In this document: piece after piece, positions 1 to 64,000 of the stretch | Numbering within the stretch: position 1 is the first letter of the stretch | How the letters are laid out: the number at the start of each line of letters is the position of its first letter | Assembly: GCA_002085155.1 (NCBI GenBank) | Contig: NASX01000009.1 | Coordinates: 59,323-123,322, forward strand | Length of the DNA stretch: 64,000 nt | Direction: 5' to 3' | Origin: Sorangiineae bacterium NIC37A_2 | GTDB taxonomy: Bacteria; Myxococcota_A; Polyangia; Polyangiales; Polyangiaceae | Position numbers and translations under genes: made by a program | Notes under the pieces: model-generated | Told to the model about the DNA's origin: nothing | Databases searched by the model: none | What the model saw: the letters and a program-made list of their open reading frames with translations, nothing else

Positions 1-723
1 ATTCGCCAGCAGGCCGCTGACGCGGAGATTCTCATCGACGGCATCTCGGTGAAGAGCAAGTCCAACGTCATCACCGGAGCTATCGACGGCGTTTCGCTTA
101 CTTTGAAGGACGAGACGAGCTCGAGCTTCAAGGTCCAGATCGCAGCCGATCCGACCAAGATGACGGAAAGCTTGAACGACTTCGTCAAGAAGTACAACGC
201 GGTCATCACCAAGATTCATACCGTCGCGGGGTTCGGTTCGATCAAAGGAACGAACAAGGAACTCATTGGAGACGCTGCGCTCCGAACCATCACGAGCGGG
301 CTCTCCTCGAAGGTGCTCTCCCGCGTCGGAGCCGACGGTGAACTCGGGAGTCTCGCGGACCTCGGAATCAAGCTGAACAACAACGGCACCCTGAAGCTTG
401 ACGAGGCCAAGATGAAGGAGAAGCTCACAGAGAATCCGGCCGGCTTCGTCAAGGCGCTAGCAGGTGACGAGTCGAACGATGGTCTCATGGACATCATGGG
501 CCGCCTGCTCAAGGGCTTCACGGAAAGCGGCACCGGGCTCATCGCGACCCGCCAAGACTCCTTCCAAGCGCGCATCAAGGCACTTCAAGACACCGCGGCC
601 CGCGAGCAGCTTCGGCTCGACCGCATGGAAACGCGCCTCCGCGCCGCCTTCTCGATCATGGACACCCAAGTCGCGGCGTCCCAAGACAAGCTCAACTATC
701 TCTATCAGTTTGGTGGTTTCTAG
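1..723 (+). CDS. fliD: Flagellar filament cap protein FliD, C-terminal part (5' end lies upstream of the window)
   Basis: Frame 1 is open from base 1 (IRQQAADAEILIDGISVKSK...) to TAG 721-723. The C-terminal heptad-rich segment QDSFQARIKALQDTAAREQLRLDRMETRLRAAFSIMDTQVAASQDKLNYL is the usual FliD C-terminus. fliS follows directly. Confidence 0.85.
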   Translation: MRQQAADAEILIDGISVKSKSNVITGAIDGVSLTLKDETSSSFKVQIAADPTKMTESLNDFVKKYNAVITKIHTVAGFGSIKGTNKELIGDAALRTITSGLSSKVLSRVGADGELGSLADLGIKLNNNGTLKLDEAKMKEKLTENPAGFVKALAGDESNDGLMDIMGRLLKGFTESGTGLIATRQDSFQARIKALQDTAAREQLRLDRMETRLRAAFSIMDTQVAASQDKLNYLYQFGGF

Positions 724-777
724 TCGGCAGGAGGCTGACGGGAGACCGGACGGTTCACTCGGAATTCATCAAAAAGG

Positions 778-820
778 CAAAGCACGGATGCTTTGTCCCC
801 CAAGGAGGCACGGATGCTTC
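778..820 (+). promoter_or_regulatory. Two GGA-loop hairpins in the fliD-fliS spacer; the second covers the fliS SD and ATG (candidate CsrA/RsmA-type sites)
   Basis: 778-784 CAAAGCA pairs with 789-795 TGCTTTG (7 bp) around loop CGGA. 805-810 pairs with 815-820 (6 bp, one G:U), again around loop CGGA. The 12-mer GCACGGATGCTT occurs twice (782-793 and 808-819). The second hairpin buries SD AAGGAGG (802-808) and ATG 814. Confidence 0.3.
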
Positions 821-1215
821 AAACTGCAGCAGCAAGGTACGAACGGGTCAAAGTCACGACGACGAGCAAGGGCGAGTTGCTCTTGGCTCTCTACGAGGGG
901 CTGTTCCGCTTCCTCAAAGGCGCTCAGATTTGCTTCGAGCGCGGCGAGCGAGTGCGCGGGCGAGAGCTCTCCTCCAAGGCGCATGCGATCATCAGCGAGT
1001 TCCAGATCGCTCTCGATCCCGACAAGGCCCCCGAGCTCTGCGCGCAACTCAGCGCTCTCTACGATTTCTGCCTCGACCGATTGCTCCAAGGCAGCGCGAA
1101 AGCTGAAGCTCAGCCCATTCAGGACGTGATCCGCGTCCTCACTCCACTCTACGATGCTTGGCAACAGGCGGTCCCCGAGGCAGCCCGTCAGGGCATCTGT
1201 AACCGGGCGGAGTGA
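814..1215 (+). CDS. fliS: Flagellar export chaperone FliS
   Basis: SD AAGGAGG lies 5 nt upstream of ATG 814 (the track ORF starts at TTG 793). AARYERVKVTTTSKGELLLALYEGLFRFL...KAHAIISEFQIALD...LSALYDFCLDRLLQG...LTPLYDAWQQA fits the FliS four-helix pattern. It sits directly after fliD. Confidence 0.85.
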   Translation: MLQTAAARYERVKVTTTSKGELLLALYEGLFRFLKGAQICFERGERVRGRELSSKAHAIISEFQIALDPDKAPELCAQLSALYDFCLDRLLQGSAKAEAQPIQDVIRVLTPLYDAWQQAVPEAARQGICNRAE

Positions 1216-1218
1216 GCC

Positions 1219-2571
1219 ATGGCTGCACCTCAAATCGGCGCGTCCCCCGAGGGACGGCGCTCTGTTGATCTCGTCGCACCGGCGTACAGCGAGCTGACGC
1301 TGGGCCGCTTTCGCGCAGCTTTCCCTGGAGACTCGACGACTGTCGAGGTGACTCGCTCGCGAGAGCGCTTCTATCCTGGGCTTTTCGGGCCGGCGCCCCG
1401 CACGGACTCCATCTACCGAGCTCTTGCGGCGTTCGTCCGCGACCAGAACGTTGTCGATATTGGCAGTGGCTCAGGCGCAGGCCTCGCTGTCTTGAGTGCC
1501 GCTCGCTCGCGGGTGGGCGTGGATGTCTCTGAAGAAGCCCACCGCTTCGCGACCCGGGCCACCCCTGGGGTGACTTTCCTCTGCCTCGACGCCGCCCAGG
1601 CCGAGCTGCCTCCCGCAGACGTGGTGACGATCGTCGACGTCTTGGGATGCGCCCACGATCCGGCTGCTCTCTTGCGCGCGGCGGCGCGCAGCTTGGGCGC
1701 TAGCGGGACTCTCTACGTGGCGGAACCTCGTGCATCCATCGCCCAGGAGCTCTTGCCTCCGGCTCGGGCGGCTTTTTCGAAGCAAGGTCTCGCGGTTCTG
1801 CTCGCGGAAGCAGGCTTCGAACTCGAAGCTTGGCTCAGTGAGGGCAGGTTTTGGGTGGTACGGGCTCGGCGCGTGCCGAACATTTGGGCCGAACGGCTCG
1901 AGCTCGCTCGCAGCCAACTGCGGGCCTCTGACGTCAATCGAGCGCTCGAGATCCTGTCCCAGCCTCCTCCCGAGCCGGGCGGGCTTCTCGAGGCTTCCTG
2001 GGCCCTTCTCAGCGCGGAAGCCCATCGTTTGCGAGGAGACGGCGACGCGGCGCTCACCGCCCTCATCCGTGGTCACGAACAGGCCCCGGACGACGCGCGG
2101 CTCCTCGCTCGTCTCGCCGAAGTGCTGATCGATAGCGGCGAACGGGAGCAGGCCGAGCGCTTCGCCAGCGCGGCGGTCGATAGGGATCCAGCTTCGGCGG
2201 AGGCGGTGCGGGCTCGCGCGCGAGCTCTCACGGTGAGCGCGACTCCGGAAGAGCGTGTGGGGCTGTGGCAGCGCGCCTTGCGTCTGGACCCGAGCAATAT
2301 GGACCTTTCGGTGCGTCTCGCCATCGCGGCATCCGAGGTCGGTTGTTATTCGATAGGGATGACGGCGCTCGAGAAGGTCCGGGAATACGGGGGCAACTTG
2401 CCCGCCGATTTCCACCTTACCCTCGGCTGGCTCAGGCTCATGGTCGGCCGGCTCGAAGAAGCTCTCGTCGAATGTCGCTGGGCCCAGCTCATCGAGCCGA
2501 ACCACCCTGGTGTCATGGATCTCCAGCTCGCGATTTGCGAATCCGATCCTAAGCCACTCGGCCAGTGTTAG
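1219..2571 (+). CDS. Class I SAM-dependent methyltransferase fused to a C-terminal TPR-like domain
   Basis: ATG 1219 is 3 nt after the fliS TGA (1213-1215). SAM motif I is VVDIGSGSGAGLAVL, followed by VGVDVSEEA and DVVTIVDVLG. The C-terminal ~220 aa are A/L/R-rich TPR-like repeats (GDGDAALTALIRGHEQAPDDARLLARLAEVLIDSGEREQAERFASAAVDRDPASAEA...). Confidence 0.75.
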   Translation: MAAPQIGASPEGRRSVDLVAPAYSELTLGRFRAAFPGDSTTVEVTRSRERFYPGLFGPAPRTDSIYRALAAFVRDQNVVDIGSGSGAGLAVLSAARSRVGVDVSEEAHRFATRATPGVTFLCLDAAQAELPPADVVTIVDVLGCAHDPAALLRAAARSLGASGTLYVAEPRASIAQELLPPARAAFSKQGLAVLLAEAGFELEAWLSEGRFWVVRARRVPNIWAERLELARSQLRASDVNRALEILSQPPPEPGGLLEASWALLSAEAHRLRGDGDAALTALIRGHEQAPDDARLLARLAEVLIDSGEREQAERFASAAVDRDPASAEAVRARARALTVSATPEERVGLWQRALRLDPSNMDLSVRLAIAASEVGCYSIGMTALEKVREYGGNLPADFHLTLGWLRLMVGRLEEALVECRWAQLIEPNHPGVMDLQLAICESDPKPLGQC

Positions 2572-3370
2572 CCGCTATTGCCCCCTGAGCGACCGTGCCC
2601 TCCGAGAACCCGAACAGGTCGCTCGTCCGGTCTTCGGCGGCGCGAGCGGCGATTACGGTCTTGCCATGGAGCTGACGAGACGCCTCGGAGGCCAAAAACA
2701 CGATGGCCGCCCGCGTCTCTTCGCATTTGACGATCCGAGACAAGAAGGAGATCCCTTGGAGGGGCTCGGCGAAGCGAGCCCCGAGGGCGCGCGGCGGTGT
2801 CCCTTCGAAAATCGAGTTCACCCGTACTCCATCGTCCCGAAAATAGTTGGCAAGATAGCGGGTCATGACGATCACGCTTTCTGCGTCGAGGCCAGGTACG
2901 AGGTCCGTGCCTGGTACGATGTTGACGATGGTGCCGCCGCCAGATGCCGCCATGAAGGCGCCGAAGGCCAGGCTCGCGCCGAGTGCGCCGCGCATCCCCA
3001 TCGCGAGCTCGGCATGCCACTTTTCGAGAGGCTGCTCCTGATGGACTGGAGTCGTCGAGAGCGCTTCGTCGGGGCCGTTCAGGACCACGTCGATGCGACC
3101 ATGTTTGGCGATGATCGCGGCTAAGAGCTCGTGACAAGAATCACGGCGGGTCGGATTGAGGTAACCCGCGCTCACCTCGCGCCCACCGAGATCCGAGGCG
3201 ACCCTCTGAGCGCGGGCGTAGTTCGAATCTCCGATGACGACTTCGGCGCCGGCTTCGAGGGCCGCGCGGGCGGCCTCCTGACCGAGCTGGCCGGCGCCAC
3301 AAGTGACGACAACCACGCGATCTTTGAGGCTGAAGCTATCGCTGAGCAGAGGTGAGAGTGCGGTGTTCAT
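2549..3370 (-). CDS. SDR-fold NAD(P)-binding protein, atypical (catalytic Ser-Tyr-Lys not evident)
   Basis: The Rossmann start DRVVVVTCGAGQLGQEAARAALEAGAEVVIGD, plus GRIDVVLN, GTIVNIV, VRVNSI and IVFLASEASRQLHG, are SDR-like. By-eye alignment puts Pro/Ala where the catalytic Tyr/Lys normally sit. The 3' end overlaps the convergent methyltransferase ORF by 23 nt. Confidence 0.65.
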   Translation of the reverse strand: MNTALSPLLSDSFSLKDRVVVVTCGAGQLGQEAARAALEAGAEVVIGDSNYARAQRVASDLGGREVSAGYLNPTRRDSCHELLAAIIAKHGRIDVVLNGPDEALSTTPVHQEQPLEKWHAELAMGMRGALGASLAFGAFMAASGGGTIVNIVPGTDLVPGLDAESVIVMTRYLANYFRDDGVRVNSIFEGTPPRALGARFAEPLQGISFLSRIVKCEETRAAIVFLASEASRQLHGKTVIAARAAEDRTSDLFGFSEGTVAQGAIAANTGRVA

Positions 3371-3391
3371 GCGGTGAGAGGGGAGTCGAAA

Positions 3392-4240
3392 TTATGCGTC
3401 TTCGCGGTCCGGTTGCTGCGCAATGCGGAGCGCTGCGATGGCCAAGTGATCGCTGAAAGTCTGGAGATCGACGGAAGCAGAGGGGAGGCTCCGGGTGAAC
3501 GGTGCGCTCGAGCCGAGCGGCTGTGCGCGCTCTGGGCTGGCAACAGCGCCATTCGGGTTTCGGGCCACCCTTGCCAAGCCCTCCGCGGGGCGCGCGGGTG
3601 AGAACTCGAGCCTCGGTGCACGAGGTCTCTCTACGCCGGGTTCGAAGATGCCCTCGCGCAAGAGGGCGGCGGCTTTGTTCGACACGGAGCGGACATAGGC
3701 GCCCTTCTCTCCGGTGAAATAGCCCCCGGCGTGGAGCTCCTCGACGAAGCGGGCGGGGTCGCCCTCTCGGGCGGCCTCGAGAGCCTTGGGATACTTACGC
3801 TCGAGAAGGCTGACGTAGTCTACGGCGCCTTCGTGGGCGGTTTGGTAGGCGCGGAAACGGTCGCGGATCGTCACTTCGTGGGCGCCGTAGCCCTCGCGGG
3901 TGCGCTGGGTGACGTGGAGCCCTGAGGGGCCGGTGCCTTTGATGCCCCCGAAGTTGTAATTGAACATGGAGCTCCCGCCCCCTGTTTCGTGGCTCCACTG
4001 GGCGGTCAAAATGGCGACAGCCTCCGCGGGCGGCGGCGCGCCGAATTTCTCGGCCCAGGCGCCCTCGAGCGCAGCCCCAGCTTCCGCTGCCGAGAGCCGG
4101 GTGCGCGTCGCGGCGACCGCCTGACCCTCGGCGGCTCGCAGCTTCTGGGCGAACTCGGGACGAACGGGGGCTCTGGGGCCCTCAGGTTCGCGCGGAATTC
4201 CGCTCGGGAGGAGTGCGCCAATCTGCACGCCTCGCCTCAA
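3392..4240 (-). CDS. flgJ: FlgJ-like peptidoglycan hydrolase (glucosaminidase/muramidase domain)
   Basis: AILTAQWSHETGGGSSMFNYNFGGIKG...FRAYQTAHEGAVDYVSLLERKYPKALEAA...LHAGGYFTGEKGAYVRSV parallels the C-terminal glucosaminidase domain of FlgJ. It lies in a flagellar neighbourhood. The start (TTG 4240 or GTG 4228) is uncertain. Confidence 0.7.
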   Translation of the reverse strand: MRRGVQIGALLPSGIPREPEGPRAPVRPEFAQKLRAAEGQAVAATRTRLSAAEAGAALEGAWAEKFGAPPPAEAVAILTAQWSHETGGGSSMFNYNFGGIKGTGPSGLHVTQRTREGYGAHEVTIRDRFRAYQTAHEGAVDYVSLLERKYPKALEAAREGDPARFVEELHAGGYFTGEKGAYVRSVSNKAAALLREGIFEPGVERPRAPRLEFSPARPAEGLARVARNPNGAVASPERAQPLGSSAPFTRSLPSASVDLQTFSDHLAIAALRIAQQPDREDA

Positions 4241-4256
4241 AGCAAGGCGTGGGCCA
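4241..4256 (-). promoter_or_regulatory. Sigma-54-type -24/-12 motif upstream of the flgJ-like gene
   Basis: The minus strand reads CTTGGCCC-ACGCC-TTGCT (TGGCCC 4256-4251, TTGC 4245-4242), which fits TGGCAC-N5-TTGC. It sits 14 nt upstream of the in-frame GTG 4228. Confidence 0.35.
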
Positions 4257-4468
4257 AGCCGCTGCGCGTGGGTTTTTGGGGTCGGTCGGGCCCTCGGATC
4301 AGCCTCTTCCTATGGGGCAGTGTTTTCCGAGACCACACTCTCTCAAAAGGGTTCAGTCAGTCCTTTGACACTTGCGGGTTGACCTGACGTCCGGGTGTTG
4401 ACGCCCCGAGATCGACGTTCAGGCGCTATTTTCAGGTCCTTAGAGGTGGCAATGCCTCGGATTCGACT

Positions 4469-4484
4469 TGGCCCGGCGCTTGCT
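4469..4484 (+). promoter_or_regulatory. Sigma-54-type -24/-12 motif upstream of flgF
   Basis: CTTGGCCC-GGCGC-TTGCT (TGGCCC 4469-4474, TTGC 4480-4483). It sits 15 nt upstream of the flgF ATG 4498. The same 13 fixed bases occur in the minus-strand copy at 4241-4256. Confidence 0.35.
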
Positions 4485-4497
4485 GAACCATCGCTCG

Positions 4498-5241
4498 ATG
4501 GCTTCAGGAATTTGGGCAGCAGCCTCCGGTGCAGTCTCACAAGTGGCGCTCCTCGACACCGCCGCGAACAACCTCGCGAACGTGGACACGAACGGCTTCC
4601 AGCCAGACCGCCTCGTCTTTCGTCGCGTCTTGCAGAGCGCACACGGTGGGGGCGAAGCGCATCCGAGCCTCGAGTACTCGGTGGGCCGAACCTCGGCCCA
4701 TGAGACCCGCGCTGGACGCGCCGTGCCGACGGGCCGCGATCTCGATCTTGCCCTCACTGGTGATGGACAATATTTCCCGGTGCAAACCGCCGACGGGGTC
4801 CGCTACACGCGCGCCGGGAGCCTGCAGATTGCTCCCGACGGTGCTCTCACGATGCAAGGGGGGGCCACCTACCTGAACCAGAATCACCGCCCGATCATCG
4901 TTCCCCTCGGAGTCGGCCACGTGAAAGTCGAGAACACGGGAGAGCTCTCTTACGATGGAAGACCGAGTGGTGAGCGCATCGCCGTCGTTCAATTTCACAA
5001 TCCCGGTGCCCTCGTCAAAGAAGGAAACGTGCTTCTGGCCGCTCCTCCCGCCGCTGGCCCTCCACTGCGAGTCGATGTTCCTTACTTGCAGACAGGTGCT
5101 CTCGAGAAAGGGTCCGATCAGGCAATGAAACATATGAGCACGGTGGTGCAAGCGAGCCGGGATTTCGAGGTGCTCTCCCAGGTCATCCAGGCTTTCCGGG
5201 ATGTTGAGAAGAGCGCCGCCCGGGACATCAGCGGATCTTAG
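4498..5241 (+). CDS. flgF: Flagellar basal-body rod protein (FlgF/FlgG family, length favours FlgF)
   Basis: It has the N-terminal rod motif MASGIWAAASGAVSQVALLDTAANNLANVDTNGF and the C-terminal LQTGALEKGSDQAMKHMSTVVQASRDFEVLSQVIQAF. The track ORF begins at TTG 4468, but the family N-terminus aligns with ATG 4498. Confidence 0.8.
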   Translation: MASGIWAAASGAVSQVALLDTAANNLANVDTNGFQPDRLVFRRVLQSAHGGGEAHPSLEYSVGRTSAHETRAGRAVPTGRDLDLALTGDGQYFPVQTADGVRYTRAGSLQIAPDGALTMQGGATYLNQNHRPIIVPLGVGHVKVENTGELSYDGRPSGERIAVVQFHNPGALVKEGNVLLAAPPAAGPPLRVDVPYLQTGALEKGSDQAMKHMSTVVQASRDFEVLSQVIQAFRDVEKSAARDISGS

Positions 5242-5272
5242 CCAATCATTCCAGCGGATTGGCTGATTGGCT
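5240..5272 (+). terminator. Hairpin plus direct repeat at the flgF stop (terminator or protein-binding site)
   Basis: AGCCAATC (5240-5247) and GATTGGCT (5257-5264) form an 8-bp inverted repeat with a 9-nt loop, overlapping TAG 5239-5241. GATTGGCT is repeated directly at 5265-5272 and is followed by TTTGTG. Confidence 0.3.
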
Positions 5273-5307
5273 TTGTGAACTCGTCAGGCGCGTGATCGAG
5301 TAAGCGA

Positions 5308-5685
5308 GTGGATCGCGTCCGGATTCTTCTCGTCGACGACGATGAGCTGGTGGCCAAAGCCATGGCTCGAACGCTTCTTCGAGGGGCGGATGTTGACCAC
5401 GAGAGCCGGATCGAGTCCGCGCTGGAGCGCATCGCGTCCGACCCGAATTATGACTTGATCCTTTGCGACCTGTACCTCGGTGCGGCGCGTGGCACCGAGC
5501 TCTACCAGATCGTGCTCGAGCGTTTGCCGAGCTATAGCTCACGAATCGCGTTCATGAGTGGGTTCGGGGAGACGCCACGGGAGCTCGAAACGCTGCGTGA
5601 GGTGCCTTGTCTAGGCAAACCCGTGCCCGTCGAAGCCGTGATTGCCTTAGCGCGCCAGGGAAGATCCCGCGTCCACGGTTCGTAG
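5308..5685 (+). CDS. Stand-alone CheY-like response regulator receiver domain
   Basis: RILLVDDDELVAKAMARTL...YDLILCDLYLG...IAFMSGFG...CLGKPV shows the acidic DD pair, the phospho-acceptor Asp and the conserved Lys. There is no output domain. GTG start. Confidence 0.8.
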   Translation: MDRVRILLVDDDELVAKAMARTLLRGADVDHESRIESALERIASDPNYDLILCDLYLGAARGTELYQIVLERLPSYSSRIAFMSGFGETPRELETLREVPCLGKPVPVEAVIALARQGRSRVHGS

Positions 5686-5770
5686 ACACGCCGCCGGGTC
5701 TTTGGCATCCTCCCGTCCGTTTGGGGACGGGGGGCCAAATGCTCACGCTCCCTCGAGAGGACAATCGACG

Positions 5771-6841
5771 ATGCTGAATCACTCACGAAAGTTAGGCCTT
5801 CTGATCCCTTCGCTCGCTCTCGCTATCGCGTGTGGCGGCGGCTCGACCACGCGGATGGTCGATGACCCGACGGGCCAAGCGACGACCTACGGCGGACCGA
5901 AGAACACGAGCTACCACGCGGAAGTCGACACCTCGCAGGGAGCCGCTCAGGTGACAGTTTTCCAGTCGTCGCTCTGTGACGTCATCCCGATCACGGTGAT
6001 GCAGCGCTACGAGGAGGTCCTCCACGGCGACAAGGTGGTCCAGCGCAACCCGGTCACCAAGAAGCAGGTGGCGGGTGATCCGACCGGGACGGTCCCCTGT
6101 GACCAGACCTACGCGCGCAACGTTGAGGTCTTCTTGGCTGCCGGTGACGGGCGCCACAGCATCGGGAAGACGGACGAACGTGGCGTCGTCTCAGCCGATC
6201 TGGCGCAGGTCTTTCAGGTAGCGAACTACGATCAGGTTCCGGACAAGGTCGAGATCGTCTTGCGCCCGCTGCGCGCGCGCGAGGTCGTCTCCGCGGGTTC
6301 GGTCTCGCTCTCAGAGCTGAAGCGTCAGCAGGGCCGAGTCGGAGAGCTCCTCGCATCTCTCGAGGAAATCCTCGCCAAGGGCGAGACCGGCGCGAGCCCG
6401 GCAGAGATCACCAAATCCTACGAGGTATACGCAACGCTCCAGGCGATGGCTCCTCACGACCCGCGGGTGAAGGGAATTTCGGCCCGTTTCTGGGAGCTCT
6501 TCTACGGTCGCAAACAGGAAGAGGGCCGCGAAAAGATGGAGAAGAACCTCAAGGCTCTGGGCGCCGCGAAAGAGACGCTCAAGGTGATGGGAGACGCGGC
6601 GATTCCTCTCTACGTCCAGGCTGCAGTCAACAGCGGCACTTTGGACTCGAGTGCGGTCGAGTGGTCGACATTGAGACTCATCTCGGCTTTGCGAGCCGCT
6701 CCCACAGTGTGTGCGAATTTCAGCTTTGGCAGCGTAGGAACTTATGGTTGGCCGGCGGACGCTCGCCTGGCGGCCTCCTATGTGAACTTTGCCCGCGGCG
6801 ATAGCTACGCATCGATCCTGTCGCGCGCCTGTGGGCGTTAA
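5771..6841 (+). CDS. Hypothetical lipoprotein
   Basis: ATG 5771 gives MLNHSRKLGLLIPSLALAIACGGGS (signal peptide plus lipobox-like LAIAC). High third-position GC runs through the frame. I recognised no catalytic motif. Confidence 0.55.
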   Translation: MLNHSRKLGLLIPSLALAIACGGGSTTRMVDDPTGQATTYGGPKNTSYHAEVDTSQGAAQVTVFQSSLCDVIPITVMQRYEEVLHGDKVVQRNPVTKKQVAGDPTGTVPCDQTYARNVEVFLAAGDGRHSIGKTDERGVVSADLAQVFQVANYDQVPDKVEIVLRPLRAREVVSAGSVSLSELKRQQGRVGELLASLEEILAKGETGASPAEITKSYEVYATLQAMAPHDPRVKGISARFWELFYGRKQEEGREKMEKNLKALGAAKETLKVMGDAAIPLYVQAAVNSGTLDSSAVEWSTLRLISALRAAPTVCANFSFGSVGTYGWPADARLAASYVNFARGDSYASILSRACGR

Positions 6842-6961
6842 CAGGAGCGGAAAAGAACTCCGTGGCGCGCGCCAGGGCCTCCCTCTCGGGTGAGGCTCTC
6901 GGCGCGCTCGCTTTCTTCGGCTCCTTGACCCTGCTAGCCGGAGCGGCGATCGTGCGCCCTG

Positions 6962-8047
6962 GTGTCCCTTTGGGCTTCGGCGCTACTTTGGTCCGGCATG
7001 TGGGGTGCGCTCTCGGCCCCAGCGCCGCGGCCCATTGCGCTACATGTCGAAGCTCGCGAGGCCTGTGTCGCACGGGCGGCGCTCGCGAAGGACCTCGACG
7101 CCGAGCTCGCTCCTTATACCTTTCGACTGACAGGGGACAGCGAGGCCTCTTTGGTCGTGAGTGTGCAAGAGGCGCCCGGCAAGGTGGCGCTCACGATTCG
7201 CCTCACGCGTCCCGACCATGAGATTTTCCTCCGAAAGCTGACCGCTCGGGATTGCGACGAGGCGCGTCTTGCCATCCGCTTCATTGTCTCCGTGGCGCTC
7301 GGATTTGTAAGCGCGGAAGCTGAGACTGCAGCCGACGGCGGGACTGTTTCTTCGGGCGACGCTGCCGGCGCGAGCACAGGCGTGGACAAGGCGCGCGGTG
7401 TGCCGAGGGACGCAGGAACTGATGTGAGTGGACAAGGAGATGTGCCTGCTGAAGGGGCGCCGCGGTTACGCCCGGAGACCGCGACTCGAGCTCGCCGCAA
7501 GCCCCGCTCGGAACCCCGGGATGAAGTGCCGGGGGACGCCTGGCTGGGGGCGGGGTTGGTCGTCCGAGGCGGAGCCGCGCCGGGGCCCCTCCTCGGTGGG
7601 AGCGTGAATGCTGGGTGGGGACAGAGACGCACGGGAGCTTGGTCACCGGCCTTGGGGCTGGAGCTGAGCTACGCCGCGGCGCTTCCCTCGAGCGGAGCGC
7701 TCGGCACGGCGAGCTTCGAGAGTGGCCGGTTCGGGCTGCTCGGTTGTCCGAGTCTTTTTGCTCTGGGGCCGCTGCTCCTCCGGCCCTGCGCGGGGTTTCA
7801 TGCGGGGTTTTTGCGCGCCGCGGGCTCAGACACCTTTGAGGCGGCGAGCGCGACGCGCCCTTGGATCGACGTCGGCGTGAAGCTTGTGCTCGGGATTCCG
7901 CTGTCGTCGCGCCTCGACTTGGAGCTCGGGGCCGAAGGCCTTTACTCTTTCAATCGCGACACTTTCCTCTTTGATTCCGAGGTGTTCTTTCGGGTGGAAC
8001 CGATTTCGGCCGGAGGCTCACTCGGCCTGGTGTTACATTTGTGGTGA
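6962..8047 (+). CDS. Hypothetical secreted protein, possibly an outer-membrane beta-barrel
   Basis: The N-terminus MSLWASALLWSGMWGALSAPAP is signal-like. The C-terminal half has alternating G/A/L/S beta-strand-like segments and ends in ...GGSLGLVLHLW (terminal aromatic residue, as in OM barrels). Confidence 0.4.
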   Translation: MSLWASALLWSGMWGALSAPAPRPIALHVEAREACVARAALAKDLDAELAPYTFRLTGDSEASLVVSVQEAPGKVALTIRLTRPDHEIFLRKLTARDCDEARLAIRFIVSVALGFVSAEAETAADGGTVSSGDAAGASTGVDKARGVPRDAGTDVSGQGDVPAEGAPRLRPETATRARRKPRSEPRDEVPGDAWLGAGLVVRGGAAPGPLLGGSVNAGWGQRRTGAWSPALGLELSYAAALPSSGALGTASFESGRFGLLGCPSLFALGPLLLRPCAGFHAGFLRAAGSDTFEAASATRPWIDVGVKLVLGIPLSSRLDLELGAEGLYSFNRDTFLFDSEVFFRVEPISAGGSLGLVLHLW

Positions 8048-8084
8048 TCGATCTGCGGTCACTTTGCATTGTCCCTAGGAAAAG

Positions 8085-8684
8085 ATGATGGTCGTCGTCG
8101 CTGAGCCCGCTCTTGCCGTGAAGCCCGTGGACGCGGCGACCCGGGCCCATTGGGAAGCGCTCTACATCGCGCACCATCAGGTCGTCTGGCGCACGCTCCG
8201 CCGCATCGGATTTTCTCCTGACGCTGCAGCTGAAGCGACCCAGCAGGCTTTCCTGATTTGCGTGCAGCGCTTTGAGGATGTCCGGCCTGGTTCGGAGCGC
8301 GCTTTCCTGTTTTCGACGGCGATCCGAGTTGCGAAAACCGTCGCCCGGAAACATCGGCGCATCAGCCTCGAAGAAGAGCTCGAGCACCCCGATCTCGGAG
8401 TGTCCGCCGAGGCGCTCGACCGGAGGGAGCTCGCCGTAAAGATCTTGGATCGCGTTCTTCGCCAGCTGGACGAAGATCTCGTCACAGTCTTTACCCTCTT
8501 TGAGATCGAAGGTTTCAGCTCTCCCGAGATCGCTGAGATTCTTGATATCCCGCTGGGTACTGTTGCATCACGCCTCCGGCGTGCTCGGGAAGGGTTCCGG
8601 AAGGCAGCTCGTGCGGTGGAGCTCGAAGGGCGCGGCAAGGCCAGCGGTGCGGTGCGTTTGCAGGTAGCGAGGAATGAGTCATGA
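8085..8684 (+). CDS. ECF-type RNA polymerase sigma factor (sigma-70 family, group 4)
   Basis: Region 2 is YIAHHQVVWRTLRRIGFSPDAAAEATQQAFLICVQRF. Region 4 is the HTH LVTVFTLFEIEGFSSPEIAEILDIPLGTVASRLRRAREGF. Confidence 0.85.
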   Translation: MMVVVAEPALAVKPVDAATRAHWEALYIAHHQVVWRTLRRIGFSPDAAAEATQQAFLICVQRFEDVRPGSERAFLFSTAIRVAKTVARKHRRISLEEELEHPDLGVSAEALDRRELAVKILDRVLRQLDEDLVTVFTLFEIEGFSSPEIAEILDIPLGTVASRLRRAREGFRKAARAVELEGRGKASGAVRLQVARNES

Positions 8685-9424
8685 CAGACCCGATTCGACT
8701 GGTCGAGAGCGGGGACCTGAGCCCGTTTGAGAATGAGCTTTTGGAGAGCGCTCGTCTCGAGAAGCCTGACGCTCGTCTCTCTGCGATCTTGCTTTCGGGG
8801 ATCGGGGCGCCCGTAGCGCTGCCGGCTCCTGAGCTACTCGAGGCGTCGATGCGCCCGAGCGCGGCGATCGGCTGGTCGCGGGCTGCGCTCTTGCGGGTGG
8901 TCGCAGGGGTGGGCCTCGGCGGAGCTTTGACCGCTGGCTGGCTGGTGACGCGTTCGGCGCCCGAGGGTGGGGAGGTCTGCGCTGGGCCAGCCTGCGCTCA
9001 CGAGCAAGTGGCGCCTCTGTCGGCTCCGGTGAACTTGCCGTCGACATCCCCGGCTGTCGAAGCTCCGGCTGTCGAAGCCCCTGCGAGCTTGAGCGCTGTG
9101 GAGCGCGTCGACGCGTCGTCGAGTGAAGAGGAGGCGCCCCCTGAGACGCCAACAGCTGCGCCTGCCAAGCGCCCAAAGAGCGCGAGCTCTGTGAAGGCGA
9201 GTCCGGCCGCGCCGTCCACATTGACGGAGGAGATTGCTGCCCTGGAACCGGCGCGGGTTGCGCTCCGCTCTGGGGATGCGTCCCTCGCCTTGCGTGTGCT
9301 CGCGCGGTATCATGCTCGCTTCCCTTCCGGAGTCCTCCGGCCTGAGGCAGAGGCCCTCCAGGCCCAGGCCCGGGAGAAGGCGAGCGGCGCGATGATCCGT
9401 GATTCTTCTGAAAAGCCGAGATGA
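8681..9424 (+). CDS. Putative single-pass anti-sigma factor
   Basis: An ATGA start/stop overlap links it to the sigma gene (8681-8684). It has a short cytoplasmic N-terminus, one TM (AALLRVVAGVGLGGALTAGWLV), a Pro/Ala-rich linker and a C-terminal helical domain. The call rests on position only. Confidence 0.5.
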   Translation: MTDPIRLVESGDLSPFENELLESARLEKPDARLSAILLSGIGAPVALPAPELLEASMRPSAAIGWSRAALLRVVAGVGLGGALTAGWLVTRSAPEGGEVCAGPACAHEQVAPLSAPVNLPSTSPAVEAPAVEAPASLSAVERVDASSSEEEAPPETPTAAPAKRPKSASSVKASPAAPSTLTEEIAALEPARVALRSGDASLALRVLARYHARFPSGVLRPEAEALQAQAREKASGAMIRDSSEKPR

Positions 9425-10503
9425 GATGGAGGTTGCCGGTCCTGTGGGCGGTCCTCGTCGGAGCGGGTGAGCTCGGGGGCTGCTCCTTTGGGGCCGACAT
9501 TCGGCTGGGGGGAGCTGCGCCCACTACAGGCGGCCACTCTCCCGCAGATGGCGGGGGCGTCTCCCTGGGCGGCGAAGCCGCGAGTCAGAACGAAACGGGG
9601 GGCTCAGCGAGCGGCGGCCGCAGCTCAGGGGGAACGCACGTGGGGGGCGCCGTGAGCTCGGGGGGCGCGATCGAGGCGAGCGGTGGACTTGGCGGGGCCG
9701 GTCCCAGCTTCACGGTCACCGTGAGCAACATTCGCCCGTTGGTTGAGATCAACGCGGAGCAAAAGGACGATAACCCCACGCTCACAGACGACGAACTGCT
9801 CGTCTGCTTTACGTCGAAGCGTCCCACCGAAACCGGAGGAACCGACGTTTGGTGCAGCGAACGCTCATCGACAAGTGAGCCTTTCGGCGAGCCTCGTGAA
9901 CAGAGCTCATTGAACACCCCGGGCTTCGAGAGCAGTCCATCGCTCGGCGCCGATGGTTTGTCGATCTGGATCGCCTCCGACGTCGACGGGGATATGGACA
10001 TTCTTGTCGCTTTCCGCAGCGATCGAGGGTCGGACTGGGGCCCGCTCCAGCCAGTCGCCGAGCTCAACTCGACGGCGGATGACTTGCCGCGCCCGCTGGC
10101 ACGGGGAGGGCGTTTGATGCCGCTTTCGTCCCGTCGGGACCACTCTCAGTATTGGACCTATTTAGCGGAGCGACCGAGCCTGGAGGAGCCTTTTGGGGAG
10201 CCGCGTCTGATTGAAGAACTCGCCGAAGAAGGGCGGAGTTTCGTCGACGGCTTTCTCCTCGAAGATGGGCTCACGCTCTTTTTCACAATGGTGGAGGAGG
10301 GCGGAAAGGGAGATCTGTATGTAGCGCGGCGCGAGTCATTGGATGCGCCGTTCTCAGAGCCCGAGGAGGTGCGCGGCGCGAACACCGACTCTGAAGAGCG
10401 AGATCCCTTCGTGAGCGCCGATGGAATGAGGCTTTATTTTTCCTCCGACCGTGACGGAGAGCTGGACCTGTTCGTGGCCGATCTCGAAATTGTCGGCGGA
10501 TGA
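9421..10503 (+). CDS. TolB-like PD40/WD40-like beta-propeller repeat protein (secreted)
   Basis: An ATGA overlap links it to the upstream gene (9421-9424). It has a signal-like N-terminus and a Gly-rich linker. PD40-like units repeat (PTLTDDELLVCFTSKR, PSLGADGLSIWIASD, FLLEDGLTLFFTM, PFVSADGMRLYFSSDRDGELDLF). Confidence 0.6.
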   Translation: MRWRLPVLWAVLVGAGELGGCSFGADIRLGGAAPTTGGHSPADGGGVSLGGEAASQNETGGSASGGRSSGGTHVGGAVSSGGAIEASGGLGGAGPSFTVTVSNIRPLVEINAEQKDDNPTLTDDELLVCFTSKRPTETGGTDVWCSERSSTSEPFGEPREQSSLNTPGFESSPSLGADGLSIWIASDVDGDMDILVAFRSDRGSDWGPLQPVAELNSTADDLPRPLARGGRLMPLSSRRDHSQYWTYLAERPSLEEPFGEPRLIEELAEEGRSFVDGFLLEDGLTLFFTMVEEGGKGDLYVARRESLDAPFSEPEEVRGANTDSEERDPFVSADGMRLYFSSDRDGELDLFVADLEIVGG

Positions 10504-10509
10504 GCCGAG

Positions 10510-11595
10510 ATGAATGTGCTAGAGACCGCGCCGAACATGATCGGCCGCCCCATGGAACGAAGCCAGACCTCTCGATTGCGTCCCCTTTGCCTCATGGGCC
10601 TTGTGCCCTGGCTCCTCTTCGCCTGCGGAGAGAGCGGAGGCAGCGGAGTGGGAACCGGAACCGGTGGTGTTGAGGCTGGAGGTGGCGCCGTTGGGTCTTC
10701 CGGCGGGGCGCCCGGCGTGGGAGGAGATGGCGCTCCTGCGGGGGGCAGTGCCCCGGCCAGCGGCGGTTCTGCGGTGGGCGGCGCGAGTGCGTCCGGAGGC
10801 GAGGGGAACGCTGCCGGAGGGACGAGCGACGGCTCTGGTGGAGGAGCGACCGGCGGTGCGGAGAGCTCGGGGGGAGCGGAGAACGTGGGCGGAGCACCGG
10901 TCGACGGCAGTGGCGGCGGAGGCGGTGCCGCAGAGCCGTGCCCCGCTGATGCGACTTTTTGTTCTGGCTTCGATAGCGCGGAGCTCCCGGATGGAGCGGT
11001 GTTTCGCTTGAACGGAGATCCTGCGACGCCCTGGACCGCTTATTTTGAAGTCGACTCGACAGTCAAGCGCTCTGGAGCCTCGGCGCTCCGTGTGAAGTCT
11101 GTAGGGGAGGTGTCGGCCGCCTATAAGATGCTCTCGGTGCCGTCCGGGGGAGCGAACTTCTGGGTGCGCCTCTATATCCGGAGCGACGTGCCTCTGGGGC
11201 ACGAAGAGCACAATGTCTTCGGTCAGGCGTCGGGTTCTGACGATCCGAATGACGCAACCTCTGTCGAGTTCGCAGAAGACGTCGGAATCTCTTTTAACTC
11301 ACAGGACGTTGTTCGCTGGCCCGAGGGTTACGGGCGCCTGCAGGCGGGCGGCACCATGGCGTACACTCTCCCCGCGGACACTTGGCACTGCGTCGAGATC
11401 CATTTCGACGGGACTGCGAGAGCTCAAGAGCTCTACGTGGGCGGTGAGAAGCTGATCGACGCGCCGAACTATCCAGCCGAGCCGAAGGCCTTCACACGCT
11501 TCAAATTCGGCTATAACGCCCTCCATTTTACGGAGAGGAAGGTCTGGTACGACGACGTCGCCGTGGGCCCCACGCGACCCGGCTGCCTCGATTGA
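10510..11595 (+). CDS. Secreted lipoprotein with a Gly-rich linker and a C-terminal ConA/LamG-like jelly-roll domain
   Basis: It has a lipobox-like LLFACGESGG and ~110 aa of GGxGG low complexity. The C-terminal domain reads FCSGFDSAELPDGAVF...SGASALRVKS...WHCVEIHFDG...VWYDDVAVGPTRPGC. The fold assignment is pattern-level only. Confidence 0.5.
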   Translation: MNVLETAPNMIGRPMERSQTSRLRPLCLMGLVPWLLFACGESGGSGVGTGTGGVEAGGGAVGSSGGAPGVGGDGAPAGGSAPASGGSAVGGASASGGEGNAAGGTSDGSGGGATGGAESSGGAENVGGAPVDGSGGGGGAAEPCPADATFCSGFDSAELPDGAVFRLNGDPATPWTAYFEVDSTVKRSGASALRVKSVGEVSAAYKMLSVPSGGANFWVRLYIRSDVPLGHEEHNVFGQASGSDDPNDATSVEFAEDVGISFNSQDVVRWPEGYGRLQAGGTMAYTLPADTWHCVEIHFDGTARAQELYVGGEKLIDAPNYPAEPKAFTRFKFGYNALHFTERKVWYDDVAVGPTRPGCLD

Positions 11596-11606
11596 GGAGA
11601 GAGGCG

Positions 11607-11634
11607 AGCGCGCGTGCTTCAAAGGACGCGCGCT
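11607..11634. terminator. GC-rich hairpin between convergent genes (bidirectional terminator candidate)
   Basis: AGCGCGCGT (11607-11615) pairs with ACGCGCGCT (11626-11634), a perfect 9-bp stem with a 10-nt loop. It lies between the stop at 11595 (+) and the stop at 11700 (-). Confidence 0.45.
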
Positions 11635-11699
11635 TCAGCCGGTGCGTGTAGGTCGACTCGACGGGGGCGAGCTGCGCAGGGCTGGGGAGCGATCAGCGC

Positions 11700-13040
11700 T
11701 CACGGCAGTGTCTCGATATGTTGCGCGAGGCGCAGCGCGAGAGCGGTGAGGGTCAAAGAAGGATTGGCCGCCGGTGAGGTCGGAAAGACACTCAGATCAC
11801 AGACGAAGAGGTTATCGTGCCCCCTGAACTTGAGGTTCATGTCGACGACCCCTTGGCCTTCTGGACCGAGCCGCAGCGTGCCGACTTCATGGGCGACTCC
11901 ACCGAGCGCGCCCGCGTTCAGGGCGAGCGAGCCGCCCTCGAGGGGCTCCCCGCCGAGCGCGCCGATGATTTGGTCTTTGAGAGCGTTCACCTCGCCCCAA
12001 AACGGGTCGGCTGCCGGGCTTTTTTGCATGAAAATTTGAGGTTTCACGTAAGATGGGCCTTGCTGCTTGACCCAGTTTGCTTCGACAAGAGGCGCATTGA
12101 AGAGAAACACGATCTCGCAGAGCATCGTGTCTCCTTTGAGAGCCCGGTGACGCTTGAGGGTATCAGGATCGAGATAGCGGCCTTGGTTCAGATCGGCGCC
12201 GAGCTCAAGCAATACGTTGTAAGGATGGGACGTGGCGCTCGCGCTGCGGTGCCGAGACAGGGTCTTGCTCGAAGCGTCCGGTCGATGCCACTGCTTGCCA
12301 GGAGGGATGGAGAAGTGGGTGAAAAGGACAGGGTGATCCGTGATGCCTTTGCCGACAAGCCCGTAGGGGTCTTTGAGTCCGCTCAGTTGCGCGAGCTTGG
12401 CGCTCTCGACGGTTCCCGCCGCGAGGACGACATATTTGCCCTGATAACGGCGCACGCGCGCTGCGATGAGGTCCGTCGCCTCGACAGATGTCACGCGGCC
12501 GCTGGGATCGACCTGGAGCCCTGTGACGGCGTGATTCAAGTTCACCGTGCATTTCCCGAGACCGCCAGGGTCTGTGGAGATCCTGCCTTCAGTGAGCAAG
12601 TCCGCTGTCGAGAAGAGACCGGGAGCGAGGGTGCCCCGCGCGTCGTTGAGCTGACGAACGGCCATCGGCGCGTCGAAATGCGCGTAGTCGGCCCAGGTTT
12701 GATTGAGCCAAGACTTGACTTGAGTCTGATATGGCGCCGGAGCGGGCGGCCAATACATGAGGTCCTCCGCTTGTGCGTAAGCGACGTCCTCAAGCGCCCA
12801 GCGCACTTCTTCAGGCCAGGCTTCAAGCTCCCACCAGGTCATGCGCGGAATGAATCCGCCCCAAAAAACGCTGCGTCCGCCTAAGTTGAAGGCCTGAGCT
12901 CCCTGATAGTCAGAGCCATCAGCGTTTTGGTAGTTGATGACCTTGTATTCATCAAACAGAGCCCAAAGGTGCTTCTCAAACTGGCCGAGCTGATATTGCC
13001 TCGGGAGATTGGCGGTGTGCGTCGTGAAGAGCGCGCTCAC
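11700..13040 (-). CDS. GMC-family oxidoreductase core lacking the N-terminal FAD-binding GxGxxG segment
   Basis: It has the C-terminal GMC signature GVVDMNLKFRGHDNLFVCDLSVFPTSPAANPSLTLTALALRLAQHI, an internal VVLAAGTVESAKLAQLSGL and NLGGRSVFWGG. I found no dinucleotide-binding motif in this ORF or upstream of it. Confidence 0.7.
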   Translation of the reverse strand: MSALFTTHTANLPRQYQLGQFEKHLWALFDEYKVINYQNADGSDYQGAQAFNLGGRSVFWGGFIPRMTWWELEAWPEEVRWALEDVAYAQAEDLMYWPPAPAPYQTQVKSWLNQTWADYAHFDAPMAVRQLNDARGTLAPGLFSTADLLTEGRISTDPGGLGKCTVNLNHAVTGLQVDPSGRVTSVEATDLIAARVRRYQGKYVVLAAGTVESAKLAQLSGLKDPYGLVGKGITDHPVLFTHFSIPPGKQWHRPDASSKTLSRHRSASATSHPYNVLLELGADLNQGRYLDPDTLKRHRALKGDTMLCEIVFLFNAPLVEANWVKQQGPSYVKPQIFMQKSPAADPFWGEVNALKDQIIGALGGEPLEGGSLALNAGALGGVAHEVGTLRLGPEGQGVVDMNLKFRGHDNLFVCDLSVFPTSPAANPSLTLTALALRLAQHIETLP

Positions 13041-13314
13041 CGAGAGGGGGAAATGCGACCTGCTCGTCGGCCACCACGAAGTCGACGTCGGGTCCGCGCG
13101 GCGGAAGGAACAGGTTGTCTCCGAGCATCCAAACTCCCTCGAGCAGGAACTTGAAGGCAGTTCCGTTTGGATAGCGGTCCTCGTCGAGTTCGAAGTGCCA
13201 GGCGTCTTCCCGGTAGTGGCCGGCGATATCCCGGTTCCACCCGTCGACCTCAGTCCGGAGCGTCAGCGTAATGTCTGGCCGGACTCGTTGAGTCTCCCAT
13301 CGTATCGCGAACAT
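12976..13314 (-). CDS. Small beta-sandwich-like ORF (CBM48/AMPK-beta glycogen-binding-like pattern), out of frame with and overlapping the GMC ORF
   Basis: FAIRWETQRVRPDITLTLRTEVDGWNRDIAGHYREDAWHFELDEDRYPNGTAFKFLLEGVWMLGDN follows the F-x-W...G-W...W-x-x-x-L...Y/F-K-F-x-x-x-G-x-W pattern. It overlaps the GMC ORF by 65 nt in the +1 frame. Confidence 0.4.
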   Translation of the reverse strand: MFAIRWETQRVRPDITLTLRTEVDGWNRDIAGHYREDAWHFELDEDRYPNGTAFKFLLEGVWMLGDNLFLPPRGPDVDFVVADEQVAFPPLGERALHDAHRQSPEAISARPV

Positions 13315-13594
13315 CGTCCCCCCATGGGGCCCCGCTCTGAGCGGCCCCTTCCTCCCCGGAGTCTAGTCGACCGACCGAAAACCAGAAACGCCGCATGTTT
13401 TGCGCTCCCTGCTGCCTGACCGCGTCGGCCGTGATAGGAGCACACGAGGGAGAGAGGGGGCGGCGCGCCGCTTGAGGCAACTGGGGCGGCTCGGGGTTCT
13501 GGACCTGCTGAGGCGTAGGGATGGGACCCACAAAGCGGCGTCGTCCTCTTCGACAAGACGAGCCCTTCGGGGGATAAAGGACGAATACCTCTTG

Positions 13595-14479
13595 ATGCAG
13601 CCGCGACGCCTCGGAGTTCTCCTCAACGAAAACCGCTGCGCCTACAGCTACGCGATGGCGGATGAGCTGGACGTCGCCGCGTCTTTGCACGGAATCGAAC
13701 TCGAATATTTTCCGGTCGACTGGGCCGGCGCTCAACAAGAGGCAGACCAGAGAGAGCTCTTGCGTCTCGTTGAGCGCGCGGAGCGCCTCGAGGGGCTCGT
13801 CATTCTCTCGAGCGTCTTCAACCACAATGTGAAGTCCTTGAAGCGTTTCACTCAGGCATGGTGGCCGCGGCCCGCTTCGAGCATCGGGTTCCGTTTGCCG
13901 CTCGTTCCGTCTGTGCTTGTCGACAATCGCCGCGCCATGTACTCGGCCACGCGTCATCTCATCACCGAGCACAATCGGAGAAAGATCGTGTTCATTCGTG
14001 GGCGCCCTGACAGCCAGGAAGCCACCGACCGCTACTTTGGTTTTCGTCAGGCTCTTCGCGAAAGCGGCATTCTCGGCGATAGCGCGCGCGTCCTCGAGGG
14101 CGACTTTACGCGCCAAAGCGCGGCCGCTGCGCTGAATCTACTTCCGCGCGCGATCGAGTTTGACGCAGTCTTGGCCTCGAATGACGAAATGGCCCTGGGT
14201 GTCGTGGCTGAGCTAGAAGCTCGAGGCCTGAGAATCCCCGAGCACGTTTCCGTGATTGGTTTCGATGACGTGCCTGCCGCTGCGAGAGGGCGCGTCCCTT
14301 TGACGACCATGCGACAGCCCTTCGACCTCGTAGCTCAGAAGGCGATTGAGCTTGTCCTCGACCAATGTGAGGAAGCGCACGTGTCAACCATCAGTGAGGT
14401 GCCTGTGCAGTTCATTCACCGAGCGTCGTGTGGCTGCGGAGCGAAGAGAAGCCTCGGTCCTGAACGCTTCGGTTCGTAG
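13595..14479 (+). CDS. LacI/PurR-type periplasmic-binding-fold ligand-binding domain protein without a recognisable N-terminal HTH
   Basis: RLGVLLNE...GLVILS...VLVDNRRAMYSATRHLITEHNRRKIVFIRGRPDSQEATDRYFGFRQAL...DAVLASNDEMALGVVAELEARGLRIPEHVSVIGFDDVP is the LacI-family effector domain. The in-frame sequence upstream of ATG 13595 is Arg-rich and not HTH-like. Confidence 0.7.
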   Translation: MQPRRLGVLLNENRCAYSYAMADELDVAASLHGIELEYFPVDWAGAQQEADQRELLRLVERAERLEGLVILSSVFNHNVKSLKRFTQAWWPRPASSIGFRLPLVPSVLVDNRRAMYSATRHLITEHNRRKIVFIRGRPDSQEATDRYFGFRQALRESGILGDSARVLEGDFTRQSAAAALNLLPRAIEFDAVLASNDEMALGVVAELEARGLRIPEHVSVIGFDDVPAAARGRVPLTTMRQPFDLVAQKAIELVLDQCEEAHVSTISEVPVQFIHRASCGCGAKRSLGPERFGS

Positions 14480-14502
14480 GGCGCTGTCGGCAAAGAGCTC
14501 TC

Positions 14503-15099
14503 TCAGCGTCGTTCGCCCATCGCGGGCCCTGGCTCGGGGGAGATATGTTCCGCGCGGCGCCACTCGGCTGCGCGCGCTTGTTCGATGCGTTCCGCGGCGC
14601 GTCTGAGGACCTCCGCTTCATTTGCGGTTAAACTGCCGTCACTGGTCGGGTACCGCTGAGCGCTGTGGAGCGCGAGGGCTTCGGGGGAGAGCAAGTGGAG
14701 CGCGGCGGAGAGGCTATCGCTGCGCGAGTCGCGCGAACTTTGGGCCGGAAGCGAACCAAACACGAGTCCCAGGCCGAGAAGGAGCGAGAACAGCCCGATG
14801 ACTTGCAGGGGAGAGGCTCCTTCGAAGAGTCCCGCGAGCGGAGGGCCCTCTTTCTCCGAGGCCTCGAAGAAGGGAGAGAGCGTGAGCGACGGCATATGGG
14901 CGAACAGGGAGCGACTTTCCGCAGGAGCGCTCGCGGGCTCCTCTTCGCTGCCTTCGGCCGGCTCCTGGGACGCGACCTGTTCGGGTGTGGCGCTCATGAC
15001 CGCGTGGTGAGGCGCGCTCGCGCACCCGGAGCACACAAGAAGTCCTAAGGTGATCACGATCACGAGAGGTTTCCAGGGGCGCAAAGGATGACTTGTCAT
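14503..15099 (-). CDS. Hypothetical lipoprotein/membrane protein
   Basis: ATG 15099 gives MTSHPLRPWKPLVIVITLGLLVCSGCAS (lipobox). There is a second hydrophobic segment, VIGLFSLLLGLGLVFG. No known motif. Confidence 0.45.
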   Translation of the reverse strand: MTSHPLRPWKPLVIVITLGLLVCSGCASAPHHAVMSATPEQVASQEPAEGSEEEPASAPAESRSLFAHMPSLTLSPFFEASEKEGPPLAGLFEGASPLQVIGLFSLLLGLGLVFGSLPAQSSRDSRSDSLSAALHLLSPEALALHSAQRYPTSDGSLTANEAEVLRRAAERIEQARAAEWRRAEHISPEPGPAMGERR

Positions 15100-15160
15100 G
15101 GCTATTGGACTCACTTCGAGAAGTGAAGTTGCAGGAGTCGTGCCAGCCAGAGCTGAGGCC

Positions 15161-15955
15161 TTAGGCGCTTTGTTTCTGCTTGTTTTCGTGAGGATGCTCT
15201 TGGCGAATGCGCTGGAAAGCGCTTCGGACGAGCTCTGCGTCGGCGTCGCTCTCTGCGCCTTCGTCCGATGAGCGCTGCTCATCGAGGGGAGCTCCCCGCT
15301 CTGACAACATTCTCACGGCCGCCTCGAGAGCTCGATTGCGCTCAGCGAGATCGCGCTCGTATCGATGCCGGCGCGCGATGGCCCAGGCGAGGGCGATAAG
15401 CAGGAGTATGCCAAGTCCAAGCGCGGCGGCTCCCGCCAGCGTGAGAGTCGTTTTTCCGTCCTTCGCGAGTGTGTCGACAGCTTGGAGGACATTGCCTTGA
15501 TCTTCTGGAATTTCTCCGCGCTCTCTCTGGGAAGTGACCTCGTCGATCGCATCTTGGAAGCCGAGAGTGGCCTGCTTGGCGAGCTCACGAATGCGCCCGA
15601 GGTGTTCGTCGCTAAGGGCCCGTTCGACCGACGCGTCGACGAGCGAGTGAACAACAGGAACAAGCGCCGCGGCGACTTGGGCGCTGCGCTGCTCGTCGTT
15701 CATGGATCTGGCGAAGCCGTCCGTGGCTCCTGAGACGACTTTCTCTGTGACCTGTTCCACGCGAGCGGGCTCGACGGCCGCCACTACCTTGTCCTGATTT
15801 TTCTCCGAGAGAGCGGCCTCGATTCCGCTATCGACTGCCTCAGGTGTGGCATCCCGCGCCACCTGCTTCGTAAGTGAACCGCAAGCTGAAGTGGTGAGGA
15901 CTAAACCCAGTGCACATAAGGCCCGGAGCAACGGAGAGATAGGAGAGCGGGTCAT
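15161..15955 (-). CDS. Hypothetical lipoprotein with a C-terminal TM helix
   Basis: ATG 15955 gives MTRSPISPLLRALCALGLVLTTSACGS (lipobox). It has a helical A/E/V-rich body, the TM LAGAAALGLGILLLIALAWAI, and a charged tail. Confidence 0.5.
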   Translation of the reverse strand: MTRSPISPLLRALCALGLVLTTSACGSLTKQVARDATPEAVDSGIEAALSEKNQDKVVAAVEPARVEQVTEKVVSGATDGFARSMNDEQRSAQVAAALVPVVHSLVDASVERALSDEHLGRIRELAKQATLGFQDAIDEVTSQRERGEIPEDQGNVLQAVDTLAKDGKTTLTLAGAAALGLGILLLIALAWAIARRHRYERDLAERNRALEAAVRMLSERGAPLDEQRSSDEGAESDADAELVRSAFQRIRQEHPHENKQKQSA

Positions 15956-16057
15956 GACAGCACCTGGGGGAATCGCAAAGAGGTGCACTTCCCGTGCCAG
16001 TGCCGTCCTAGCCTCGGCTCTCGTTCGGTCCGGTCTGCTCCCACCCGAGGCCAAGAG

Positions 16058-17296
16058 TCAGTTGCAGCTGCCGGTGACGATAGACGCAGGGCGGACCGAG
16101 GTGTTCTTGATGCTCGCTGGGTGGGTCACGGCGACCTCCTCTGCCCAGGTCCCCGTCCAACTTCCGTACACACCGCCCTCAGCCATATCAAAGGGACCGT
16201 CTTCCTTGCAGTCATTGTTCGGCACAGCGCCCCAGGACCAAGCGAGCCAACCAATTGCCGCCTTCTCGGCCTCTTCGAGCAAGACGCCATAGGCGAAAGG
16301 CTCCGCTGAGCATTGGCTCACTGCGTGCTGAGCGAACTCACCTACGATGAGCGGCATGCCGGCGGCGACAGACTCAGCGAGCTCCGTCTTGACGCGGGTG
16401 CCTTCGGGGTCGTTCCACCACATGTGCACGCTGAAGAGGAGATTGGACTCCGGGTCGTGAGCGACGAGAGCTTCCCAGGAAGCTTGCAGAACATTGATAT
16501 TCTGACCCCAGGAGGGCGCATCCAAGATGAGCGGCAGCACCAGCCCTGCTTCGCGCAAACGGGTAATGGCTGGCTCATAGGCGGCCTGAAACTGCGCCGC
16601 GGTCACGTTCCCGTCCCCCGCTTCGTTGGCGATGTTCAAGAGCAAGTCTGCTTCGTATTTCTTCAAGACCGCGATAATGTCGGGACTGACCCAATAGTCC
16701 ACGACCTCGGGGAGCTTGGAGAGGTCACCGGTAGCGCTATGGTGCTCGACCATCGGTATCAGCTGCTCCTTGAGCGCATTGGCGATCGCTGTCTCGAGCT
16801 CGGCGGCGGTGCCCTCTTCGTTCCAGACGATGCGCACGACGTTCGCTCCGGTCTTTGCGATCTCGCTGAACTCAGGATCTCCATCTTTACCGCTCGACCA
16901 AATGATCATCTCATTGACGCCGCGGAGCACGACCTCTTCTCCGCACCGATCCAGGAGCTTTGCACCTTGGACGCGGAACGTGCCTTCTACAGCTGCCCCG
17001 CCGCTCCCGTCGCCGCCGCTGCTCGAGCCGCCTGCGTCCGTACCTCCCGCAGAGTTTCCGCCCGCCGCGTCGCCACCCACGCTCGGCCCTGCGCCGCCGG
17101 AGCCTCCAGCGCTTCCGTCCGAGCCTCCTGCCGCCTGACCCCCAGCTCCGGGAGCCCCGCCGCTCGTCGTTCCTCCCGCCGTAGCGCCTCCGGCGCCTCC
17201 GATCGGCTGATCGGTCCCCGAGGAGCAAGCGAGTCCGGGGCCGAAGCCAAGGACGAGGACAGCAAGCGAGCGAAACATGTGCGACGCGTGGAACAT
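16058..17296 (-). CDS. Glycoside hydrolase family 5 (endo-beta-mannanase/cellulase-like) lipoprotein
   Basis: It has the signal/lipobox MFRSLAVLVLGFGPGLACSSG and a Gly-rich linker. The catalytic domain reads RGVNEMIIWS...ANVVRIVWNEEG...LLNIANEAGDG (acid/base NE)...FSVHMWW...PLIVGEFA (nucleophile E). Confidence 0.8.
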   Translation of the reverse strand: MFHASHMFRSLAVLVLGFGPGLACSSGTDQPIGGAGGATAGGTTSGGAPGAGGQAAGGSDGSAGGSGGAGPSVGGDAAGGNSAGGTDAGGSSSGGDGSGGAAVEGTFRVQGAKLLDRCGEEVVLRGVNEMIIWSSGKDGDPEFSEIAKTGANVVRIVWNEEGTAAELETAIANALKEQLIPMVEHHSATGDLSKLPEVVDYWVSPDIIAVLKKYEADLLLNIANEAGDGNVTAAQFQAAYEPAITRLREAGLVLPLILDAPSWGQNINVLQASWEALVAHDPESNLLFSVHMWWNDPEGTRVKTELAESVAAGMPLIVGEFAQHAVSQCSAEPFAYGVLLEEAEKAAIGWLAWSWGAVPNNDCKEDGPFDMAEGGVYGSWTGTWAEEVAVTHPASIKNTSVRPASIVTGSCN

Positions 17297-17430
17297 GGGG
17301 CCGGATAGCCGGGACCTCTCGGCGCCTCTTCGCATCTCTTGCGGGCCTCTTCGCGTCTCTGCACCCCCTCGGGGGGGCGGGAAGCCGGTCCGCGGGCCGA
17401 GCCTCACGGGCGCCGCGCCCAGGATGAACC

Positions 17431-18363
17431 TCATTTCTCAGGGTTCAGATAGAGCTTCGGCGAGCGACCGAACCGGGCCGAAAAAACGCGGTGAAACTGG
17501 GAGTAGGACCCGAAGCCCGCCGCGAGGGCGAGGTCCATGAGCGACAGGGCCTGGCCCCGTTGTTCCGCGGAGTCGACGAGCGCGAAGAAGCGCTGGAGGC
17601 GCTGCTCGGTGCGGTAGTCCTGAAGTTTCTTCCCCACCTCTCGCTGGAAAGATCGACTGAGCCGCACCGCGGACATGCCCAGGCGTTGTGCGAGATCCGC
17701 AAGGGAAGCCCCCGGATCGGCCCCGAGGAGCTCGAGGCAGTCAGCAATTTCGGGCGAGAGGGCCGGATTCGGGAGCGGGGAAGCGCGGTCGCGAGCGGCG
17801 CGGAGGCCGGGAGCGAAAAGGGCGGCGAAGGTCGCGAGCAGCTCTTGTTTTTCGACATCGAAGGGCGCCGAGGTGAGCGCCGCGTCGTTGTAGAAGAGTC
17901 CGAGGGGTTCGCCTTTGTCTACGATGGGAGTCTTCACGAACCAGCCGCGCCCGATCACGCGGGTGTGTTCTCCTTGATGAGCAACGTGGGGAGCGTTGTC
18001 ATAAACTTCAAATGCCGTCTTCCCAGCGATGAGCGCTGCCCAGAGCTGCTCGTCGACGGGATCGACGACGTGGCGGATGTGTCGTTCATCGACGAGCGCT
18101 CCGAGAGCGTTCGTCCCGATCAAGCCGGAGAGCCACTGGCCACTCTTGCTCCGAAGAAACAGAGCAATGCGATCGAGCTCGAGGACAGAGCGGATCCCCT
18201 CGACCGCTGCCCATCCGTACTCGAGCAGTGGGGCGCTTCGGGGGAGGCGTTGTGAGGCGAGCAGCGTCTCTTGCACGCGCCCTGCGGCGGCTGTTTGAGG
18301 CGTAGGACGGATCGCGAGCGCCCCTTCAATGAGGGGCCAATCGACTTGTCGCACCTGAGCCAT
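17431..18363 (-). CDS. AraC-family transcriptional regulator with an N-terminal GAF-like sensory domain
   Basis: The C-terminal double HTH is LADLAQRLGMSAVRLSRSFQREVGKKLQDYRTEQRLQRFFALV...LMDLALAAGFGSYSQFHRVFSARFGRSPKLY. The N-terminal ~190 aa are alpha/beta and GAF-like. Confidence 0.8.
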   Translation of the reverse strand: MAQVRQVDWPLIEGALAIRPTPQTAAAGRVQETLLASQRLPRSAPLLEYGWAAVEGIRSVLELDRIALFLRSKSGQWLSGLIGTNALGALVDERHIRHVVDPVDEQLWAALIAGKTAFEVYDNAPHVAHQGEHTRVIGRGWFVKTPIVDKGEPLGLFYNDAALTSAPFDVEKQELLATFAALFAPGLRAARDRASPLPNPALSPEIADCLELLGADPGASLADLAQRLGMSAVRLSRSFQREVGKKLQDYRTEQRLQRFFALVDSAEQRGQALSLMDLALAAGFGSYSQFHRVFSARFGRSPKLYLNPEK

Positions 18364-18423
18364 CCGAGGACAGCTTCAATATGACCCAGGGCGAAAGCCT
18401 TGGAAAGCGGGGGCGTGAGCTCT

Positions 18424-18669
18424 TTAGGCGACGCTCTCGAGCTCACCCTTTGATTCGGCAGGGAGCGCCTCGAGCGCGGAGAGAAGGGCTCGCGTCTCGC
18501 CTTGGAGCTCGGCCAGGACGGCGAACAGCGCGTCGGGGTCTGCGTCCTTTTGGCCTGCGCGCACGGTGGCGTTCAAGGCGAGCAGGTCGGTCCTGCGGGC
18601 CCGCTCGATCAGCGCACTGTGTGCGGCGCGCCCCACGGAACTCGACTTACTGTTGGAATCTTTTTTCAT
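18424..18669 (-). CDS. 81-aa protein carrying a degenerate MCP signalling-tip motif
   Basis: Its ATG lies 6 nt after the stop of the upstream globin-like gene. Residues 26-40, RTDLLALNATVRAGQ (18550-18594), followed by ...ALFAVLAELQ, resemble the conserved chemoreceptor hairpin tip (QTNLLALNAAIEAARAGE...GFAVVAxEVR). Confidence 0.45.
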   Translation of the reverse strand: MKKDSNSKSSSVGRAAHSALIERARRTDLLALNATVRAGQKDADPDALFAVLAELQGETRALLSALEALPAESKGELESVA

Positions 18670-18675
18670 GGCGGT

Positions 18676-19104
18676 TTAGCTCGGGAGGGTCGGGCGATAG
18701 CTCGAGTTAACGAGATAGGGCTCAAGGGCTAAGAGGCAGTCTTTGAGCTCGGGCAGCGCGCCTGTAGCGCCAAGATCCATCTCATCGGCGACGGCCGTTA
18801 CCAAGAACATCAGTCGGTCAAAGTGTTCAGGGGTCACCGCAAACCCAGCCACCACACCTTGGGGAGAAGGGCCGCGCCAACTTCCAGGTCCACCGGTGAG
18901 TACACAGAGGAACTTCTCCAGCTGGTCGATGAGCGGGACGGGATTCGTTCCGTAGAAGAAAGGTTGGAGGAGCGGATCGCTAAAAACGCGGCTGACGAGC
19001 GCCGTGGTGAACAAGCGCAGCGTGGGCGCGCCTCCGAGCCTCTTGTACAAAGAGGAGTCGAGCTGCGGCTTCGTCCCTCCACCCGTCATCTGAAAAGACT
19101 CCAT
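18676..19104 (-). CDS. Truncated-hemoglobin-fold (2-on-2 globin-like) protein
   Basis: SLYKRLGGAPTLRLFTTALVSRVFSDPLLQPFFYGTN...QLEKFLCVLTGGPGSW...VTPEHFDRLMFLVTAVADEM follows the trHb pattern (LY-x-x-LGG, FF, GGP, I/V-T-x-x-HF). The expected proximal His and B10 Tyr are not obvious. Confidence 0.7.
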   Translation of the reverse strand: MESFQMTGGGTKPQLDSSLYKRLGGAPTLRLFTTALVSRVFSDPLLQPFFYGTNPVPLIDQLEKFLCVLTGGPGSWRGPSPQGVVAGFAVTPEHFDRLMFLVTAVADEMDLGATGALPELKDCLLALEPYLVNSSYRPTLPS

Positions 19105-19122
19105 AGCACGTCCCTTTCAGAT

Positions 19123-19542
19123 TCAGTTGACGTTCGCGACTTGCTCGGGCCGGAGCACGAACATGAGCTCTTTCTCTTCCGGGATGACAAATTGGATGAG
19201 CTTCCGAGCGAGCTTGGGCATCGTGAGCGGAGGAGGCGCAAGGCGACTATTCGCGACCTCGCGCACGTCCAGGATCGAATCCGCAACCAGGGCGAGGGGA
19301 CCGTCGCTCGTCTTGAGTACAAGCGTTGCGGATTCCGCTGTGGGTTCGACAGCGGAGAGCCCGAGCGTGCTCTTGGGATCGATGGCCGGGATCGGCGCGC
19401 CCCGATAGCTCAAAAGGCCGAGCAGCGCGCTCGGCGCCTTCGGCACGGAACGAAGGGTTTTCGGCGGCAAAATCTCGAGGACGTCGTTGACGTCGACCGC
19501 GCACAATTGGCTCGAGAGGCGGAAAGAGAGAAGGCGGGTCAT
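19123..19542 (-). CDS. cheW: CheW-like chemotaxis coupling protein
   Basis: MTRLLSFRLSSQLCAVDVNDVLEILPPKTLRSVPKAPSALLGLLSYRGAPIPAIDPK... is a typical CheW domain. An ATGA overlap links it to the upstream gene (19539-19542). Confidence 0.8.
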   Translation of the reverse strand: MTRLLSFRLSSQLCAVDVNDVLEILPPKTLRSVPKAPSALLGLLSYRGAPIPAIDPKSTLGLSAVEPTAESATLVLKTSDGPLALVADSILDVREVANSRLAPPPLTMPKLARKLIQFVIPEEKELMFVLRPEQVANVN

Positions 19543-20252
19543 TCGGCGGGCACCTGCATGGGTGGGGGAAGTTGGCTCGGAGCGTTCGGACCGACGGCCA
19601 TCCCGCCAGCGACGGCGACGCCTTCGGGATCGAGCAGCAGGGCGACATCACCGCTCTGGAGCTGGCAGGCGCCCGCGTAGGTCTTCACGCTGCGCAGCAC
19701 CCGGGGGGGCGGTAGGCAGGACACGTCAACGGCGTCCCCGACCTCATCAACGACGAGCCCGTAGGTCTGGTCGCGGACGTGCACAGGCAAGATGGTCATC
19801 GGTCCGGGTTGCTCATTGCGAGGAGCACCGAGCACATCGCTCAAATAGATGAGCGGGAGCAGGCTCTCGTCGACGCGGATGACGGGGGCGCCGCAGGCGA
19901 AGCTGATCTCTTCTTGGGCTTGCTCCTCGGAGAGCACGAGGGCCTCCGAGACGTGTTGGTCAGCGAAGACGAAGTGCTCGGCACCGAGGCGTACCGGGAC
20001 ACAGTGGCTCGGCGCGGGAAGCTCGAATTTGTCTTCCCGGAAGCGGGCCTGTTCGGCGTCCCCGTGAGGAAGAGCCTGGCTGAGCGCTTCGCGGAGCGAC
20101 TCGGCGAGCTCATCGACCACGACGCTCAGATGATTGGCGCGCTCAACGAGGCGGGCATCTTGAAGCTTTTCACTGCACTCGAGCAGAGCATTGCGGGTGG
20201 CGCTCAGATCTTCGACGGTCTGAGCGAGGCGATCGAGCGGGTTCGTCTTCAT
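19539..20252 (-). CDS. CheW-domain protein with an N-terminal coiled-coil extension
   Basis: The C-terminal CheW-like domain is VPVRLGAEHFVFADQHVSEALVL...GAPVIRVDESLLPLIYLSDVLG...ILPVHVRDQTYGLVVDEVGDAVDV. The N-terminus MKTNPLDRLAQTVEDLSATRNALLE is helical. The maximal ORF extends to TTG 20462, so the start is uncertain. Confidence 0.65.
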   Translation of the reverse strand: MKTNPLDRLAQTVEDLSATRNALLECSEKLQDARLVERANHLSVVVDELAESLREALSQALPHGDAEQARFREDKFELPAPSHCVPVRLGAEHFVFADQHVSEALVLSEEQAQEEISFACGAPVIRVDESLLPLIYLSDVLGAPRNEQPGPMTILPVHVRDQTYGLVVDEVGDAVDVSCLPPPRVLRSVKTYAGACQLQSGDVALLLDPEGVAVAGGMAVGPNAPSQLPPPMQVPAE

Positions 20253-20597
20253 CTTGTGGGGGCTCACTGGGGGGACGGGGTGCACGGCGCCCGTGGGGGT
20301 GGACACGGTTGGATGCCACTGCACTTCCGGGGATGTGCAGGGGCGAGCTCCCTGTAGGTTCGTCGCTGCGCGGCTCACTTGTTCCATGCTGGGCCCACTT
20401 GCTTCTTCGTCATGGGACAGTACGGACCCAGGACGTGAGGCATTAAGGGGCTTTCGCCTCAAACAGAGACCATGTCTGAGGGGCCTCTCGCGCTCACTGG
20501 TCAGAAACTTGGAGCCTCGGATTCGTTTCGCCCATCATGTCGAGAGCGGTCCCTGTGAGCCGGCTGCGCGCTCACGGACCCCGAAAGGAGCGAAAAG

Positions 20598-21032
20598 ATG
20601 CGAAAATTGCCCGAATTTTTCAGCCGCGCCTCGCGACGGGTCGTGAGACTCAAGTGTCAGGTGGTGCTTGAACGGGATTTTCGTCTGGTAGCGGATCGCA
20701 TCATGGACCTTTCGACGACGGGGCTCCTGGTCGGGCCCTCGGACCCGGTGCTCACTGGAGAGCGGGTGTTTGTGTCCTTTGAGCTTCCGGAGCGTCGAGG
20801 TTGGCTCGACACGATGGCGACGGTGCAGCGTGTCCTACATGGACGCCGTCCGGGGGAAGCCACGCGCATGTTGGGCCTGAGCTTCGACCCGCTCGGTCCC
20901 TACGACCGCTATCGTCTCCGGCGTGCGATTGAAGAGCGTCCGCCCATCCCCGTGGGCGCGAGGCCCGGTCGTCGGGCTGCTCGCTTCTCTCCTCGGGAGC
21001 TGTTTCCCCTCAGCCCCGCGCTCGAGTGCTGA
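20598..21032 (+). CDS. PilZ domain protein (c-di-GMP receptor candidate)
   Basis: An AGGAG lies 8-9 nt upstream of ATG 20598. It has the RxxxR motif (RASRR) and the D-x-S-x-x-G motif (DLSTTG) with the spacing typical of PilZ. Confidence 0.7.
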   Translation: MRKLPEFFSRASRRVVRLKCQVVLERDFRLVADRIMDLSTTGLLVGPSDPVLTGERVFVSFELPERRGWLDTMATVQRVLHGRRPGEATRMLGLSFDPLGPYDRYRLRRAIEERPPIPVGARPGRRAARFSPRELFPLSPALEC

Positions 21033-21039
21033 AGGACGC

Positions 21040-21064
21040 GCGGGGATCGCGCTCGGATCCCCGC
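21040..21064. terminator. Hairpin between convergent genes
   Basis: GCGGGGATC (21040-21048) pairs with GATCCCCGC (21056-21064), a perfect 9-bp stem with a 7-nt loop. It lies between the PilZ stop (21032) and the dehydrogenase stop (21106). Confidence 0.45.
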
Positions 21065-21105
21065 AGTCTGCGTTCTCGGAAGGGCGCGCCGAGAGCGTCT
21101 CTAGG

Positions 21106-22083
21106 TCAGCCGACGACGTTCCGGGGCGTCCCCTCCGCGAATGCCCGGATATTCTGGACAGTCTGCGCGAGCAGGCGCGCTCGGGCTGCGCGCGTCGCCC
21201 AGGCGATGTGGGGCGTGAGGAGGGTTCGAGGCGCAGTCAGGAGCGGATGATCAGGGCGCGGGGGTTCTTGGGAGAGGACGTCGGCGCCGAGGCCTCCGAG
21301 GTGTCCGCTGTCGAGGGCCGCGCGCACGGCACGCTCATCGAGGAGGCCGCCCCGCGCCACATTGATCAGGTAGCTGCCCGGTTTCATCTGAGCGAGGGCC
21401 TCGGCGTCGATGAAGTCCTTCGTCTCCGCCGTGAGCGGAAGATGGAGCGAGACGACATCGGAGCGCTCCAGGAGCTCGCGCTTCGTGACGAAACGCGGGT
21501 CTTGAGGGACAGGCGTTCTGCTGTGGATCAGGACGCTCATGCCGAAGGCCTCTGCGATGGCGGCGACGCGTCTTCCGATGGCTCCATAACCCACCACACC
21601 GAGGGTTCGGCCCGAGAGCTCCACGAGGGGCCTGAGGGCGTAAGCGAAGCTCGGCGCGCGGCTCCAGCTTCCCTTGCGGACATCTTCTGCATGAAGGCCG
21701 ACCTGATTCGTGAGTTCGAGCAAGAGAGCGAAAGCATGTTGAGCCGTCGAGTCGGTCCCATACGCGGGCACGTTCGAGACCACGACGCCGCGGGCTTTGG
21801 CAGCCTCCACGTCGACGTTGTCAGTTCCGGTCGCCGTGATGCTGACGAGGCGCAGGCGAGGCAGAGCCGCAAACTCGGCGTCCGTCAGGCGGATCTTGTT
21901 GATCACGAGCACATCCGCTTCACGGGCCCGTTCGATCACCTGGTCCGGCGCCGTGCGGCGGTACTTGGTCACCGGGCCGAGGGCCTCGAGCTCGTGGAGC
22001 TCGAGGTCCTCTCCTTCCGCCGTCGTCGAGAAGCCGAGGGCGGGTTCGCTGTCGAGCAAGACGATGTTCAAAGCGTATCCCAC
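21106..22083 (-). CDS. D-isomer-specific 2-hydroxyacid dehydrogenase (glycerate dehydrogenase/hydroxypyruvate reductase-like)
   Basis: The NAD motif is LGVVGYGAIGRRVAAIAEAFGMSVL. It also has LLERSDVVSLHLPLT, YLINVARGGLLDE and the catalytic-region TPHIAWAT. Confidence 0.85.
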   Translation of the reverse strand: MGYALNIVLLDSEPALGFSTTAEGEDLELHELEALGPVTKYRRTAPDQVIERAREADVLVINKIRLTDAEFAALPRLRLVSITATGTDNVDVEAAKARGVVVSNVPAYGTDSTAQHAFALLLELTNQVGLHAEDVRKGSWSRAPSFAYALRPLVELSGRTLGVVGYGAIGRRVAAIAEAFGMSVLIHSRTPVPQDPRFVTKRELLERSDVVSLHLPLTAETKDFIDAEALAQMKPGSYLINVARGGLLDERAVRAALDSGHLGGLGADVLSQEPPRPDHPLLTAPRTLLTPHIAWATRAARARLLAQTVQNIRAFAEGTPRNVVG

Positions 22084-23813
22084 ACGTAGCGCTCATTCTC
22101 GAAGGCGTGATCAGCCAGAGCCTTGAGCTGTTCGTCGGTGTTCTTGTCGATCTCCGAGACCGCCGAGCGAATGATCCGTTCGACGCGGTCGGCGAAGATC
22201 TGGGCAATCGAGATCTCCTTTTCGGCCGCTGGGGCTCCCTTTTCGGAGATGGCGCTCGTAACGCGACTGAGCACACAAGCGAGCACGAAGAGGTGGATCA
22301 TGATGTCCGCCATGCGCGCGGTGGCGAGCTGTTTCTCGATGATCTTCTTGCCGTGGCGCCTGAGCAGCTTGTCGGCAGCGGACGCGAGCTCCCGCGTGCC
22401 CCACTCGAAAATCTCTTGCTCAGCTTTGAGCTCCGGGGCGAGCTGAGTGAAGGTTCGCTTGGCGGATTGGGTCGAGAGGCCCGTCGCGAGCTGGGCGCGA
22501 TGGATCGCATAGTCGCGGATCACACCGAAGCCTTTGATCGGATCGGCGAACACGTCCTTGAGGGTCGCCGCGAGCTCCTTCAGGTTCTGCCCGACGTCGT
22601 CCATCGCGTTCAGAGCGATGAACAGCCTGAGGATGTCGTTCGTGCCTTCGAAGATGCGGTTGATGCGCGTGTCGCGCACGATCTGTTCGTAGGGGAACTC
22701 GCGCATGAAGCCGTTGCCGCCGGCGACCTGCAGCGCCTCGTCGGCCGCGGCCCACAGCGCTTCCGAGGCAAAAACCTTGCTGATGGCCGCTTCAATGGCG
22801 TAGTCGGTCACGCCTTCGTCGATCAGCCCGGCGACCATCGAAACCGCCGACTCGGCCGCGTAACAGCTCACCACCATGTCGCCGATCTTCTTTTTGATCA
22901 GACCGAACTCGCTGATCTTCTTGTCGAACTGCACGCGGCTTTGGGCCTGGACGGTGGCGAGCTCAATGAGCCTCTTCATTCCACCCACGGCTCCTCCACC
23001 GAGACCGGTGCGGCCGCTGTTCAGGATGCCCATCGCGATCTTGAAGCCCTTGCCTTCTTCGCCGAGCAGGTTCGCCGCGGGTACTCGCACTTGATCCAAC
23101 ATCACGGTGGTGGTCGAGCTCGCCCGAAGGCCCATCTTGTCTTCGTGAGGACCGACGCTCACTCCCGGCATGTCGCGGGTGACGATGAAAGCGCTCAGCT
23201 TGCGCCGCTCTTCCGGGCCGCTTGTCTTGGCGAAGACGGTGAAGAAGTCGGCGATGCCACCGTTGGTGATCCAGAGTTTTTCCCCCGAGATGACCCAGTC
23301 GGCGCCATCGCGCACGGCGCGCGTCTTGATGCTCGCGGCGTCCGAGCCCGAACCGGGCTCGGTAAGACAGAAGGCCGCGATCATCTCGCCGGTCGCGAGT
23401 TTCGGGAGGTAACGAGCCTTTTGTTCGTCGTTGCCGAAGAGAAGGAGGCCGCGCATGCCGATCGAGCTGTGCGCACCGACGGTCACCGCCGTCGACGCGT
23501 CGTACTTCGAGATCTCTTGCAGAGTGCGCGAGTAAGCCGCGTTGCGGAGGCCGAGGCCTCCGTGCTCTTCGGGAATCACCAAGGAGAACAAGCCGAACTC
23601 CCGGAGCTCCTCAATGAACTCGGGCGGAAACTCACCGCTCCGATCCCAGGCCGGGAAGTCTTTTGCATGGGACTCGAGAAGCTGGCGTAAAGAGCCGAGC
23701 ACGGTCTCGACTGTCTCTCGTTCAGCGTCCGCCATCTTGGGGAAAGGGAGCAGCTGTTCCTCGTGGATGGCTCCCATGCAGAGCGAACGCATGAAACTCA
23801 CATTCTTTTCCAT
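22068..23813 (-). CDS. Acyl-CoA dehydrogenase (long, ~580 aa, VLCAD/ACAD9-like with a C-terminal extension)
   Basis: Motifs are AFCLTEPGSGSDAAS, GEKLWITNGGIADFFTVFA and ALQVAGGNGFMREFPYEQIVRDTRINRIFEGTNDI. The 3' end overlaps the next gene by 16 nt. Confidence 0.85.
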   Translation of the reverse strand: MEKNVSFMRSLCMGAIHEEQLLPFPKMADAERETVETVLGSLRQLLESHAKDFPAWDRSGEFPPEFIEELREFGLFSLVIPEEHGGLGLRNAAYSRTLQEISKYDASTAVTVGAHSSIGMRGLLLFGNDEQKARYLPKLATGEMIAAFCLTEPGSGSDAASIKTRAVRDGADWVISGEKLWITNGGIADFFTVFAKTSGPEERRKLSAFIVTRDMPGVSVGPHEDKMGLRASSTTTVMLDQVRVPAANLLGEEGKGFKIAMGILNSGRTGLGGGAVGGMKRLIELATVQAQSRVQFDKKISEFGLIKKKIGDMVVSCYAAESAVSMVAGLIDEGVTDYAIEAAISKVFASEALWAAADEALQVAGGNGFMREFPYEQIVRDTRINRIFEGTNDILRLFIALNAMDDVGQNLKELAATLKDVFADPIKGFGVIRDYAIHRAQLATGLSTQSAKRTFTQLAPELKAEQEIFEWGTRELASAADKLLRRHGKKIIEKQLATARMADIMIHLFVLACVLSRVTSAISEKGAPAAEKEISIAQIFADRVERIIRSAVSEIDKNTDEQLKALADHAFENERYVWDTL

Positions 23814-24032
23814 TTCTCTTCTCCTTGGCTCTGCTCTCTGATGATGAGGCGGATGGCAAAGGGCAACCCGCGTCAGAAGACAGCGTCTATCCTTTCAGGA
23901 TAACACGAACTTTGCCTCGCGGGAGAACCTCCAGCCGCGCCTCTCCTTTTTCGACGCCCTCGTCTCGCTCTTCCTTCTCGGCGCCTCGGCCGACTTCTTT
24001 GGTGTGCGTGACTTGTGGGATAAAGTGGCGAG

Positions 24033-25145
24033 GTGACGATTCACTCCGAGGCTGGGCAAAACGAAGCCCCGAGTGGAGAGCGCGTCCCGCAAATTTATCG
24101 CGGTTGGTATGCTGCTCTGACGACCGACGAGCTCAAGGGCAAAGCGCTCCGGGCCGTGCGCATCTACGATCGGGAGTTCGTCGTGTATCGAGGACCGTCG
24201 GGCCGCGCGGTGGCTCTCGTCGATCGCTGCCCCCACCGCAACGTTCCTTTGTCCCTCGGGAAGCTATCGAAGTGCGGCGAGCTTGAGTGCAAATACCACG
24301 GCTGGACCTTCGCCGAAGACGGGAGGCTGACGAGTGTCCCGGGACGTGTGACGCCTTGCGAGAAAGCCAATGCCATCTCCGTTCCCACTCATGAGGACAA
24401 AGGTCTCGTTTGGATTTGGCCGAGCCCGGACGCACCACCCTCGGTTGGTCCCACGCTGCCCCCGTGCCACGGAGAGCCTGGCTACACGACGGTCGTCAGG
24501 CGCGTGAGCGCCCCCGCCTCTCTCTACCGCACAGCAGAAAACGCGCTCGACGTCCCGCATACGAGCGTCCTGCACCGAGGGCTATTTCGCTCGGGCGAGC
24601 GGCAGCGGGTGACCGTGACCGTGCGACGCAGTGGGCAGAGCGCGGAGGCTGAGTACAGCGGCGAGCGGCCGCCCCGAGGGCTCTTGAGCCGGGTGCTCGG
24701 AGCCGGCGCGAAGGAGCGTGAGCTCGGAGTCGCCGTGCAGCACTGGGACAGGTTCATCCTACCGGCCACCGTCCAAGTCGAATACCGCTTGGGCAGCTCC
24801 ACTCATTTCATCGTGACCGCCTATTGTCTTCCGCGGGACGCCGAGCACACCGAGCTCTTGGCGGTCGCGACATTTCGCACCCCGCTGCCTGGTCGGCTCG
24901 TGGCGGCCGTCTTGTTCCCGGTGGCTCGCTTCGTGTTCGAACAGGATCGCAGGATCTTGGGAGCGCAGTCGCTTGCTCTTCGGGGCAGCGCCCCCGAGTA
25001 TCACTCGAGCGAGCTCGACGCCCTGGGCCAAGAGATCTGGCGACTTCTTCTGCGAGCGGCGCGCCGTGAGAAGGAAGGGAGCCCGGAGGCGGCTCCTTTG
25101 GGCCGTGAGGAAACGATCGTGCAGACCTTCGAGCTTCTCGCGTAG
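24033..25145 (+). CDS. Rieske [2Fe-2S] non-heme iron oxygenase (PaO/Tic55-like family)
   Basis: The Rieske motif is CPHRNVPLSLGKLSKCGELECKYHGWTF. A downstream region has conserved His (NALDVPHTSVLHRGLF). GTG start. Confidence 0.8.
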   Translation: MTIHSEAGQNEAPSGERVPQIYRGWYAALTTDELKGKALRAVRIYDREFVVYRGPSGRAVALVDRCPHRNVPLSLGKLSKCGELECKYHGWTFAEDGRLTSVPGRVTPCEKANAISVPTHEDKGLVWIWPSPDAPPSVGPTLPPCHGEPGYTTVVRRVSAPASLYRTAENALDVPHTSVLHRGLFRSGERQRVTVTVRRSGQSAEAEYSGERPPRGLLSRVLGAGAKERELGVAVQHWDRFILPATVQVEYRLGSSTHFIVTAYCLPRDAEHTELLAVATFRTPLPGRLVAAVLFPVARFVFEQDRRILGAQSLALRGSAPEYHSSELDALGQEIWRLLLRAARREKEGSPEAAPLGREETIVQTFELLA

Positions 25146-25272
25146 GGCGGCACGAACGGAAGCTTCTCGCAAAGGGCGGCGCGAACGGAGAAGGGGCCTT
25201 CGAACGCGTCCCACGCGCCTTGCGGAGCCGATTCTTGTCGCGGGGACCCCGAGTGCTATAGCCGGCCGCGTC

Positions 25273-25815
25273 ATGCAGGAGTCGACGTCCCCGGTTCCGG
25301 CCGAGTCCACTGAAGTGCGTCTGGTCATCACCGCGCTCTCGGGAATCGTGTTTCTCTTGGTCGCGCTGGTGGTCTACTTTCTGCCGGGGGCGACGGACCA
25401 TGAGCGGCCGAGTGTGCTGGCGAGTCTGAACGCCTTCTTGAACGGATGCGCGACGGTCTTCCTCTTGCTCGGCTTCTACTTCGTCCGGCGCGGCAACATT
25501 GTCTGGCACCGCCGCAGCATGCTGGCGGCGTTTGGCGTTTCGAGCTTATTTTTGCTCACCTACCTGCTCCATCACGTTCGGGTGGGGTCGGTTCCCTTTC
25601 AGGGCGTAGGATTCATCCGCGTCGTCTACTTCTCCTTGCTCATCCCGCACATCATCTTGGCGGCCATGATCGTTCCGATGGCCCTGCTCACGATCTACCG
25701 AGGCTGGACCGATCGCATCGCGCTTCACAAGAAGATCGCGAAGGTGACGCTGCCGATTTGGCTCTTCGTTTCGACGAGCGGCGTTGCGCTCTACTTCATG
25801 CTGTACCATCTGTGA
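25273..25815 (+). CDS. DUF420-family integral membrane protein
   Basis: ATG 25273. It has four to five TM helices with a His-rich pattern (WHRRSMLAAFGVSSLFLLTYLLHH...LLIPHIILAAMIVPMALLTIYRG...HKKIAKVTLPIWLFVS) characteristic of DUF420. Confidence 0.65.
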   Translation: MQESTSPVPAESTEVRLVITALSGIVFLLVALVVYFLPGATDHERPSVLASLNAFLNGCATVFLLLGFYFVRRGNIVWHRRSMLAAFGVSSLFLLTYLLHHVRVGSVPFQGVGFIRVVYFSLLIPHIILAAMIVPMALLTIYRGWTDRIALHKKIAKVTLPIWLFVSTSGVALYFMLYHL

Positions 25816-25850
25816 GCTGGTGGTGAGGGTCAACGAGAGCCCGTGAGGCG

Positions 25851-26309
25851 ATGAAAGCTGTCATTCAGCGCGTCAGGCGCGCCCGGGTCACGGTGGGCGA
25901 GGAGATCGTTGGCGAGATCGGCCACGGGCTCTGCGTTTTGGTCGGAGTCGAGCGCGGCGACGAGCCCACAGACGCGCAAGAGCTCGCGCGAAAGCTCGTG
26001 AACTTGCGCATTTTCGAAGACGAGGCGGGGAAAATGAACCTGAGCGTGAAGGACGTCGGCGGGTCTCTGCTCCTCGTCAGCCAGTTCACCCTGCTCGGTG
26101 ATACACGCCGGGGGCACCGCCCGGGGTTCTCTCAGGCCATGGAGCCGGAGGGGGCGGCGCGCCTCTTTGAAGAATGTGTGGCCGCGGTCGGGGCCCAGGG
26201 GGTCCCCGTCGCTACGGGGCGCTTCCGGGCCGAAATGTTGGTCTCACTGGAAAACGACGGCCCGGTAACGATCCTAGTGGATACGCGAGCGCGGGCCGGA
26301 TCTTCCTAA
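25851..26309 (+). CDS. dtd: D-aminoacyl-tRNA deacylase
   Basis: MKAVIQRVRRARVTVGEEIVGEIGHGLCVLVGVERGD...KLVNLRIFEDEAGKMNLSV...LLLVSQFTLLGDTRRGHRPGF is the full-length Dtd pattern. Confidence 0.9.
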   Translation: MKAVIQRVRRARVTVGEEIVGEIGHGLCVLVGVERGDEPTDAQELARKLVNLRIFEDEAGKMNLSVKDVGGSLLLVSQFTLLGDTRRGHRPGFSQAMEPEGAARLFEECVAAVGAQGVPVATGRFRAEMLVSLENDGPVTILVDTRARAGSS

Positions 26310-26315
26310 GGGGCC

Positions 26316-26630
26316 TCAGCTGAGCTCGCCGCTCTTGGCCTTCTCGATCCACTTGCCGATTTCGCGCTCGATGATCTCGATCGCCTTGCCCTGGAAGGGG
26401 CGCAGCAAGAAGGGCACGTCGAGCTCGATGTCGATGGTGGAGGGGCGGACAGAGACCGAACCGTTCAAAGTCATCCCCTTGGCGGAGAAGGCCACCTGGG
26501 CCTCGTCGTCGCTCTTCCACGTCGTCTTCGGGCTGAACTCCGCGAAACGGTCGGAATAGTTGCTGAAGGCGGCTCGGACGACCTGGCGCGCAGTTTCGAG
26601 ACCGAGGGAATGGGGGACGGAGTGCTTCAT
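26316..26630 (-). CDS. Putative polyhydroxyalkanoic-acid-system family small protein
   Basis: This 104-aa ORF runs from ATG 26630: MKHSVPHSLGLETARQVVRAAFSNYSDRFAEF...WKSDDEAQVAFSAKGMTLNGSVSVRPSTIDIELDVPFLLRPFQGKAIEIIEREIGKWI. It matches my recollection of the PHA_gran_rgn family. The track ORF extends further upstream through an implausible Pro/Arg-rich stretch. Confidence 0.55.
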   Translation of the reverse strand: MKHSVPHSLGLETARQVVRAAFSNYSDRFAEFSPKTTWKSDDEAQVAFSAKGMTLNGSVSVRPSTIDIELDVPFLLRPFQGKAIEIIEREIGKWIEKAKSGELS

Positions 26631-26658
26631 CGCGCCAGAGGGTCTAAGGGAAACTGTC

Positions 26659-27582
26659 TTGACAGGCAACCGCCTGGAGCAGATACGTCCGCCCGTGATC
26701 GGCGTAGATTTTGGTGGCACAGGGATTAAGGCCGGAATCGTTGAGGGGGGACGGGTCCTCCGGTCCTTCGACGAACCCACCCCGACCACCGGGCGGGCGG
26801 AAGACGTGCTGGACGCGATTGCTCGCGCCGTGTTGGCCCTGACGCCGAAGCCGGAGAGTGTCGGGATCGCGATCCCGGGGGAAGTCGACTCCGAGGGGCG
26901 CTGCTGGGGCTTGCCGAACGTTCCGGGCTTCCGCGGAGTGAACCTGGGCGTGCGCTTGAGCGAGAAGCTCGGCTGCCCTGTGGCTGTCGAAAACGATGCC
27001 ACGACGGCGGCCCTCGGGGAGTACCTTTGCGGCCACGGAACGCGCTTTCCGTCGTTCTTGATGGTGACCTTGGGCACGGGAGTTGGGGGTGGCCTCGTCC
27101 TCGGTGGCCAGCTCTACCCGGGAGCCAACGGGTTCGCCGGAGAGATCGGCCACATCAACGTCGATCGCAGCGAAGGAGCGCCGCCCTGTGGCTGCGGCCG
27201 ACGCGGCTGTCTCGAGACCTATACGGGTACCGCAGCCCTCAAGCGGATGTTCAAGACCTTCGGTGGCTATGACGTCGCCGGGATCAAGGAAATTGCTGAC
27301 AACGCGCGGGCGGGCGGGCGCGCCGGACTCGACACGTTCCAGGCGATGGGCGAGTGGCTCGGACGGGGTCTTTCGGCCATCCAGAACACCTTGGATCTGA
27401 ACGCGCTCATCTTCACGGGCGGGATCTCGAATGCCTTCGATCTCATTGAGCCCTCACTGCGCACGGCCCTCCGCGAGAACTGTGTTGCGGAGCCGCTCGC
27501 TGAGGTGCCGCTCGTCGTGAGTGAGCTCGGGGCACAGGCAGGTGTGATCGGTGCCGCTCACCTGCCGCAGCTCGGAGCTTGA
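26659..27582 (+). CDS. glk: ROK-family glucokinase
   Basis: It has VIGVDFGGTGIKAGIV, GIAIPGEVD, ENDATTAALGE, GEIGH and the Zn motif PPCGCGRRGCLETY. The start is uncertain (TTG 26659 or GTG 26695). The track start 26560 would overlap the convergent gene. Confidence 0.8.
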   Translation: MTGNRLEQIRPPVIGVDFGGTGIKAGIVEGGRVLRSFDEPTPTTGRAEDVLDAIARAVLALTPKPESVGIAIPGEVDSEGRCWGLPNVPGFRGVNLGVRLSEKLGCPVAVENDATTAALGEYLCGHGTRFPSFLMVTLGTGVGGGLVLGGQLYPGANGFAGEIGHINVDRSEGAPPCGCGRRGCLETYTGTAALKRMFKTFGGYDVAGIKEIADNARAGGRAGLDTFQAMGEWLGRGLSAIQNTLDLNALIFTGGISNAFDLIEPSLRTALRENCVAEPLAEVPLVVSELGAQAGVIGAAHLPQLGA

Positions 27583-27603
27583 GGCGCCCTCCTGGGGCCG
27601 AAG

Positions 27604-27918
27604 TCACCGGAGCGGCGCGTTCACTGGGCGAATGCGAATGAAGCCGGGGCCCGCTTTGACGCGGGCCTGACACGCGAGGCGGCTGTTCGGCGGACCGTCG
27701 AGCAGGTCGAGGAGATCCGCTTCCGCCTCCGAGGGGGGCTCAAAGAGATCTGCGCCTTCGAGGATTTCGATGTGGCAGGTGCCGCAGCTCGCCGAACGGC
27801 AGGAAAAGGGGATCGCCGCTAAGACCTGGTCGCAGACGTCGACGAGATCGCCGCCTTCTGGAACTTCGGCCCATTTCTCCGAGAGCAGCCCGACGGCTTC
27901 GAATTCGATGGAAGGCAT
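27604..27918 (-). CDS. Plant-type [2Fe-2S] ferredoxin
   Basis: ATG 27918. The Cys ligands are FSCRSASCGTCHIEILEG...RLACQARV (C-x4-C-x2-C...C). Confidence 0.75.
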   Translation of the reverse strand: MPSIEFEAVGLLSEKWAEVPEGGDLVDVCDQVLAAIPFSCRSASCGTCHIEILEGADLFEPPSEAEADLLDLLDGPPNSRLACQARVKAGPGFIRIRPVNAPLR

Positions 27919-28012
27919 GAAAACGGGGCGGACTCTAGCTTCCGGCTCTCGACTCGCAAGCAATACGAGCCGGAGAAGAGGCCGCCCCCTCGAGGCAACC
28001 CGGACGGCGGGC

Positions 28013-29023
28013 TTAAGTCCCTGAGTCTGCTTCCCCTGCTTCGCCTTGTGCGGGTAGATCGTGCAGGATGACCTCGTCCTTGGAGAAGAGCGGGATCAAA
28101 AGGCGGTTTCGCCCTTCGTCGTAGCCGATGTCGGCGGGGGAGGCGACGCCCGTCACGACCTCGATGAAGCTTCCGCCGGGACTGCCGCAGTGCACGCTCG
28201 AGGTCTCCCAGGAGGACACGCACACGCGTCCGTCCTTCAGACGCACGACGCCGTCATTCTGTCCGCCCACCTTCTGCGCCGACTCGCGCTTGCCCTTGTC
28301 GGAGACCCAGTAGAGCTCTCCGCTCCCGAAGGTCACGATCCAGGTCCCGCCCGCGTCAGGGAGGACGCCGTTCGGATGACCCAGGTCCTTTTCGGTTGTG
28401 AGCTTACGAAGAGCCCCACTCGTGATCTTAAAGACAGCGTCCGTGCCGGAAGCGGAAAAATCGGGCTTGAAGCCAGAGTCTGTCACGTAGAGGCTCCCGT
28501 CAGGGCCCGCCGCGATGTCGTTGACGAAGGTCGCGCCGGGGATGACGATATCGCCGCGCGGAGTGCCCGTCTTGGCGTCGAACATGCGGACTCGATCGAT
28601 GTCGGTCACGTAGAGCACGCCGCCCGCGACGGCGAGGCCTTTGGGCGCGTTGAGCTGGACGGCAGCGTCGGCACCATCGATGAATTTCAGTGTGATCTCG
28701 CCGCTGGGGGTGATCTTTGAGATGAAACCGTTATCATCTTTGTCCGTCGGCGAGCCGTTGATATTGCTCACGAAGTAGACATCTTGCGTCGGATCGTGGA
28801 CGACACTTTCCGGCGTCTGGAAGCCGACTTTGGCCAGGATGACGACTCCGACGTCCTCGGGCTTGGCGACGGGATCCGGCTCGACGGGCGGAGGGACATG
28901 CTCGGGCGGGGGCTCTGGCGGAGGCGGCGGGGTGGCGGCCCCTTCGCTGCTCGCGCTCCTGCCACCACACGCGGTGAGGCACATCATGAAGCCAATGGTC
29001 AGGTGGGTGAAAGTTCGCTGCAT
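28013..29023 (-). CDS. Lipoprotein with an SMP-30/gluconolactonase/LRE-like (NHL-type) beta-propeller
   Basis: ATG 29023 gives MQRTFTHLTIGFMMCLTACGG, followed by a Pro-rich linker. Repeated blades follow (DVYFVSN, GVLYVTDID, GSLYVTDSG, TWIVTFGSGELYWV). Confidence 0.6.
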   Translation of the reverse strand: MQRTFTHLTIGFMMCLTACGGRSASSEGAATPPPPPEPPPEHVPPPVEPDPVAKPEDVGVVILAKVGFQTPESVVHDPTQDVYFVSNINGSPTDKDDNGFISKITPSGEITLKFIDGADAAVQLNAPKGLAVAGGVLYVTDIDRVRMFDAKTGTPRGDIVIPGATFVNDIAAGPDGSLYVTDSGFKPDFSASGTDAVFKITSGALRKLTTEKDLGHPNGVLPDAGGTWIVTFGSGELYWVSDKGKRESAQKVGGQNDGVVRLKDGRVCVSSWETSSVHCGSPGGSFIEVVTGVASPADIGYDEGRNRLLIPLFSKDEVILHDLPAQGEAGEADSGT

Positions 29024-29233
29024 CACGTCTCCGTTTCTGGAGCCCGGGGGACCTAGTGCCACCTCGCGCTCCTTCACTCACCTTGGAGCCTAACGCGATC
29101 CGGGCGTCCTGCGCGAGGGACTCACGTCAGCCCAGTTTCTGGCCGGTTTCGGTCGCGCGTTCGGACGTGTTCCGATGACATTCGATCGCTGTTCAGGGCG
29201 CTCGCCATCTTCCGACTGCCTACGAGCCGTGTC

Positions 29234-31720
29234 ATGGTGGCGTTCGTGAATCCTGCCCTGATCAACGTGCCCATCGAACCGCTCGAGATGACTCAGAAGG
29301 CACTCGTGCAGTCCTTCGTCCACCACATCCAGCACACGCAAGGAAAACACCCGCGCGCGGCGACCTCCTTGGACCATTTCGTGGCCACGGCGCGTTCGGC
29401 GCGCGATCGCATGTACGACCTGTGGACGCGGACTTGGGAGCGGCGCCGGCTGCACACGAAGCCCAAGTACGTCTACTATTTGTCGCTCGAGTTCTTGATG
29501 GGCCGTTTGCTCTCCGACGGGCTCATGGCCCTCGGCATCTACAAGGAGGCGGAAGCCGCGCTCGCGGAGCTCGGGCTCGACCTCGAGACGGTGCTTGAGC
29601 AGGAGCGCGATCCGGGGCTCGGCAACGGCGGCCTCGGTCGTTTGGCCGCTTGCTTCATCGATAGCCTGGCGACGCTCGGGATCCCGGCCGTCGGCTACGG
29701 CCTTCGCTATGATTACGGGATCTTCCGTCAGGACATTCATGATGGGCGTCAGCACGAGGCGCCCGACATGTGGCTCCAGTACGGGAGCCCCTGGGAAGTA
29801 GCTCGTCCGGAGCGCACTTATCCCGTCCGCTTCGGCGGCCGGGTGATCCAATACACGGGCCCGAATGGCCGGCTGGTCCATGAGTGGATCGATTGCGACA
29901 CAGTCTTCGCCATGGCCCACGACATTCCCGTCCCGGGCTACAAGAACGGCGTCGTCAATACGCTTCGCCTCTGGAGCGCTCGGGCGAGCCGCGATTTCGA
30001 TATCGCCTACTTCAACGCGGGAGACTACGCGCGCGCGGTGGAGCGCCGGAGCCACGACGAGAACATCACGCGCGTCCTCTACCCGAACGATAACCATGAG
30101 CTCGGCAAGGAGCTCCGCCTGAAGCAAGAGTACTTCCTCGTCTCAGCGACCTTGCAGGATTGTGTCGCTCGACATCTCGCGACCCACGGTGACATCCGGA
30201 CCCTATCGGCCGGAGCCGCCTTCCAGCTCAACGATACGCACCCCGCGCTCGCCGTGGCCGAGATCATGCGCATGCTCATCGACGACTACGGTCTGACCTG
30301 GGATGAGGCGTGGAAGATCACGCGCGGTAGCGTGAACTACACGAACCACACGCTCTTGCCCGAGGCCCTCGAGAAATGGCCCGTTTGGCTCATGGAGCGC
30401 CTGCTCCCGCGCCATCTCCAGATCATCTACGAGATCAATCACCACTTCATGACCGATCTCGACGCGCGTTATCCGGGCGACGACGATCGCAAGCGTCGCA
30501 TGAGCTTGATCGAGGAAGGCCCGACGCGCTTCGTGCGCATGGCGAATTTGGCGGTGCTCGGCAGCGCGAAGGTGAACGGCGTCTCGGCTCTTCACTCACA
30601 GCTTCTCAAAGAGAATCTGTTCCGCGACTTCGAGGAGTACGAGCCGGGCAAGCTGACCAATCAGACCAACGGCGTGACGCCGCGGCGCTGGATGCTCAAG
30701 TGCAACCCGGGTCAGTCGGAGCTCTTGGATCGGGCGATCGGAAAAGGCTGGGAGGTGAATTGTGAGCGCCTGGTGGGCCTCGAAACCTACGCCAATGATC
30801 CCGCTTTCCAGGCGGACTTTCGCGCGGTGAAGCGCGCCAACAAAGAGCGCCTTTGTGACAAGCTCTGGCGCGAGGCGGGCATCGAGCTTGACCCGTCGTT
30901 CATCATCGACAGCCAGATCAAGCGCATCCACGAGTACAAGCGCCAAACTCTAAACGTGCTCCACGCCGTCGCCCTCTATCAGGCGTACAAGGCGGATCCG
31001 AAGCTCTGCGCCGAGGCGCTGCCGCGCGCCTTCTTGTTCGCTGGTAAGGCGGCTCCCGGTTACGAGACGGCCAAGAACATCATTTGGCTCATCAACTCGG
31101 TCGGCAACATCGTCAACAACGACCCGGCCGTTCGCTCGAAACTCCGCGTCATTTTCGTCCCAAACTACAGCGTCAGCTGGGCCGAGACGATCATCCCGGC
31201 CACCGAAATTTCAGAGCAGATTTCGACCGCCGGTTATGAGGCCTCGGGCACCGGGAACATGAAGTTTGCGATGAACGGTGCGCTCACGATCGGAACGCTC
31301 GACGGTGCGAACGTCGAGATGCGCGACGCCGTCGGCGAAGAGAACATCTTCATCTTCGGGCTCGAAGCGCACGAAGTCGAAGCAGCGAAACGTCAGGGCT
31401 ATAGCGCGCGTCAGCTCTACGCGTCTGATCGTACGATCCGCGGCGTGATCGATGGCATCATGCATGGCCAGTTCAGTCCGGAGGAGCCGAGCCGCTTCGT
31501 GGGCTTGATGGAGGGCCTCTTGAACAACGACACCTTCCTCGCCCTCGCCGACTTCCGGAGCTACCAGGCTTGTCAGCGGGTGGTGGCGGACGCCTACCGC
31601 GACGTGGAAGGCTGGACGCGCAAGTCGATCCTGAACGTGGCCCGCATGGGCTTCTTCTCGAGCGACCGGACGATCCGCGGTTACGCCCAGGAAATCTGGG
31701 GCGTGTCCTCGCTGGTTTGA
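29234..31720 (+). CDS. glgP: Glycogen/alpha-glucan phosphorylase
   Basis: It has LGNGGLGRLAACFIDSLATL and the PLP-site signature EASGTGNMKFAMNGALTIGTLDGANVE, at ~820 aa. An alternative start is ATG 29288. Confidence 0.92.
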   Translation: MVAFVNPALINVPIEPLEMTQKALVQSFVHHIQHTQGKHPRAATSLDHFVATARSARDRMYDLWTRTWERRRLHTKPKYVYYLSLEFLMGRLLSDGLMALGIYKEAEAALAELGLDLETVLEQERDPGLGNGGLGRLAACFIDSLATLGIPAVGYGLRYDYGIFRQDIHDGRQHEAPDMWLQYGSPWEVARPERTYPVRFGGRVIQYTGPNGRLVHEWIDCDTVFAMAHDIPVPGYKNGVVNTLRLWSARASRDFDIAYFNAGDYARAVERRSHDENITRVLYPNDNHELGKELRLKQEYFLVSATLQDCVARHLATHGDIRTLSAGAAFQLNDTHPALAVAEIMRMLIDDYGLTWDEAWKITRGSVNYTNHTLLPEALEKWPVWLMERLLPRHLQIIYEINHHFMTDLDARYPGDDDRKRRMSLIEEGPTRFVRMANLAVLGSAKVNGVSALHSQLLKENLFRDFEEYEPGKLTNQTNGVTPRRWMLKCNPGQSELLDRAIGKGWEVNCERLVGLETYANDPAFQADFRAVKRANKERLCDKLWREAGIELDPSFIIDSQIKRIHEYKRQTLNVLHAVALYQAYKADPKLCAEALPRAFLFAGKAAPGYETAKNIIWLINSVGNIVNNDPAVRSKLRVIFVPNYSVSWAETIIPATEISEQISTAGYEASGTGNMKFAMNGALTIGTLDGANVEMRDAVGEENIFIFGLEAHEVEAAKRQGYSARQLYASDRTIRGVIDGIMHGQFSPEEPSRFVGLMEGLLNNDTFLALADFRSYQACQRVVADAYRDVEGWTRKSILNVARMGFFSSDRTIRGYAQEIWGVSSLV

Positions 31721-31741
31721 CGAAAAACCCGCTGCAAAGGG

Positions 31742-31771
31742 CCGGGGCCGTGGTCATCGACACGGCCCCGG
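31742..31771 (+). terminator. Hairpin after glgP
   Basis: CCGGGGCCGTG (31742-31752) pairs with CACGGCCCCGG (31761-31771), a perfect 11-bp stem with an 8-nt loop. There is no U-tract. Confidence 0.45.
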
Positions 31772-31794
31772 AGCTGTGCCAATAGGACGGCCCT

Positions 31795-33135
31795 ATGTCC
31801 CGTATCGCCGCCAAATTCGGTGGAACGAGCTGCGCAAGCGCCGCCCAAATTCGGAAGGTCAAGAGCATTGTCGACGAGGATCCTCGGCGACAAGTTGTCG
31901 TCGTCTCGGCGCCGGGTAAGCGCGTCAAGACGGAAGCCAAGGTCACCGACCTTCTCTACTTGTGCGCTGAGACAGTCCAGATTGGGGCCGACGCGCGTGG
32001 CACCTTCGACGTCATCGCTGAGCGTTTTCTCGAGATCGAGCGTGAGCTCGGCGTCGACGCCGGCATCGCCTCTGAGATGGAGCTCTTTTGGGAGCAGCTC
32101 AAGGCGGGGGTGACGCTCGATTTCGTGGCGTCGCGTGGTGAATATTGGAACGCCAAAATCGTCGCGCGTTTCCTCGACGCGATCTTCATCGATCCGCTGA
32201 AGTCGATCTCGATTCTCTCGAATGGTCTTGTTGATCCGGCGACCTATGAGGCCCTCGGCGCTGAGCTCCAGCCTGGACGCCGCTATTTGATCCCGGGTTT
32301 CTACGGGCGCGGCCCGGACGGCCAGGTGAAGACCTTCTCCCGCGGCGGTTCGGACATTTCCGGCGCGATCGCCGCTCGCGCGATCGGCGCTGTCGTGTAC
32401 GAGAACTGGACGGACGTCTCCGGATTTTTGATGGCCGACCCGCGCATCATCGACAGCCCGCGTCCGATGGTCGAGGTGACTTACCGCGAGCTGCGCGAGC
32501 TCTCGTACATGGGCGCGTCGGTGCTTCACGATGAAGCGACCTTGCCGGTGCGTGAAGTGGGCATCCCGATTCAGATCAAGAACACCAACGAGCCTTCTCA
32601 TCCTGGCACACGCATCGTGAGCCGACTGAGCGATCAGGAGGAGAAGACAACGGCCATTGCCGGTATCGCCGGCAAGGAGACGTTCTCGATGATCTGCATC
32701 GAGAAGAGCCTCATGAACAAGGAGGTCGGCTTTACCTACCGCGCCCTCGGCATCCTGCAGCAGCGCGGCCTCAGCATCGAACATGTTCCGTCGAGCATCG
32801 ACGGCCTGAACATCATTTGTGACTCCGAGAAGCTCTTGCCCCAGGCGGATCAGGTGCTCAAGGAGATCCAGACCCAGCTCTCGCCCGACAAGGTGACGCT
32901 GGTGCGCGAGCTTGCGCTGATCGCGATCGTCGGTGAAGGCATGAGCCGCACCATCGGTATCTCCGCGCGGGTGTTCGGCGCGCTCGCCCGGGCCAACGTG
33001 AACGTTCAAGTCATCAACCAGGGCGCGAGCGAAGTGAACATCATCGTCGGCGTGGCACCGGCGGACTTCAAGACCGCGATCGCCGCGCTCTATCACGAGT
33101 TCGTCGACTCGAAGAGCGGTCAGCCGCGCGTCTGA
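31795..33135 (+). CDS. lysC: Aspartate kinase (monofunctional, ~446 aa class)
   Basis: It has the N-terminal KFGGTSCASA, VVVSAPG, FSRGGSDISGA, and C-terminal ACT-like repeats (IAIVGEGM...VNVQVINQGASEVNIIVGV). Confidence 0.9.
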   Translation: MSRIAAKFGGTSCASAAQIRKVKSIVDEDPRRQVVVVSAPGKRVKTEAKVTDLLYLCAETVQIGADARGTFDVIAERFLEIERELGVDAGIASEMELFWEQLKAGVTLDFVASRGEYWNAKIVARFLDAIFIDPLKSISILSNGLVDPATYEALGAELQPGRRYLIPGFYGRGPDGQVKTFSRGGSDISGAIAARAIGAVVYENWTDVSGFLMADPRIIDSPRPMVEVTYRELRELSYMGASVLHDEATLPVREVGIPIQIKNTNEPSHPGTRIVSRLSDQEEKTTAIAGIAGKETFSMICIEKSLMNKEVGFTYRALGILQQRGLSIEHVPSSIDGLNIICDSEKLLPQADQVLKEIQTQLSPDKVTLVRELALIAIVGEGMSRTIGISARVFGALARANVNVQVINQGASEVNIIVGVAPADFKTAIAALYHEFVDSKSGQPRV

Positions 33136-36080
33136 GGAGGCGGCGGGCCGGCGTTGGCACTGCGCCTGAGGTTCGGTCCGCCCCGCGCGAGCAGCGCCAG
33201 CACAAAAATCAAAAGCACAGCCGTTGAGATGGAGAGGACAGCGGCCGGATCGCTCAGGCCCTGACCGTGCTCGAGGCCGAGCGCTCCGGTCAGGGTTTCA
33301 CTTTCCGTGTGAGCCAGGGCGCAGCGAAAGTACCCCCCGTCGATGAAGTCTGGCAGGCGATCAGGGGTGCCCGGGCCGAGCGCGATGTTCCAGGCGGGGT
33401 CTTCTTGCGCCGCGAGACGCTCGGGGCGGATCACTCCTTGGAAGCCCCAGCGCGCCGGGATGACGAGCATGGGCCATTTGAGCCAAGGGACGGTCGTCAC
33501 GGGCACCATCAGCCCTCCGAGCACAACCTGGGGGATGAGCGCGATCGGAGTGAGCGCCATGGCTGCTTCGCTCGTCTTGACCAGGCTCGAAATGAGGAGG
33601 CCGAGAGCTACCGAGCAGATGGCCGTGAGACAAAGAATCCCCAGCTCCGTTCCAAAGGCCGGCGCGCCTCCCCCTAGATCCAGCAGGAACCAGAGCAAGC
33701 TGAGGAGCGCTCCACACTGCAGGATCGAGAGCAGGGACAGCACGATGAACTTTGAGGCGATGTAGTTCGTGGCGCTCAGGTGCACCATGCGCTCGCGCGC
33801 GTAAATGGCGCGTTCGGACACGATCTCCCGCGCCGCGTTGCTCGTTCCGAACCAAATGGCGCTCACGACCATGAAGAAGAGCGCCGGAGCTCGGTCGGTT
33901 GCGGGCAAGATACGCTCGGGCAGGCCCGACAGATCGATGTCTTGTCCGGCCAGGGCTCGGAGCTCATCGAGCGCTCCGTAACACCACGCGGGCGCCGCCG
34001 GCTTCTGATCTCCGAACACGAGCCCGAGGAGCACGCCGATCAGGGGCGCCTGGAGGAGCAGGATCGCAGTGCTCACAGAGTCGCGGAGTTTGATTTTGGT
34101 GTAGCGCGCGATCAGGATGCCGAGGGCGCGCAGGCTTCGGGCCCGGCGTGGAGCGGCCTCGTGCGCGACGTCGGAGGAGAGGGGAGCCCGGCGCCCGCTT
34201 CGCATCTCCCGAGCGATGGTGGAGGCCTCGTATTCTTCCCGGAACAGTGCGGAGACGGCGGCTCTTGCCTGAGCGGGTTCCATGTCAAGCTTCTTCTGAC
34301 GCTCGCGCAGCTCCGCGAACATGTCGCGGGGATTGTCGATGTGTGCCCGCTCGAGGGGCGGACGCCAGGATTCGAAGAAGGCGTAGGCCGCGGTGGTCGG
34401 CCCGAAGTAGAGCGGGACGCCGCCAGGCCCGAGGATCAGGGCGAGGTTGAAACGTTCGTATTCGCGGCGCGCTGGTTGATGGATGGTCGCGATGATGGTC
34501 TTGCCGCCTTGGCTGGCGAGACGCTCGAGGAGGAGCACGAGCTGAGCTGTGTCGTCGGCCGCGAGCCCGCTCGTGGGTTCGTCGAGGAACAGCAGGACGG
34601 GGTCCGTGACCAGCTCCATCGCGATGTTGACCCGCTTGCGCTGGCCGCCGCTCAAGACCTTGGCGTCGGGCTTGCCGATGCGGAGGTGAGCCACGTCGAG
34701 CAAGCCGAGCTCTTCCAGCGTGCGCGTGACGCGGGCGTCAATCTCTTCCGGGCTGTAGTCCGCCGGCAGGCGGAGCCGGGCGCTATAAGTCACGGCCTCA
34801 CGCACCGTGAGCTCTGGGTGCACGATATCGTCCTGCGGAACGTAGCCGATGCTTCCGCGCAGCGAGCTGAAGACTGCCTCGAGGGGGCGCCCGTTGACCC
34901 GAATCTGTCCAGAGGTCGGTGCGAGGGCGCCGGTGAGCGTGTGCAAGAGGGTCGTCTTGCCGGCTCCGCTCGGCCCCATGAGCGCGATCAGGTCGCCCGG
35001 GAGCGCCTTGAAGCTGACACGGTCGAGCAGAACCTTCGACTGGTCGGGTCGGAGTCGATCAGGCACGACGATCGTGACTTCATGGGCTTCGATCTCGAAG
35101 GAGGGCTTCAGAGCAAAGCCCTCTTCGTCAATCACGGCGAGCGTCACCGCATCGCCGTCGACGCCGAGGCGAGTCGCGATGGGTCCGAGATGGATCTCGG
35201 CGCCCGCTTCGACGACGCGGCGTTCAAAAGGACGAAGACGGGCTCCCTGGACTAACGTCCCGAGGTCGCTCCCGGCGTCCTCGAGCAGGATCTGTCCGTG
35301 GGAAACGATCAGGGTCGCGTGGTGGGCCGAGATTTGGGGGTATTCAATGACAATGTCGGCATCCCGTGAGCGTCCGATCCGAAATGAGCGCGCCTTGGCC
35401 ATCTGAACGGACCCGACCACCGTGTGGTGACGGCGCCTCGGCGCGCTCGCGGCGGCTGAGTTCGCGCCGCCGAAGGTCGGATGCACGGGTTCTGCGGGAG
35501 GGCCGAGACCGTGCTCGTGGAGCTCGGTGAGGGCGCGGATCGACAGGACCGTCGAACCGAGCGCGATGATCGCGTCCGGCTCGACCGTGGTGGCCTCGTG
35601 GGGTGGGAGCAAGCGCTCCCCGACGCGGGTGCCGCTCGTGGAGCCGTGATCTTCGATCGTGACCGGCGCTCCCGGGAAGGGCGGGAACTGAACGGTAGCG
35701 TGACGGTTCGAGACGCTTGGATCGAGGAAGTAGAGATGACACTCGGAGGGCTCCCGACCGAGCACGATTTCCCCGAGGGTAAATGGGAGCTCCCCGCGTC
35801 GACACTGCATCTTGAGCAGCACAGGATGCAAGGGATCGAGAAGTGAGCGATGCGTTTGATAGACCGCGAGCGGGTCGAGGCGAAAGGGCTCACTGCCGCA
35901 GGGGACACCGTTCTTCTGCCAGTCACTACCCGGCGCGGGTACGAGCGTCAGTACACCACCGCCGCTGTGCACGACCTCGCCCTCCAGAGGTAAGACCGCG
36001 TCTCCGAGCAGCCGAATATCACAGCTGTCCCGCGAGCCGATGGTGATGGTCTGTACACCGAGGCGGACTTTTGAGGTCAT
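33120..36080 (-). CDS. ABC transporter (ATPase + ABC-2/ABCG-type permease) with an N-terminal FHA-domain array
   Basis: There are two canonical FHA domains (LGREPSECHLYFLDPSVSNRHATVQF...IEDHGSTSGTRV and IGRSRDADIVIEYPQISAHHATLIV...LEDAGSDLGTLV) plus a degenerate one at the N-terminus. Walker A is GPSGAGKTTLLHTL, the signature is LSGGQRKRVNIAMEL, and Walker B is LLFLDEPTSGL. The C-terminal half has ~6 TM. Confidence 0.85.
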   Translation of the reverse strand: MTSKVRLGVQTITIGSRDSCDIRLLGDAVLPLEGEVVHSGGGVLTLVPAPGSDWQKNGVPCGSEPFRLDPLAVYQTHRSLLDPLHPVLLKMQCRRGELPFTLGEIVLGREPSECHLYFLDPSVSNRHATVQFPPFPGAPVTIEDHGSTSGTRVGERLLPPHEATTVEPDAIIALGSTVLSIRALTELHEHGLGPPAEPVHPTFGGANSAAASAPRRRHHTVVGSVQMAKARSFRIGRSRDADIVIEYPQISAHHATLIVSHGQILLEDAGSDLGTLVQGARLRPFERRVVEAGAEIHLGPIATRLGVDGDAVTLAVIDEEGFALKPSFEIEAHEVTIVVPDRLRPDQSKVLLDRVSFKALPGDLIALMGPSGAGKTTLLHTLTGALAPTSGQIRVNGRPLEAVFSSLRGSIGYVPQDDIVHPELTVREAVTYSARLRLPADYSPEEIDARVTRTLEELGLLDVAHLRIGKPDAKVLSGGQRKRVNIAMELVTDPVLLFLDEPTSGLAADDTAQLVLLLERLASQGGKTIIATIHQPARREYERFNLALILGPGGVPLYFGPTTAAYAFFESWRPPLERAHIDNPRDMFAELRERQKKLDMEPAQARAAVSALFREEYEASTIAREMRSGRRAPLSSDVAHEAAPRRARSLRALGILIARYTKIKLRDSVSTAILLLQAPLIGVLLGLVFGDQKPAAPAWCYGALDELRALAGQDIDLSGLPERILPATDRAPALFFMVVSAIWFGTSNAAREIVSERAIYARERMVHLSATNYIASKFIVLSLLSILQCGALLSLLWFLLDLGGGAPAFGTELGILCLTAICSVALGLLISSLVKTSEAAMALTPIALIPQVVLGGLMVPVTTVPWLKWPMLVIPARWGFQGVIRPERLAAQEDPAWNIALGPGTPDRLPDFIDGGYFRCALAHTESETLTGALGLEHGQGLSDPAAVLSISTAVLLIFVLALLARGGPNLRRSANAGPPPPQTRG

Positions 36081-38170
36081 GGACGGATGAACTCGACGCG
36101 GAGAGATTCAGGGCCGAGCTCAATCGTATCTTCGTCTCGAACCTCGACGAACTTTCCTGGGGCGATGCGCTCACCGCGGACGCGGGTCCCGGAGTGCGAG
36201 TTCTCATCGCGCACGAGCAGAGTGCTGCCTTCGATGCGGAAGGTCGCGTGCACCCCGGAGACCTGCGGATGACTGAGGACGGCCGTCGCGCGAGAGCCAT
36301 CGCGGCCAATCGTGAGTTCACTGTCGGGGAGAACGGTGAAGCGCTCATTTTTCCCGCGCAGGACCACCCGCGCCATCGGCTGTGGCTCCTTGCGCGGGCC
36401 TCTCTGACTGATCGGAGCCGGTGTGAGGTACGGGGAGCCTTCGATGCGGATTCCGGAGTAGGTTGTGAGCGCCGTCCTGCGCCTCGAGATCAAACGAGCG
36501 AGCCCAAACCAGATCAGCGTGAGGATGATCGCCGCCGCCCCGCCGAGGGCCCAATACCAGAACTTCGGGATCGGGCGCTTCATGGCTTTGACCTCGATAG
36601 CTGTGCCGGCGGTGAGGCCGCTCGAGCGCTTTGCTTTGCGGTCGACGATCACGAAACGGGCTGCCTGTCGCTCCCCGGCTCCGTGCAGGATGCGATCGGT
36701 GTCCGGGACGCGGAACTCGGCGAAGGCTTCATTGGCTGCGACAGCAGGGCTCCTCATATCGAGGGCGATCAGACGCTTGCGCACGTCCTCGTAGGAGTTA
36801 CTGCCGCTGGTTTGCAGAGAGTCGGGCAGAGTCTCACCGGGCGGCAGGAAATAGACCTCCGGGCGGCTCAGGTCGCCGCCCCAGCAGAACTGCCCGAACA
36901 CCTTGAAGGTTGAGCCGGGAAAAAGCCCTCCAGCCGCGTCAATCTCACGGCGCGTCGTCGCGAGATCGACATCGAGAGGCCAGCTCGCCGGATCGAAACC
37001 GAGCGGCACGTCCTTGAAGGAGGAGTCGCCGACAATGGGCGGGTCGGCGGCAGGGAAGATCAAAGAAAGCGACTGGGTGAGGGTGCTCGCGACGCAGGCG
37101 AGCCGGAACCTCGCCACTAGGAGCGACGCGAAGCGCGCTCGAACCGCATCGACGATGCGCGGGGCGCGGGCGGACTGGCCCTTCTGAACCACGCTGAAAA
37201 AACCCCCGATCTCCGGGTTCGCCAGGTTGCGCATGAAGTCGCTGGCGAGCTGCGCGTGTTCAGCGTAGCCCGTGGGGGGAGTCATGATGGCGATCGTCGG
37301 GAGCGGCAGCTTGGGCAGGAGCGCGTCGCCTTCGCCGAACTTTCCTGCGGTGAGGTAGCGAGAGAGCTCGGCCGCGCCGGGGCCTGTTGTCGCGGGGTCA
37401 CCGCCGCCGTAGCCGCTCGAGAGGAAGAGAACCGCCTGATGGAGCGGGAGGCGCATCCCGCTCGGCGGAGAGAGGGTGCGGAAGGCGTCCTGGATTGTGC
37501 GCTTGAGCAGGGTGAGCAGGGGGCGCGTTCTGTCCCGCGATTTGACGACATCACGCGTCTTGCTGAGAACACTCTCCGCCGCGTCTCGCCCCGACTGCGT
37601 CTGCCAGCCGCTATCGCCGATGACCTGTTTCTCTCCGAGGACGACGACGTTGACGAGATCGGTCGCGGCGAGAGCCGAGACAAAGGCGCTTGCGACGCGA
37701 TGGAGCTCTTGGAAACCTGGTTTGCCCCGCTCGTCGGCGTCGAGCACGATGAGCCAAGCGGTGCCGATGCCGGGCTCGTGAACCGCGTCGCCGAAACGGG
37801 TCACGCTTTCGAGCTTGGCCGGGAACTCTTCGCCGTCGATGCGCACGGTGAGCAGAGTCTGCTCAGCGGGCATCTTGTAGGGGCGATACAGGGCCTGGGG
37901 CGCCTCGAGAGCATCGCTCTCGCAGTTCAGCGCCTCGGTGCCGGTCAGTCCGGCGCAGTGCCCTGTTACTTCACTGATGCGTCGGGCCTCGCTGAGATCG
38001 ACGATCGTCGTCAGGATCGGGGCGCCGCTGCTCGTAACAGTCTCCGGATCGACACGTAGGATCCTCGCTGCGGGGGTCGCGAAGGCGACCGCCGGCAGCA
38101 GCATGAAAATGGCCCAACAAATGGCGCCGACGGAGCGCATAGCGGCCAAGTATAGGTGAGGATCGGGCAT
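36077..38170 (-). CDS. Bitopic membrane protein: periplasmic vWA-like domain, one TM, cytoplasmic C-terminal FHA domain
   Basis: The signal peptide is MRSVGAICWAIFMLLPAVAFA. vWA-like beta-alpha-beta segments (AWLIVLDADERG..., VNVVVLG, AVLFLSSGYGG) lack a DxSxS MIDAS. The TM is WYWALGGAAAIILTLIWFGLARLI. The FHA is TIGRDGSRATAVLSHPQVSGVHATFRIEGSTLLVRDENSHSGTRV. An ATGA overlap links it to the ABC gene. Confidence 0.7.
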   Translation of the reverse strand: MPDPHLYLAAMRSVGAICWAIFMLLPAVAFATPAARILRVDPETVTSSGAPILTTIVDLSEARRISEVTGHCAGLTGTEALNCESDALEAPQALYRPYKMPAEQTLLTVRIDGEEFPAKLESVTRFGDAVHEPGIGTAWLIVLDADERGKPGFQELHRVASAFVSALAATDLVNVVVLGEKQVIGDSGWQTQSGRDAAESVLSKTRDVVKSRDRTRPLLTLLKRTIQDAFRTLSPPSGMRLPLHQAVLFLSSGYGGGDPATTGPGAAELSRYLTAGKFGEGDALLPKLPLPTIAIMTPPTGYAEHAQLASDFMRNLANPEIGGFFSVVQKGQSARAPRIVDAVRARFASLLVARFRLACVASTLTQSLSLIFPAADPPIVGDSSFKDVPLGFDPASWPLDVDLATTRREIDAAGGLFPGSTFKVFGQFCWGGDLSRPEVYFLPPGETLPDSLQTSGSNSYEDVRKRLIALDMRSPAVAANEAFAEFRVPDTDRILHGAGERQAARFVIVDRKAKRSSGLTAGTAIEVKAMKRPIPKFWYWALGGAAAIILTLIWFGLARLISRRRTALTTYSGIRIEGSPYLTPAPISQRGPRKEPQPMARVVLRGKNERFTVLPDSELTIGRDGSRATAVLSHPQVSGVHATFRIEGSTLLVRDENSHSGTRVRGERIAPGKFVEVRDEDTIELGPESLRVEFIRP

Positions 38171-38220
38171 TCGACCCCAATTCTTGGGATCGAATGATTC
38201 CGGGGAGCGAAAAGGAACGA

Positions 38221-38601
38221 TTACTGAGCGGAGTTTCCGCGCTCGAGCTTCGCGCGAACGCGAGCCTTCTTGCCGGTCAGCTCGCGCAGGTAGAACAGGC
38301 GGGCGCGACGCACGATGCCGCGAGCCTCCACCTCAATCTTTTCGATGCGCGGGGAGTGCAGGACGAAGGTCCTCTCGACGCCGACGCCGAAGCTGTTCTT
38401 GCGCACGGTGAACGTGGAGCGAGCGCCAGCGCGGTGCCTCTTGATGACGAGGCCCTTGAAGAGCTGAACGCGCGTCTTGTCGCCTTCGACGATGCGGTAG
38501 TGGACAGCAACCGTGTCCCCGACGCGGAACTGGGGGAGATCAGTACGGAGGTACTGAGACTCGAGCTTTTCGATGAGGGTTCCGCGGGCTTCTGTGGTCA
38601 T
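38221..38601 (-). CDS. rplS: 50S ribosomal protein L19
   Basis: [97 protein letters not shown] 38601 fits the family length. Confidence 0.9.
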
Positions 38602-38693
38602 GTTGAAGAGCTCCAAGGGAAGGAGGGGGCGGTAAGTATGCACTTCGGGAGGGGTTCGTCAACCGATCGCAGCTCGGATCGGCAGGGAAATGG

Positions 38694-39392
38694 TCAATGC
38701 CGTTCGTCTTGGAGGATTTTGCAGCCCGAAACTTCGGTCACCATGACGTTCTTCTCGACCACCCCATCGGAATTTGATGGGGTTGCAAACTTGTCGGTGG
38801 GAGCCCAGCGAAGTTTGGGGTCCGACCACTCGGCCAAGAAGGACGCCTTGCAGGAGACGATGAAGCGGGCGAGCTTGGTCTCTGCGACGCCTTGAGGGGG
38901 CTCATCGTGGAGGCGCGTGGCGATTTCCGGCTGGGCCCAGAGCCCGGAGGCGTAGAGCAGAAGGCCGTCCGTGGTTCGGTAAGGCTGCAGGATCGTCGCC
39001 TTGTTGTCATCGACCGGCGCGTCCTCGGGCCGGGGGAATGGTTCGCCATTGCTCTTGAACTCGCAGTGAGCGCCGCTCGGGGCGACTCGGTCGTCTGCGC
39101 AGGCGAGCTTCCTGTAATCGGCGGTGATGACCGTGAGATGCAGCTCCTGGCTGCTGCCCACCTTCCAGGAAGAGCGCGCTGCCGAAGTGGGAGACTTGCG
39201 CGTGATGAGGGCGCTCAAAGGACTCACCGGCACGATCACCATCCCCGCGGTCAGGATCGCGGCGATCAGAAGCCGACCACTGAAGACCTCGTTTTCGGGC
39301 TCCGGGGTCTTGGGCTTCGAAGCGCCCGACTTCTTCTTTTTCGGGGCGGGCGCCGTCTGGGCGGCGGGAGCGTCCTTCTCTATCTCGGCCAT
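38694..39392 (-). CDS. Hypothetical single-pass membrane protein
   Basis: It has a Lys/Pro-rich N-terminus, the TM LLIAAILTAGMVIVPVSPL, and a ~160-aa extracytoplasmic domain with 4 Cys. No known motif. Confidence 0.45.
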   Translation of the reverse strand: MAEIEKDAPAAQTAPAPKKKKSGASKPKTPEPENEVFSGRLLIAAILTAGMVIVPVSPLSALITRKSPTSAARSSWKVGSSQELHLTVITADYRKLACADDRVAPSGAHCEFKSNGEPFPRPEDAPVDDNKATILQPYRTTDGLLLYASGLWAQPEIATRLHDEPPQGVAETKLARFIVSCKASFLAEWSDPKLRWAPTDKFATPSNSDGVVEKNVMVTEVSGCKILQDERH

Positions 39393-39548
39393 TGGCCGCG
39401 ATTCTTATCACGACCTGCCAAAACCGCGGCTCCCTTTTTTCTTCGGCGCACCCGGGCGGCCGTGGATGAGCCAGCGGGCCGAGTCTCCGGCGCAGTCCGG
39501 GGGACCGGGGCGCCTCTCAGGGGCGGGCCGGAGCTCGGGGGGGCTGAA

Positions 39549-40325
39549 TCAGAGGCAGTCGAAAAACGCCTGCTCGTGGAGGAGCGCGCCGAGGACCTCA
39601 TGCCCTTTGGGGCCGGGGTGGAGTCCGTCCGGGCGGCGCATCTCGAAGTCGGGGCACAGCTTCTCAGGCTCGCCGCAGCTGAGGCGCGGATAGGCGTCGA
39701 CCGCTACGTCGAGTGTGCCGCGGCTCACCTGTCCGAGGATGAAAGCGTTGAGCGCCCGGGTATTTTCTCCGCGCTCCGCCGTGAAGTAGCGAGCGAAACC
39801 TCCCCAAGGCAAAACTGTCACGCCCACGGTCCGAAGGCCCGTGCTCCGAGCCTTCTCATAGATCGCAAGCAGGGATTGCTCGATGCGGTCGTTGGTTCGG
39901 GACGCCGTGATGTTGCTGTAAAGATCGTTCACCCCGCCGAACACGATCAGAGTGTCGAGCCCGAGGCGCTCTCGGGCAGGCAAGAGATCTCGCTCGAGGC
40001 GCACCAGCATCTGGTTGGTCATGTCCCCGCCCTTGCCGAAGTCGTAGAAGGAGCTCTTGGGACAGGCCTGTCGGAGATAGGCGAGATAACGCCCGCCGCC
40101 GACCCTTTCGTCGGTGATTGAGTCGCCGAGGGCGGCGACTCTGTAGATGCGTCTCGGAAGCTCTGCAGGAGGGGCCGGAGCCTCAGGGGGCTCGGCCACA
40201 CTCTCAGGGGCGCGCACTTTTGCGGGAGCGCCGGGAGTCTCGATCGGGCGCGGCGGTTCTTCGCGGACGCGGCAGCCCGACCCGACGCACAAAAGGGCGA
40301 TCGAGAGTGAGAGCAGACGTCGCAT
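39549..40325 (-). CDS. SGNH/GDSL-family hydrolase lipoprotein
   Basis: The lipobox is MRRLLSLSIALLCVGSGC. Block I is VAALGDSITDE, block III is FGGVNDL, and block V is DGLHPGPKGHEVL. Confidence 0.75.
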   Translation of the reverse strand: MRRLLSLSIALLCVGSGCRVREEPPRPIETPGAPAKVRAPESVAEPPEAPAPPAELPRRIYRVAALGDSITDERVGGGRYLAYLRQACPKSSFYDFGKGGDMTNQMLVRLERDLLPARERLGLDTLIVFGGVNDLYSNITASRTNDRIEQSLLAIYEKARSTGLRTVGVTVLPWGGFARYFTAERGENTRALNAFILGQVSRGTLDVAVDAYPRLSCGEPEKLCPDFEMRRPDGLHPGPKGHEVLGALLHEQAFFDCL

Positions 40326-40335
40326 CTCGGGTCCC

Positions 40336-42078
40336 TCACATGCGGGCGGGCGCCCGGATCCCCAGGAGGCCGAGGCCGCGCTCGAGCTGACGCGCGGTGA
40401 GCGCTGCCAAGGTGAGTCGGCTCTTCTGGAGAGCCCCCTCGGCCTTCAAGATCGGACACGCCTCGTAGAAGGACATAAACGCCTTGGCCAAAGCGAACAG
40501 ATGGTCGGTGAGCAGGTGAGGTTGGTGGGTGCGACCGGCGGCCTCGACCGCTTCGCCAAAACGAGCGAGCGTCTTGGCGAGCTCGAAGGCAGCTTCCTCT
40601 CCCAGGTCGAGCTCGTGGTTCGGCTCCCGGATCGTCTCGCCTGCCTTGTCGAAGATCGCGGCGACTCGCGCGTAGGCGTACTGGAGATAAGGGCCGGCGT
40701 TGCCCTGAAAACTCACCATCTTATCCCAGTCAAACTGGTAGTCGCTCCGGCGATTTTGCCGAAGATCGGCGTATTTCACCGCGCCGATGCCGACCGCTTC
40801 CGCGACGTCGTCAATGGCGCTCGGGTCGAGGCGCAGCTTGCCTTCAGCGATGCCCTCTTCGATGCGACTTCTGGCTCGGGCAACAGCTTCGTCGAGCAGC
40901 GACGAGAGAGTTACGGCAACGCCGTCTCGCGTCTTGAGGGGTTTGCCGTTCTCGTCGAGGATCGTCCCGAAGGAGATGTGGTGGGGTTTGGCGCGGACAC
41001 CGAGCAGCGCGCCGAGGGCAAAAAGCTGCTCGAAGTGATTCGCCTGACGCGCATCGACGACGTAGAGGATCTCGTCGGCGCCGAGCACGCTATCCCTGTA
41101 AAAAAGAGCGGCGAGATCGGTCGTCGCGTAGAGGAACGCGCCATCTTTCTTTCGGATCAGGAAGGGCTCAGCCTGCTTCTTGAGACGGTCCGGCGCCCCT
41201 TCGATCTCTGGCCAGAACACGCCGATCGCGCCCTGGTCTTCTCGGGCGAGCCCGCTTCCGATCGCGCGTTCGACCACACCGGGTAGATCATCGTTGTACG
41301 CGCTCTCTCCGCGCCAAGAATCAAACGTCACCCCGAGTCGCGCGTAGACGCGGTCGAGTTCGGCGCGGGTCGTGTCGACGAACCTCCTCCAAAGGGCGAG
41401 ATTCTCCTCGTTGCCAGCTTGGAGTGCGGCGAGTTCAGCGCGCGCTCGTTCGGCGAAGGCTTCGTCCTCTTTCGCTCGCTGGGACGCGGCCTTGTAGATC
41501 CGCTCGAGCTCAGCGATCGGCGACTCGGAGAGGGCGGCTGCGTCGCCGAACTCCCGCATGCCCGTGAGCAGGAGCCCGTATTGCGTGCCCCAGTCGCCGA
41601 TATGATTGACGCCGGTCACCTCGTGGCCGAGAGCGCGGAGGATTCGGATCAGCGCGTCGCCGAGGATGGTCGAGCGGAGATGCCCGACGTGCATTTGCTT
41701 GGCGATGTTCGGGCTCGAAAAGTCGACGACGATGCGCTCCTTGGACGACAGCTGCGGGATCCCGTCGTGCTCGAGGTCGAGGACATCACGGCGGAGCTGC
41801 TCGGCCAGCCAGGCGCGCTCAAGGGTCAAGTTGACGAACCCGGGCCCCGCCACTTCGACCCGGCAGAAGGCAGGGACGCGCCGCAGCTCTTCGGCGATAG
41901 TCCCGGCGATTTCGCGCGGGTTCTTCTTGAGCTCCTTGGCGAGACTCAGCGCCGCGTTGACTTGGTAGTCACCGTGGGCCGGGTCGGCGGTGGGCCTGAG
42001 CTGGGGGGGGACATCGAGCCCAGTCGCGGCGCGCACCGCGTCTTGGGCCAGGGTCTCGAGGGTTTTTTCGAGTTGCAT
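40336..42078 (-). CDS. argS: Arginine--tRNA ligase
   Basis: The HIGH-type motif is SPNIAKQMHVGHLRSTILGDAL. The N-terminal Arg-tRNA-synthetase domain has HGDYQVNAALSLAK. The C-terminal anticodon-binding domain ends in ...LLGIRAPARM. Confidence 0.93.
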   Translation of the reverse strand: MQLEKTLETLAQDAVRAATGLDVPPQLRPTADPAHGDYQVNAALSLAKELKKNPREIAGTIAEELRRVPAFCRVEVAGPGFVNLTLERAWLAEQLRRDVLDLEHDGIPQLSSKERIVVDFSSPNIAKQMHVGHLRSTILGDALIRILRALGHEVTGVNHIGDWGTQYGLLLTGMREFGDAAALSESPIAELERIYKAASQRAKEDEAFAERARAELAALQAGNEENLALWRRFVDTTRAELDRVYARLGVTFDSWRGESAYNDDLPGVVERAIGSGLAREDQGAIGVFWPEIEGAPDRLKKQAEPFLIRKKDGAFLYATTDLAALFYRDSVLGADEILYVVDARQANHFEQLFALGALLGVRAKPHHISFGTILDENGKPLKTRDGVAVTLSSLLDEAVARARSRIEEGIAEGKLRLDPSAIDDVAEAVGIGAVKYADLRQNRRSDYQFDWDKMVSFQGNAGPYLQYAYARVAAIFDKAGETIREPNHELDLGEEAAFELAKTLARFGEAVEAAGRTHQPHLLTDHLFALAKAFMSFYEACPILKAEGALQKSRLTLAALTARQLERGLGLLGIRAPARM

Positions 42079-42216
42079 CGCTCCGACGAACGCCTTTCGC
42101 CGAGGAAACCGGCGACTTCGGTCCTTTAGGGGCTCCTCGCTCCAAGTTCCAGCTCTTTCTTAGGGATCGAGCTATCGTACTGGCCAAGCCCTGGTCATCG
42201 AGGCAAAAGCCTGCGC

Positions 42217-45200
42217 GTGACGCACGTGCTCTACGTCGAGGGTGGCCCGGCCCTCTCGTCCTTTCGCCTCGAAAAGAAGAAGGCGCTCGTTTCTGGGGAA
42301 GTGCCCGGCCTCGTGGCCCTCTCCGCTACCCTTGTCTATTTCGTGCAGCTCGAGTCCCCCTCGGCGCCGGACGCGGCTCTGACCGAGCGTCTGCTCTCGG
42401 TGATGGGCGGGGGCGCACGCCTGGCGTCCCCGGAGGCGCGTGCGGGGCAGATTTTCGTGGGGCCGCGCCTCGGCACGATCTCGCCCTTCAGCTCGAAGGC
42501 GACTGACATCTTGCGCGCGTCGGGGCTCGAAGGTGTCCGGCGCATCGAACGTGCCGTGCGTTACGAGATTCGCGCGGAGGCAGAGCTCTCCCAGGCGCTC
42601 CTCGACAAAGTGGCTTCGGGTCTGAGAGACCGCATGACCGAGACGGCCTTCTTCGCCGCTGAACAAGGAGCGCGCTTGTTCCTCGACGAGACGCGGCGGC
42701 CGCTCCGTACGATTCCGCTTTTGTCCGGGGGAAAAGAGGCGCTCGAACGAGCCAACGTCGAGCTGGGTCTCGCGCTCGCTCCGGACGAAATCGACTACCT
42801 GAAAGAGGCGTACCTCGGGCTCGGGCGCGATCCGACGGATTGTGAGCTCATGATGTTCGCACAAGCGAACTCGGAGCACTGTCGGCACAAGATCTTCCGG
42901 GCCGACTACATCATCGACGGTGTCCCCCAAACGCATTCCCTGTTCGGAATGATCAAGAACACCTACGAGGCTTGCAAGACCGGTGTTGTCTCCGCCTACA
43001 GCGACAACGCCGCCGTCATGGAGGGCTTCACGAGCGAGCGCTTGATGGTCAAGCCGGGCCCTGCCGCTCCTTATGAGCGCATCGTCGAACCGACCCACAT
43101 CCTGATGAAAGTCGAGACCCATAACCATCCGACCGCGATTTCGCCTTTCCCCGGAGCTTCCACGGGCAGCGGCGGCGAGATCCGAGATGAGGGCGCCACC
43201 GGCCGCGGCTCGAAGCCGAAGGCGGGACTTGTCGGTTTCAGTGTCTCGAACCTTGAGCTGCCCGGGCACAAGATGGCCTGGGAGAGCGACGACGTCGGCT
43301 ATCCGAGCCGCATCCGCGATGCCCTCTCGATCATGATCGAAGCCCCGCTCGGCGCTGCAGCTTTTAATAACGAGTTTGGCCGTCCGAGTATCGTCGGCTA
43401 TTTCCGGACCTTCGAACAGAAGATCTCGGGCCAGGTGCGCGGCTATCACAAGCCGATCATGCTGGCGGGAGGCCTCGGGAACGTGCGCGCTCCTCTTGCC
43501 ACCAAGTCCCCGTTCCCGGCGGGCTCGAAGCTGGTCGTGCTCGGTGGCCCTGCCATGCTGATCGGTCTCGGCGGCGGAGCCGCGAGCTCGATGGCCTCCG
43601 GCGCGAGCGCGGAAGATCTCGACTACGCCTCGGTCCAAAGGGACAACCCCGAGATGCAGCGCCGCTGCCAAGAGGTCATCGATCGGGCCTCGGCCCTCGG
43701 CGAGGACAGCCCGATCTTGAGCGTCCACGACGTGGGGGCAGGGGGCCTGTCCAACGCGTTCCCGGAGCTCGTTCACGACGCGGGGCTGGGCGCGATCATC
43801 GATCTCGACAAGATCCCGACTGCAGAGGCGGGGCTGTCTCCGATGGAGCTCTGGTGCAACGAAGCGCAAGAGCGCTACGTGCTGGCGATCGCCAGCGACC
43901 GCCTCGAGCTCTTCGAAGAGATCTGCAGGCGAGAGCGCTGTCCTTATGCGGTCGTCGGGACCGCGACCGAAGAGGAGAGGATTCTATTGGCGTCGTCTCC
44001 GGAGGCGCCTCTACCGGGACCGCGTCCCATCGATCTCGAGCTCGGAATTCTCCTCGGCAAGCCGCCGCGTATGGTGCGCGACGTCCGCAGCGTGGAGCCG
44101 CCCCGGGCCCCGCTTCGCCCCGATGTGCTCAGCGTGAGCGAAACCCTCGATCGACTCTTGGCTCTGCCGACGATTGCGAGCAAAGCCTTCTTGATCACGA
44201 TCGGAGATCGCACGGTGGGCGGTCTCGTGCATCGGGATCAGATGGTGGGGCCTTATCAGGTTCCCGTCGCGGACGCCGGCGTGACTCTCGCGAGCTTTCG
44301 CGGCTTCGAGGGAGAGGCGATGGCGATGGGTGAACGAACGCCGCTCGCCTTGCTGGATGGAGCATCCGCCGCTCGCATGGCCGTGGGCGAAGCTCTCACG
44401 AATCTCCTGTCCGCGGCGCCCGAGTCCCTCGAGCGGGTCAAACTGTCGGCGAACTGGATGGCCGCGACCGGGCATCCCGGTGAAGACAAGACCCTCTATG
44501 AATCGGTCCGCGCTATCGGTCTCGAGCTGTGCCCCGAGCTGGGCCTGACGATTCCGGTCGGCAAGGACAGCATGTCCATGCGGACCGTCTGGGAAGACGG
44601 AAACAAGAGTGTCGTCGCGCCTGTCTCCCTCATCGTGAGCGCGTTCTGTCGTTTGCCGGACGTGCGCAAGGCGATCACTCCGGAGCTCCGCAAGGATGTG
44701 GGCGAGACGGAGCTGCTCTTGATCGACCTCGGCCGGGGCAAAAACCGGATGGGCCTGTCGGCTTTGGCCTTTGTCACGGAGCAGGTGGGCGAGGTCACCC
44801 CCGATCTGGAGAGTACGGAGGAATTCCGAGCTTTCTTCCTTGTCGTGTCCGAGCTGATCCGCGAAGGGAAAATCATCGCTTATCACGATCGTTCGGACGG
44901 CGGCCTTCTGGTCACCGTCTTGGAGATGGCGTTTGCGGGCCGCGTGGGGCTCGAGATCGAGCTCTCCAGCGTAGCCCTGGCGAGCCGAGCCGGCGTGACA
45001 CCGCAGGAGCTCCTGTTCTCCGAAGAGCTCGGGGCTGTGGTCCAGGTGAAGAAGGCCGATTTGCCGCTCGTGCTCGAGCGGCTCCGAGGAGCGGGCCTTG
45101 GTTCCCTCGTTCACTCGATCGGTCGCCCGCGCTCGTCGAGCTTGGACGTGACGGTCTCCCTGAGCGGCGCTCGGCTGCTCCAGGCGGATCTGCTGGAGCT

Positions 45201-46140
45201 TCAGAGGAAGTGGGCCCGGACGAGCCACGAGATGCGGCTGCTCAGAGACAACCCCGCGGTCGTGCGCGAGGAGTATGAGGCGCTCTCGGACCTCTCCGAT
45301 CAGGGCCTCGTGCCTCAGTTGACCTTCGATCCCGCTGAATCCCTCGTCGGTCATTTCATTGAAGCGAGTGAGCGGCCGAAGGTCGCGATCCTGCGTGAAC
45401 AAGGGGTCAACGGTCAGGTCGAAATGGCTGAAGCGTTCGAACGGGCGGGCTTCGCCTGTTTCGACGTGCACATGAGCGATCTGATGCAGGGGCGCACGAC
45501 CCTCGAACAATTCACCGGTTTCGCGGCTGCCGGCGGCTTCTCCTACGGAGACGTGCTCGGGGCAGGCCAGGGCTGGGCCAAGTCGATCCTGTTCCACGAG
45601 AAGGTGCGCTCGGATTTCGTGCGCTTCTTCGCGCGAGAGCGGACCTTTGCGCTCGGCGTCTGCAATGGATGCCAGATGATGGCCGGTCTCAAAGACATCA
45701 TCCCTGGCGCCGAACATTTCCCGACGCTCATGCGGAACGACAGCGAGCAGTTTGAGGCACGATTGTCTCTGGTTGAAGTCCTTCCGAGCTCCTCGATCTT
45801 CCTGCGAGGCATGGAGGGATCTCGCTTGCCCATCGTGGTCTCTCACGGTGAGGGCCGGGCTGTTTTCGCGAGTGAGACCGCTCGCGCGTCCGCCGAAGTG
45901 GCGCTCCGCTACGTGGATTCGGCCGGCCGCCCCGCCCGCCGCTATCCGGAGAACCCGAACGGGTCCCCCGACGGGGCCACGGCCTTTGTGGCCCTGGGCG
46001 GCCGCGTGACCATCATGATGCCCCACCCCGAGCGCATCATCCGCCCCGTCCAGCACAGCTGGTGCCCGCCCGAATGGCTCGCCACGGACCGGGGCCCCTG
46101 GCTGCGCCTCTTCGAAAATGCGAGGAAATTCGTTCAGTAA
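42217..46140 (+). CDS. purL: Phosphoribosylformylglycinamidine synthase, single-chain large form
   Basis: 1307 aa. It has SEHCRHKIF and [26 protein letters not shown], duplicated AIR-synthase-like domains, and a C-terminal glutaminase domain ([16 protein letters not shown]). Confidence 0.95.
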
Positions 46141-46149
46141 GGCGCAGAG

Positions 46150-46172
46150 GCGGGGCGCCTTGTGCGCCCCGC
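46150..46172 (+). terminator. Hairpin 10 nt after the purL stop
   Basis: GCGGGGCGC (46150-46158) pairs with GCGCCCCGC (46164-46172), a perfect 9-bp stem with the 5-nt loop CTTGT. There is no U-tract. Confidence 0.45.
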
Positions 46173-46350
46173 GCTCCCTGAAACCAGCTTGACCCCGGGG
46201 CCGAGGGGCGCTACCTGGCTCACCCCTTTCCGCCCGAGAAAACTCTCAGCGGAGCCCTCGACGCAGCGGCCGTCCAGGGTCTGGCTCCCGGGCATGGTGC
46301 CCTGGGGGCTCGTCCCCGGAAAAGTGTCCCCTGCCAATCAGGAGTAATTC

Positions 46351-47013
46351 ATGAACGAAAACACTGGCCTCATTGGCCGCAAAGTCGGAATGATTCAGGT
46401 CCTCGAAGAGGACGGCACGGTCATTCCCTGCACCGTCATCCAGGCGAACGCAGTGGTCCTCGGCAAGCGCACCCTCGACAAGGATGGCTACACCGCGCTC
46501 ATCCTCGGTCTCGGCGAGCGCAAGGAGAAGCGCACCACAAAGCCGCTCGCGGGCCTGTTCAAGAAGGCTGGTGTCACTCCCAAGCAACTCATCCGTGAGC
46601 TGCGTTGTACGCCTGAGGCTCTCGACACTCAGGAAGTCGGGCAGCCCTTCAAGCTCGAGGGGATCTTCGAGCAGGGTCAGTTCGTCGATGTGCAGGCTGT
46701 GAGCCGCGGTAAGGGCTTCGCGGGCGTCATCAAGCGTCACAACTTCAAGGGCTCTCCCGGGTCCCACGGTACACACGAGTACTTCCGGCACCCCGGCTCG
46801 ATCGGTACGAACATGACCCCCGGTCGCGTTCTGCCAGGTCGCAAGCTGCCCGGTCAGATGGGCAACAAGGTCACGAGCGTTCTGAACCAGAAGGTTGTCC
46901 GCATTGTGCCCGAGGAGAACGCGATCCTGGTGCGCGGTGGGGTGCCCGGCGGCGCGGGCACGGCGGTCGTCGTGCGCGGCGCGATCAAGAAGAAGAACGG
47001 CGGTCGCGTCTGA
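46351..47013 (+). CDS. rplC: 50S ribosomal protein L3
   Basis: GLIGRKVGMIQVLEEDGTVIPCTVIQ...VSRGKGFAGVIKRHNFKGSPGSHGTHEYFRHPGSIGTNMTPGRVLPGRKLPGQMGNKVTSVLNQKVV. An AGGAG lies 7 nt upstream of the ATG. Confidence 0.9.
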   Translation: MNENTGLIGRKVGMIQVLEEDGTVIPCTVIQANAVVLGKRTLDKDGYTALILGLGERKEKRTTKPLAGLFKKAGVTPKQLIRELRCTPEALDTQEVGQPFKLEGIFEQGQFVDVQAVSRGKGFAGVIKRHNFKGSPGSHGTHEYFRHPGSIGTNMTPGRVLPGRKLPGQMGNKVTSVLNQKVVRIVPEENAILVRGGVPGGAGTAVVVRGAIKKKNGGRV

Positions 47014-47042
47014 GGTTTCCTCGGATCAAGCCATAGCCAACC

Positions 47043-48590
47043 GTGATGTTCGGCGCGAAAGAGCGGACCTTGAGCCCCTTTCGCGCCGAACGCATTTTGT
47101 TCCACGAGGATGGCCTGCTCGTGGTCGACAAGCCTTTCGGCGTGGTCGTGCACGGTGGGCGCGAGGGATCCGGGGAGAGCTTGGTCGAGCGCCTCAGCGC
47201 ATTGTTGCGCGCGTCTACCAGCGCGCGTGAGCCGTATTTAGGCGTGCACTCTCGACTCGACGTGGGCACGAGCGGCGCGCTGCTCTTTACGACGGAGCCC
47301 GCTCGGAACGAGGCGGTGCGCGTCGGCCTCGAACACAAGACGCTGAGACGGGTCTACGTGGCCCTGGTTGCGCCCGTTCCGGGCGCAACCCTCCACGCGA
47401 GCGGTCAAGTGAAGCTGCTTTTGCGCTTTGCGCGAGACAAAGCGGAGGTTTGTTCCTCCGCTCCGGGGAAACTCGCTATCACCCGCTACCGCGTCTTGGA
47501 GCGCACCTCGAAGCTGGCTCTTGTCGAGCTTGAGCTCGAGACAGGCCGGACCCATCAAATCCGCGCGACGCTCGCGCATCTGGGCGCCCCGATCGTGGGA
47601 GATGAGCTGTATGGTGGACCACGTGCGCCGCGCATCTTTTTGCACGCGTCTTCCCTTTCCGGTGCGCCCTTACCAAGAGCCGTGGAAGCGCCGTTGCCGC
47701 GAGTATTTTTGGAGTATTTCGAGCACGAACGCGTCGCCTTTCCCTCCGAGCGGGGTGAACTCGAGGCGCGGATCGCCGACGCGATCACGCTCCGGGCTCC
47801 GCTCGCCGGACAGCTCGACACGCTCCGCTGGATCTGCGGGGAGCGAGATCTCTTACCCGGTCTCGTTGTGGATCAGATCGGCGGGATCCCGTGGGTGAAT
47901 TTCGAGCCGGGCCCACCGCCAGGAGCGCTCGGGGCGATCCTGGCTGAAAATGGGTTGTCCTCGGAGGTCGTCGACAGCGCTGGGAGCGAAAAGATCGGCG
48001 CCGAAGGGCCGCTCCGTTTTTCATACACTCCTGGGAAGCGCCCGCCCCTCGACCCTGAGGCGCGCCACATGCGCGCGGAGCTCAGAGAGCGCGCTCCGAG
48101 GAGCGTCCTTTCCCTCGGCTGTGGACCGGCGCTGCTCGGAGTGGCGGCCGCGCTCCGGGCCACAGAAGGAACCCACGTCGACGCGCGCGCGAGCTTTCTC
48201 GGCAGTTTTCGAGAGGCCGCGGAGCTCTCGAGTGTTACCGGCCAGCGCTTCTTTCGCGAGGAGCCGCTCCGCTACGTGGACAAAGCCCTCAGGCGCGGAG
48301 AGCGTTATGAGGCTGTGCTTGTCGACGCCAGTCAAAAGGGCGGGCTACGGCTCGGGCCGAAGCCAGAAGACTTCCTGAGCGCTTGTCTTGCGCTCCTTCG
48401 GGGCAGGGGGCTGTGCGCGATTTGGCTGGGCTCGGGACATCGCCCACGCACCTCTTTCATGCAGACCGTGGCGGAACTCGCTCGGGACAGAGGCGCGGAG
48501 AAGGTCCGACGGATCTCGCTTCCGTTCGAGTGGAACGAACCCGAGACCGTCGGCTTCCTTTTGTCTTTTCCGATTATTTCTTCTTCTTGA
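47043..48590 (+). CDS. RluA-family pseudouridine synthase fused to a C-terminal RlmI-like class I methyltransferase-fold module
   Basis: N-terminal motifs are LLVVDKPFGVVVH, the catalytic HSRLDVGTSGALLFT and TGRTHQIRATLAHLGAPIVGDELYG. C-terminal motifs are DLLPGLVVDQIGGIPWV, VLSLGCGPALLGVAAA and YEAVLVDAS (where RlmI-type enzymes have DPP). Confidence 0.75.
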   Translation: MMFGAKERTLSPFRAERILFHEDGLLVVDKPFGVVVHGGREGSGESLVERLSALLRASTSAREPYLGVHSRLDVGTSGALLFTTEPARNEAVRVGLEHKTLRRVYVALVAPVPGATLHASGQVKLLLRFARDKAEVCSSAPGKLAITRYRVLERTSKLALVELELETGRTHQIRATLAHLGAPIVGDELYGGPRAPRIFLHASSLSGAPLPRAVEAPLPRVFLEYFEHERVAFPSERGELEARIADAITLRAPLAGQLDTLRWICGERDLLPGLVVDQIGGIPWVNFEPGPPPGALGAILAENGLSSEVVDSAGSEKIGAEGPLRFSYTPGKRPPLDPEARHMRAELRERAPRSVLSLGCGPALLGVAAALRATEGTHVDARASFLGSFREAAELSSVTGQRFFREEPLRYVDKALRRGERYEAVLVDASQKGGLRLGPKPEDFLSACLALLRGRGLCAIWLGSGHRPRTSFMQTVAELARDRGAEKVRRISLPFEWNEPETVGFLLSFPIISSS

Positions 48591-49413
48591 GCTCGGCGAG
48601 CTCCTCGGCAGCTTTGCGAGCCGCTTGCTCTGCGGCTTCAGCTCTGACCTTGGCCTCCGAAGCTGCTTTTTCTGCAGCCTCGGCCGCGGCCTTGGCAGCG
48701 TCTGCCTGCGAGCGCGCTTGATTCGCCTTCTCCTTGGCTTGTTCCGCGAGGGCGGCCTGCAGGGCCGCGCGTTTCTCTGCTGAGTCTGCGGACTGATCTT
48801 TGACCTTCGCCTGAATAGTCGCCTGGGTCGCTTCTCGCTTCGCCTTGTCGGCTTCCTTCTTGGCGTCGGCGGCTGCCTTTTGCGTCTCGAGGGCCTTGGC
48901 CTTCGCTTCCTCGAGCGTCAGCGCAGGCTCAGCAGGGGGAGGCTCCTTGGTCGGCTCAGCGGGCGTGTTCTTGCTGGGAGCCTGCGGTGTCGCTTTCCCG
49001 GGTGGGGTGCTCGGAGTCTTGGCCGGTGCGGGGGTGGCTTTGCCGGGCGTGGGCGTCGTCGCCTTCGTGGGCTCACTCGGAGCAGCTTTGCCTGGCTCGC
49101 TAGCTGCGGGCGCTTTGGCGGGCTCACTGGGGGCCGTCGAGGCAGCTTTCGCGGTTGAGGTGGAGGCGGGCGCTGTCGCCTTGGCCGGGGACGAACTTGA
49201 GCTTGTGGTGGCCTTGCTGGGAGTGGTCGAGCTCGTGGTGGCCTTGCTGGGAGTGGTGGCCTTGCTGGGAGTGGTCGAGCCCGTGGTGGCCTTGCTGGGA
49301 GTGGTGGTCTTGCTCGGGGTGCTTGAGGTCGACTTGCTCTGCCCGAAGGCGGGCTGTGCGAGCAGGGTAGCCGCGAGGCAAATGCGTGCGAGGGGGGATC
49401 TGCTGATTCTCAT
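48574..49413 (-). CDS. Secreted low-complexity protein: Thr/Ser/Pro/Lys repeats plus a C-terminal Ala/Lys/Glu-rich coiled coil
   Basis: The signal peptide is MRISRSPLARICLAATLLAQPAFGQ. TTPSKATT-type repeats follow, then PAKA/PGKA units, then ~110 aa of AEKAAxEAK coil ending in KKKK. The 3' end overlaps the convergent gene by 17 nt. Confidence 0.6.
   Translation of the reverse strand: MRISRSPLARICLAATLLAQPAFGQSKSTSSTPSKTTTPSKATTGSTTPSKATTPSKATTSSTTPSKATTSSSSSPAKATAPASTSTAKAASTAPSEPAKAPAASEPGKAAPSEPTKATTPTPGKATPAPAKTPSTPPGKATPQAPSKNTPAEPTKEPPPAEPALTLEEAKAKALETQKAAADAKKEADKAKREATQATIQAKVKDQSADSAEKRAALQAALAEQAKEKANQARSQADAAKAAAEAAEKAASEAKVRAEAAEQAARKAAEELAELKKKK
49210..49305. repeat. Near-perfect 48-bp tandem duplication inside the repeat-protein gene
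   Basis: 49210-49257 and 49258-49305 differ at one base (GGCCTTGCTGGGAGTGGTCGAGC[T/C]CGTGGTGGCCTTGCTGGGAGTGGT). The 18-mer GGCCTTGCTGGGAGTGGT occurs 4 times, and degenerate copies flank it. Confidence 0.8.
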
Positions 49414-49587
49414 CTGTCACTCCTTCCGTGGGGGGCGCCTGACCTGAATTGGCCGCGCAGTCCCCGACTTTCTTCATACTGAAGCCATCAGAAATGTCTT
49501 CCCCCGGACGCTCGTAGCTGATTGTTCGCTGGAGCGCATTCGAGAGCGACTTGGGCCCCCGGTTTGACAGCGGGGACCTTTGCGGTG

Positions 49588-50253
49588 ATGGGAGGGGGCG
49601 CCGTGGCGAACAAGCACTCGAACCCTTACATTGGTGACCCGCGGACTCGCGAGGCGAAGAAGAAGGGCTATCCGGCGCGCAGCGTCTTCAAGCTCGAAGA
49701 GATCCAGAACAAGACCCAGATCTTGAGGTCGGGCATGAAGGTCTTGGACCTCGGAGCCGCGCCCGGGTCCTGGACCCTGTTTGCGAGCCAAAAGGTGGGC
49801 CCTTCGGGCAAGGTGCTCGCTATCGACCTCCAAGAGATCACCCAGCGCTTCGCCCCGAACGTTGTGGTCGTCAGAGGTGATGCTTTTGAGATAGGGAGCG
49901 AAACCCTTGAGCAGTTTGCGCCCTACGACGTGGTCCTGTCTGATATGGCTCCGCGCACGAGCGGGGTGAAGCTCCGCGACCAGGCGATGAGCTTTGAGCT
50001 GTTCGAGAGGGCGCTCGATGTCGCTTTTCATTACGGCAAACCCGGCACTGCCTCGTTCGTGTGTAAGGTCTTCATGGGCCCCGATTTTCCGAAAGCGGTC
50101 GAGCTCGCGAAAAAGGTCTTCAAAAAGGTGCGCATCGTGCGTCCTGAAGGCATCCGCACGGGCAGCAAAGAAGTCTATTTGCTCGGCCTCGAGAAGAGGC
50201 CTTCCGAACCCGGGACCGCGGAAAACTTTCCCGAGCCGCCCGCGGCGGGTTAG
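49588..50253 (+). CDS. rlmE: 23S rRNA (uridine-2'-O)-methyltransferase RlmE/FtsJ
   Basis: KKKGYPARSVFKLEEIQNKTQILRSGMKVLDLGAAPGSWT...VVLSDMAPRTSG...FVCKVFMG. ATG 49588; the track start 49522 is less likely. Confidence 0.85.
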   Translation: MGGGAVANKHSNPYIGDPRTREAKKKGYPARSVFKLEEIQNKTQILRSGMKVLDLGAAPGSWTLFASQKVGPSGKVLAIDLQEITQRFAPNVVVVRGDAFEIGSETLEQFAPYDVVLSDMAPRTSGVKLRDQAMSFELFERALDVAFHYGKPGTASFVCKVFMGPDFPKAVELAKKVFKKVRIVRPEGIRTGSKEVYLLGLEKRPSEPGTAENFPEPPAAG

Positions 50254-50258
50254 GGCAA

Positions 50259-50280
50259 AAAGGAGCCTTCCTGCTCCTTT
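50259..50280 (+). terminator. Hairpin after rlmE
   Basis: AAAGGAGC (50259-50266) pairs with GCTCCTTT (50273-50280), an 8-bp stem with a 6-nt loop, 5 nt after the stop. Confidence 0.35.
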
Positions 50281-50288
50281 CTCCGCCC

Positions 50289-51941
50289 GTGTATCGCGAG
50301 TTTGGTCCTCCCCTGACCCGCCCGGGGTCTCAGCCCAGAGCGACAAAGCGCGCGCGGCGTTGGCCCTATGCGCTCCTCGCGGGAGCTTGCGCCTCCCTCT
50401 CTTCCCTTTCGCCTTACGGCCCCTGGGAGTCCGCCGTTCTTTCGGTCGAACTCGACCCGGCTCCAGCTCGTCCGGTTTCGCCCGAGGAGCCGCCTCGGGT
50501 CGCGGAGGAGCCGCCCCCGACTCCTGCGGCGCGCGTCGCTTCCCGGAGTTTGCTCGGACTCGCCGAGACCCCGAGCAAGGGGCCCCGTGAGCTCGACTCC
50601 TCGAGCAAACTGCCCACTTCGCCCGAGAGCGAACCTCGGCCCGAGGCCGATCTCTTCCTCGGCGTGACGGGCAAGGAAGCCAATATCCGCGCTCGCCCCG
50701 ATCCGAACGCCGAGGTCTTAGGCATGGCGCGCATGGGCACGCTGCTGCGCCGGGCGCCGACTCCTTCTGGCACAGTGAAATGTCCCGGAGGTTGGTACGC
50801 GGTGGCGCCACGCGGCTTTGCTTGCGCTGGCGCGTCGACGACCCTCGACCTCGACCACCCGGTCTTGCAGCTCGCGTCCTTAGAAGCCGACCGCTCGGAG
50901 CCTTTGCCCTATCGATACGGGCGCACGCGGGCGGCAGCTCCGCCTTTTTACACGAAGGTGCCGAGCCCTGAGGAACAGAGGGCGACAGAAGGGGCCACTT
51001 GGGGGGGCTCGAAACAGCTCGCGCGGCTGTGGGGAGACGATCCATTGGGCGCGCCGCCCCCGGCTCTCTTGGGGGGACAAACGATCCCCGGGCGACCGGC
51101 GGACAAGGTGGCGACGGGCTTCGGTCTGTCGCGGAGCGCCTTCGCGTTCCTCGACCTGTTTGAGAGTGAAGGTCGCCGCTTTGGTCTCACGACCGACTTT
51201 TCCGTCATTCCCCTCGACCGCGTCGAGCCGGTCGAGCCCTCGAGCTTCCGCGGGGTGGTCCTGACCGAAGAGGACACGCTCCCGCTCGCATTCGTGCGGA
51301 GCAGAAGCGTCTGGGTCTATCGACAGGACGAAAAGACAAAGGCGCTGGCTCCTCTGCGCATGGCCAAATTCCGCGAAGCGTTCCACCTCGAAGAGGAGGC
51401 TGAGACGATCGGCGGAGCTCGATTTTTCCGCACGAAGACCGGGGAGCTGCTCCGCGAGCAAAATGAGCTGATCGTCCTTCGAAATCCCGAGAAGATGCCC
51501 AAGTGGGCCTCAGGCTCGGCTCCCTGGCTCAGCGTATCGCTCCTTCGACAAACCCTCGTGGCGTTCCGCGGAGATCAGCCGGTATTTGCCACGCTCGTCT
51601 CCACGGGGGTCGGCGGCGCGGCGGATCCGTCCGAAACTCAAGCGACGGTCCAGGGCGTGTTCCGCATTCATACTAAACACATCACAAGGACGATGGCGGG
51701 TCCCGAAGCTGACGACCCCTACGACCTTCGCGACGTGCCTTACGTCCAATATTTCCACGAAGGGTACGCCTTGCACGCAGCGTTTTGGCATGACGGCTTT
51801 GGGCAACCGAAGAGCCACGGGTGCATCAATCTGTCTCCGAGTGACGCGCGCCACCTCTTCCACGTCACCGAACCCTTGGTCCCGTCCGGCTGGCATAGCG
51901 CTCTCTCTCGGCGCGGGACCATCATTTGGATTCACCCCTGA
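50289..51941 (+). CDS. L,D-transpeptidase (YkuD domain) with a long Pro-rich N-terminal region and an SH3-like segment
   Basis: The C-terminal catalytic motif is YVQYFHEGYALHAAFWHDGFGQPKSHGCINLSPSDARHLF. The N-terminus is TM/signal-like (WPYALLAGACASLSSL). Confidence 0.8.
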   Translation: MYREFGPPLTRPGSQPRATKRARRWPYALLAGACASLSSLSPYGPWESAVLSVELDPAPARPVSPEEPPRVAEEPPPTPAARVASRSLLGLAETPSKGPRELDSSSKLPTSPESEPRPEADLFLGVTGKEANIRARPDPNAEVLGMARMGTLLRRAPTPSGTVKCPGGWYAVAPRGFACAGASTTLDLDHPVLQLASLEADRSEPLPYRYGRTRAAAPPFYTKVPSPEEQRATEGATWGGSKQLARLWGDDPLGAPPPALLGGQTIPGRPADKVATGFGLSRSAFAFLDLFESEGRRFGLTTDFSVIPLDRVEPVEPSSFRGVVLTEEDTLPLAFVRSRSVWVYRQDEKTKALAPLRMAKFREAFHLEEEAETIGGARFFRTKTGELLREQNELIVLRNPEKMPKWASGSAPWLSVSLLRQTLVAFRGDQPVFATLVSTGVGGAADPSETQATVQGVFRIHTKHITRTMAGPEADDPYDLRDVPYVQYFHEGYALHAAFWHDGFGQPKSHGCINLSPSDARHLFHVTEPLVPSGWHSALSRRGTIIWIHP

Positions 51942-51994
51942 CAGCCCCCGAGGCGCGCGCCTTGGCTTCGGAGCGACTTCCGGTCTGACGTAAC

Positions 51995-52279
51995 TCAGGC
52001 CTGGGGCGTGTCTGACGACGGGAGCGGGGCGGGCGGAGTGTCCTCTGGCTCTTCCGAGGTAGGCGCGGGAGCAGACTCCTGGCTCGTCTCGGGTTCCTTC
52101 TCCGTCGCAGGGCGTGGCGAGACGGCCTCGAGCGCGAGCGGAACCCGGTCTGCGTCGGGCGAGCGCGGGTGCTCGTAGACCGGCGTCTTGTCGGGAGCTT
52201 GAGGGGCCGGCGGAGCGCACGCGACGGCGAGCCCAGCCAAGACGGACCAAAGCGTGAAGTGGGCAATGAAACTCCGCAT
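51995..52279 (-). CDS. Small Pro-rich secreted/lipoprotein (hypothetical)
   Basis: MRSFIAHFTLWSVLAGLAVACAPPAP (lipobox-like LAVAC), followed by a Pro/Glu/Thr-rich tail. Confidence 0.4.
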   Translation of the reverse strand: MRSFIAHFTLWSVLAGLAVACAPPAPQAPDKTPVYEHPRSPDADRVPLALEAVSPRPATEKEPETSQESAPAPTSEEPEDTPPAPLPSSDTPQA

Positions 52280-52396
52280 AGGCCCAAGGACATTACCTTG
52301 AAGGGGCCCCTTTCGGCGAGGGGCAGCGGCGAAGACGCGGCTTTTTGCTGGGCTTCGGGCTGGCGAGCGGTGCCTTTGGGAATATAGTGCGCCCCC

Positions 52397-53725
52397 GTGC
52401 GATACTCAGCGGTCTTTCAATGCTTCAGCGGATGCCCCGGCCAGTGGGCGGTGACCGAGCTCATGTACACGTGTCCAACGTGCGGCGGCCTGCTCGAGGT
52501 CGTGCATGACATGGACGCGCTCAAGGATAAGAGCGGCCCTGCTTGGACGAAGCTGTTCGACGAGCGCTACCGTGTGAACCAGTGGCCCTACGGCTCCGGC
52601 GTCTGGGGCAAGCGCGAGTGGGTGATGCCCTGCGTCTCAGATGATGAAATCGTGAGCATGTACGAGGGCGGCACGAACCTTTTTTGGGCGGACCGCTACG
52701 GCAAACAGCTGGGTTTGAACGATCTGTGGGTGAAGCTCTGCGGAAACAGCCATAGCGGCTCTTTCAAGGACTTGGGCATGACGGTGCTGGTCTCCGTCGT
52801 CCGCAAGGCGATCCGTGAGGGCAAGAAGATCAAGGCCGTCGCTTGCGCCTCGACGGGGGACACCTCGGCCGCTCTGGCAGCTTTCGGGGCTGCGGCGAAC
52901 CTGCCCGTGGTCGTTCTTCTCCCGCGCGGCAAGATTTCTACGGCGCAGTTGGTCCAGCCGATCGCTCACGGAGCGATGGTGCTCGGGCTCGATACTGACT
53001 TTGACGGTTGCATGGAAATCGTAAAGCGGCTGGCAGAGGAAGGGCTCGTCTACCTCGCCAACTCGATGAACCCCCTGCGCCTCGAAGGGCAGAAGACCGT
53101 GGGAATCGAGGTTGTTCAGCAGTTTGGCTGGGAGGTCCCCGATTGGGTCATCCTCCCGTCCGGAAACCTGGGCAACGCTTCGGCCCTCTATGCCGGCTTC
53201 AAGATGATGAAGGAGCTGGGCGTGATCGATCGGTATCCGCGGCTCGTCGTCGCTCAGGCCGAGAACGCGAACCCCCTCTATCGTGCCTTTGTCGCAGGTC
53301 AGAAGGAGGTCACGCCGATCGTGGCCAAGCCGACCCAGGCCACCGCGATCCAAATCGGCAACCCGGTTTCAGCTCCGCGGGCGCTCCGTGCCCTCGAGGC
53401 CATGAATGGACTGGTCGAGCAGGCGAGCGAGCAAGAACTCGCCGACGCTGCCGCTCGCGCCGACGCCACAGGCATGTACACCTGTCCCCATACAGCCGTG
53501 GGACTCGCGGTCTTGGAGAAGCTCCGAGCGAAGGGGACGATCCAAGAGGGGGATAAGGTGGTCTGCATCTCGACGGCCAACGGTCTCAAGTTCACCGAGT
53601 TCAAGGTGCGCTACCACGAAGGGCAGATCGAAGGCGTGAACTCGAACCTAAAAAACCCGGCCGTCCTGCTCCCCGCGGACTTCGGTCAGGTGGTCGACGC
53701 CATCTATAAGCGCTTCCCCTCCTGA
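52397..53725 (+). CDS. thrC: Threonine synthase
   Basis: It has the N-terminal Zn-ribbon-like [12 protein letters not shown], the PLP lysine motif [12 protein letters not shown], and [15 protein letters not shown]. Confidence 0.9.
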
Positions 53726-53736
53726 GGGGATCGGCT

Positions 53737-53759
53737 CGCTCTCCTCTCGAACGAGAGCG
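53737..53759 (+). terminator. Hairpin after thrC
   Basis: CGCTCTC (53737-53743) pairs with GAGAGCG (53753-53759), a 7-bp stem with a 9-nt loop. Confidence 0.35.
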
Positions 53760-53766
53760 TCCCAGC

Positions 53767-53801
53767 AAAAAAGCCTCGCCCATCCGAGAGAGGGCGAGGC
53801 T
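53767..53801 (-). terminator. Canonical intrinsic terminator for the minus-strand PEGA gene
   Basis: AGCCTCGCCC (53772-53781) pairs with GGGCGAGGCT (53792-53801), a 10-bp stem with a 10-nt loop. On the minus strand the hairpin is followed by TTTTTT (A-run 53767-53772). Confidence 0.6.
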
Positions 53802-53827
53802 TGCAGCATTGTGGAGAGGTTTTCGGC

Positions 53828-54940
53828 TCAGAAAGCCATCCGCGCCACGGCGCCGCCCCCGAGCGGTCCGCCGTAGGGGGCAACCACGACCCGACCCGGA
53901 GCGCGCCGAGCGGCCTTGGCGGCCGGAACTTCGTCGTCTTTGGCGGTCAAGAGGACCACGCCGGTGATGCCGAGCGTGAGCGCGACGCCGAAGGACATGT
54001 CCGAGATGAGCGCGTTGCGCTCTACTTCGTCCGCGAGCTCCGCCGTCGGGCCTTTGTCGTATTTGCTCTTGGCGTCGAGGGCGAGGATGCCGAACACGGT
54101 CCCGCTGATGAGTCCGGCGGCGCCGATGCCGAGGGTGACGTAAGCGGGGACCATGCTCCGCTCTTTCTTCGGGGCGGGCTCTTGGCCGAGCGCCGCCGCG
54201 TCGGTCGTCGGTACCGCGACCTGCTTCTGCAGCTCGATCGGGGCGCGCACATGGCTGCCGGCGACGGCGTCGATTTCGACGAGGGATACCTCATAACCGG
54301 AGGCGCGGAGCTCGAGCCGATGGGTCCCGGCGGGAAGCTCGATTTCGACCGGGGTCTTTCCAGCGATGAGCGCGCCGTCGACGTAAACCTCAGCGCCCGC
54401 TGGGGTGCTTTCGATGAGGACCGTGGCTGGCAGAGTCGCCTTGAGCTCACTGGCTCGCTTCTTCGCAGTCTCGACCGCCTCTTCGCCCACGTGGATAGCA
54501 GCCGGGTTCGTCAAGAAGAGCTCATAGGCTCGAACGACTTCTTTGGCCGGCTTGTTCGCCTTGTCCATCGAAGCGGCGATCCAATACTCCGCGTGAGGGG
54601 AGGGGATCTTCTCGTGGGCGATGCGGAACTCGGACTCCGCCTTGATGTAGTCGGCATCGGCGTAGGCCTGTGCGCCGGCTTCGAAAGCAGATTTCGCGAG
54701 CTCGATATCTTCAGCGCTCGGTGACGCGGGCGCGACCGGGGTCACGGTCCTTGCCGTGTCGCCCTCTGACGCTGTGGCCTTCGGCTCTTCTCCGCTCCGC
54801 TGAGACTCCCCCGAGGTAACCGTTTGGGGGGCGCCTGTGGAGGTGGTTTCCGCACAGAGGTCACCCAAGAAAAGCGTCGTCACGAGTCCGACGGCCGAGA
54901 GAGACGGCCAAGCGGCCTTCCAGAGTTTTCGTTCTTTCAT
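53828..54940 (-). CDS. PEGA-domain envelope protein with an N-terminal TPR-like segment and C-terminal TM helices
   Basis: It has a signal peptide. The PEGA motif is VLIESTPAGAEVYVDGALIAGKTPVEIELPAGTHRLELRASGYE. The two hydrophobic helices are AYVTLGIGAAGLISGTVFGILAL and FGVALTLGITGVVLL. Confidence 0.7.
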   Translation of the reverse strand: MKERKLWKAAWPSLSAVGLVTTLFLGDLCAETTSTGAPQTVTSGESQRSGEEPKATASEGDTARTVTPVAPASPSAEDIELAKSAFEAGAQAYADADYIKAESEFRIAHEKIPSPHAEYWIAASMDKANKPAKEVVRAYELFLTNPAAIHVGEEAVETAKKRASELKATLPATVLIESTPAGAEVYVDGALIAGKTPVEIELPAGTHRLELRASGYEVSLVEIDAVAGSHVRAPIELQKQVAVPTTDAAALGQEPAPKKERSMVPAYVTLGIGAAGLISGTVFGILALDAKSKYDKGPTAELADEVERNALISDMSFGVALTLGITGVVLLTAKDDEVPAAKAARRAPGRVVVAPYGGPLGGGAVARMAF

Positions 54941-55077
54941 GTGTGCATGCTCCAGACCCCGGCTGTCGGGTCGCGCAAGTTCCTCGAAGGCTAGAGTCGA
55001 TCACTCGGAAAACAAGCCTAACTCCGCTATGATCCTTCCGAAAGCGGGGATCTTCACGAGCCCGCCCACTGCTTGCC

Positions 55078-58000
55078 ATGGAAGTGTCACAGAAGGAAGG
55101 GTCGACCCGGCCGCGTCGCTCGAGACCTGCGCCGAGTCCTGACCCGCTCGACTCGGGGTTTCCGGCGTTCGCTGACCGGTACGATCTCGAGATCCAACGC
55201 TTCATTGGTAAGAGCGCACCCCTCGCGACCCTCTCCGCACAACTCCAGGCCGCGCGGCGCGCAGGAGACCCCACGCGCATCGCCGACGTCCTGGAGCGAC
55301 TTGCTCATCACCTCACGAAGCTTGGCATCGAACCGGGCCTCGCGGCGACGGCGCTCGAAGAGGCGCGAGCCGTGGGCAAACGCGACATCCTCCCGATGCT
55401 CATTGATGCTTGGCACCGGGCCGGAGATGCGGAGCGGGCGCTCGAGTACTTTGGCGCCTGGGTCGCTGAGTTCGAAGGCGGAGTGAGTGAAGAGTTTGTT
55501 CGGGACGCGCTGGCGTTCTTGATGAGAGGAGCTGACCTCGCGGCGCACCTCGGCGATCCACAACAGGCCCGTCGCGCGCTCACGCTCGCTGACGATTTGG
55601 CCCTGCGCCAGCCGACGCTCCGAGCAGAGATCCAGCGCAAGCTGGGCGCGATCGGCTTTTGGACGGGCGATCTCGACGTCGGAGCCAGCGCGTACCTTTT
55701 GGCCGCGGAGCTCGGAGAGCTCGCTGGCTCCGGCGAGGCGCCGCTCGAAGATGCTCGGCGCGCTTTTGAGCTCACTCCGAGCCGGCGTGATGTTGCCGAG
55801 AACGTCGCGCGAAGGTTCAGCACGCGCGGTCGCATGGCGGCCGCCGATGCGGTTCGACGGCTCTCAGTGAAACACGGCGGCGCGGCCGATCGCGCGACTT
55901 ACCATGGGCGGCGCTTTCAAGCAGCGCTCCGCGCGAAGAATTGGGGAGAGGCGCTCGGCGCGGCGCTCGAAGCGGGTCTCGATATTGAGCTCGACCTCGA
56001 ACGGACGCGCGAGGTGCTCGCACAGCCTCCTTTGGTCCCGACCGACTTTGAGAGTTTTCTGCTCGCACTTGCGCAAGGCGTGTGGCTTCCGGAGACGGAG
56101 CCCTTCGCCCAGTGGCTGCTCGGCTTGATGGAGGCGCACGCTTGCCTCTGGGGTGAAGCGGAGGCTCATGGCCTTCGCTCCCGGGCGATTCAGCTGCTCG
56201 CCCTCGACCGACCGACGTCGGTGACTCCTCCAATCTCCGAGCCGCGAGCTCGCGCTCTCAGACAGCGTCTCGCCGAGGATATCTCCCCAGAGGAGGCTAC
56301 GCGCCTGCGCGATGAGATTGCGCGGAGTGAGCTGCAGCGAAGGAATTTCGAGGCGGCCTTTGAGGTGCTCGAACCGAACCTTGAAAAGGACTGTCCGGGC
56401 GCCCTCCAAGCCGCCATCGATTTGTTCATCGTGAGTCGTGTGGGGGAACGCGGGCGGGTGCGTGCTCTCTCTCGCTTGGCTCGGACGCTACCAGCCTCGG
56501 CGCGCACGGAGGTGCTCGCGGTCGCGTCATTGACCGCCGTGCTCTCGGGGGAGGGTCCTCTTGCCTATCGTTTGGCCGAGCAGGCTCTCACAGGCGATCC
56601 TGGCTCAGAGCGGGCTGTCGTCGCTATGTCTGAGGTCGCGACGACCTACCCCGCATTGGTCCCCGCGCGCTTCATTGAGGCGACCTTGGCGGAAGCTGTC
56701 ACGACCGCCGAAAAGTGCTTGATCCTTTCGCGTGCGGCCGAGGAGCGGGGAGCGCTGATGCTCTCGCTCACTTGGGCTGAGCAGGCGCGCAACCTTCGTC
56801 CCGCGGATCCCGAAGCACATCGGGTCGTCTTGGGACTGGCCCAACGCGCCGAGGATGCAGCGCGGCTGGCCGACGCGATTCAGACGGTCGCTCGTGCCTT
56901 CGTCCCGCACGACCGGATCGCCGATGCCATTGAGTCGGCGCTCATCGCTCTATCGGAGCTCGACGAAGAGCGAGCTATTGGTACTGGAGAAGAGGTTCTC
57001 TCCCATTCAGGACACATCGAAGCCCTGCGCAGCGCGGTGATCCATGTCGCCGAGAAAGCGCACGCGCCCCTTCTGCTCGCTCGGGCGCTCGACCTCTCGC
57101 TCGCGAGCCGCGTTGCCGGCGACGTAGGCCTGCTCCTCTCAAAGCTGGCTCGCGCTCGCGCAGAAGCGGGCGATCTGGCTGCGGGGCTCCGCGCATGGTT
57201 CCGTTACATCGCCGAGCACGGCGGAGACCCGGAGCTTCCGGAATTCCTCGCGGCGAGCGGTGCGGTCGACGACAGCCAAGCTGATGCGGAGTTGTATCGA
57301 ACGGAGGTGGAGGTGCTCATCCGCCGTCGGAAGGGCGAGCTCAAAGCCGAGGAGCTCTTCCGCCTTGCGGTACTGCGCTGGGATTTGGCGAAGGATACCG
57401 ACGGAGCGTTCGAAGCGCTCCTGTCTGCCGCCCGACTCGTGCGCGACGACGGCTACGGGCTCATGTTCCACTATCTCCTCCGCTTGGCGGGCGCCACGAC
57501 CGCCGCTGAGCTCCTCGAAGCACGAGCTGCCTTAGAGGACGACGCCGAACGTGCGGGGACATTGCTTGGGCTCGCGAGTCGGGGGCGCCTGCTCTCGGGC
57601 GAACGGGCGCGGGCGTTCCAGCTCGCGCAAAAGGCGCTGCAGCGGAACTCCCATCAGCCGGAGCTCTTGCTGCTCGCGGAGCGCACTCTGGCTACCGGAG
57701 AGCTGGATCGATTGGAGGCTCTCTATGACCACGTGGCGGACAACGCCTATGGCCGCTTCGGCGAGCGAGCGGTTCGTTATCGTGCGGCGCGACTTCTCGA
57801 GCGACGAGGCGGGATCGAACGCGCGTTCCGTCACGCGCAACAAGCCTTTGAAGCGGCCCCCGATGAAGGTGTCACGTTCATCCTCTTCTCGCGGATGGCG
57901 AGCGCGCTCGGAAAGTCGGAGCTGATCCCGGATGTGATCGATGCTTCGCTCAGCCGCGTGCGAGATGCGCGCACCCGAGAGCGCCTGAAGAGGAGGCGCG

Positions 58001-61000
58001 ACGCGCTCCGCGCAAACGGTCAAAAACCAGGACTCGGGCAGGCTGAGGTTTTGTTCCGGGCGATGGCGCTGTCTTACACGCCTGAACTCGGTCAGGACCT
58101 CGAGAAGGTTCTCTCTGCGCTCCTCAGTCAGGAGGAGTCTCGTGAGCAGGCGCTCGAATGGACGAAAGAAAAGGCCCCCGAACTGCTCATCGCGCTGAGC
58201 GGCCCTGACCGAACTCGCGCCGCGATCCACCTCACACGGATCGCACTTCAGCACTTTCCGGACGATGAGTTTGCGTTCTTCTGCTTGGGCCGCGCCGTTT
58301 CGGGGAGCCTCCAGGAGGCGGAGTATGAGTCTCTGCTCGAGTTCAAGGATCGTCTGGGGACGCACAAGCAAGAGCTGCTCGAGCTCTGGGGACGGATCAA
58401 ATCCATGAGTGACTCCGGTGAGCTCTTGGGTAGTCCGCTTGCGATCGTGCTCGCCGAGAGCATGGCCATCGCTGAGTTATCCTCGGAAGCCGCCGAAGTC
58501 CTCGTTCACGCCGCGTCCGATACTCCCGATGACGTGCGTGTGAGCCAGCGCGCGCGGGAGCTCGCCGAACAATCTGGGCGCTTGGACCTAGTTCCCGCGA
58601 TTGAAGGGCTCTTGCCGGCTCCGCTTTGGGTCCGATCGATCTTGGACCGAATCGACAGCCTCCCGGATGAAGAAGCCGTGAACGCTCTCGTCGAGGTGGA
58701 TCTCTCCACGGCTCCTCCCGAGCTCAGGGCAGAGGCCCTTGAAGCGCTCGCGCGCCGGGAAGAGAGGCTCTCGAGGTTTGCGGACGCCCGCGACACTTGG
58801 CAAGAGCTCCTGGAGCTCGACCCGAAGAACCTCGCAGCGCTCATGGGGCTCGAACGAGCAGCGGATCGCGACGATGACCACGAGGCCCTCCTCGAGATTC
58901 TGACGCGCCGAGCTCAGCTGGCGTCGGATCCTGACGCGGAACGGACGATTCACTTGCGCCGCGCGGCGGTCCTCGAGACGCACCTGGGACGGCCCCTCGA
59001 AGCGCGCCAGCTCCTCGAAGAGCTGCTCGAGCGACAAGGCGACACCTGGTCGGTGCTTCGACTCTTGGCCGACTCCTTCGAGCGCACCAGTGAACATGCG
59101 CGAGCGGCGGAGCTTTGGTCGAGGGCGCAGGCGGTGGCTGTCGACGTGGAAGCGGCGGCCGATGCGTGTTTTCGGGCGGCCCGCGCCTATTTTGAGGCTG
59201 GCGATCTATGGCGCGCCCAGGACTCCCTTCGTTATGTCGATATGGGGAGGGTAGATTGCGTCGAGCTGGGCTTGAAGGTGCATCGCGCACTTGGCGATCA
59301 GGCAGCGGTGATGGATGCGCTTACGGTCGCGGCGCGCATGAAGCGCGACGATCGTGAGTTCGTTACCAAGGCGCTCCTCGAGGCCGCCGAGATCGCGATG
59401 AAACTCGACGCTCCGGATGTGGCGGAAGGACACGCGCGGGACGCGATTCGTCTCGGCACGGACTCTCCGGAGGCTCGCCTCCTCTTGGCTCAGCTGATCG
59501 CCCGCAGAGCTCGGCCGCTGGAGAAAGCCGACGCGGAGGAGATCGCTTCTTTGCTTCCGGGGACCGAATCACTCCGTGGCGCGCAGCAGCGAGAGGTTCG
59601 TGCTTACCTGCTCGCCATCGTCGACGAGCGTCTGCGGGGAGGCGAGGCCTGCCGAGCGGATTTGCGAGCAGCGATCGCGTCCCAAGGGCCCCGTCCCCTC
59701 CTCGCCGCGGCACTTGCGCGTCGCTTAGACGACGATCCGGAGGAGGCTTTGAAGCTCTACGAGTCGGCGATGGGCGGGGAGTTTGCGGGGCTCATGAGTC
59801 GTTCCGACGTGGTCGTCGAGGCGGCTTCGCTCGCCCGCGACACCGGGCAGTTCGCTCGCGCTCAGGCTTTTCTCTCGGCGATTGCGGATTCGGAGCTGCC
59901 GCGAGGCAAGGTGGAGGAGATGCTCGAAGGGATCCGCGCTTCGCGCTCGCGCGCCGAGGAGTTCGATTCGAAGAATTGGCGCGCCTGGGCCCAGGCGCCG
60001 CGAGGGGTGTCAGACGAAGCTCGAGCTCGGGCGCTCAAAGAAGCGCGCGAAGCGGAGAATCTGGCGCGCAGTCAGGCGGCCCGCGAGGAGCGGGTGTTCT
60101 CGCCTCCTTCGGAGCCGAGCCCCAGCGAGGCAGGGAGCAGAGAGCCGTCCCATCACCCGACCTCGGACGCGAGCGCGCTCGAAATTGCAGAAGAGGCGGA
60201 GCTCGTGCGGGCCTTCGAGGAGGGGGACATCGAGGCGGGCCAGTCCCTCTTCGACATCTACATGAGCGACCGCGCCCGCAGTCGGGACGCTGTGCTCGTC
60301 GCGATGCACCTCGTCGATAAGGCCCCTTGGGATCCTGACGCGCTGAGTTGCCTCGCGACGGCGGCGAGTCGAGATGGGAGCGAAGCGGTAGCGCTCGCTT
60401 GTCGCCACTTGCTCGCTGCTTTCGGTGAGGGAGAGCCGGTTCAGCCAGTGGACCTCGCGCTCCTTGTCGGGCAGCCCGACGCGGCCAGCGCCGTGATCTT
60501 CCGGGGGGCGATGACTCCGTCGGCGGAGGCGCTCCGCATCGTTTGGGAGCATGCTGGAGGCCTGTTCCGCCGTGACCTCGCCGACTATGAGGTCGATCCT
60601 GCGGCCCGCGTGTCCCCTTCTGAGCCGGGACCGCTCCCAGAGGCGTACCGGGGGGCGAGCCGCGTGCTGGGCGTGCGCTCGCCGCTTTATGCGCGTCCAG
60701 ATGGGGAGGACATTGCGATCTCCGTCCTTGTGACGATACCGCCGTCGATCCTCGTCGACGGTGCCGTTGACGCTGTGAGCGACGAGTTCCGCTTCCACCT
60801 CGGGGCGATGCTCATGGCCACCGCTCCCGAGTTCGTCCTGTTGCTCGGGAGTCAGCCGGAAGAGGCGAAACTCCTCCTCGATGCCATCTGTCAGGCCTTT
60901 GGTCCGAGTGAGCGGAGCTCCACACAAGACCCAAAGGTGGTGGAGCTATCGGCTCGTCTCTGGGAGCTGATCCCAGCCCGCGCCCAGCGTCGTCTCAACC

Positions 61001-61266
61001 AGCTTTGCGCGGATCCGAACGCCATGAACCTGGATCTGGCCTTCGCCAACGCGACCATCGTGCTTCGGCGCGCGGGGCTCCTCGTGAGCGGCGACATTCG
61101 CACGGCGATTTCAGAGGTTTGTGCCGCCCACCAGCTGGAGAGCCCGACGAACTGGGAGGAGCTTGCCGAGGTGGCGCGCGCGTTGCCGGAGGTCGTTGAC
61201 CTCTTGTTGCTCGCGGTCTCTCTCGAGTACGCGGAGCTGAGGTTCCGTCCGGTTCCGGGGATCTGA
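55078..61266 (+). CDS. Giant (2062 aa) all-helical TPR/HEAT-like repeat protein with a distinct C-terminal ~360-aa domain; function unknown
   Basis: It is a single uninterrupted ORF with strong third-position GC bias. Its composition is dominated by A/L/E/R, with many TPR-like units (e.g. GRPLEARQLLEELLERQGDTWSVLRLLADSFERTSEHARAAELWSRA). I found no HExxH, Walker or other catalytic motif. An acidic/Ser-Pro linker near residue ~1660 precedes the C-terminal domain. Confidence 0.7.
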   Translation: MEVSQKEGSTRPRRSRPAPSPDPLDSGFPAFADRYDLEIQRFIGKSAPLATLSAQLQAARRAGDPTRIADVLERLAHHLTKLGIEPGLAATALEEARAVGKRDILPMLIDAWHRAGDAERALEYFGAWVAEFEGGVSEEFVRDALAFLMRGADLAAHLGDPQQARRALTLADDLALRQPTLRAEIQRKLGAIGFWTGDLDVGASAYLLAAELGELAGSGEAPLEDARRAFELTPSRRDVAENVARRFSTRGRMAAADAVRRLSVKHGGAADRATYHGRRFQAALRAKNWGEALGAALEAGLDIELDLERTREVLAQPPLVPTDFESFLLALAQGVWLPETEPFAQWLLGLMEAHACLWGEAEAHGLRSRAIQLLALDRPTSVTPPISEPRARALRQRLAEDISPEEATRLRDEIARSELQRRNFEAAFEVLEPNLEKDCPGALQAAIDLFIVSRVGERGRVRALSRLARTLPASARTEVLAVASLTAVLSGEGPLAYRLAEQALTGDPGSERAVVAMSEVATTYPALVPARFIEATLAEAVTTAEKCLILSRAAEERGALMLSLTWAEQARNLRPADPEAHRVVLGLAQRAEDAARLADAIQTVARAFVPHDRIADAIESALIALSELDEERAIGTGEEVLSHSGHIEALRSAVIHVAEKAHAPLLLARALDLSLASRVAGDVGLLLSKLARARAEAGDLAAGLRAWFRYIAEHGGDPELPEFLAASGAVDDSQADAELYRTEVEVLIRRRKGELKAEELFRLAVLRWDLAKDTDGAFEALLSAARLVRDDGYGLMFHYLLRLAGATTAAELLEARAALEDDAERAGTLLGLASRGRLLSGERARAFQLAQKALQRNSHQPELLLLAERTLATGELDRLEALYDHVADNAYGRFGERAVRYRAARLLERRGGIERAFRHAQQAFEAAPDEGVTFILFSRMASALGKSELIPDVIDASLSRVRDARTRERLKRRRDALRANGQKPGLGQAEVLFRAMALSYTPELGQDLEKVLSALLSQEESREQALEWTKEKAPELLIALSGPDRTRAAIHLTRIALQHFPDDEFAFFCLGRAVSGSLQEAEYESLLEFKDRLGTHKQELLELWGRIKSMSDSGELLGSPLAIVLAESMAIAELSSEAAEVLVHAASDTPDDVRVSQRARELAEQSGRLDLVPAIEGLLPAPLWVRSILDRIDSLPDEEAVNALVEVDLSTAPPELRAEALEALARREERLSRFADARDTWQELLELDPKNLAALMGLERAADRDDDHEALLEILTRRAQLASDPDAERTIHLRRAAVLETHLGRPLEARQLLEELLERQGDTWSVLRLLADSFERTSEHARAAELWSRAQAVAVDVEAAADACFRAARAYFEAGDLWRAQDSLRYVDMGRVDCVELGLKVHRALGDQAAVMDALTVAARMKRDDREFVTKALLEAAEIAMKLDAPDVAEGHARDAIRLGTDSPEARLLLAQLIARRARPLEKADAEEIASLLPGTESLRGAQQREVRAYLLAIVDERLRGGEACRADLRAAIASQGPRPLLAAALARRLDDDPEEALKLYESAMGGEFAGLMSRSDVVVEAASLARDTGQFARAQAFLSAIADSELPRGKVEEMLEGIRASRSRAEEFDSKNWRAWAQAPRGVSDEARARALKEAREAENLARSQAAREERVFSPPSEPSPSEAGSREPSHHPTSDASALEIAEEAELVRAFEEGDIEAGQSLFDIYMSDRARSRDAVLVAMHLVDKAPWDPDALSCLATAASRDGSEAVALACRHLLAAFGEGEPVQPVDLALLVGQPDAASAVIFRGAMTPSAEALRIVWEHAGGLFRRDLADYEVDPAARVSPSEPGPLPEAYRGASRVLGVRSPLYARPDGEDIAISVLVTIPPSILVDGAVDAVSDEFRFHLGAMLMATAPEFVLLLGSQPEEAKLLLDAICQAFGPSERSSTQDPKVVELSARLWELIPARAQRRLNQLCADPNAMNLDLAFANATIVLRRAGLLVSGDIRTAISEVCAAHQLESPTNWEELAEVARALPEVVDLLLLAVSLEYAELRFRPVPGI

Positions 61267-61288
61267 GGCCGACACGGGAAGGAGCAGT

Positions 61289-63166
61289 GTGACAAGGATG
61301 TCAGTCCAAAAGGCCTCCCGCGCGCGCAGGGCTCGGGCGATTGGAGTCTGGCATATCCGTTGCTACGAACGGAGCGTGACTCCTCTGCAGAGGCTCCAGC
61401 GATGTGCCCAAAGGGCAGGAGTTCTCGCGGCTTTGCTTCTGATTCCGGATTGCGCCGCCCCCGAGCGTGACAGCGGGCTCGCCAACCTGGAGCCGCTCTG
61501 CCGGGCAAACCGCGACTGTCCATCGGACGCCGAGTGTGTTCGCAGTCGCTGCGTGAGTCGGCAGACCGAGTCGGTCCCCCTGCTGGTCGAGGTCATTGCG
61601 CCCGCGGGGACCCCGGGGCTCGCCGGTGTCGCGATCGCTCAAGAGGTCCAGTTCGCGAGTCGGGAGTTCGACATCCATCTCGGCTACTCGAGTGCCGCCG
61701 TGGTGCACCTCAAGAGCGAGCCAGTTGTCGACGATGCATGCTTGGCTCGCCTCTCGTCGCAAGAGCAAAGTGAGGAGGATCCGGTCCCGCCGTCGGCGCG
61801 GGTGACTTTTTTCCCGCGGAAACGACAGCTCAGCCTCACCGACGCGGCCCGGGTCGTGACGACGACGACTCCCTCTTTGGACGATGTCTCGCTCTCGATC
61901 ACGCTGGTTCCGGGCAAGTACGATCTTTATGTCGAGCCCCTTGAGCACGATGGAGAGTGTCTTCGACCCCCCGAGCTCTTTCTGGACCAGGAGGTGACGG
62001 CGAGTGATGTGAGTCTGAGCATCCAGCTCGGCGCCCCCCAGCGCTACGATGCTCGGGTTCGCTTTCCCGCTTCGGAGGGCTCTCTCGAAGGTTGGCGATT
62101 GGATCTGGTCGATCCCGACTCCGGTCTGGCCCTGTCGAGCGGCGCTGTCCTCTCGGATCCACGCGAGGCCGAAGGAACTCTCGAGTACGACGCCTCCGTC
62201 GTCTTTGTCCCGGTCCACTCGGGGACCCCGCGCACGGAGATGGTGCGCCTGACGCCCCCCGAGGGCGTAACGGCCCCGACCCTGCTCGTGGCGCGTGGGG
62301 TCACGGAGCTCTTCCAGTCCGATCCGGCGATTGTCGATCAGCTCACCTCCCTGCCGAAGACTGTCACCCTGAGCGGGCGCGTCGTCCTGAAAGGGACCCT
62401 GGACGGCGTGGAGGCTGGCTTGACCTTCGTCCTCGAAAGTTTGTCGGGGCTCGCCGAGGGCACCTCGGTCTCCTTCTCACGGGAAGTGCGGACCGGCACG
62501 GACGGGACCTTCGAGGCTTCGCTCCTGCCGGGCACCTATCGCGTCGTGACGCAGCCCGCCTCCGATCAACTCGCCCAGTCCGAGGAGAAGTTCTCCGTTT
62601 CCGGGGGAACTCCGAGCCAGGCCGGCCGCACCATTGAAATCGCCGAACGCCGCAGCATCCAAGGGCGCCTGTTCGACTTCCGCGGCAATCCCGTCGCGAA
62701 GGCGCAGGTCGATCTCGTCCCGGTGCCTACCTTCCATCGCGGCGGTCTCGCGCTCTCGGCCTCGGCGGTTCGTTTCGTTCCGAGCGGCCTCGCTGGGGAG
62801 ACCGAGTCGGACGGCCGATTCAGGCTCCTCGCAGACCCGGGACGCTTCGATATCGTGGCGCGGAACGTCACCAAAGATGCCGATTTTTCCTGGGCTTTTC
62901 GCCTGGGCGTCACGGTCGGAGACGGGGACGTGGTCCTCGGGGATCTAACGGAACGGCCGCCCCTTTTGGTTCACGGGAGCGTGAGCGCCGAGCAGACGGG
63001 GCCGCTTCCGTCAGCGCTCATCCGCGCTTATGCCTATGTGAAGGCAGGGGAAGTCAGCACGCCCGACGCGGCGGAGTACGTCCTTTTGGTGGGAGAGACG
63101 CGGGCGAACGCCGACGGCGACTATCAGCTTCTCCTCCCGGCCGATCTCGCGGCCACCGACGATTGA
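61289..63166 (+). CDS. Secreted/anchored protein with a Cys-rich N-terminal motif and several carboxypeptidase-regulatory-like beta-sandwich repeats
   Basis: It starts 22 nt after the giant ORF, and GGAAGGAG precedes GTG 61289. It has the hydrophobic anchor AGVLAALLLIPDCAAP and the Cys-rich CRANRDCPSDAECVRSRC. Repeated units of the type GRVVLKG...GTYRVVTQP and IQGRLFDFRGNPVAKAQVDLVP...GRFDIVAR follow. Confidence 0.55.
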   Translation: MTRMSVQKASRARRARAIGVWHIRCYERSVTPLQRLQRCAQRAGVLAALLLIPDCAAPERDSGLANLEPLCRANRDCPSDAECVRSRCVSRQTESVPLLVEVIAPAGTPGLAGVAIAQEVQFASREFDIHLGYSSAAVVHLKSEPVVDDACLARLSSQEQSEEDPVPPSARVTFFPRKRQLSLTDAARVVTTTTPSLDDVSLSITLVPGKYDLYVEPLEHDGECLRPPELFLDQEVTASDVSLSIQLGAPQRYDARVRFPASEGSLEGWRLDLVDPDSGLALSSGAVLSDPREAEGTLEYDASVVFVPVHSGTPRTEMVRLTPPEGVTAPTLLVARGVTELFQSDPAIVDQLTSLPKTVTLSGRVVLKGTLDGVEAGLTFVLESLSGLAEGTSVSFSREVRTGTDGTFEASLLPGTYRVVTQPASDQLAQSEEKFSVSGGTPSQAGRTIEIAERRSIQGRLFDFRGNPVAKAQVDLVPVPTFHRGGLALSASAVRFVPSGLAGETESDGRFRLLADPGRFDIVARNVTKDADFSWAFRLGVTVGDGDVVLGDLTERPPLLVHGSVSAEQTGPLPSALIRAYAYVKAGEVSTPDAAEYVLLVGETRANADGDYQLLLPADLAATDD

Positions 63167-63359
63167 GGCGCTCTCAGCTCGGACGAGAGAGCCCGGGCGT
63201 GCAGTGACAGAAGATCGGTGAGTGCGCCCATCGGGAGCCTCTCACAATGCACCAGATCAAGTCACAGTGGAAACCATGAGGAATCCCGGGGAAAAGACGT
63301 TCCTCTTCCCCTTTGCGCGCTAGTCTGCAAGCAGCAGTCGGGGTAATGTAAGGCGCCGC

Positions 63360-64000
63360 GTGCGCCTCGTGACCTCAGCCCCCAAGTGTCCCTCTTCTAC
63401 GGACTCGGAGTCCGCGGAGAGGTATTCTTGCGCGCTGCACGAAGTTTCCAATGCGCTCACCGTCATCTTGGGATGGTTAGAGCTTGCAGAGAACAGTGAC
63501 TCCCGCGCCGATCTGAAGCGAGCGCTCGAGGTCGCTCGTGAGCATGCTCAGCGTGGTCAGGTGATTGCGCGACGGGCGATCGGTTCGAGCGTTGAGTCCC
63601 AGCAGGGTGGCAGGAGCGCTCAATCCATCGGGAGCTTCGCGGCGGTGTCGGTGGAACCGTCGGCGCGCGCGAAGCGCGTGAAGATTGACGTGAAGTCCGG
63701 CGCGGGGACGGAGGCGAGTCTCGATGGAGAAGCCGCCGTACTTCAGATCCTGACGAATCTTCTACTCAACGCGATCGCGTTCTCGCCAGACGACGGGATC
63801 ATCTCCCTCGAGATCCTGCGCCAAGGTGACGCGGTCCGGTTCATTGTCACGGATCAGGGACCTGGCGTGCCGCCTGCGCTGCGCGACAGCTTGTTCACGT
63901 CGCGCGCTTCGCTGCGCCCCGGCGGGGCCGGAATTGGCCTGCCCCATTCGCGGGCTCTCGCCTCTGAACACGGAGGAAGTCTTGAGCTGCTTCCATCGAA
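63360..64000 (+). CDS. Histidine kinase, DHp + HATPase_c only (3' end outside the window)
   Basis: It is not in the ORF track because the frame runs off the window. The frame opens after TAG 63321-63323, with GTG 63360 or 63369 as possible starts. The H-box is ALHEVSNALTVILGWLELA, the N-box is ILTNLLLNAIAFS, G1 is TDQGPGVP and G2 is GGAGIGLPHSRAL. Confidence 0.75.
   Translation, partial: MRLVTSAPKCPSSTDSESAERYSCALHEVSNALTVILGWLELAENSDSRADLKRALEVAREHAQRGQVIARRAIGSSVESQQGGRSAQSIGSFAAVSVEPSARAKRVKIDVKSGAGTEASLDGEAAVLQILTNLLLNAIAFSPDDGIISLEILRQGDAVRFIVTDQGPGVPPALRDSLFTSRASLRPGGAGIGLPHSRALASEHGGSLELLPS

Follow-up and report, generated by a model that had tools for sequence, protein, structure and literature searches.

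A putative kinase-less, sensor-less module of chemosensory array-baseplate parts, extended by a globin-fold subunit, in Sorangiineae bacterium NIC37A_2

Introduction

Chemoreceptor arrays serve as a model of cooperative signalling, and the smallest set of parts that builds their lattice comprises the receptor tip, CheW and P5. To our knowledge, these parts have so far been isolated only by protein engineering, as Tm14 fragments and receptor foldons. A globin is built into a chemoreceptor in HemAT, a single polypeptide in which a sensor globin (3-on-3, with heme on a proximal His) is combined with a full-length signalling domain. The Tm14 fragments, of 85–90 aa, co-crystallise with CheA P4–P5 and CheW (3UR1/4JPB), and engineered 71-residue receptor tip segments bind CheA and CheW and alter kinase activity (10.1101/2020.03.27.011866). 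ParP, which is encoded among che genes, enters arrays through a P5-like AIF domain that engages MCP tips and CheA, and has an N-terminal motif that acts as a tether (PMC5706961). In M. xanthus, FrzB acts on the receptor without binding the kinase (PMC6952110), while FrzCD is a cytoplasmic receptor whose basic N-terminal tail binds the nucleoid (PMC5716589).

Here we describe four genes within a 64,000-nt stretch of DNA from Sorangiineae bacterium NIC37A_2 (hereafter the window), which an earlier note, made from the sequence alone, had presented as a split HemAT-like module of a composition not known to have been described. In agreement with the latter statement, we found no description in the open-access literature of a natural tip-only MCP (methyl-accepting chemotaxis protein), nor of a truncated hemoglobin (trHb) within a che operon.

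Results

The locus and its surroundings

The four genes lie on the minus strand of the window. Gene 1 (19539..20387) codes for a kinase-less CheA-P5-like protein of 282 aa, gene 2 (19123..19542) for a canonical CheW of 139 aa, gene 3 (18676..19104) for a group I truncated-hemoglobin-fold protein of 142 aa without the proximal His, and gene 4 (18424..18669) for an 81-aa, tip-only MCP homologue. The tight packing that the earlier note had reported was reproduced throughout, from the ORFs themselves to the 4-nt ATGA overlap between genes 1 and 2, the 18-nt gap between genes 2 and 3 and the 6-nt gap between genes 3 and 4. Pfam also returned the families named there: CheW in genes 1 and 2, Bac_globin in gene 3 and a sub-cut-off match to MCPsignal in gene 4. 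All four are genuine, conserved genes that evolve under purifying selection (dN/dS 0.05–0.17). Neither a CheA kinase nor a full-length MCP is encoded in the 64,000-nt window, as had been noted before; a second MCP-tip motif is also absent from it, and its ten other large ORFs are housekeeping genes or have no assignment.

Read from a TTG codon, gene 1 would run over 19539–20462 (307 aa), and 20462 was the start adopted previously. Judged by its orthologues, the true start is instead the ATG at 20387, for a protein of 282 aa, because six orthologues are conserved from that Met onwards and because a promoter-like element falls inside the 307-aa extension. This conserved element, CTTAA-N17-CCGTA(C/T)TG (20421..20447, minus strand), lies 29–33 nt ahead of the start codon of gene 1 and may act as a promoter. 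It occurs once per locus wherever the region upstream of gene 1 is present, in globin-type as well as flagellar-type loci, and nowhere else in the window, where 0.06 copies are expected by chance. A sigma-70 promoter scan returned nothing. The element is not repeated upstream of the flagellar genes in the loci examined, and nothing therefore points to a regulon in common with them. The minus strand yielded no terminator, including in the interval between gene 4 and the regulator gene that follows it.

That regulator, with a GAF domain and an AraC-type HTH by Pfam (17431..18363, minus strand), follows gene 4 after 60 nt. It is confined to window-type loci, the position being occupied in L007 and L011 by mgtE on the opposite strand, and it is thus outside the conserved module. 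The divergent neighbour on the other side is a PilZ-domain gene (20598..21032, plus strand; Pfam PilZ E 4e-8, TIGR02266), found at the identical position in three other loci (L013, L007 and L022). Whether it belongs to the module is uncertain, since synteny extends into housekeeping genes and its position may reflect mere common descent.

A P5-like protein and a canonical CheW

Pfam detects in gene 1 a CheW domain alone (E 3e-15), and none of the Hpt (P1), dimerisation (P3) or HATPase (P4) domains. The earlier note had taken the product for a second CheW-type protein. However, a profile of its orthologues is far closer to the P5 domain of T. maritima CheA (E 1.1e-12; E. coli CheA, 1.6e-7) than to CheW, which it matches only at E>0.04 (0.05–0.6), and gene 1 shares P5-specific indels with E. 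coli CheA, so that the assignment had to be changed. The P5 groove residue L528 is not kept. The P5-like, SH3-like domain covers residues ~130–257 (19617–20000). It is preceded by an N-terminal motif, M..PC[TS]..E.EW[HQ]PT, invariant in six orthologues, by a variable Pro-rich linker and by a predicted helical hairpin (residues ~50–105); a conserved C-tail, GVA..GGM....PS.L, is also present. The single-sequence AF2 model of the protein is poor (mean pLDDT 45), with the hairpin at pLDDT 73–85. For the N-terminal helical region, neither Pfam nor the PDB gave a significant match; the hairpin was considered as a remnant of CheA P3, but only a 2-bit stretch against 1b3q was obtained, and the idea finds no support in the sequence. 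Gene 1 has a dN/dS of 0.11. It carries the name CheA in IMG.

Gene 2 had been called a canonical CheW, and all comparisons bear this out. Pfam CheW (PF01584) is matched at E 9e-24 (84 bits against a cut-off of 23.5), PDB matches are to CheW only (best 3.5e-10), and the residues of the receptor groove are retained (I33V, V36V, I39I, V105I and D107D). The gene has a dN/dS of 0.046.

Gene 4 and the MCP hairpin tip

The sole Pfam match of gene 4 is MCPsignal (PF00015), at 13.2 bits and E 0.081, short of the gathering cut-off of 34.6 bits. Taken singly, 11 of the 15 members of the gene 4 family match MCPsignal, the best with E 8.6e-6. When the family profile was compared with the PDB, the top seven matches were all MCP tips (E 3.6e-5 to 4e-4), headed by 3ur1_C and 4jpb_B, both at E 3.6e-5. 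This significance was reached only once the distant members recovered by exhaustive search had joined the profile; with a narrow profile, built from six close sequences, the PDB scores of MCP tips did not rise above noise. Alignment of the family to five real MCPs by hhalign gave a probability of 94.9% and E 4.5e-8 over 43 gap-free columns, which place residues 20–62 of gene 4 (18484..18612, minus strand) opposite Tsr ~368–410, in the protein-interaction region. In a shuffle test, none of 2000 shuffled sequences reached the real score of 20.1 bits (shuffles: mean -0.1, sd 3.4, maximum 13.2), a test that is slightly circular because the MCP reference set was picked by a 10-mer derived from the family. 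That set consists of ordinary full-length MCPs returned by a metagenome scan, none of them a member of the gene 4 family, and the 10-mer selection has no bearing on the results from Pfam and the PDB. A Foldseek search of the PDB with the AF2 hairpin gave nothing at E<=0.001 and generic helical hairpins only, which is expected for such a fold and makes the search uninformative. On the strength of the profile comparisons, the 81-aa ORF is genuinely homologous to the hairpin tip of MCPs, as first proposed, and it scores above every shuffled sequence. A detail of that proposal did not survive: the tip had been read as carrying a 3-residue deletion, with 'RAGQ' standing for the 'RAGE' of MCPs. The alignment contains no indel; 'RAGQKDADPDA' falls opposite 'EAARAGEQGRG' of Tsr, and 'RAGQ' is thus not equivalent to 'RAGE'.

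Gene 4 was mapped onto the actual E. coli Tsr sequence, whose contacts to CheW or CheA-P5 in core-unit models are Q374, I377, L380, N381, V384, R388 and R404 (PMC13098124, Table 1). The gene 4 family keeps I377, L378, L380, N381 and V384 (as I377L, L380L/I, N381N and V384V/I), and TDLLALNATV forms a conserved face. Other contact residues are altered (Q374R/K/E/A, R388Q/K and R404Q, with R in the other clade), as are the further Tsr-important positions F373R and E385R/K; the turn glycines of the Tsr tip are absent in the window clade, and A397 and A400 of Tsr correspond to the bulkier F49 and L52. With F373R, E385R/K, R388Q/K and the missing turn glycines, trimer formation and canonical docking could differ from those of Tsr.

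The protein is predicted to begin with a disordered, basic N-tail, followed by a helical hairpin (helix 9–38, turn 39–44, helix 45–68). In the AF2 model the hairpin core has a pLDDT of 80–86, and the turn falls where the alignment puts the tip of Tsr. A clade-specific C-tail, (E/K)L(E/D)SVA, co-occurs with the globin gene. The methylation helices of MCPs are absent, and a protein of 81 aa in all, with a predicted hairpin of ~30 + 24 residues, cannot accommodate adaptation or flexible-bundle regions; in the classification of Alexander and Zhulin, the known MCP heptad classes reportedly have at least 24 heptads. Conservation of the ORF in relatives, on which the earlier note had made its reading depend, was found: the family comprises 15 sequence clusters of constant length (79–82 aa), with the start (MKKD / SRNKK) and the end kept at identities down to 30%, a dN/dS of 0.11–0.17 and a fixed gene order in which the gene directly upstream is always cheW or the globin gene. 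A scan of genome contigs for the family recovered one GTDB species genome only, and with ~15 clusters the family is narrow, which limits the comparative signal. Contigs on which the 81-aa protein occurs number 111. In the NCBI annotation, gene 4 appears mis-started, as a 70-aa hypothetical protein.

The globin-fold protein and the relatives of the locus

Gene 3 matches Pfam Bac_globin (PF01152; E 1e-8, 35.8 bits against a cut-off of 21), which is the trHb family and not the sensor-globin family, and its profile aligns without gaps to Paramecium trHb (E 7e-11) and M. tuberculosis HbN (1e-10). In this alignment the F8 position is V85 (18850–18852), opposite H81 of HbN and H68 of the Paramecium protein. 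At the distal sites B10 and E11, in HbN numbering, there are V37 (V/I in all orthologues) and L62 (Leu in all orthologues), and the CD1 Phe is retained as F50, aligned to F46 of HbN. The earlier description of a trHb fold lacking the proximal His and the B10 Tyr is therefore upheld, and a normal heme pocket is not what the alignment reveals. Sister-clade orthologues (P0011 and L007) have His in the F8 column, so that its loss is recent and specific to the window lineage. Against another His-less orthologue, gene 3 has a dN/dS of 0.11. Thus, in the window lineage, the globin has probably lost conventional heme ligation through a His to Val change and yet is still under selection.

The trio of P5-like protein, CheW and tip is conserved across three locus types. 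Gene 3 is absent from type B and type C loci, and globin-less relatives (L014, L022, L025, L016 and L026) have the trio beside flagellar genes or preceding cheY–cheX; in type C loci the tip gene occurs alongside cheY and the phosphatase gene cheX. Where the globin is present it directly precedes the tip gene, and in L007 its stop codon overlaps the tip-gene start (ATGA). Of the four-gene order, whose conservation the earlier note had named as a check, the trio is conserved and the globin is limited to one clade. Relatives carry the trio without it, so that parsimony favours a late arrival of the globin gene between cheW and the tip gene, the direction of change, gain rather than loss, being set by parsimony over few lineages.

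Discussion

Gene 4 shares with the MCP signalling domain (PF00015) a gap-free tip homology of ~43–60 residues, a modelled hairpin and an aligned turn, and it is of the same size as the Tm14 fragments and the 71-residue foldon segments. Unlike an MCP, however, it is a natural stand-alone protein of 79–82 aa, devoid of methylation helices, flexible bundle, HAMP, ligand-binding and transmembrane parts. The resemblance of gene 1 to Vibrio ParP is one of architecture: both have an N-terminal motif, a variable linker and an SH3-like C-terminal domain nearer to CheA P5 than to CheW, and no kinase. It differs from ParP in its additional predicted helical hairpin and conserved C-tail; no ParA/ParC-like gene was seen in the flanks of the loci examined. 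As with FrzA and FrzB, two CheW-family proteins with different roles are co-encoded in a myxobacterium, but FrzB is a truncated CheW whereas gene 1 is P5-like, and there are no frz genes at the locus. The basic N-tail of gene 4 recalls that of FrzCD, although it is short and FrzCD is a full-length, methylatable receptor; that the tail of the tip protein might bind DNA is pure speculation by analogy. In comparison with the group I trHbs (trHbN; HbN and the Paramecium protein), gene 3 is gap-free over helices A–G and keeps the Gly-Gly motifs and the CD1 Phe, but has Val for the F8 His in the window clade, Val/Ile for the B10 Tyr and Leu for the E11 Gln, as well as N- and C-terminal extensions and a che-type operon context.

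The reading that we favour, with modest confidence, is that of a conserved, kinase-less and sensor-less module of array-baseplate parts, to which a globin-fold subunit was added in the clade of the window. Its three baseplate parts would be a P5-like protein with an N-terminal docking-type motif, a normal CheW and a receptor tip of ~80 residues. The tip protein may fold as a helical hairpin and pair into a short four-helix bundle, and its face L29/L32/N33/V36 (Tsr I377/L380/N381/V384) could enter the grooves of the CheW and the P5-like protein encoded alongside it. Possibly, the trio forms or joins rings of the CheW/P5 type, with no sensing, methylation or kinase activity of its own, and would then scaffold, tether or modulate chemosensory arrays and not be a receptor. 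In the window clade the globin is a probable accessory subunit that may dock at the SVA C-tail of the tip protein, and in the sister clade a globin with the F8 His could supply heme-based input. Binding and function are here read from sequence.

Other explanations have to be set against this one. That the trio acts as a decoy or antagonist, titrating CheA or CheW from full-length receptors or capping array edges and so lowering kinase output or cooperativity, would fit a tip that lacks the parts for sensing and adaptation and keeps the face for CheW/P5 contact, and engineered tip mimetics indeed hold T. maritima CheA in the kinase-off state (10.1101/2020.03.27.011866). Moreover, type C loci pair the tip gene with cheY and cheX, which are signal-terminating or output parts. 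However, a simple decoy needs no co-encoded and co-conserved CheW and P5-like protein, and the N-terminal motif and C-tail of gene 1 suggest tethering or scaffolding; we consider this explanation unlikely. A quite unlikely one is a split, non-covalent globin-coupled chemoreceptor, in which the globin would sense O2, NO or redox state and signal through the tip protein, via the CheW-type pair, to a CheA encoded elsewhere. The globin gene is directly upstream of the tip gene (6-nt gap here, ATGA overlap in L007), the sister clade keeps the F8 His, the clade-specific C-tail of the tip protein is found together with the globin, and short tip fragments can switch CheA on or off in vitro (10.1101/2020.03.27.011866). 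In contrast, the window globin has Val at F8 and a wholly apolar distal side (V B10, L E11), the trio is conserved where the globin is absent, the globin is of the 2/2 trHb lineage and not that of the HemAT sensor globins, and no CheA is known for the genome or encoded in the window. A gas-sensing relay is less likely in the genome of the window and possible in the sister clade.

The same evidence bears on the proposal of a split HemAT. Its part concerning a tip protein co-encoded with CheW-type proteins stands; as in HemAT, a globin-fold gene is coupled to MCP-tip and CheW-type genes. The module is not centred on the globin, however, since globin-less relatives exist, and gene 3 is a separate protein of the 2-on-2 truncated hemoglobin fold, without the F8 His, that most probably joined a pre-existing globin-less module. 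As HemAT belongs to another globin lineage and is fused to a full signalling domain, the locus is not a split-apart HemAT. To dismiss gene 4 as the decaying remnant of a full-length MCP, or as a functionless chance helical ORF, one may point to its Pfam score below the gathering cut-off and its annotation as nothing but a hypothetical protein. We give this next to no credence: the pseudogene or chance-ORF reading is contradicted by family conservation, dN/dS and the shuffle test, the length and both ends being constant over 15 clusters, the gene order fixed and the score never reached by shuffles, and no MCP-like sequence flanks the gene.

Returning to the module of baseplate parts, a bolder version of it, which we regard as doubtful, is that of a natural minimal chemosensory core that self-assembles into array-type rings and into which, in one myxobacterial clade, a detachable trHb subunit is plugged, heme-independent in the lineage of the window. 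If true, this would be a non-covalent globin-coupled receptor system drawing on a globin lineage that is not known as an input to chemotaxis. More generally, a naturally evolved tip protein of 80 residues with its own CheW and P5-only partners would mean that evolution has put the lattice module to use apart from sensing and kinase activity, would offer a small native complex for structural work on receptor–CheW–P5 contacts and would form a new class among array accessories and regulators, beside ParP, CheV and FrzB. The tip protein also exposes a gap in annotation, being labelled hypothetical, mis-started in NCBI and invisible at Pfam thresholds. Finally, the His-containing and His-less globin orthologues, in the same operon context, amount to a paired natural experiment that bears on the recruitment of globin folds to signalling and on the roles they may assume after heme ligation is lost.

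Results

Four tightly packed minus-strand ORFs make up the module, with exactly the coordinates and spacing that an earlier note had read from the sequence: gene 1 (19539-20462 in its longest form, 307 aa from a TTG start), gene 2 (19123-19542, 139 aa), gene 3 (18676-19104, 142 aa) and gene 4 (18424-18669, 81 aa). Genes 1 and 2 overlap by 4 nt (ATGA), and gaps of 18 and 6 nt precede genes 3 and 4. The order is conserved, recurring on many metagenome contigs and in a diverged, globin-bearing sister clade (loci L007-L012), in which the small protein is 57-60% identical to the window's and the downstream neighbour of the module differs. Compared pairwise with the related locus L013, the window gives dN/dS values of 0.046 (cheW), 0.11 (gene 1 and the globin gene alike) and 0.17 (the small ORF). 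All four ORFs are real genes. As previously proposed, the window holds no full-length MCP, and no other MCP-tip motif was found in it; ten large ORFs elsewhere in the window are housekeeping or unassigned. The window also carries a 2062-aa ORF (55078-61266, plus strand) with a coding-like codon GC pattern and no Pfam family at E<=1e-5, and two adjoining FHA-domain proteins (33120-38170, minus strand), one of 986 aa with FHA domains fused to an ABC transporter ATPase and ABC-2 permease, the second of 697 aa with the FHA domain at its C-terminal end.

The product of gene 4 is, by profile comparison, a chemoreceptor tip homologue. Its only Pfam match, to MCPsignal at E 0.081, falls short of the cut-off (13.2 bits, with 34.6 required), and a profile of the six close sequences did not lift MCP tips above noise in the PDB. 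When 1.84 billion representatives were searched exhaustively with HMMER, only the tip family and two distant members of 79-81 aa came up; further searching brought the family to 15 sequence clusters. Each by itself, the distant members match MCPsignal (E about 1e-3), and in all 11 of the 15 members do so (best E 8.6e-6). In the PDB, the 15-sequence profile puts MCP tips in all of the first seven places: 3ur1_C leads (3.6e-5), with 4jpb_B, 3g6b, 2ch7 and 3ja6_H next, then Tsr, PcaY and Aer. Alignment of the family with five full-length MCPs taken from metagenomes (hhalign, Prob 94.9%, E 4.5e-8) spans 43 gap-free columns (window residues 20-62). An HMM built from these MCPs gives the window protein 20.1 bits and 2000 shuffles a mean of -0.1 (sd 3.4, maximum 13.2); the real score thus exceeds every shuffle, and the tip-derived origin suggested from the sequence holds.

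Aligned with the E. coli Tsr sequence, T27 corresponds to Tsr T375 without any indel, and 'RAGQKDADPDA' faces 'EAARAGEQGRG'; the proposed equivalence of RAGQ with RAGE through a deletion is three residues out of register. An AF2 model from the family alignment predicts a helical hairpin (residues 9-38 and 45-68, core pLDDT 80-86) whose turn (39-44) coincides with the aligned Tsr tip (E391). Core-unit models place a set of Tsr residues within 4 Å of CheW or CheA-P5 (Table 1, PMC13098124); of these, I377, L378, L380, N381 and V384 are conserved family-wide, and F373 is replaced by Arg, E385 by Arg/Lys and R388 by Gln/Lys; R404 is Gln in the window's clade. Of the rest of an MCP, gene 4 has nothing: methylation helices, HAMP, sensor and membrane segments are all absent. 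Its basic N-terminal tail, predicted to be disordered, recalls the nucleoid-binding tail of FrzCD. The NCBI entry (OQX69277.1, 'hypothetical') starts 11 codons downstream, giving 70 aa and omitting 18637-18669 (minus strand); the conserved form is the one of 81 aa that opens with MKKD, recorded on 111 contigs. A gene for a GAF + AraC-type regulator (17431-18363, minus strand) lies 60 nt downstream of the tip gene without an intervening terminator-like site and could share its transcript; it is confined to the window-type sub-clade, the one whose globin lost the F8 His.

Gene 2 encodes an ordinary CheW, as first read (Pfam CheW, E 9e-24; only CheW among its PDB matches; receptor-groove residues retained). 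The start codon of gene 1 is the ATG at 20387 (282 aa), the Met from which six of six orthologues align. It had been read as a CheW-domain protein but is not a second CheW: the Pfam CheW-like match stands (E 3e-15), but CheA P5 fits far better (T. maritima 1.1e-12 and E. coli 1.6e-7, CheW above 0.04), and P5-specific indels are shared with E. coli CheA. IMG labels it 'CheA'. Pfam finds no Hpt, dimerisation or ATPase domain. An N-terminal motif, M..PC[TS]..E.EW[HQ]PT (20307-20387, minus strand), is invariant in six orthologues. Next come a linker that varies and a hairpin of helices (residues 50-105), the latter predicted at pLDDT 73-85 by a model that is poor elsewhere, and then the P5-like domain, upstream of which no relatives are detectable; a conserved C-terminal tail follows, GVA..GGM....PS.L (19539-19616, minus strand). 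The motif and tail have no detectable relative and look like docking motifs for other partners. Vibrio ParP has the same architecture of N-terminal motif, linker and P5-like domain; there the domain enters arrays via MCP tips and CheA, and the motif is a tether (PMC5706961).

Gene 3 has the truncated-hemoglobin fold assigned to it (Bac_globin, E 1e-8), its profile aligning without gaps to group I members (Paramecium 1dlw, 7e-11; M. tuberculosis HbN, about 1e-10). As had been noticed, the proximal His is missing, V85 occupying the F8 column (HbN H81), and Val (V37) stands at B10, where Tyr is usual; L62 replaces the usual Gln at E11, and Phe is retained at CD1. The sister-clade orthologues P0011 and L007 have His at F8 (AHAHLAIT vs VVAGFAVT), so it was lost recently and only in the window's lineage, where the His-less globin is still under purifying selection. 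Tip proteins of the globin-type clade all end in an invariant tail, (E/K)L(E/D)SVA (18424-18444, minus strand), which no globin-less member has, a pattern matching the distribution of the globin gene. Together with the overlap of the globin stop and tip start codons in L007, this suggests physical coupling of the two proteins.

Relatives differ in composition. The window, L013 and L007-L012 encode P5-like protein, CheW, globin and tip (type A); L014/15, L022 and L025 lack the globin (type B); and in one sub-clade, L016, L026 and L027, the CheW and tip genes come with those for a CheY-like response regulator and for CheX (type C). The last two genes directly follow the tip gene (L016 504-1288; L026 720-1297; L027 466-1055); the CheY-like protein is single-domain (DDxxxMR...DWNMP...KPF) and CheX is a phosphatase gene. 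L022 shares the window's entire upstream synteny, from ROK to PilZ. Downstream of the type B module are genes for a lipoprotein, a response regulator, flagellar rod, FlgJ-like, FliS, FliD and flagellin. The flagellar genes adjoin the module (L022 10326-17530; L014 1837-10304), separated from it by the response regulator and the conserved 353-aa putative lipoprotein, and are unusual for a Sorangiineae-related lineage. The gene directly upstream of tip is cheW, or the inserted globin gene, wherever the upstream sequence is visible, and globin-less types exist; the conserved core, as judged from gene order, is therefore the P5-like, CheW and tip trio, kept in relatives in the company of chemotaxis and flagellar genes, and parsimony favours insertion of the globin in a single clade.

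A promoter-like element, CTTAA-N17-CCGTA(C/T)TG (20421-20447, minus strand), lies 29-33 nt upstream of gene 1. Exactly one copy occurs in every locus that includes this region, with exact spacing across very diverged loci of all types (L013 6223-6249; L007 8231-8257; L011 400-426; L014 140-166; L022 8581-8607). It resembles alternative-sigma (sigma-28 or ECF-type) promoters; in the loci examined, no copy precedes flagellar genes. The divergent PilZ/gene-1 intergenic region (20388-20597) holds two further conserved blocks, ATGATGGGCGAA and CCAAGTTTCTGACC, which may be a PilZ promoter or operator.

Discussion

The component families, MCP tip, CheW, CheA-P5/ParP-like and trHbN, are all known. What is new is their combination, a natural tip-only receptor with a P5-only partner and, in one clade, a truncated hemoglobin fold; no description of such a set was found in the open-access literature.

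The earlier note had proposed a split HemAT. Tip, CheW and globin are indeed co-encoded, but membership among HemAT/globin-coupled sensors is ruled out by a different globin lineage, by separate rather than fused proteins and by a module older than its globin; a split globin-coupled receptor is quite improbable. A decoy that lowers kinase output is a role that we regard as unlikely for a protein encoded with its own CheW and P5-like partners. That the small ORF is a remnant or arose by chance is scarcely credible beside its dN/dS and its score over shuffled sequence.

On balance, and with modest conviction, we favour a scenario in which a short helical bundle made by the tip protein would bind the co-encoded CheW and P5-like proteins with its conserved TDLLALNATV face. 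The resulting baseplate-type complexes, kinase-less and sensor-less, would act on chemosensory arrays by scaffolding, tethering or tuning them. There are precedents: engineered tip segments of 71 residues and Tm14 fragments of 85-90 aa bind both CheA and CheW and change kinase activity (10.1101/2020.03.27.011866; PMC13098124). In this scheme the globin would join as an accessory subunit, which may sense through heme in the sister clade and would be independent of heme in the window's lineage.

Follow-up and report, generated by a model that had tools for sequence, protein, structure and literature searches.

A Polyangiaceae gene module containing a diverged paralog of GltI/AgmK-type giant scaffolds

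Gene content of the locus

We analyzed a window of 64 kb (64,000 nt) of Sorangiineae bacterium NIC37A_2 DNA, the last part of which carries four genes: a gene for a PEGA envelope protein of 370 amino acids (53828..54940, minus strand) and, on the plus strand, genes for a giant helical-repeat protein of 2062 amino acids (55078..61266), an exported lipoprotein of 625 amino acids (61289..63166), and a sensor-less hybrid histidine kinase of which only the 5' part lies within the window (63360..64000, window end). ORF calling within the window showed that all four ORFs are real, and this recalculation returned the positions and sizes proposed in an earlier sequence-only reading, together with the gaps of 22 nt between the giant stop codon and the lipoprotein start and of 194 nt between the lipoprotein and kinase genes. 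The giant, lipoprotein and kinase genes form one operon, from which the PEGA gene diverges. The promoters of the PEGA and giant genes presumably both lie in the 137-bp divergent intergenic region between them (54941..55077), which contains no sigma-70-like consensus, an absence that is uninformative for such a GC-rich lineage. Other genes around the module encode PALP and SNF2 helicase proteins.

The PEGA protein starts with an N-terminal signal peptide, which is followed by a short TPR-like helical region and the PEGA beta-sandwich (Pfam PF08308, 51 bits with a cut-off of 20.8, amino acids 173–239), in agreement with the PEGA/TPR envelope protein that had been proposed divergently upstream of the giant. 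Its C-terminal part contains two TM helices (amino acids approximately 268–290 and 311–334) and ends in a 35-amino acid tail; the cytoplasmic part of the protein consists only of a loop of approximately 25 amino acids.

The lipoprotein gene starts at a GTG codon (61289) with an RBS-like sequence, GGAAGGAG, upstream, and has an alternative ATG start at 61298. The sequence-only reading had assigned this protein an unspecified membrane anchor or signal; export holds, and the protein can be identified as a lipoprotein because the hydrophobic stretch is followed by a conserved lipobox, L-I-P-D-C55 (Cys55 codon at 61451–61453), the Cys of which is invariant in 22 orthologs. The predicted C-x5-C-x5-C-x4-C motif was found after the lipobox as C71/C77/C83/C88; C71, C77 and C88 do not vary among 6 orthologs, and in a set of 22 orthologs none of the four Cys residues varies. 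Pfam detected a CarboxypepD_reg domain (PF13620) at 32.5 bits, just above the cut-off of 32.3, and the AF2 model is all-beta (pLDDT 82) with five or more tandem Ig/CnaB-like beta-sandwich domains, for which Foldseek returned multi-domain CnaB/Ig-like pilins (E 3e-10 to 1e-5). These results support the exported stalk of carboxypeptidase-regulatory-like beta-sandwiches that had been proposed. As a string of beta-sandwiches, the lipoprotein resembles CnaB/Ig stalks such as BcpA, SpaA, RrgB and the B. anthracis TIE protein, and PF13620 repeats. However, it differs from the pilins in that it is a lipoprotein of a Gram-negative organism, carries a four-Cys motif in its N-terminal part and has neither sortase nor pilin motifs, and the low TM-scores of the comparison (0.1–0.2) are explained because only the domain type is common to both, not the overall arrangement.

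Extension of the kinase gene in contigs C70 and C134 showed that it ends approximately 470 nt past the window end and encodes a protein of 369 amino acids. The proposal that the kinase consists only of DHp and ATPase domains does not hold, because the full protein, once read past the window end, also contains a C-terminal receiver-like domain (DHp-ATPase-receiver). HATPase_c was detected at 56.7 bits in the window part and at 63 bits in the full protein; HisKA (20 bits) and Response_reg (21.6 bits with a cut-off of 30.2, matching positions 1–110 of the 111 of the profile) were below the Pfam thresholds. The proposed lack of a sensor domain was confirmed, since only approximately 25 residues precede the H-box (His27 codon at 63438–63440) and these are not conserved among 25 orthologs. 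The protein resembles a hybrid kinase or phosphorelay node in that all characteristic residues are conserved in 25 orthologs, namely the H-box of the DHp domain, the ATPase boxes N, G1 and G2 and, in the receiver, the DD, D, S/T and K positions, but differs in the scores of its HisKA and receiver domains, in its short non-conserved N-terminus and in the fixed place of its gene after those of the giant and the lipoprotein.

The giant protein, its C-terminal domain and GltI

The giant is rich in Ala, Leu, Arg and Glu and net acidic. Hydrophobic-segment analysis of the whole protein identified neither a TM segment nor a signal peptide and, as the sequence-only reading had stated, no enzymatic motif was recognizable by Pfam or by direct reading of the sequence. 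Pfam detected no TPR above threshold and a sub-threshold TPR only at amino acids 1218–1351. BLASTP matched amino acids approximately 1099–1424 (58372..59349, plus strand) to the repeat region of a 3504-amino acid GltI-like giant encoded by the same genome (best E 1e-8) and also to that of a Lujinxingia giant, and this is the only stretch of the protein with remaining sequence similarity to GltI-type TPR modules. Homologs of the giant (n = 93, 2000–2600 amino acids) were all from Polyangia and matched over their full length at 30–71% identity; these matches and the conserved gene order described below indicate that the genes of the module are not chance ORFs.

The C-terminal domain (amino acids 1701–2062, 60178..61263, plus strand) is preceded by the acidic Ser/Pro-rich linker noted earlier, seen at amino acids approximately 1660–1700 (60055..60177, plus strand), and in its AF2 model (pLDDT 93.8) is compact and mainly helical, with a sheet of three strands. 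Searches of Pfam, PDB sequences and Foldseek produced no matches. A profile of the domain retrieved 959 cluster representatives (clusters at 50% identity), always at the C-terminal end of ORFs of 1600–4200 amino acids. When the A1 alignment or a 69-sequence alignment was compared by hhalign with an alignment of 121 tails from giants of 3300–4200 amino acids, the match reached 98.7% (E 1.4e-16, 338–341 columns). Judged from these alignments, the domain and the tail of GltI/AgmK-like giants are homologs. Thus, the Foldseek check suggested for this domain yielded no match, hhalign did detect homology, and the earlier statement that the domain resembles nothing known has to be replaced by membership of a large family common to GltI-like proteins.

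In Myxococcus xanthus, GltI/AgmK (MXAN_4863) is a giant TPR protein that serves as a cytoplasmic scaffold in Agl-Glt, the gliding (bacterial focal adhesion) machine. From their size, neighbors and the literature, we infer that the canonical-TPR giants of 3300–4200 amino acids represent the GltI class; those of Lujinxingia adjoin GltG-like genes (NF033760, 287 bits). The window's giant shares with GltI its giant size, the predicted cytoplasmic location, an all-helical repeat architecture without signal peptide, the occurrence in Myxococcota, the homologous non-TPR C-terminal domain and a residual GltI-type repeat block. The resemblance to myxobacterial motility machines that use giant TPR proteins, which the sequence-only reading had pointed out, reflects real homology, in that the C-terminal domain is related to that of GltI-like giants. 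This domain, the repeat block and the gltI homologs described in Sorangium (Luciano et al., PMC3169522) would also be expected if the giant were the Polyangiaceae ortholog of GltI and the cluster part of the gliding machine. However, contig C63 of the host genome carries GltC-, GltE- and GltG-like genes and a 1234-amino acid gene upstream of the 3504-amino acid giant, and this giant matched the GltI-class tail profile with an E-value of 6e-132 versus only 2e-6 for the window's giant. Moreover, in a tree of 146 tail domains (FastTree, midpoint-rooted only), the 84 sequences of the window's clade (support 1.0) were separated from the GltI-like clade, which contains the host's own 3504-amino acid giant, and no Glt genes were found among the conserved neighbors of the window's giant at this and related loci. 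The second giant in the Glt-like cluster, the separate clade and the non-Glt neighbors largely refute orthology with GltI, which we regard as improbable. Because the host has its own Glt-like cluster with a 3504-amino acid giant elsewhere, the window's giant is, on sequence grounds, a separate, diverged paralog (sister) of the GltI/AgmK-type scaffolds. It also differs from GltI in its length, which is approximately half of 3500–4200 amino acids, in that most of its repeats are not recognizable as TPR, in not being linked to gltG, gltJ, gltD/E or other glt genes, and in having a beta-sandwich lipoprotein, a hybrid kinase and a PEGA protein as neighbors.

Alignment of the GltI-class tail with M48 peptidases gave a weak match (80.7%, E 1.3e-5, compared to 0.1–0.3% for unrelated controls) that spans the sheet, the active-site helix and the downstream E-x-x-A-D helix, and in the window's giant the tail as modeled by AF2 has the equivalent helix after three strands. 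Enzymatic activity of the domain, such as a peptidase activity that the giant would deliver or regulate, is nevertheless very improbable, because the HExxH zinc motif is absent (the corresponding helix reads F-H-L-G-A-M-L-M-A, and the position is occupied by G-A-x-L-A in the window's clade and by A-K-x-L-x in the GltI class), the window's clade has neither a conserved His/Glu pair nor the downstream third-ligand Glu, the invariant residues of the domain alignment are Gly, Ala, Leu, Phe, Trp and Arg with no conserved His/Glu/Asp/Cys set, the window-class tail has no direct profile match to the M48 alignment (E 0.5), and Foldseek against the PDB found no peptidase above noise (best E 0.6, peptidases only at E 2–4). 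The tail thus differs from the M48 zinc metallopeptidases HtpX, Ste24 and BepA in motif, third ligand, and profile and structural matches, and also in its predicted cytoplasmic location, while the M48 comparators are periplasmic or membrane-bound. The pairing of TPR and M48-like domains in GltI-type giants recalls BepA, in which M48 and TPR domains are combined. Given the weak M48 alignment, the GltI-type tail may be a peptidase-like module without catalytic residues.

Conservation of the module and its possible function

About 18 Polyangiaceae genomes, which belong to many genera, have the order PEGA (minus strand)/giant/lipoprotein/kinase (loci L003–L006, L038, L040, L042, L043, L045, L046, L048, L051, L053, L055, L060–L064, and L069). 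This co-conservation, the lack of which would have refuted the sequence-only reading, shows that the gene set is kept together across the family Polyangiaceae; the set is separate from the gliding genes. The lipoprotein was single-copy in 56 of the 60 sampled genera and, in each of the 13 genomes common to both samples, was encoded next to the giant, at most 2.5 kb from its tail. The pair of giant and lipoprotein also occurs in the cultured Pendulispora albinea, and outside Polyangiaceae and Pendulispora the giant orthologs adjoin other genes (TerB, PilZ, phosphoesterase). In most relatives, the genes for the giant and the large lipoprotein are separated by an additional small lipoprotein gene, which is missing at the window locus and is located elsewhere in the host genome.

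We propose that these genes constitute a Polyangiaceae module in which a GltI/AgmK-paralog scaffold, a lipoprotein stalk, a hybrid kinase and a divergently encoded PEGA protein form a cytoplasmic platform linked to the periplasmic side (probability roughly 55%). Functionally, it would combine a scaffold in the cytoplasm with a phosphorelay and connect them to proteins of the periplasm. The giant, like GltI, would probably act as a platform that gathers partner proteins beneath the inner membrane, and the kinase, having no input domain of its own, would probably be brought to this platform or be under its control, and pass phosphate via its own receiver. The periplasmic side of the same process would probably be formed by the PEGA protein together with the lipoprotein(s), and the module, being distinct from the Glt-like gliding cluster of the host, would probably serve another envelope- or surface-related function.

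The four products may form one trans-envelope machine, of the kind with which the sequence-only reading had compared them, but what connects them is gene order, and none of the four has sizeable domains on both the cytoplasmic and the periplasmic side that could couple the two. It is therefore conceivable, if clearly less probable than the proposed module, that the genes are neighbors by inheritance only, the giant and the kinase being a cytoplasmic signaling pair and the lipoprotein(s) and PEGA protein unrelated envelope proteins that are co-transcribed or adjacent. Apart from the missing coupling protein, this would fit with the persistence of the giant-lipoprotein pair without nearby kinase and PEGA genes, as in Pendulispora and in three Polyangiaceae loci in which these two genes were not found near the giant (L065, L066, and L068), and with the small lipoprotein gene, which moved in the host genome while the rest of the module was retained. 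However, what is best conserved in the module is the adjacency of giant and lipoprotein, which holds across at least 56 genera and in Pendulispora, the two genes often overlapping or lying close together, and persistence over 30–40% protein identity usually suggests functional coupling.

A bolder version of the proposed module, which we consider rather unlikely, is that Polyangiaceae have a second envelope apparatus of the GltI type that does not depend on Agl-Glt. Its pseudo-peptidase-tailed cytoplasmic scaffold would cluster membrane units composed of PEGA protein and lipoprotein stalk(s) and would also control a dedicated phosphorelay. If true, this would represent a new kind of scaffold-organized trans-envelope adhesion, motility or signaling machine.

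GltI is the least understood component of the myxobacterial gliding machine, and a 2025 structural model mentions its tail domain only in passing (PMC11761067). The GltI-type tail defines a large domain family of about 960 clusters at 50% identity. The Polyangiaceae module is a compact, well-conserved and lineage-specific case, consisting of a scaffold, a kinase and exported partners, and occurs in cultivable organisms (large Polyangiaceae genomes, Pendulispora) in which the roles of the tail domain and the scaffold are testable. Genomes contain several old paralogs of the tail-domain giants, each with its own neighborhood, which suggests that giant scaffolds are a general organizing device in Myxococcota, beyond gliding.

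Gene content and layout of the module

Long ORFs were found at exactly the four places at which the sequence-only reading had put them. A 370-aa PEGA protein is encoded on the minus strand (53828-54940; Pfam PEGA, 51 bits), and the plus strand carries, divergently from it, the gene of the 2062-aa helical-repeat protein, here called the giant (55078-61266), in which Pfam detected only a sub-threshold TPR match (amino acids 1218–1351), followed by the gene of a 625-aa protein (61289-63166) with a CarboxypepD_reg match barely above the Pfam cut-off, and a histidine kinase gene (63360 to the window end, which cuts it) with a HATPase_c domain (56.7 bits) and a weak HisKA match. NCBIfam searches with the proteins of the region returned nothing specific beyond Pfam. 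The giant is rich in Ala, Leu, Arg, and Glu, is net acidic, and has neither a signal peptide nor a convincing transmembrane (TM) segment. Its acidic Ser/Pro-rich linker and the C-x5-C-x5-C-x4-C motif of the 625-aa protein, both reported from the sequence alone, were seen here as well. Altogether, the earlier observation was confirmed with two corrections, and its interpretation is partly supported.

Ortholog comparison showed that the 625-aa protein has an invariant Cys behind a hydrophobic stretch, corresponding to a lipobox (C55 in this protein), and 4 more invariant Cys residues after it. Its AF2 model, built on 22 orthologs, is all-beta (pLDDT 82) and matched strings of CnaB/Ig-like domains in Foldseek, such as those of Gram-positive pilins (E = 3e-10). 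The protein is an exported lipoprotein stalk, and we refer to it as the large lipoprotein. Besides its PEGA domain, the PEGA protein has a signal peptide, a short helical stretch, and, near the C-terminus, 2 TM helices. Most relatives have, between the giant and large-lipoprotein genes, a further gene encoding a small lipoprotein (approximately 180 to 216 aa) whose lipobox is followed by a conserved C-I-V-A-D-P-P (for example L005:17452-18102 and L007:16945-17481 in related genomes, and about 45 other loci). This gene is missing from that position in the subclade of the window, and the only homolog in the NIC37A_2 genome is located on contig C9 (C9:99011-99610, L111:9039-9614; E = 1e-30), where it immediately follows a weak Omp85-superfamily gene and has LysM/peptidase genes nearby.

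The kinase had been proposed to lack a sensor and to consist of DHp and ATPase domains alone. Read past the window end, it is a protein of 369 aa with a receiver-like domain at its C-terminus; the Response_reg alignment spans profile positions 1–110 of 111, yet scores only 21.6 bits. In 25 orthologs, the H-box (ALHEVSNALTVxLGWL), the N, G1, and G2 boxes, and the DD, DLSP, SG, and KPF residues of the receiver are kept, while the first approximately 25 residues are not conserved. This indicates that the kinase is indeed sensor-less but that it is a hybrid kinase.

The window corresponds to C70:59323-123322. Contig C134 (108-15070) duplicates the last 15 kb of the window's contig C70 (108863-123825) in reverse complement with 100% identity and has 107 extra bases. 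This duplication, an assembly redundancy, covers window positions 49541-64000 and beyond, and each gene of the module is therefore counted twice in genome-wide searches. C70 and C9 (C9:189867-190145, reverse) share a 196-nt overlap at their ends (99.5% identity), with an additional 83-nt repeat copy. The genes at the C9 end (a convergent SWIM/SNF2 helicase gene, a 619-aa gene, 2 ExbD genes, and an ExbB gene) also follow the kinase gene in the close relative L003, which supports the join; the 2 contigs are thus almost certainly adjacent in the genome. Since these genes, beginning with the convergent helicase gene, lie beyond the kinase, the predicted operon ends at the kinase. We rejected the downstream ExbB/ExbD proteins as the motor of the module because their genes lie beyond the helicase gene and are syntenic in close relatives only. 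FHA proteins encoded at window 33-38 kb, considered as GltG-like partners, were also rejected because they are not kept near the giant in relatives.

Conservation of the module in Polyangiaceae

A search for word-sharing homologs of the giant gave 93 proteins of approximately 2000 to 2600 aa, of which the named ones are all from Polyangiaceae/Polyangia, plus the cultured Pendulispora albinea. Loci for gene-order comparison were fetched by 3 routes, one of them seeded with a 6-sequence alignment, and neighbourhoods were scanned using HMMER with --max, which recovered distant tail matches lost with the default filters. The order PEGA gene (minus strand), giant, small lipoprotein where present, large lipoprotein, and kinase is repeated in about 18 distinct Polyangiaceae genomes. 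Three Polyangiaceae loci retain the giant and the lipoprotein only, and the Pendulispora locus retains the giant and both lipoproteins. A profile of the large lipoprotein found 1 copy in 56 of the 60 sampled genera of Polyangiaceae; the 4 genera without a match comprise 2 incomplete genomes and 2 small genomes from which the giant is absent too. The giant and lipoprotein genes are at most 2.5 kb apart in all 13 genomes common to both samples. Because the gene order recurs and a single-copy lipoprotein gene adjoins that of the giant, we conclude that the genes are co-conserved; a lack of co-conservation was what the sequence-only reading had named as refuting its cluster. Orthologs of the giant outside the family have other neighbours, and the lipoprotein partner was not detected outside Polyangiaceae, bar one weak CarboxypepD_reg protein in locus L073.

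Other genes occur beside the giants. Upstream of the PEGA gene, the window encodes a 550-aa protein with a YkuD L,D-transpeptidase domain (50289-51941) and a 442-aa PLP-dependent (PALP) enzyme (52397-53725); both are upstream in L003 and the PALP gene alone in L005, which is probably plain synteny. A TerB-domain protein is encoded after the module in Pendulispora (L007:19434-19982) and directly after the ortholog of the giant in another family of the order (L078:11599-12564). In a genome from a distant part of the phylum (L099:679-3993), a gap of 4 nt separates the gene of a 2893-aa tail-bearing giant from the next gene, which encodes a 1105-aa protein with a C-terminal PilZ (c-di-GMP-binding) domain.

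The C-terminal tail and the relation to GltI

Pfam and NCBIfam searches with the giant and 4 paralogous tails gave only weak TPR hits, and the tail of the giant (amino acids 1701–2062) had no match among PDB sequences in single-sequence or profile searches. Its AF2 model (pLDDT 93.8) shows helices surrounding a three-stranded sheet, for which Foldseek found nothing better than E = 0.6 in the PDB. Of the 959 representatives (50% identity) that a profile of 20 tails matched, 412 had E-values below 1e-30, and the match was C-terminal in 150 of the 150 matches listed. Tail matches occurred in 109 of 401 sampled genomes of the phylum, all ending open frames of 1600 to 4200 aa.

The longest tail-bearing proteins form a class of 3300 to 4200 aa that is rich in canonical TPRs and includes a 4156-aa Lujinxingia protein whose gene adjoins a GltG-like gene (NF033760, 287 bits). 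In Myxococcus xanthus, GltI/AgmK is a cytoplasmic TPR protein (3822/4132 aa) encoded within the gltD-J cluster. From size, neighbours, and literature, we infer that this class is GltI. In profile-profile comparison, the tail class of the window matched 121 tails of the GltI class over approximately 340 columns (98.7%, E = 1.4e-16).

This likeness could reflect either orthology or paralogy. The NIC37A_2 genome also has a Glt-like gliding cluster (C63:76086-97934; loci L100, L107, and L108), in which a GltC-like gene (247 bits), a GltD-sized 1234-aa gene, a GltE-like gene, a GltG-like gene (300 bits), a 323-aa TPR gene, and the gene of a 3504-aa GltI-like giant all lie on one strand; the scores are all under the NCBIfam equivalog cut-offs, though the gliding models are the best hits. 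The tail of the 3504-aa protein matches the GltI-class profile with E = 6e-132, and that of the window's giant with only E = 2e-6. In a midpoint-rooted tree of 146 tails, the class of the window groups with its order-level orthologs in a clade (support 1.0) apart from the GltI-like clade, and the GltI-type repeat likeness of the giant is confined to amino acids 1099–1424. By these sequence comparisons, the giant of the window is a paralog, not an ortholog, of GltI. It stands for a new family of diverged paralogs among the GltI-like scaffolds, which are themselves a known type of protein. It has its own conserved partner set, of which we found no description in the papers searched. Two further tail-bearing proteins are encoded in the same genome (1811 aa, C136:63905-69337; 2051 aa, C148:22959-29111), and the class of tail-bearing proteins of 1700 to 1800 aa co-occurs with a GltI-like giant in Bradymonadaceae genomes.

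The motif E-L-x-F-x-L-G-A-x-L-A after the three strands of the tail led us to suspect a degenerate zincin, and we compared tails with an M48 alignment made from 17 genes of related genomes. The GltI-class tail matched it (80.7%, E = 1.3e-5; unrelated controls, 0.1% to 0.3%), with the HExxH helix and the E-x-x-A-D helix in register and the metal ligands substituted. The tail class of the window gave no direct signal (E = 0.5), so that a pseudo-peptidase nature of its tail is at most plausible, by transitivity via the GltI class. The tail has only structural residues or Arg at its invariant positions, which makes an active enzyme unlikely.

Proposed roles of the module components

These analyses establish what the parts are and that they are conserved together as a module. 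A cytoplasmic location is likely for the giant and the kinase, and a periplasmic one for the lipoprotein(s) and for most of the PEGA protein; no protein coupling the 2 sides was found in the module. By analogy with GltI, the giant is probably a platform that gathers partners, on which the input-less kinase would be controlled. The exported lipoproteins and PEGA protein would then take part in the same process as the giant.
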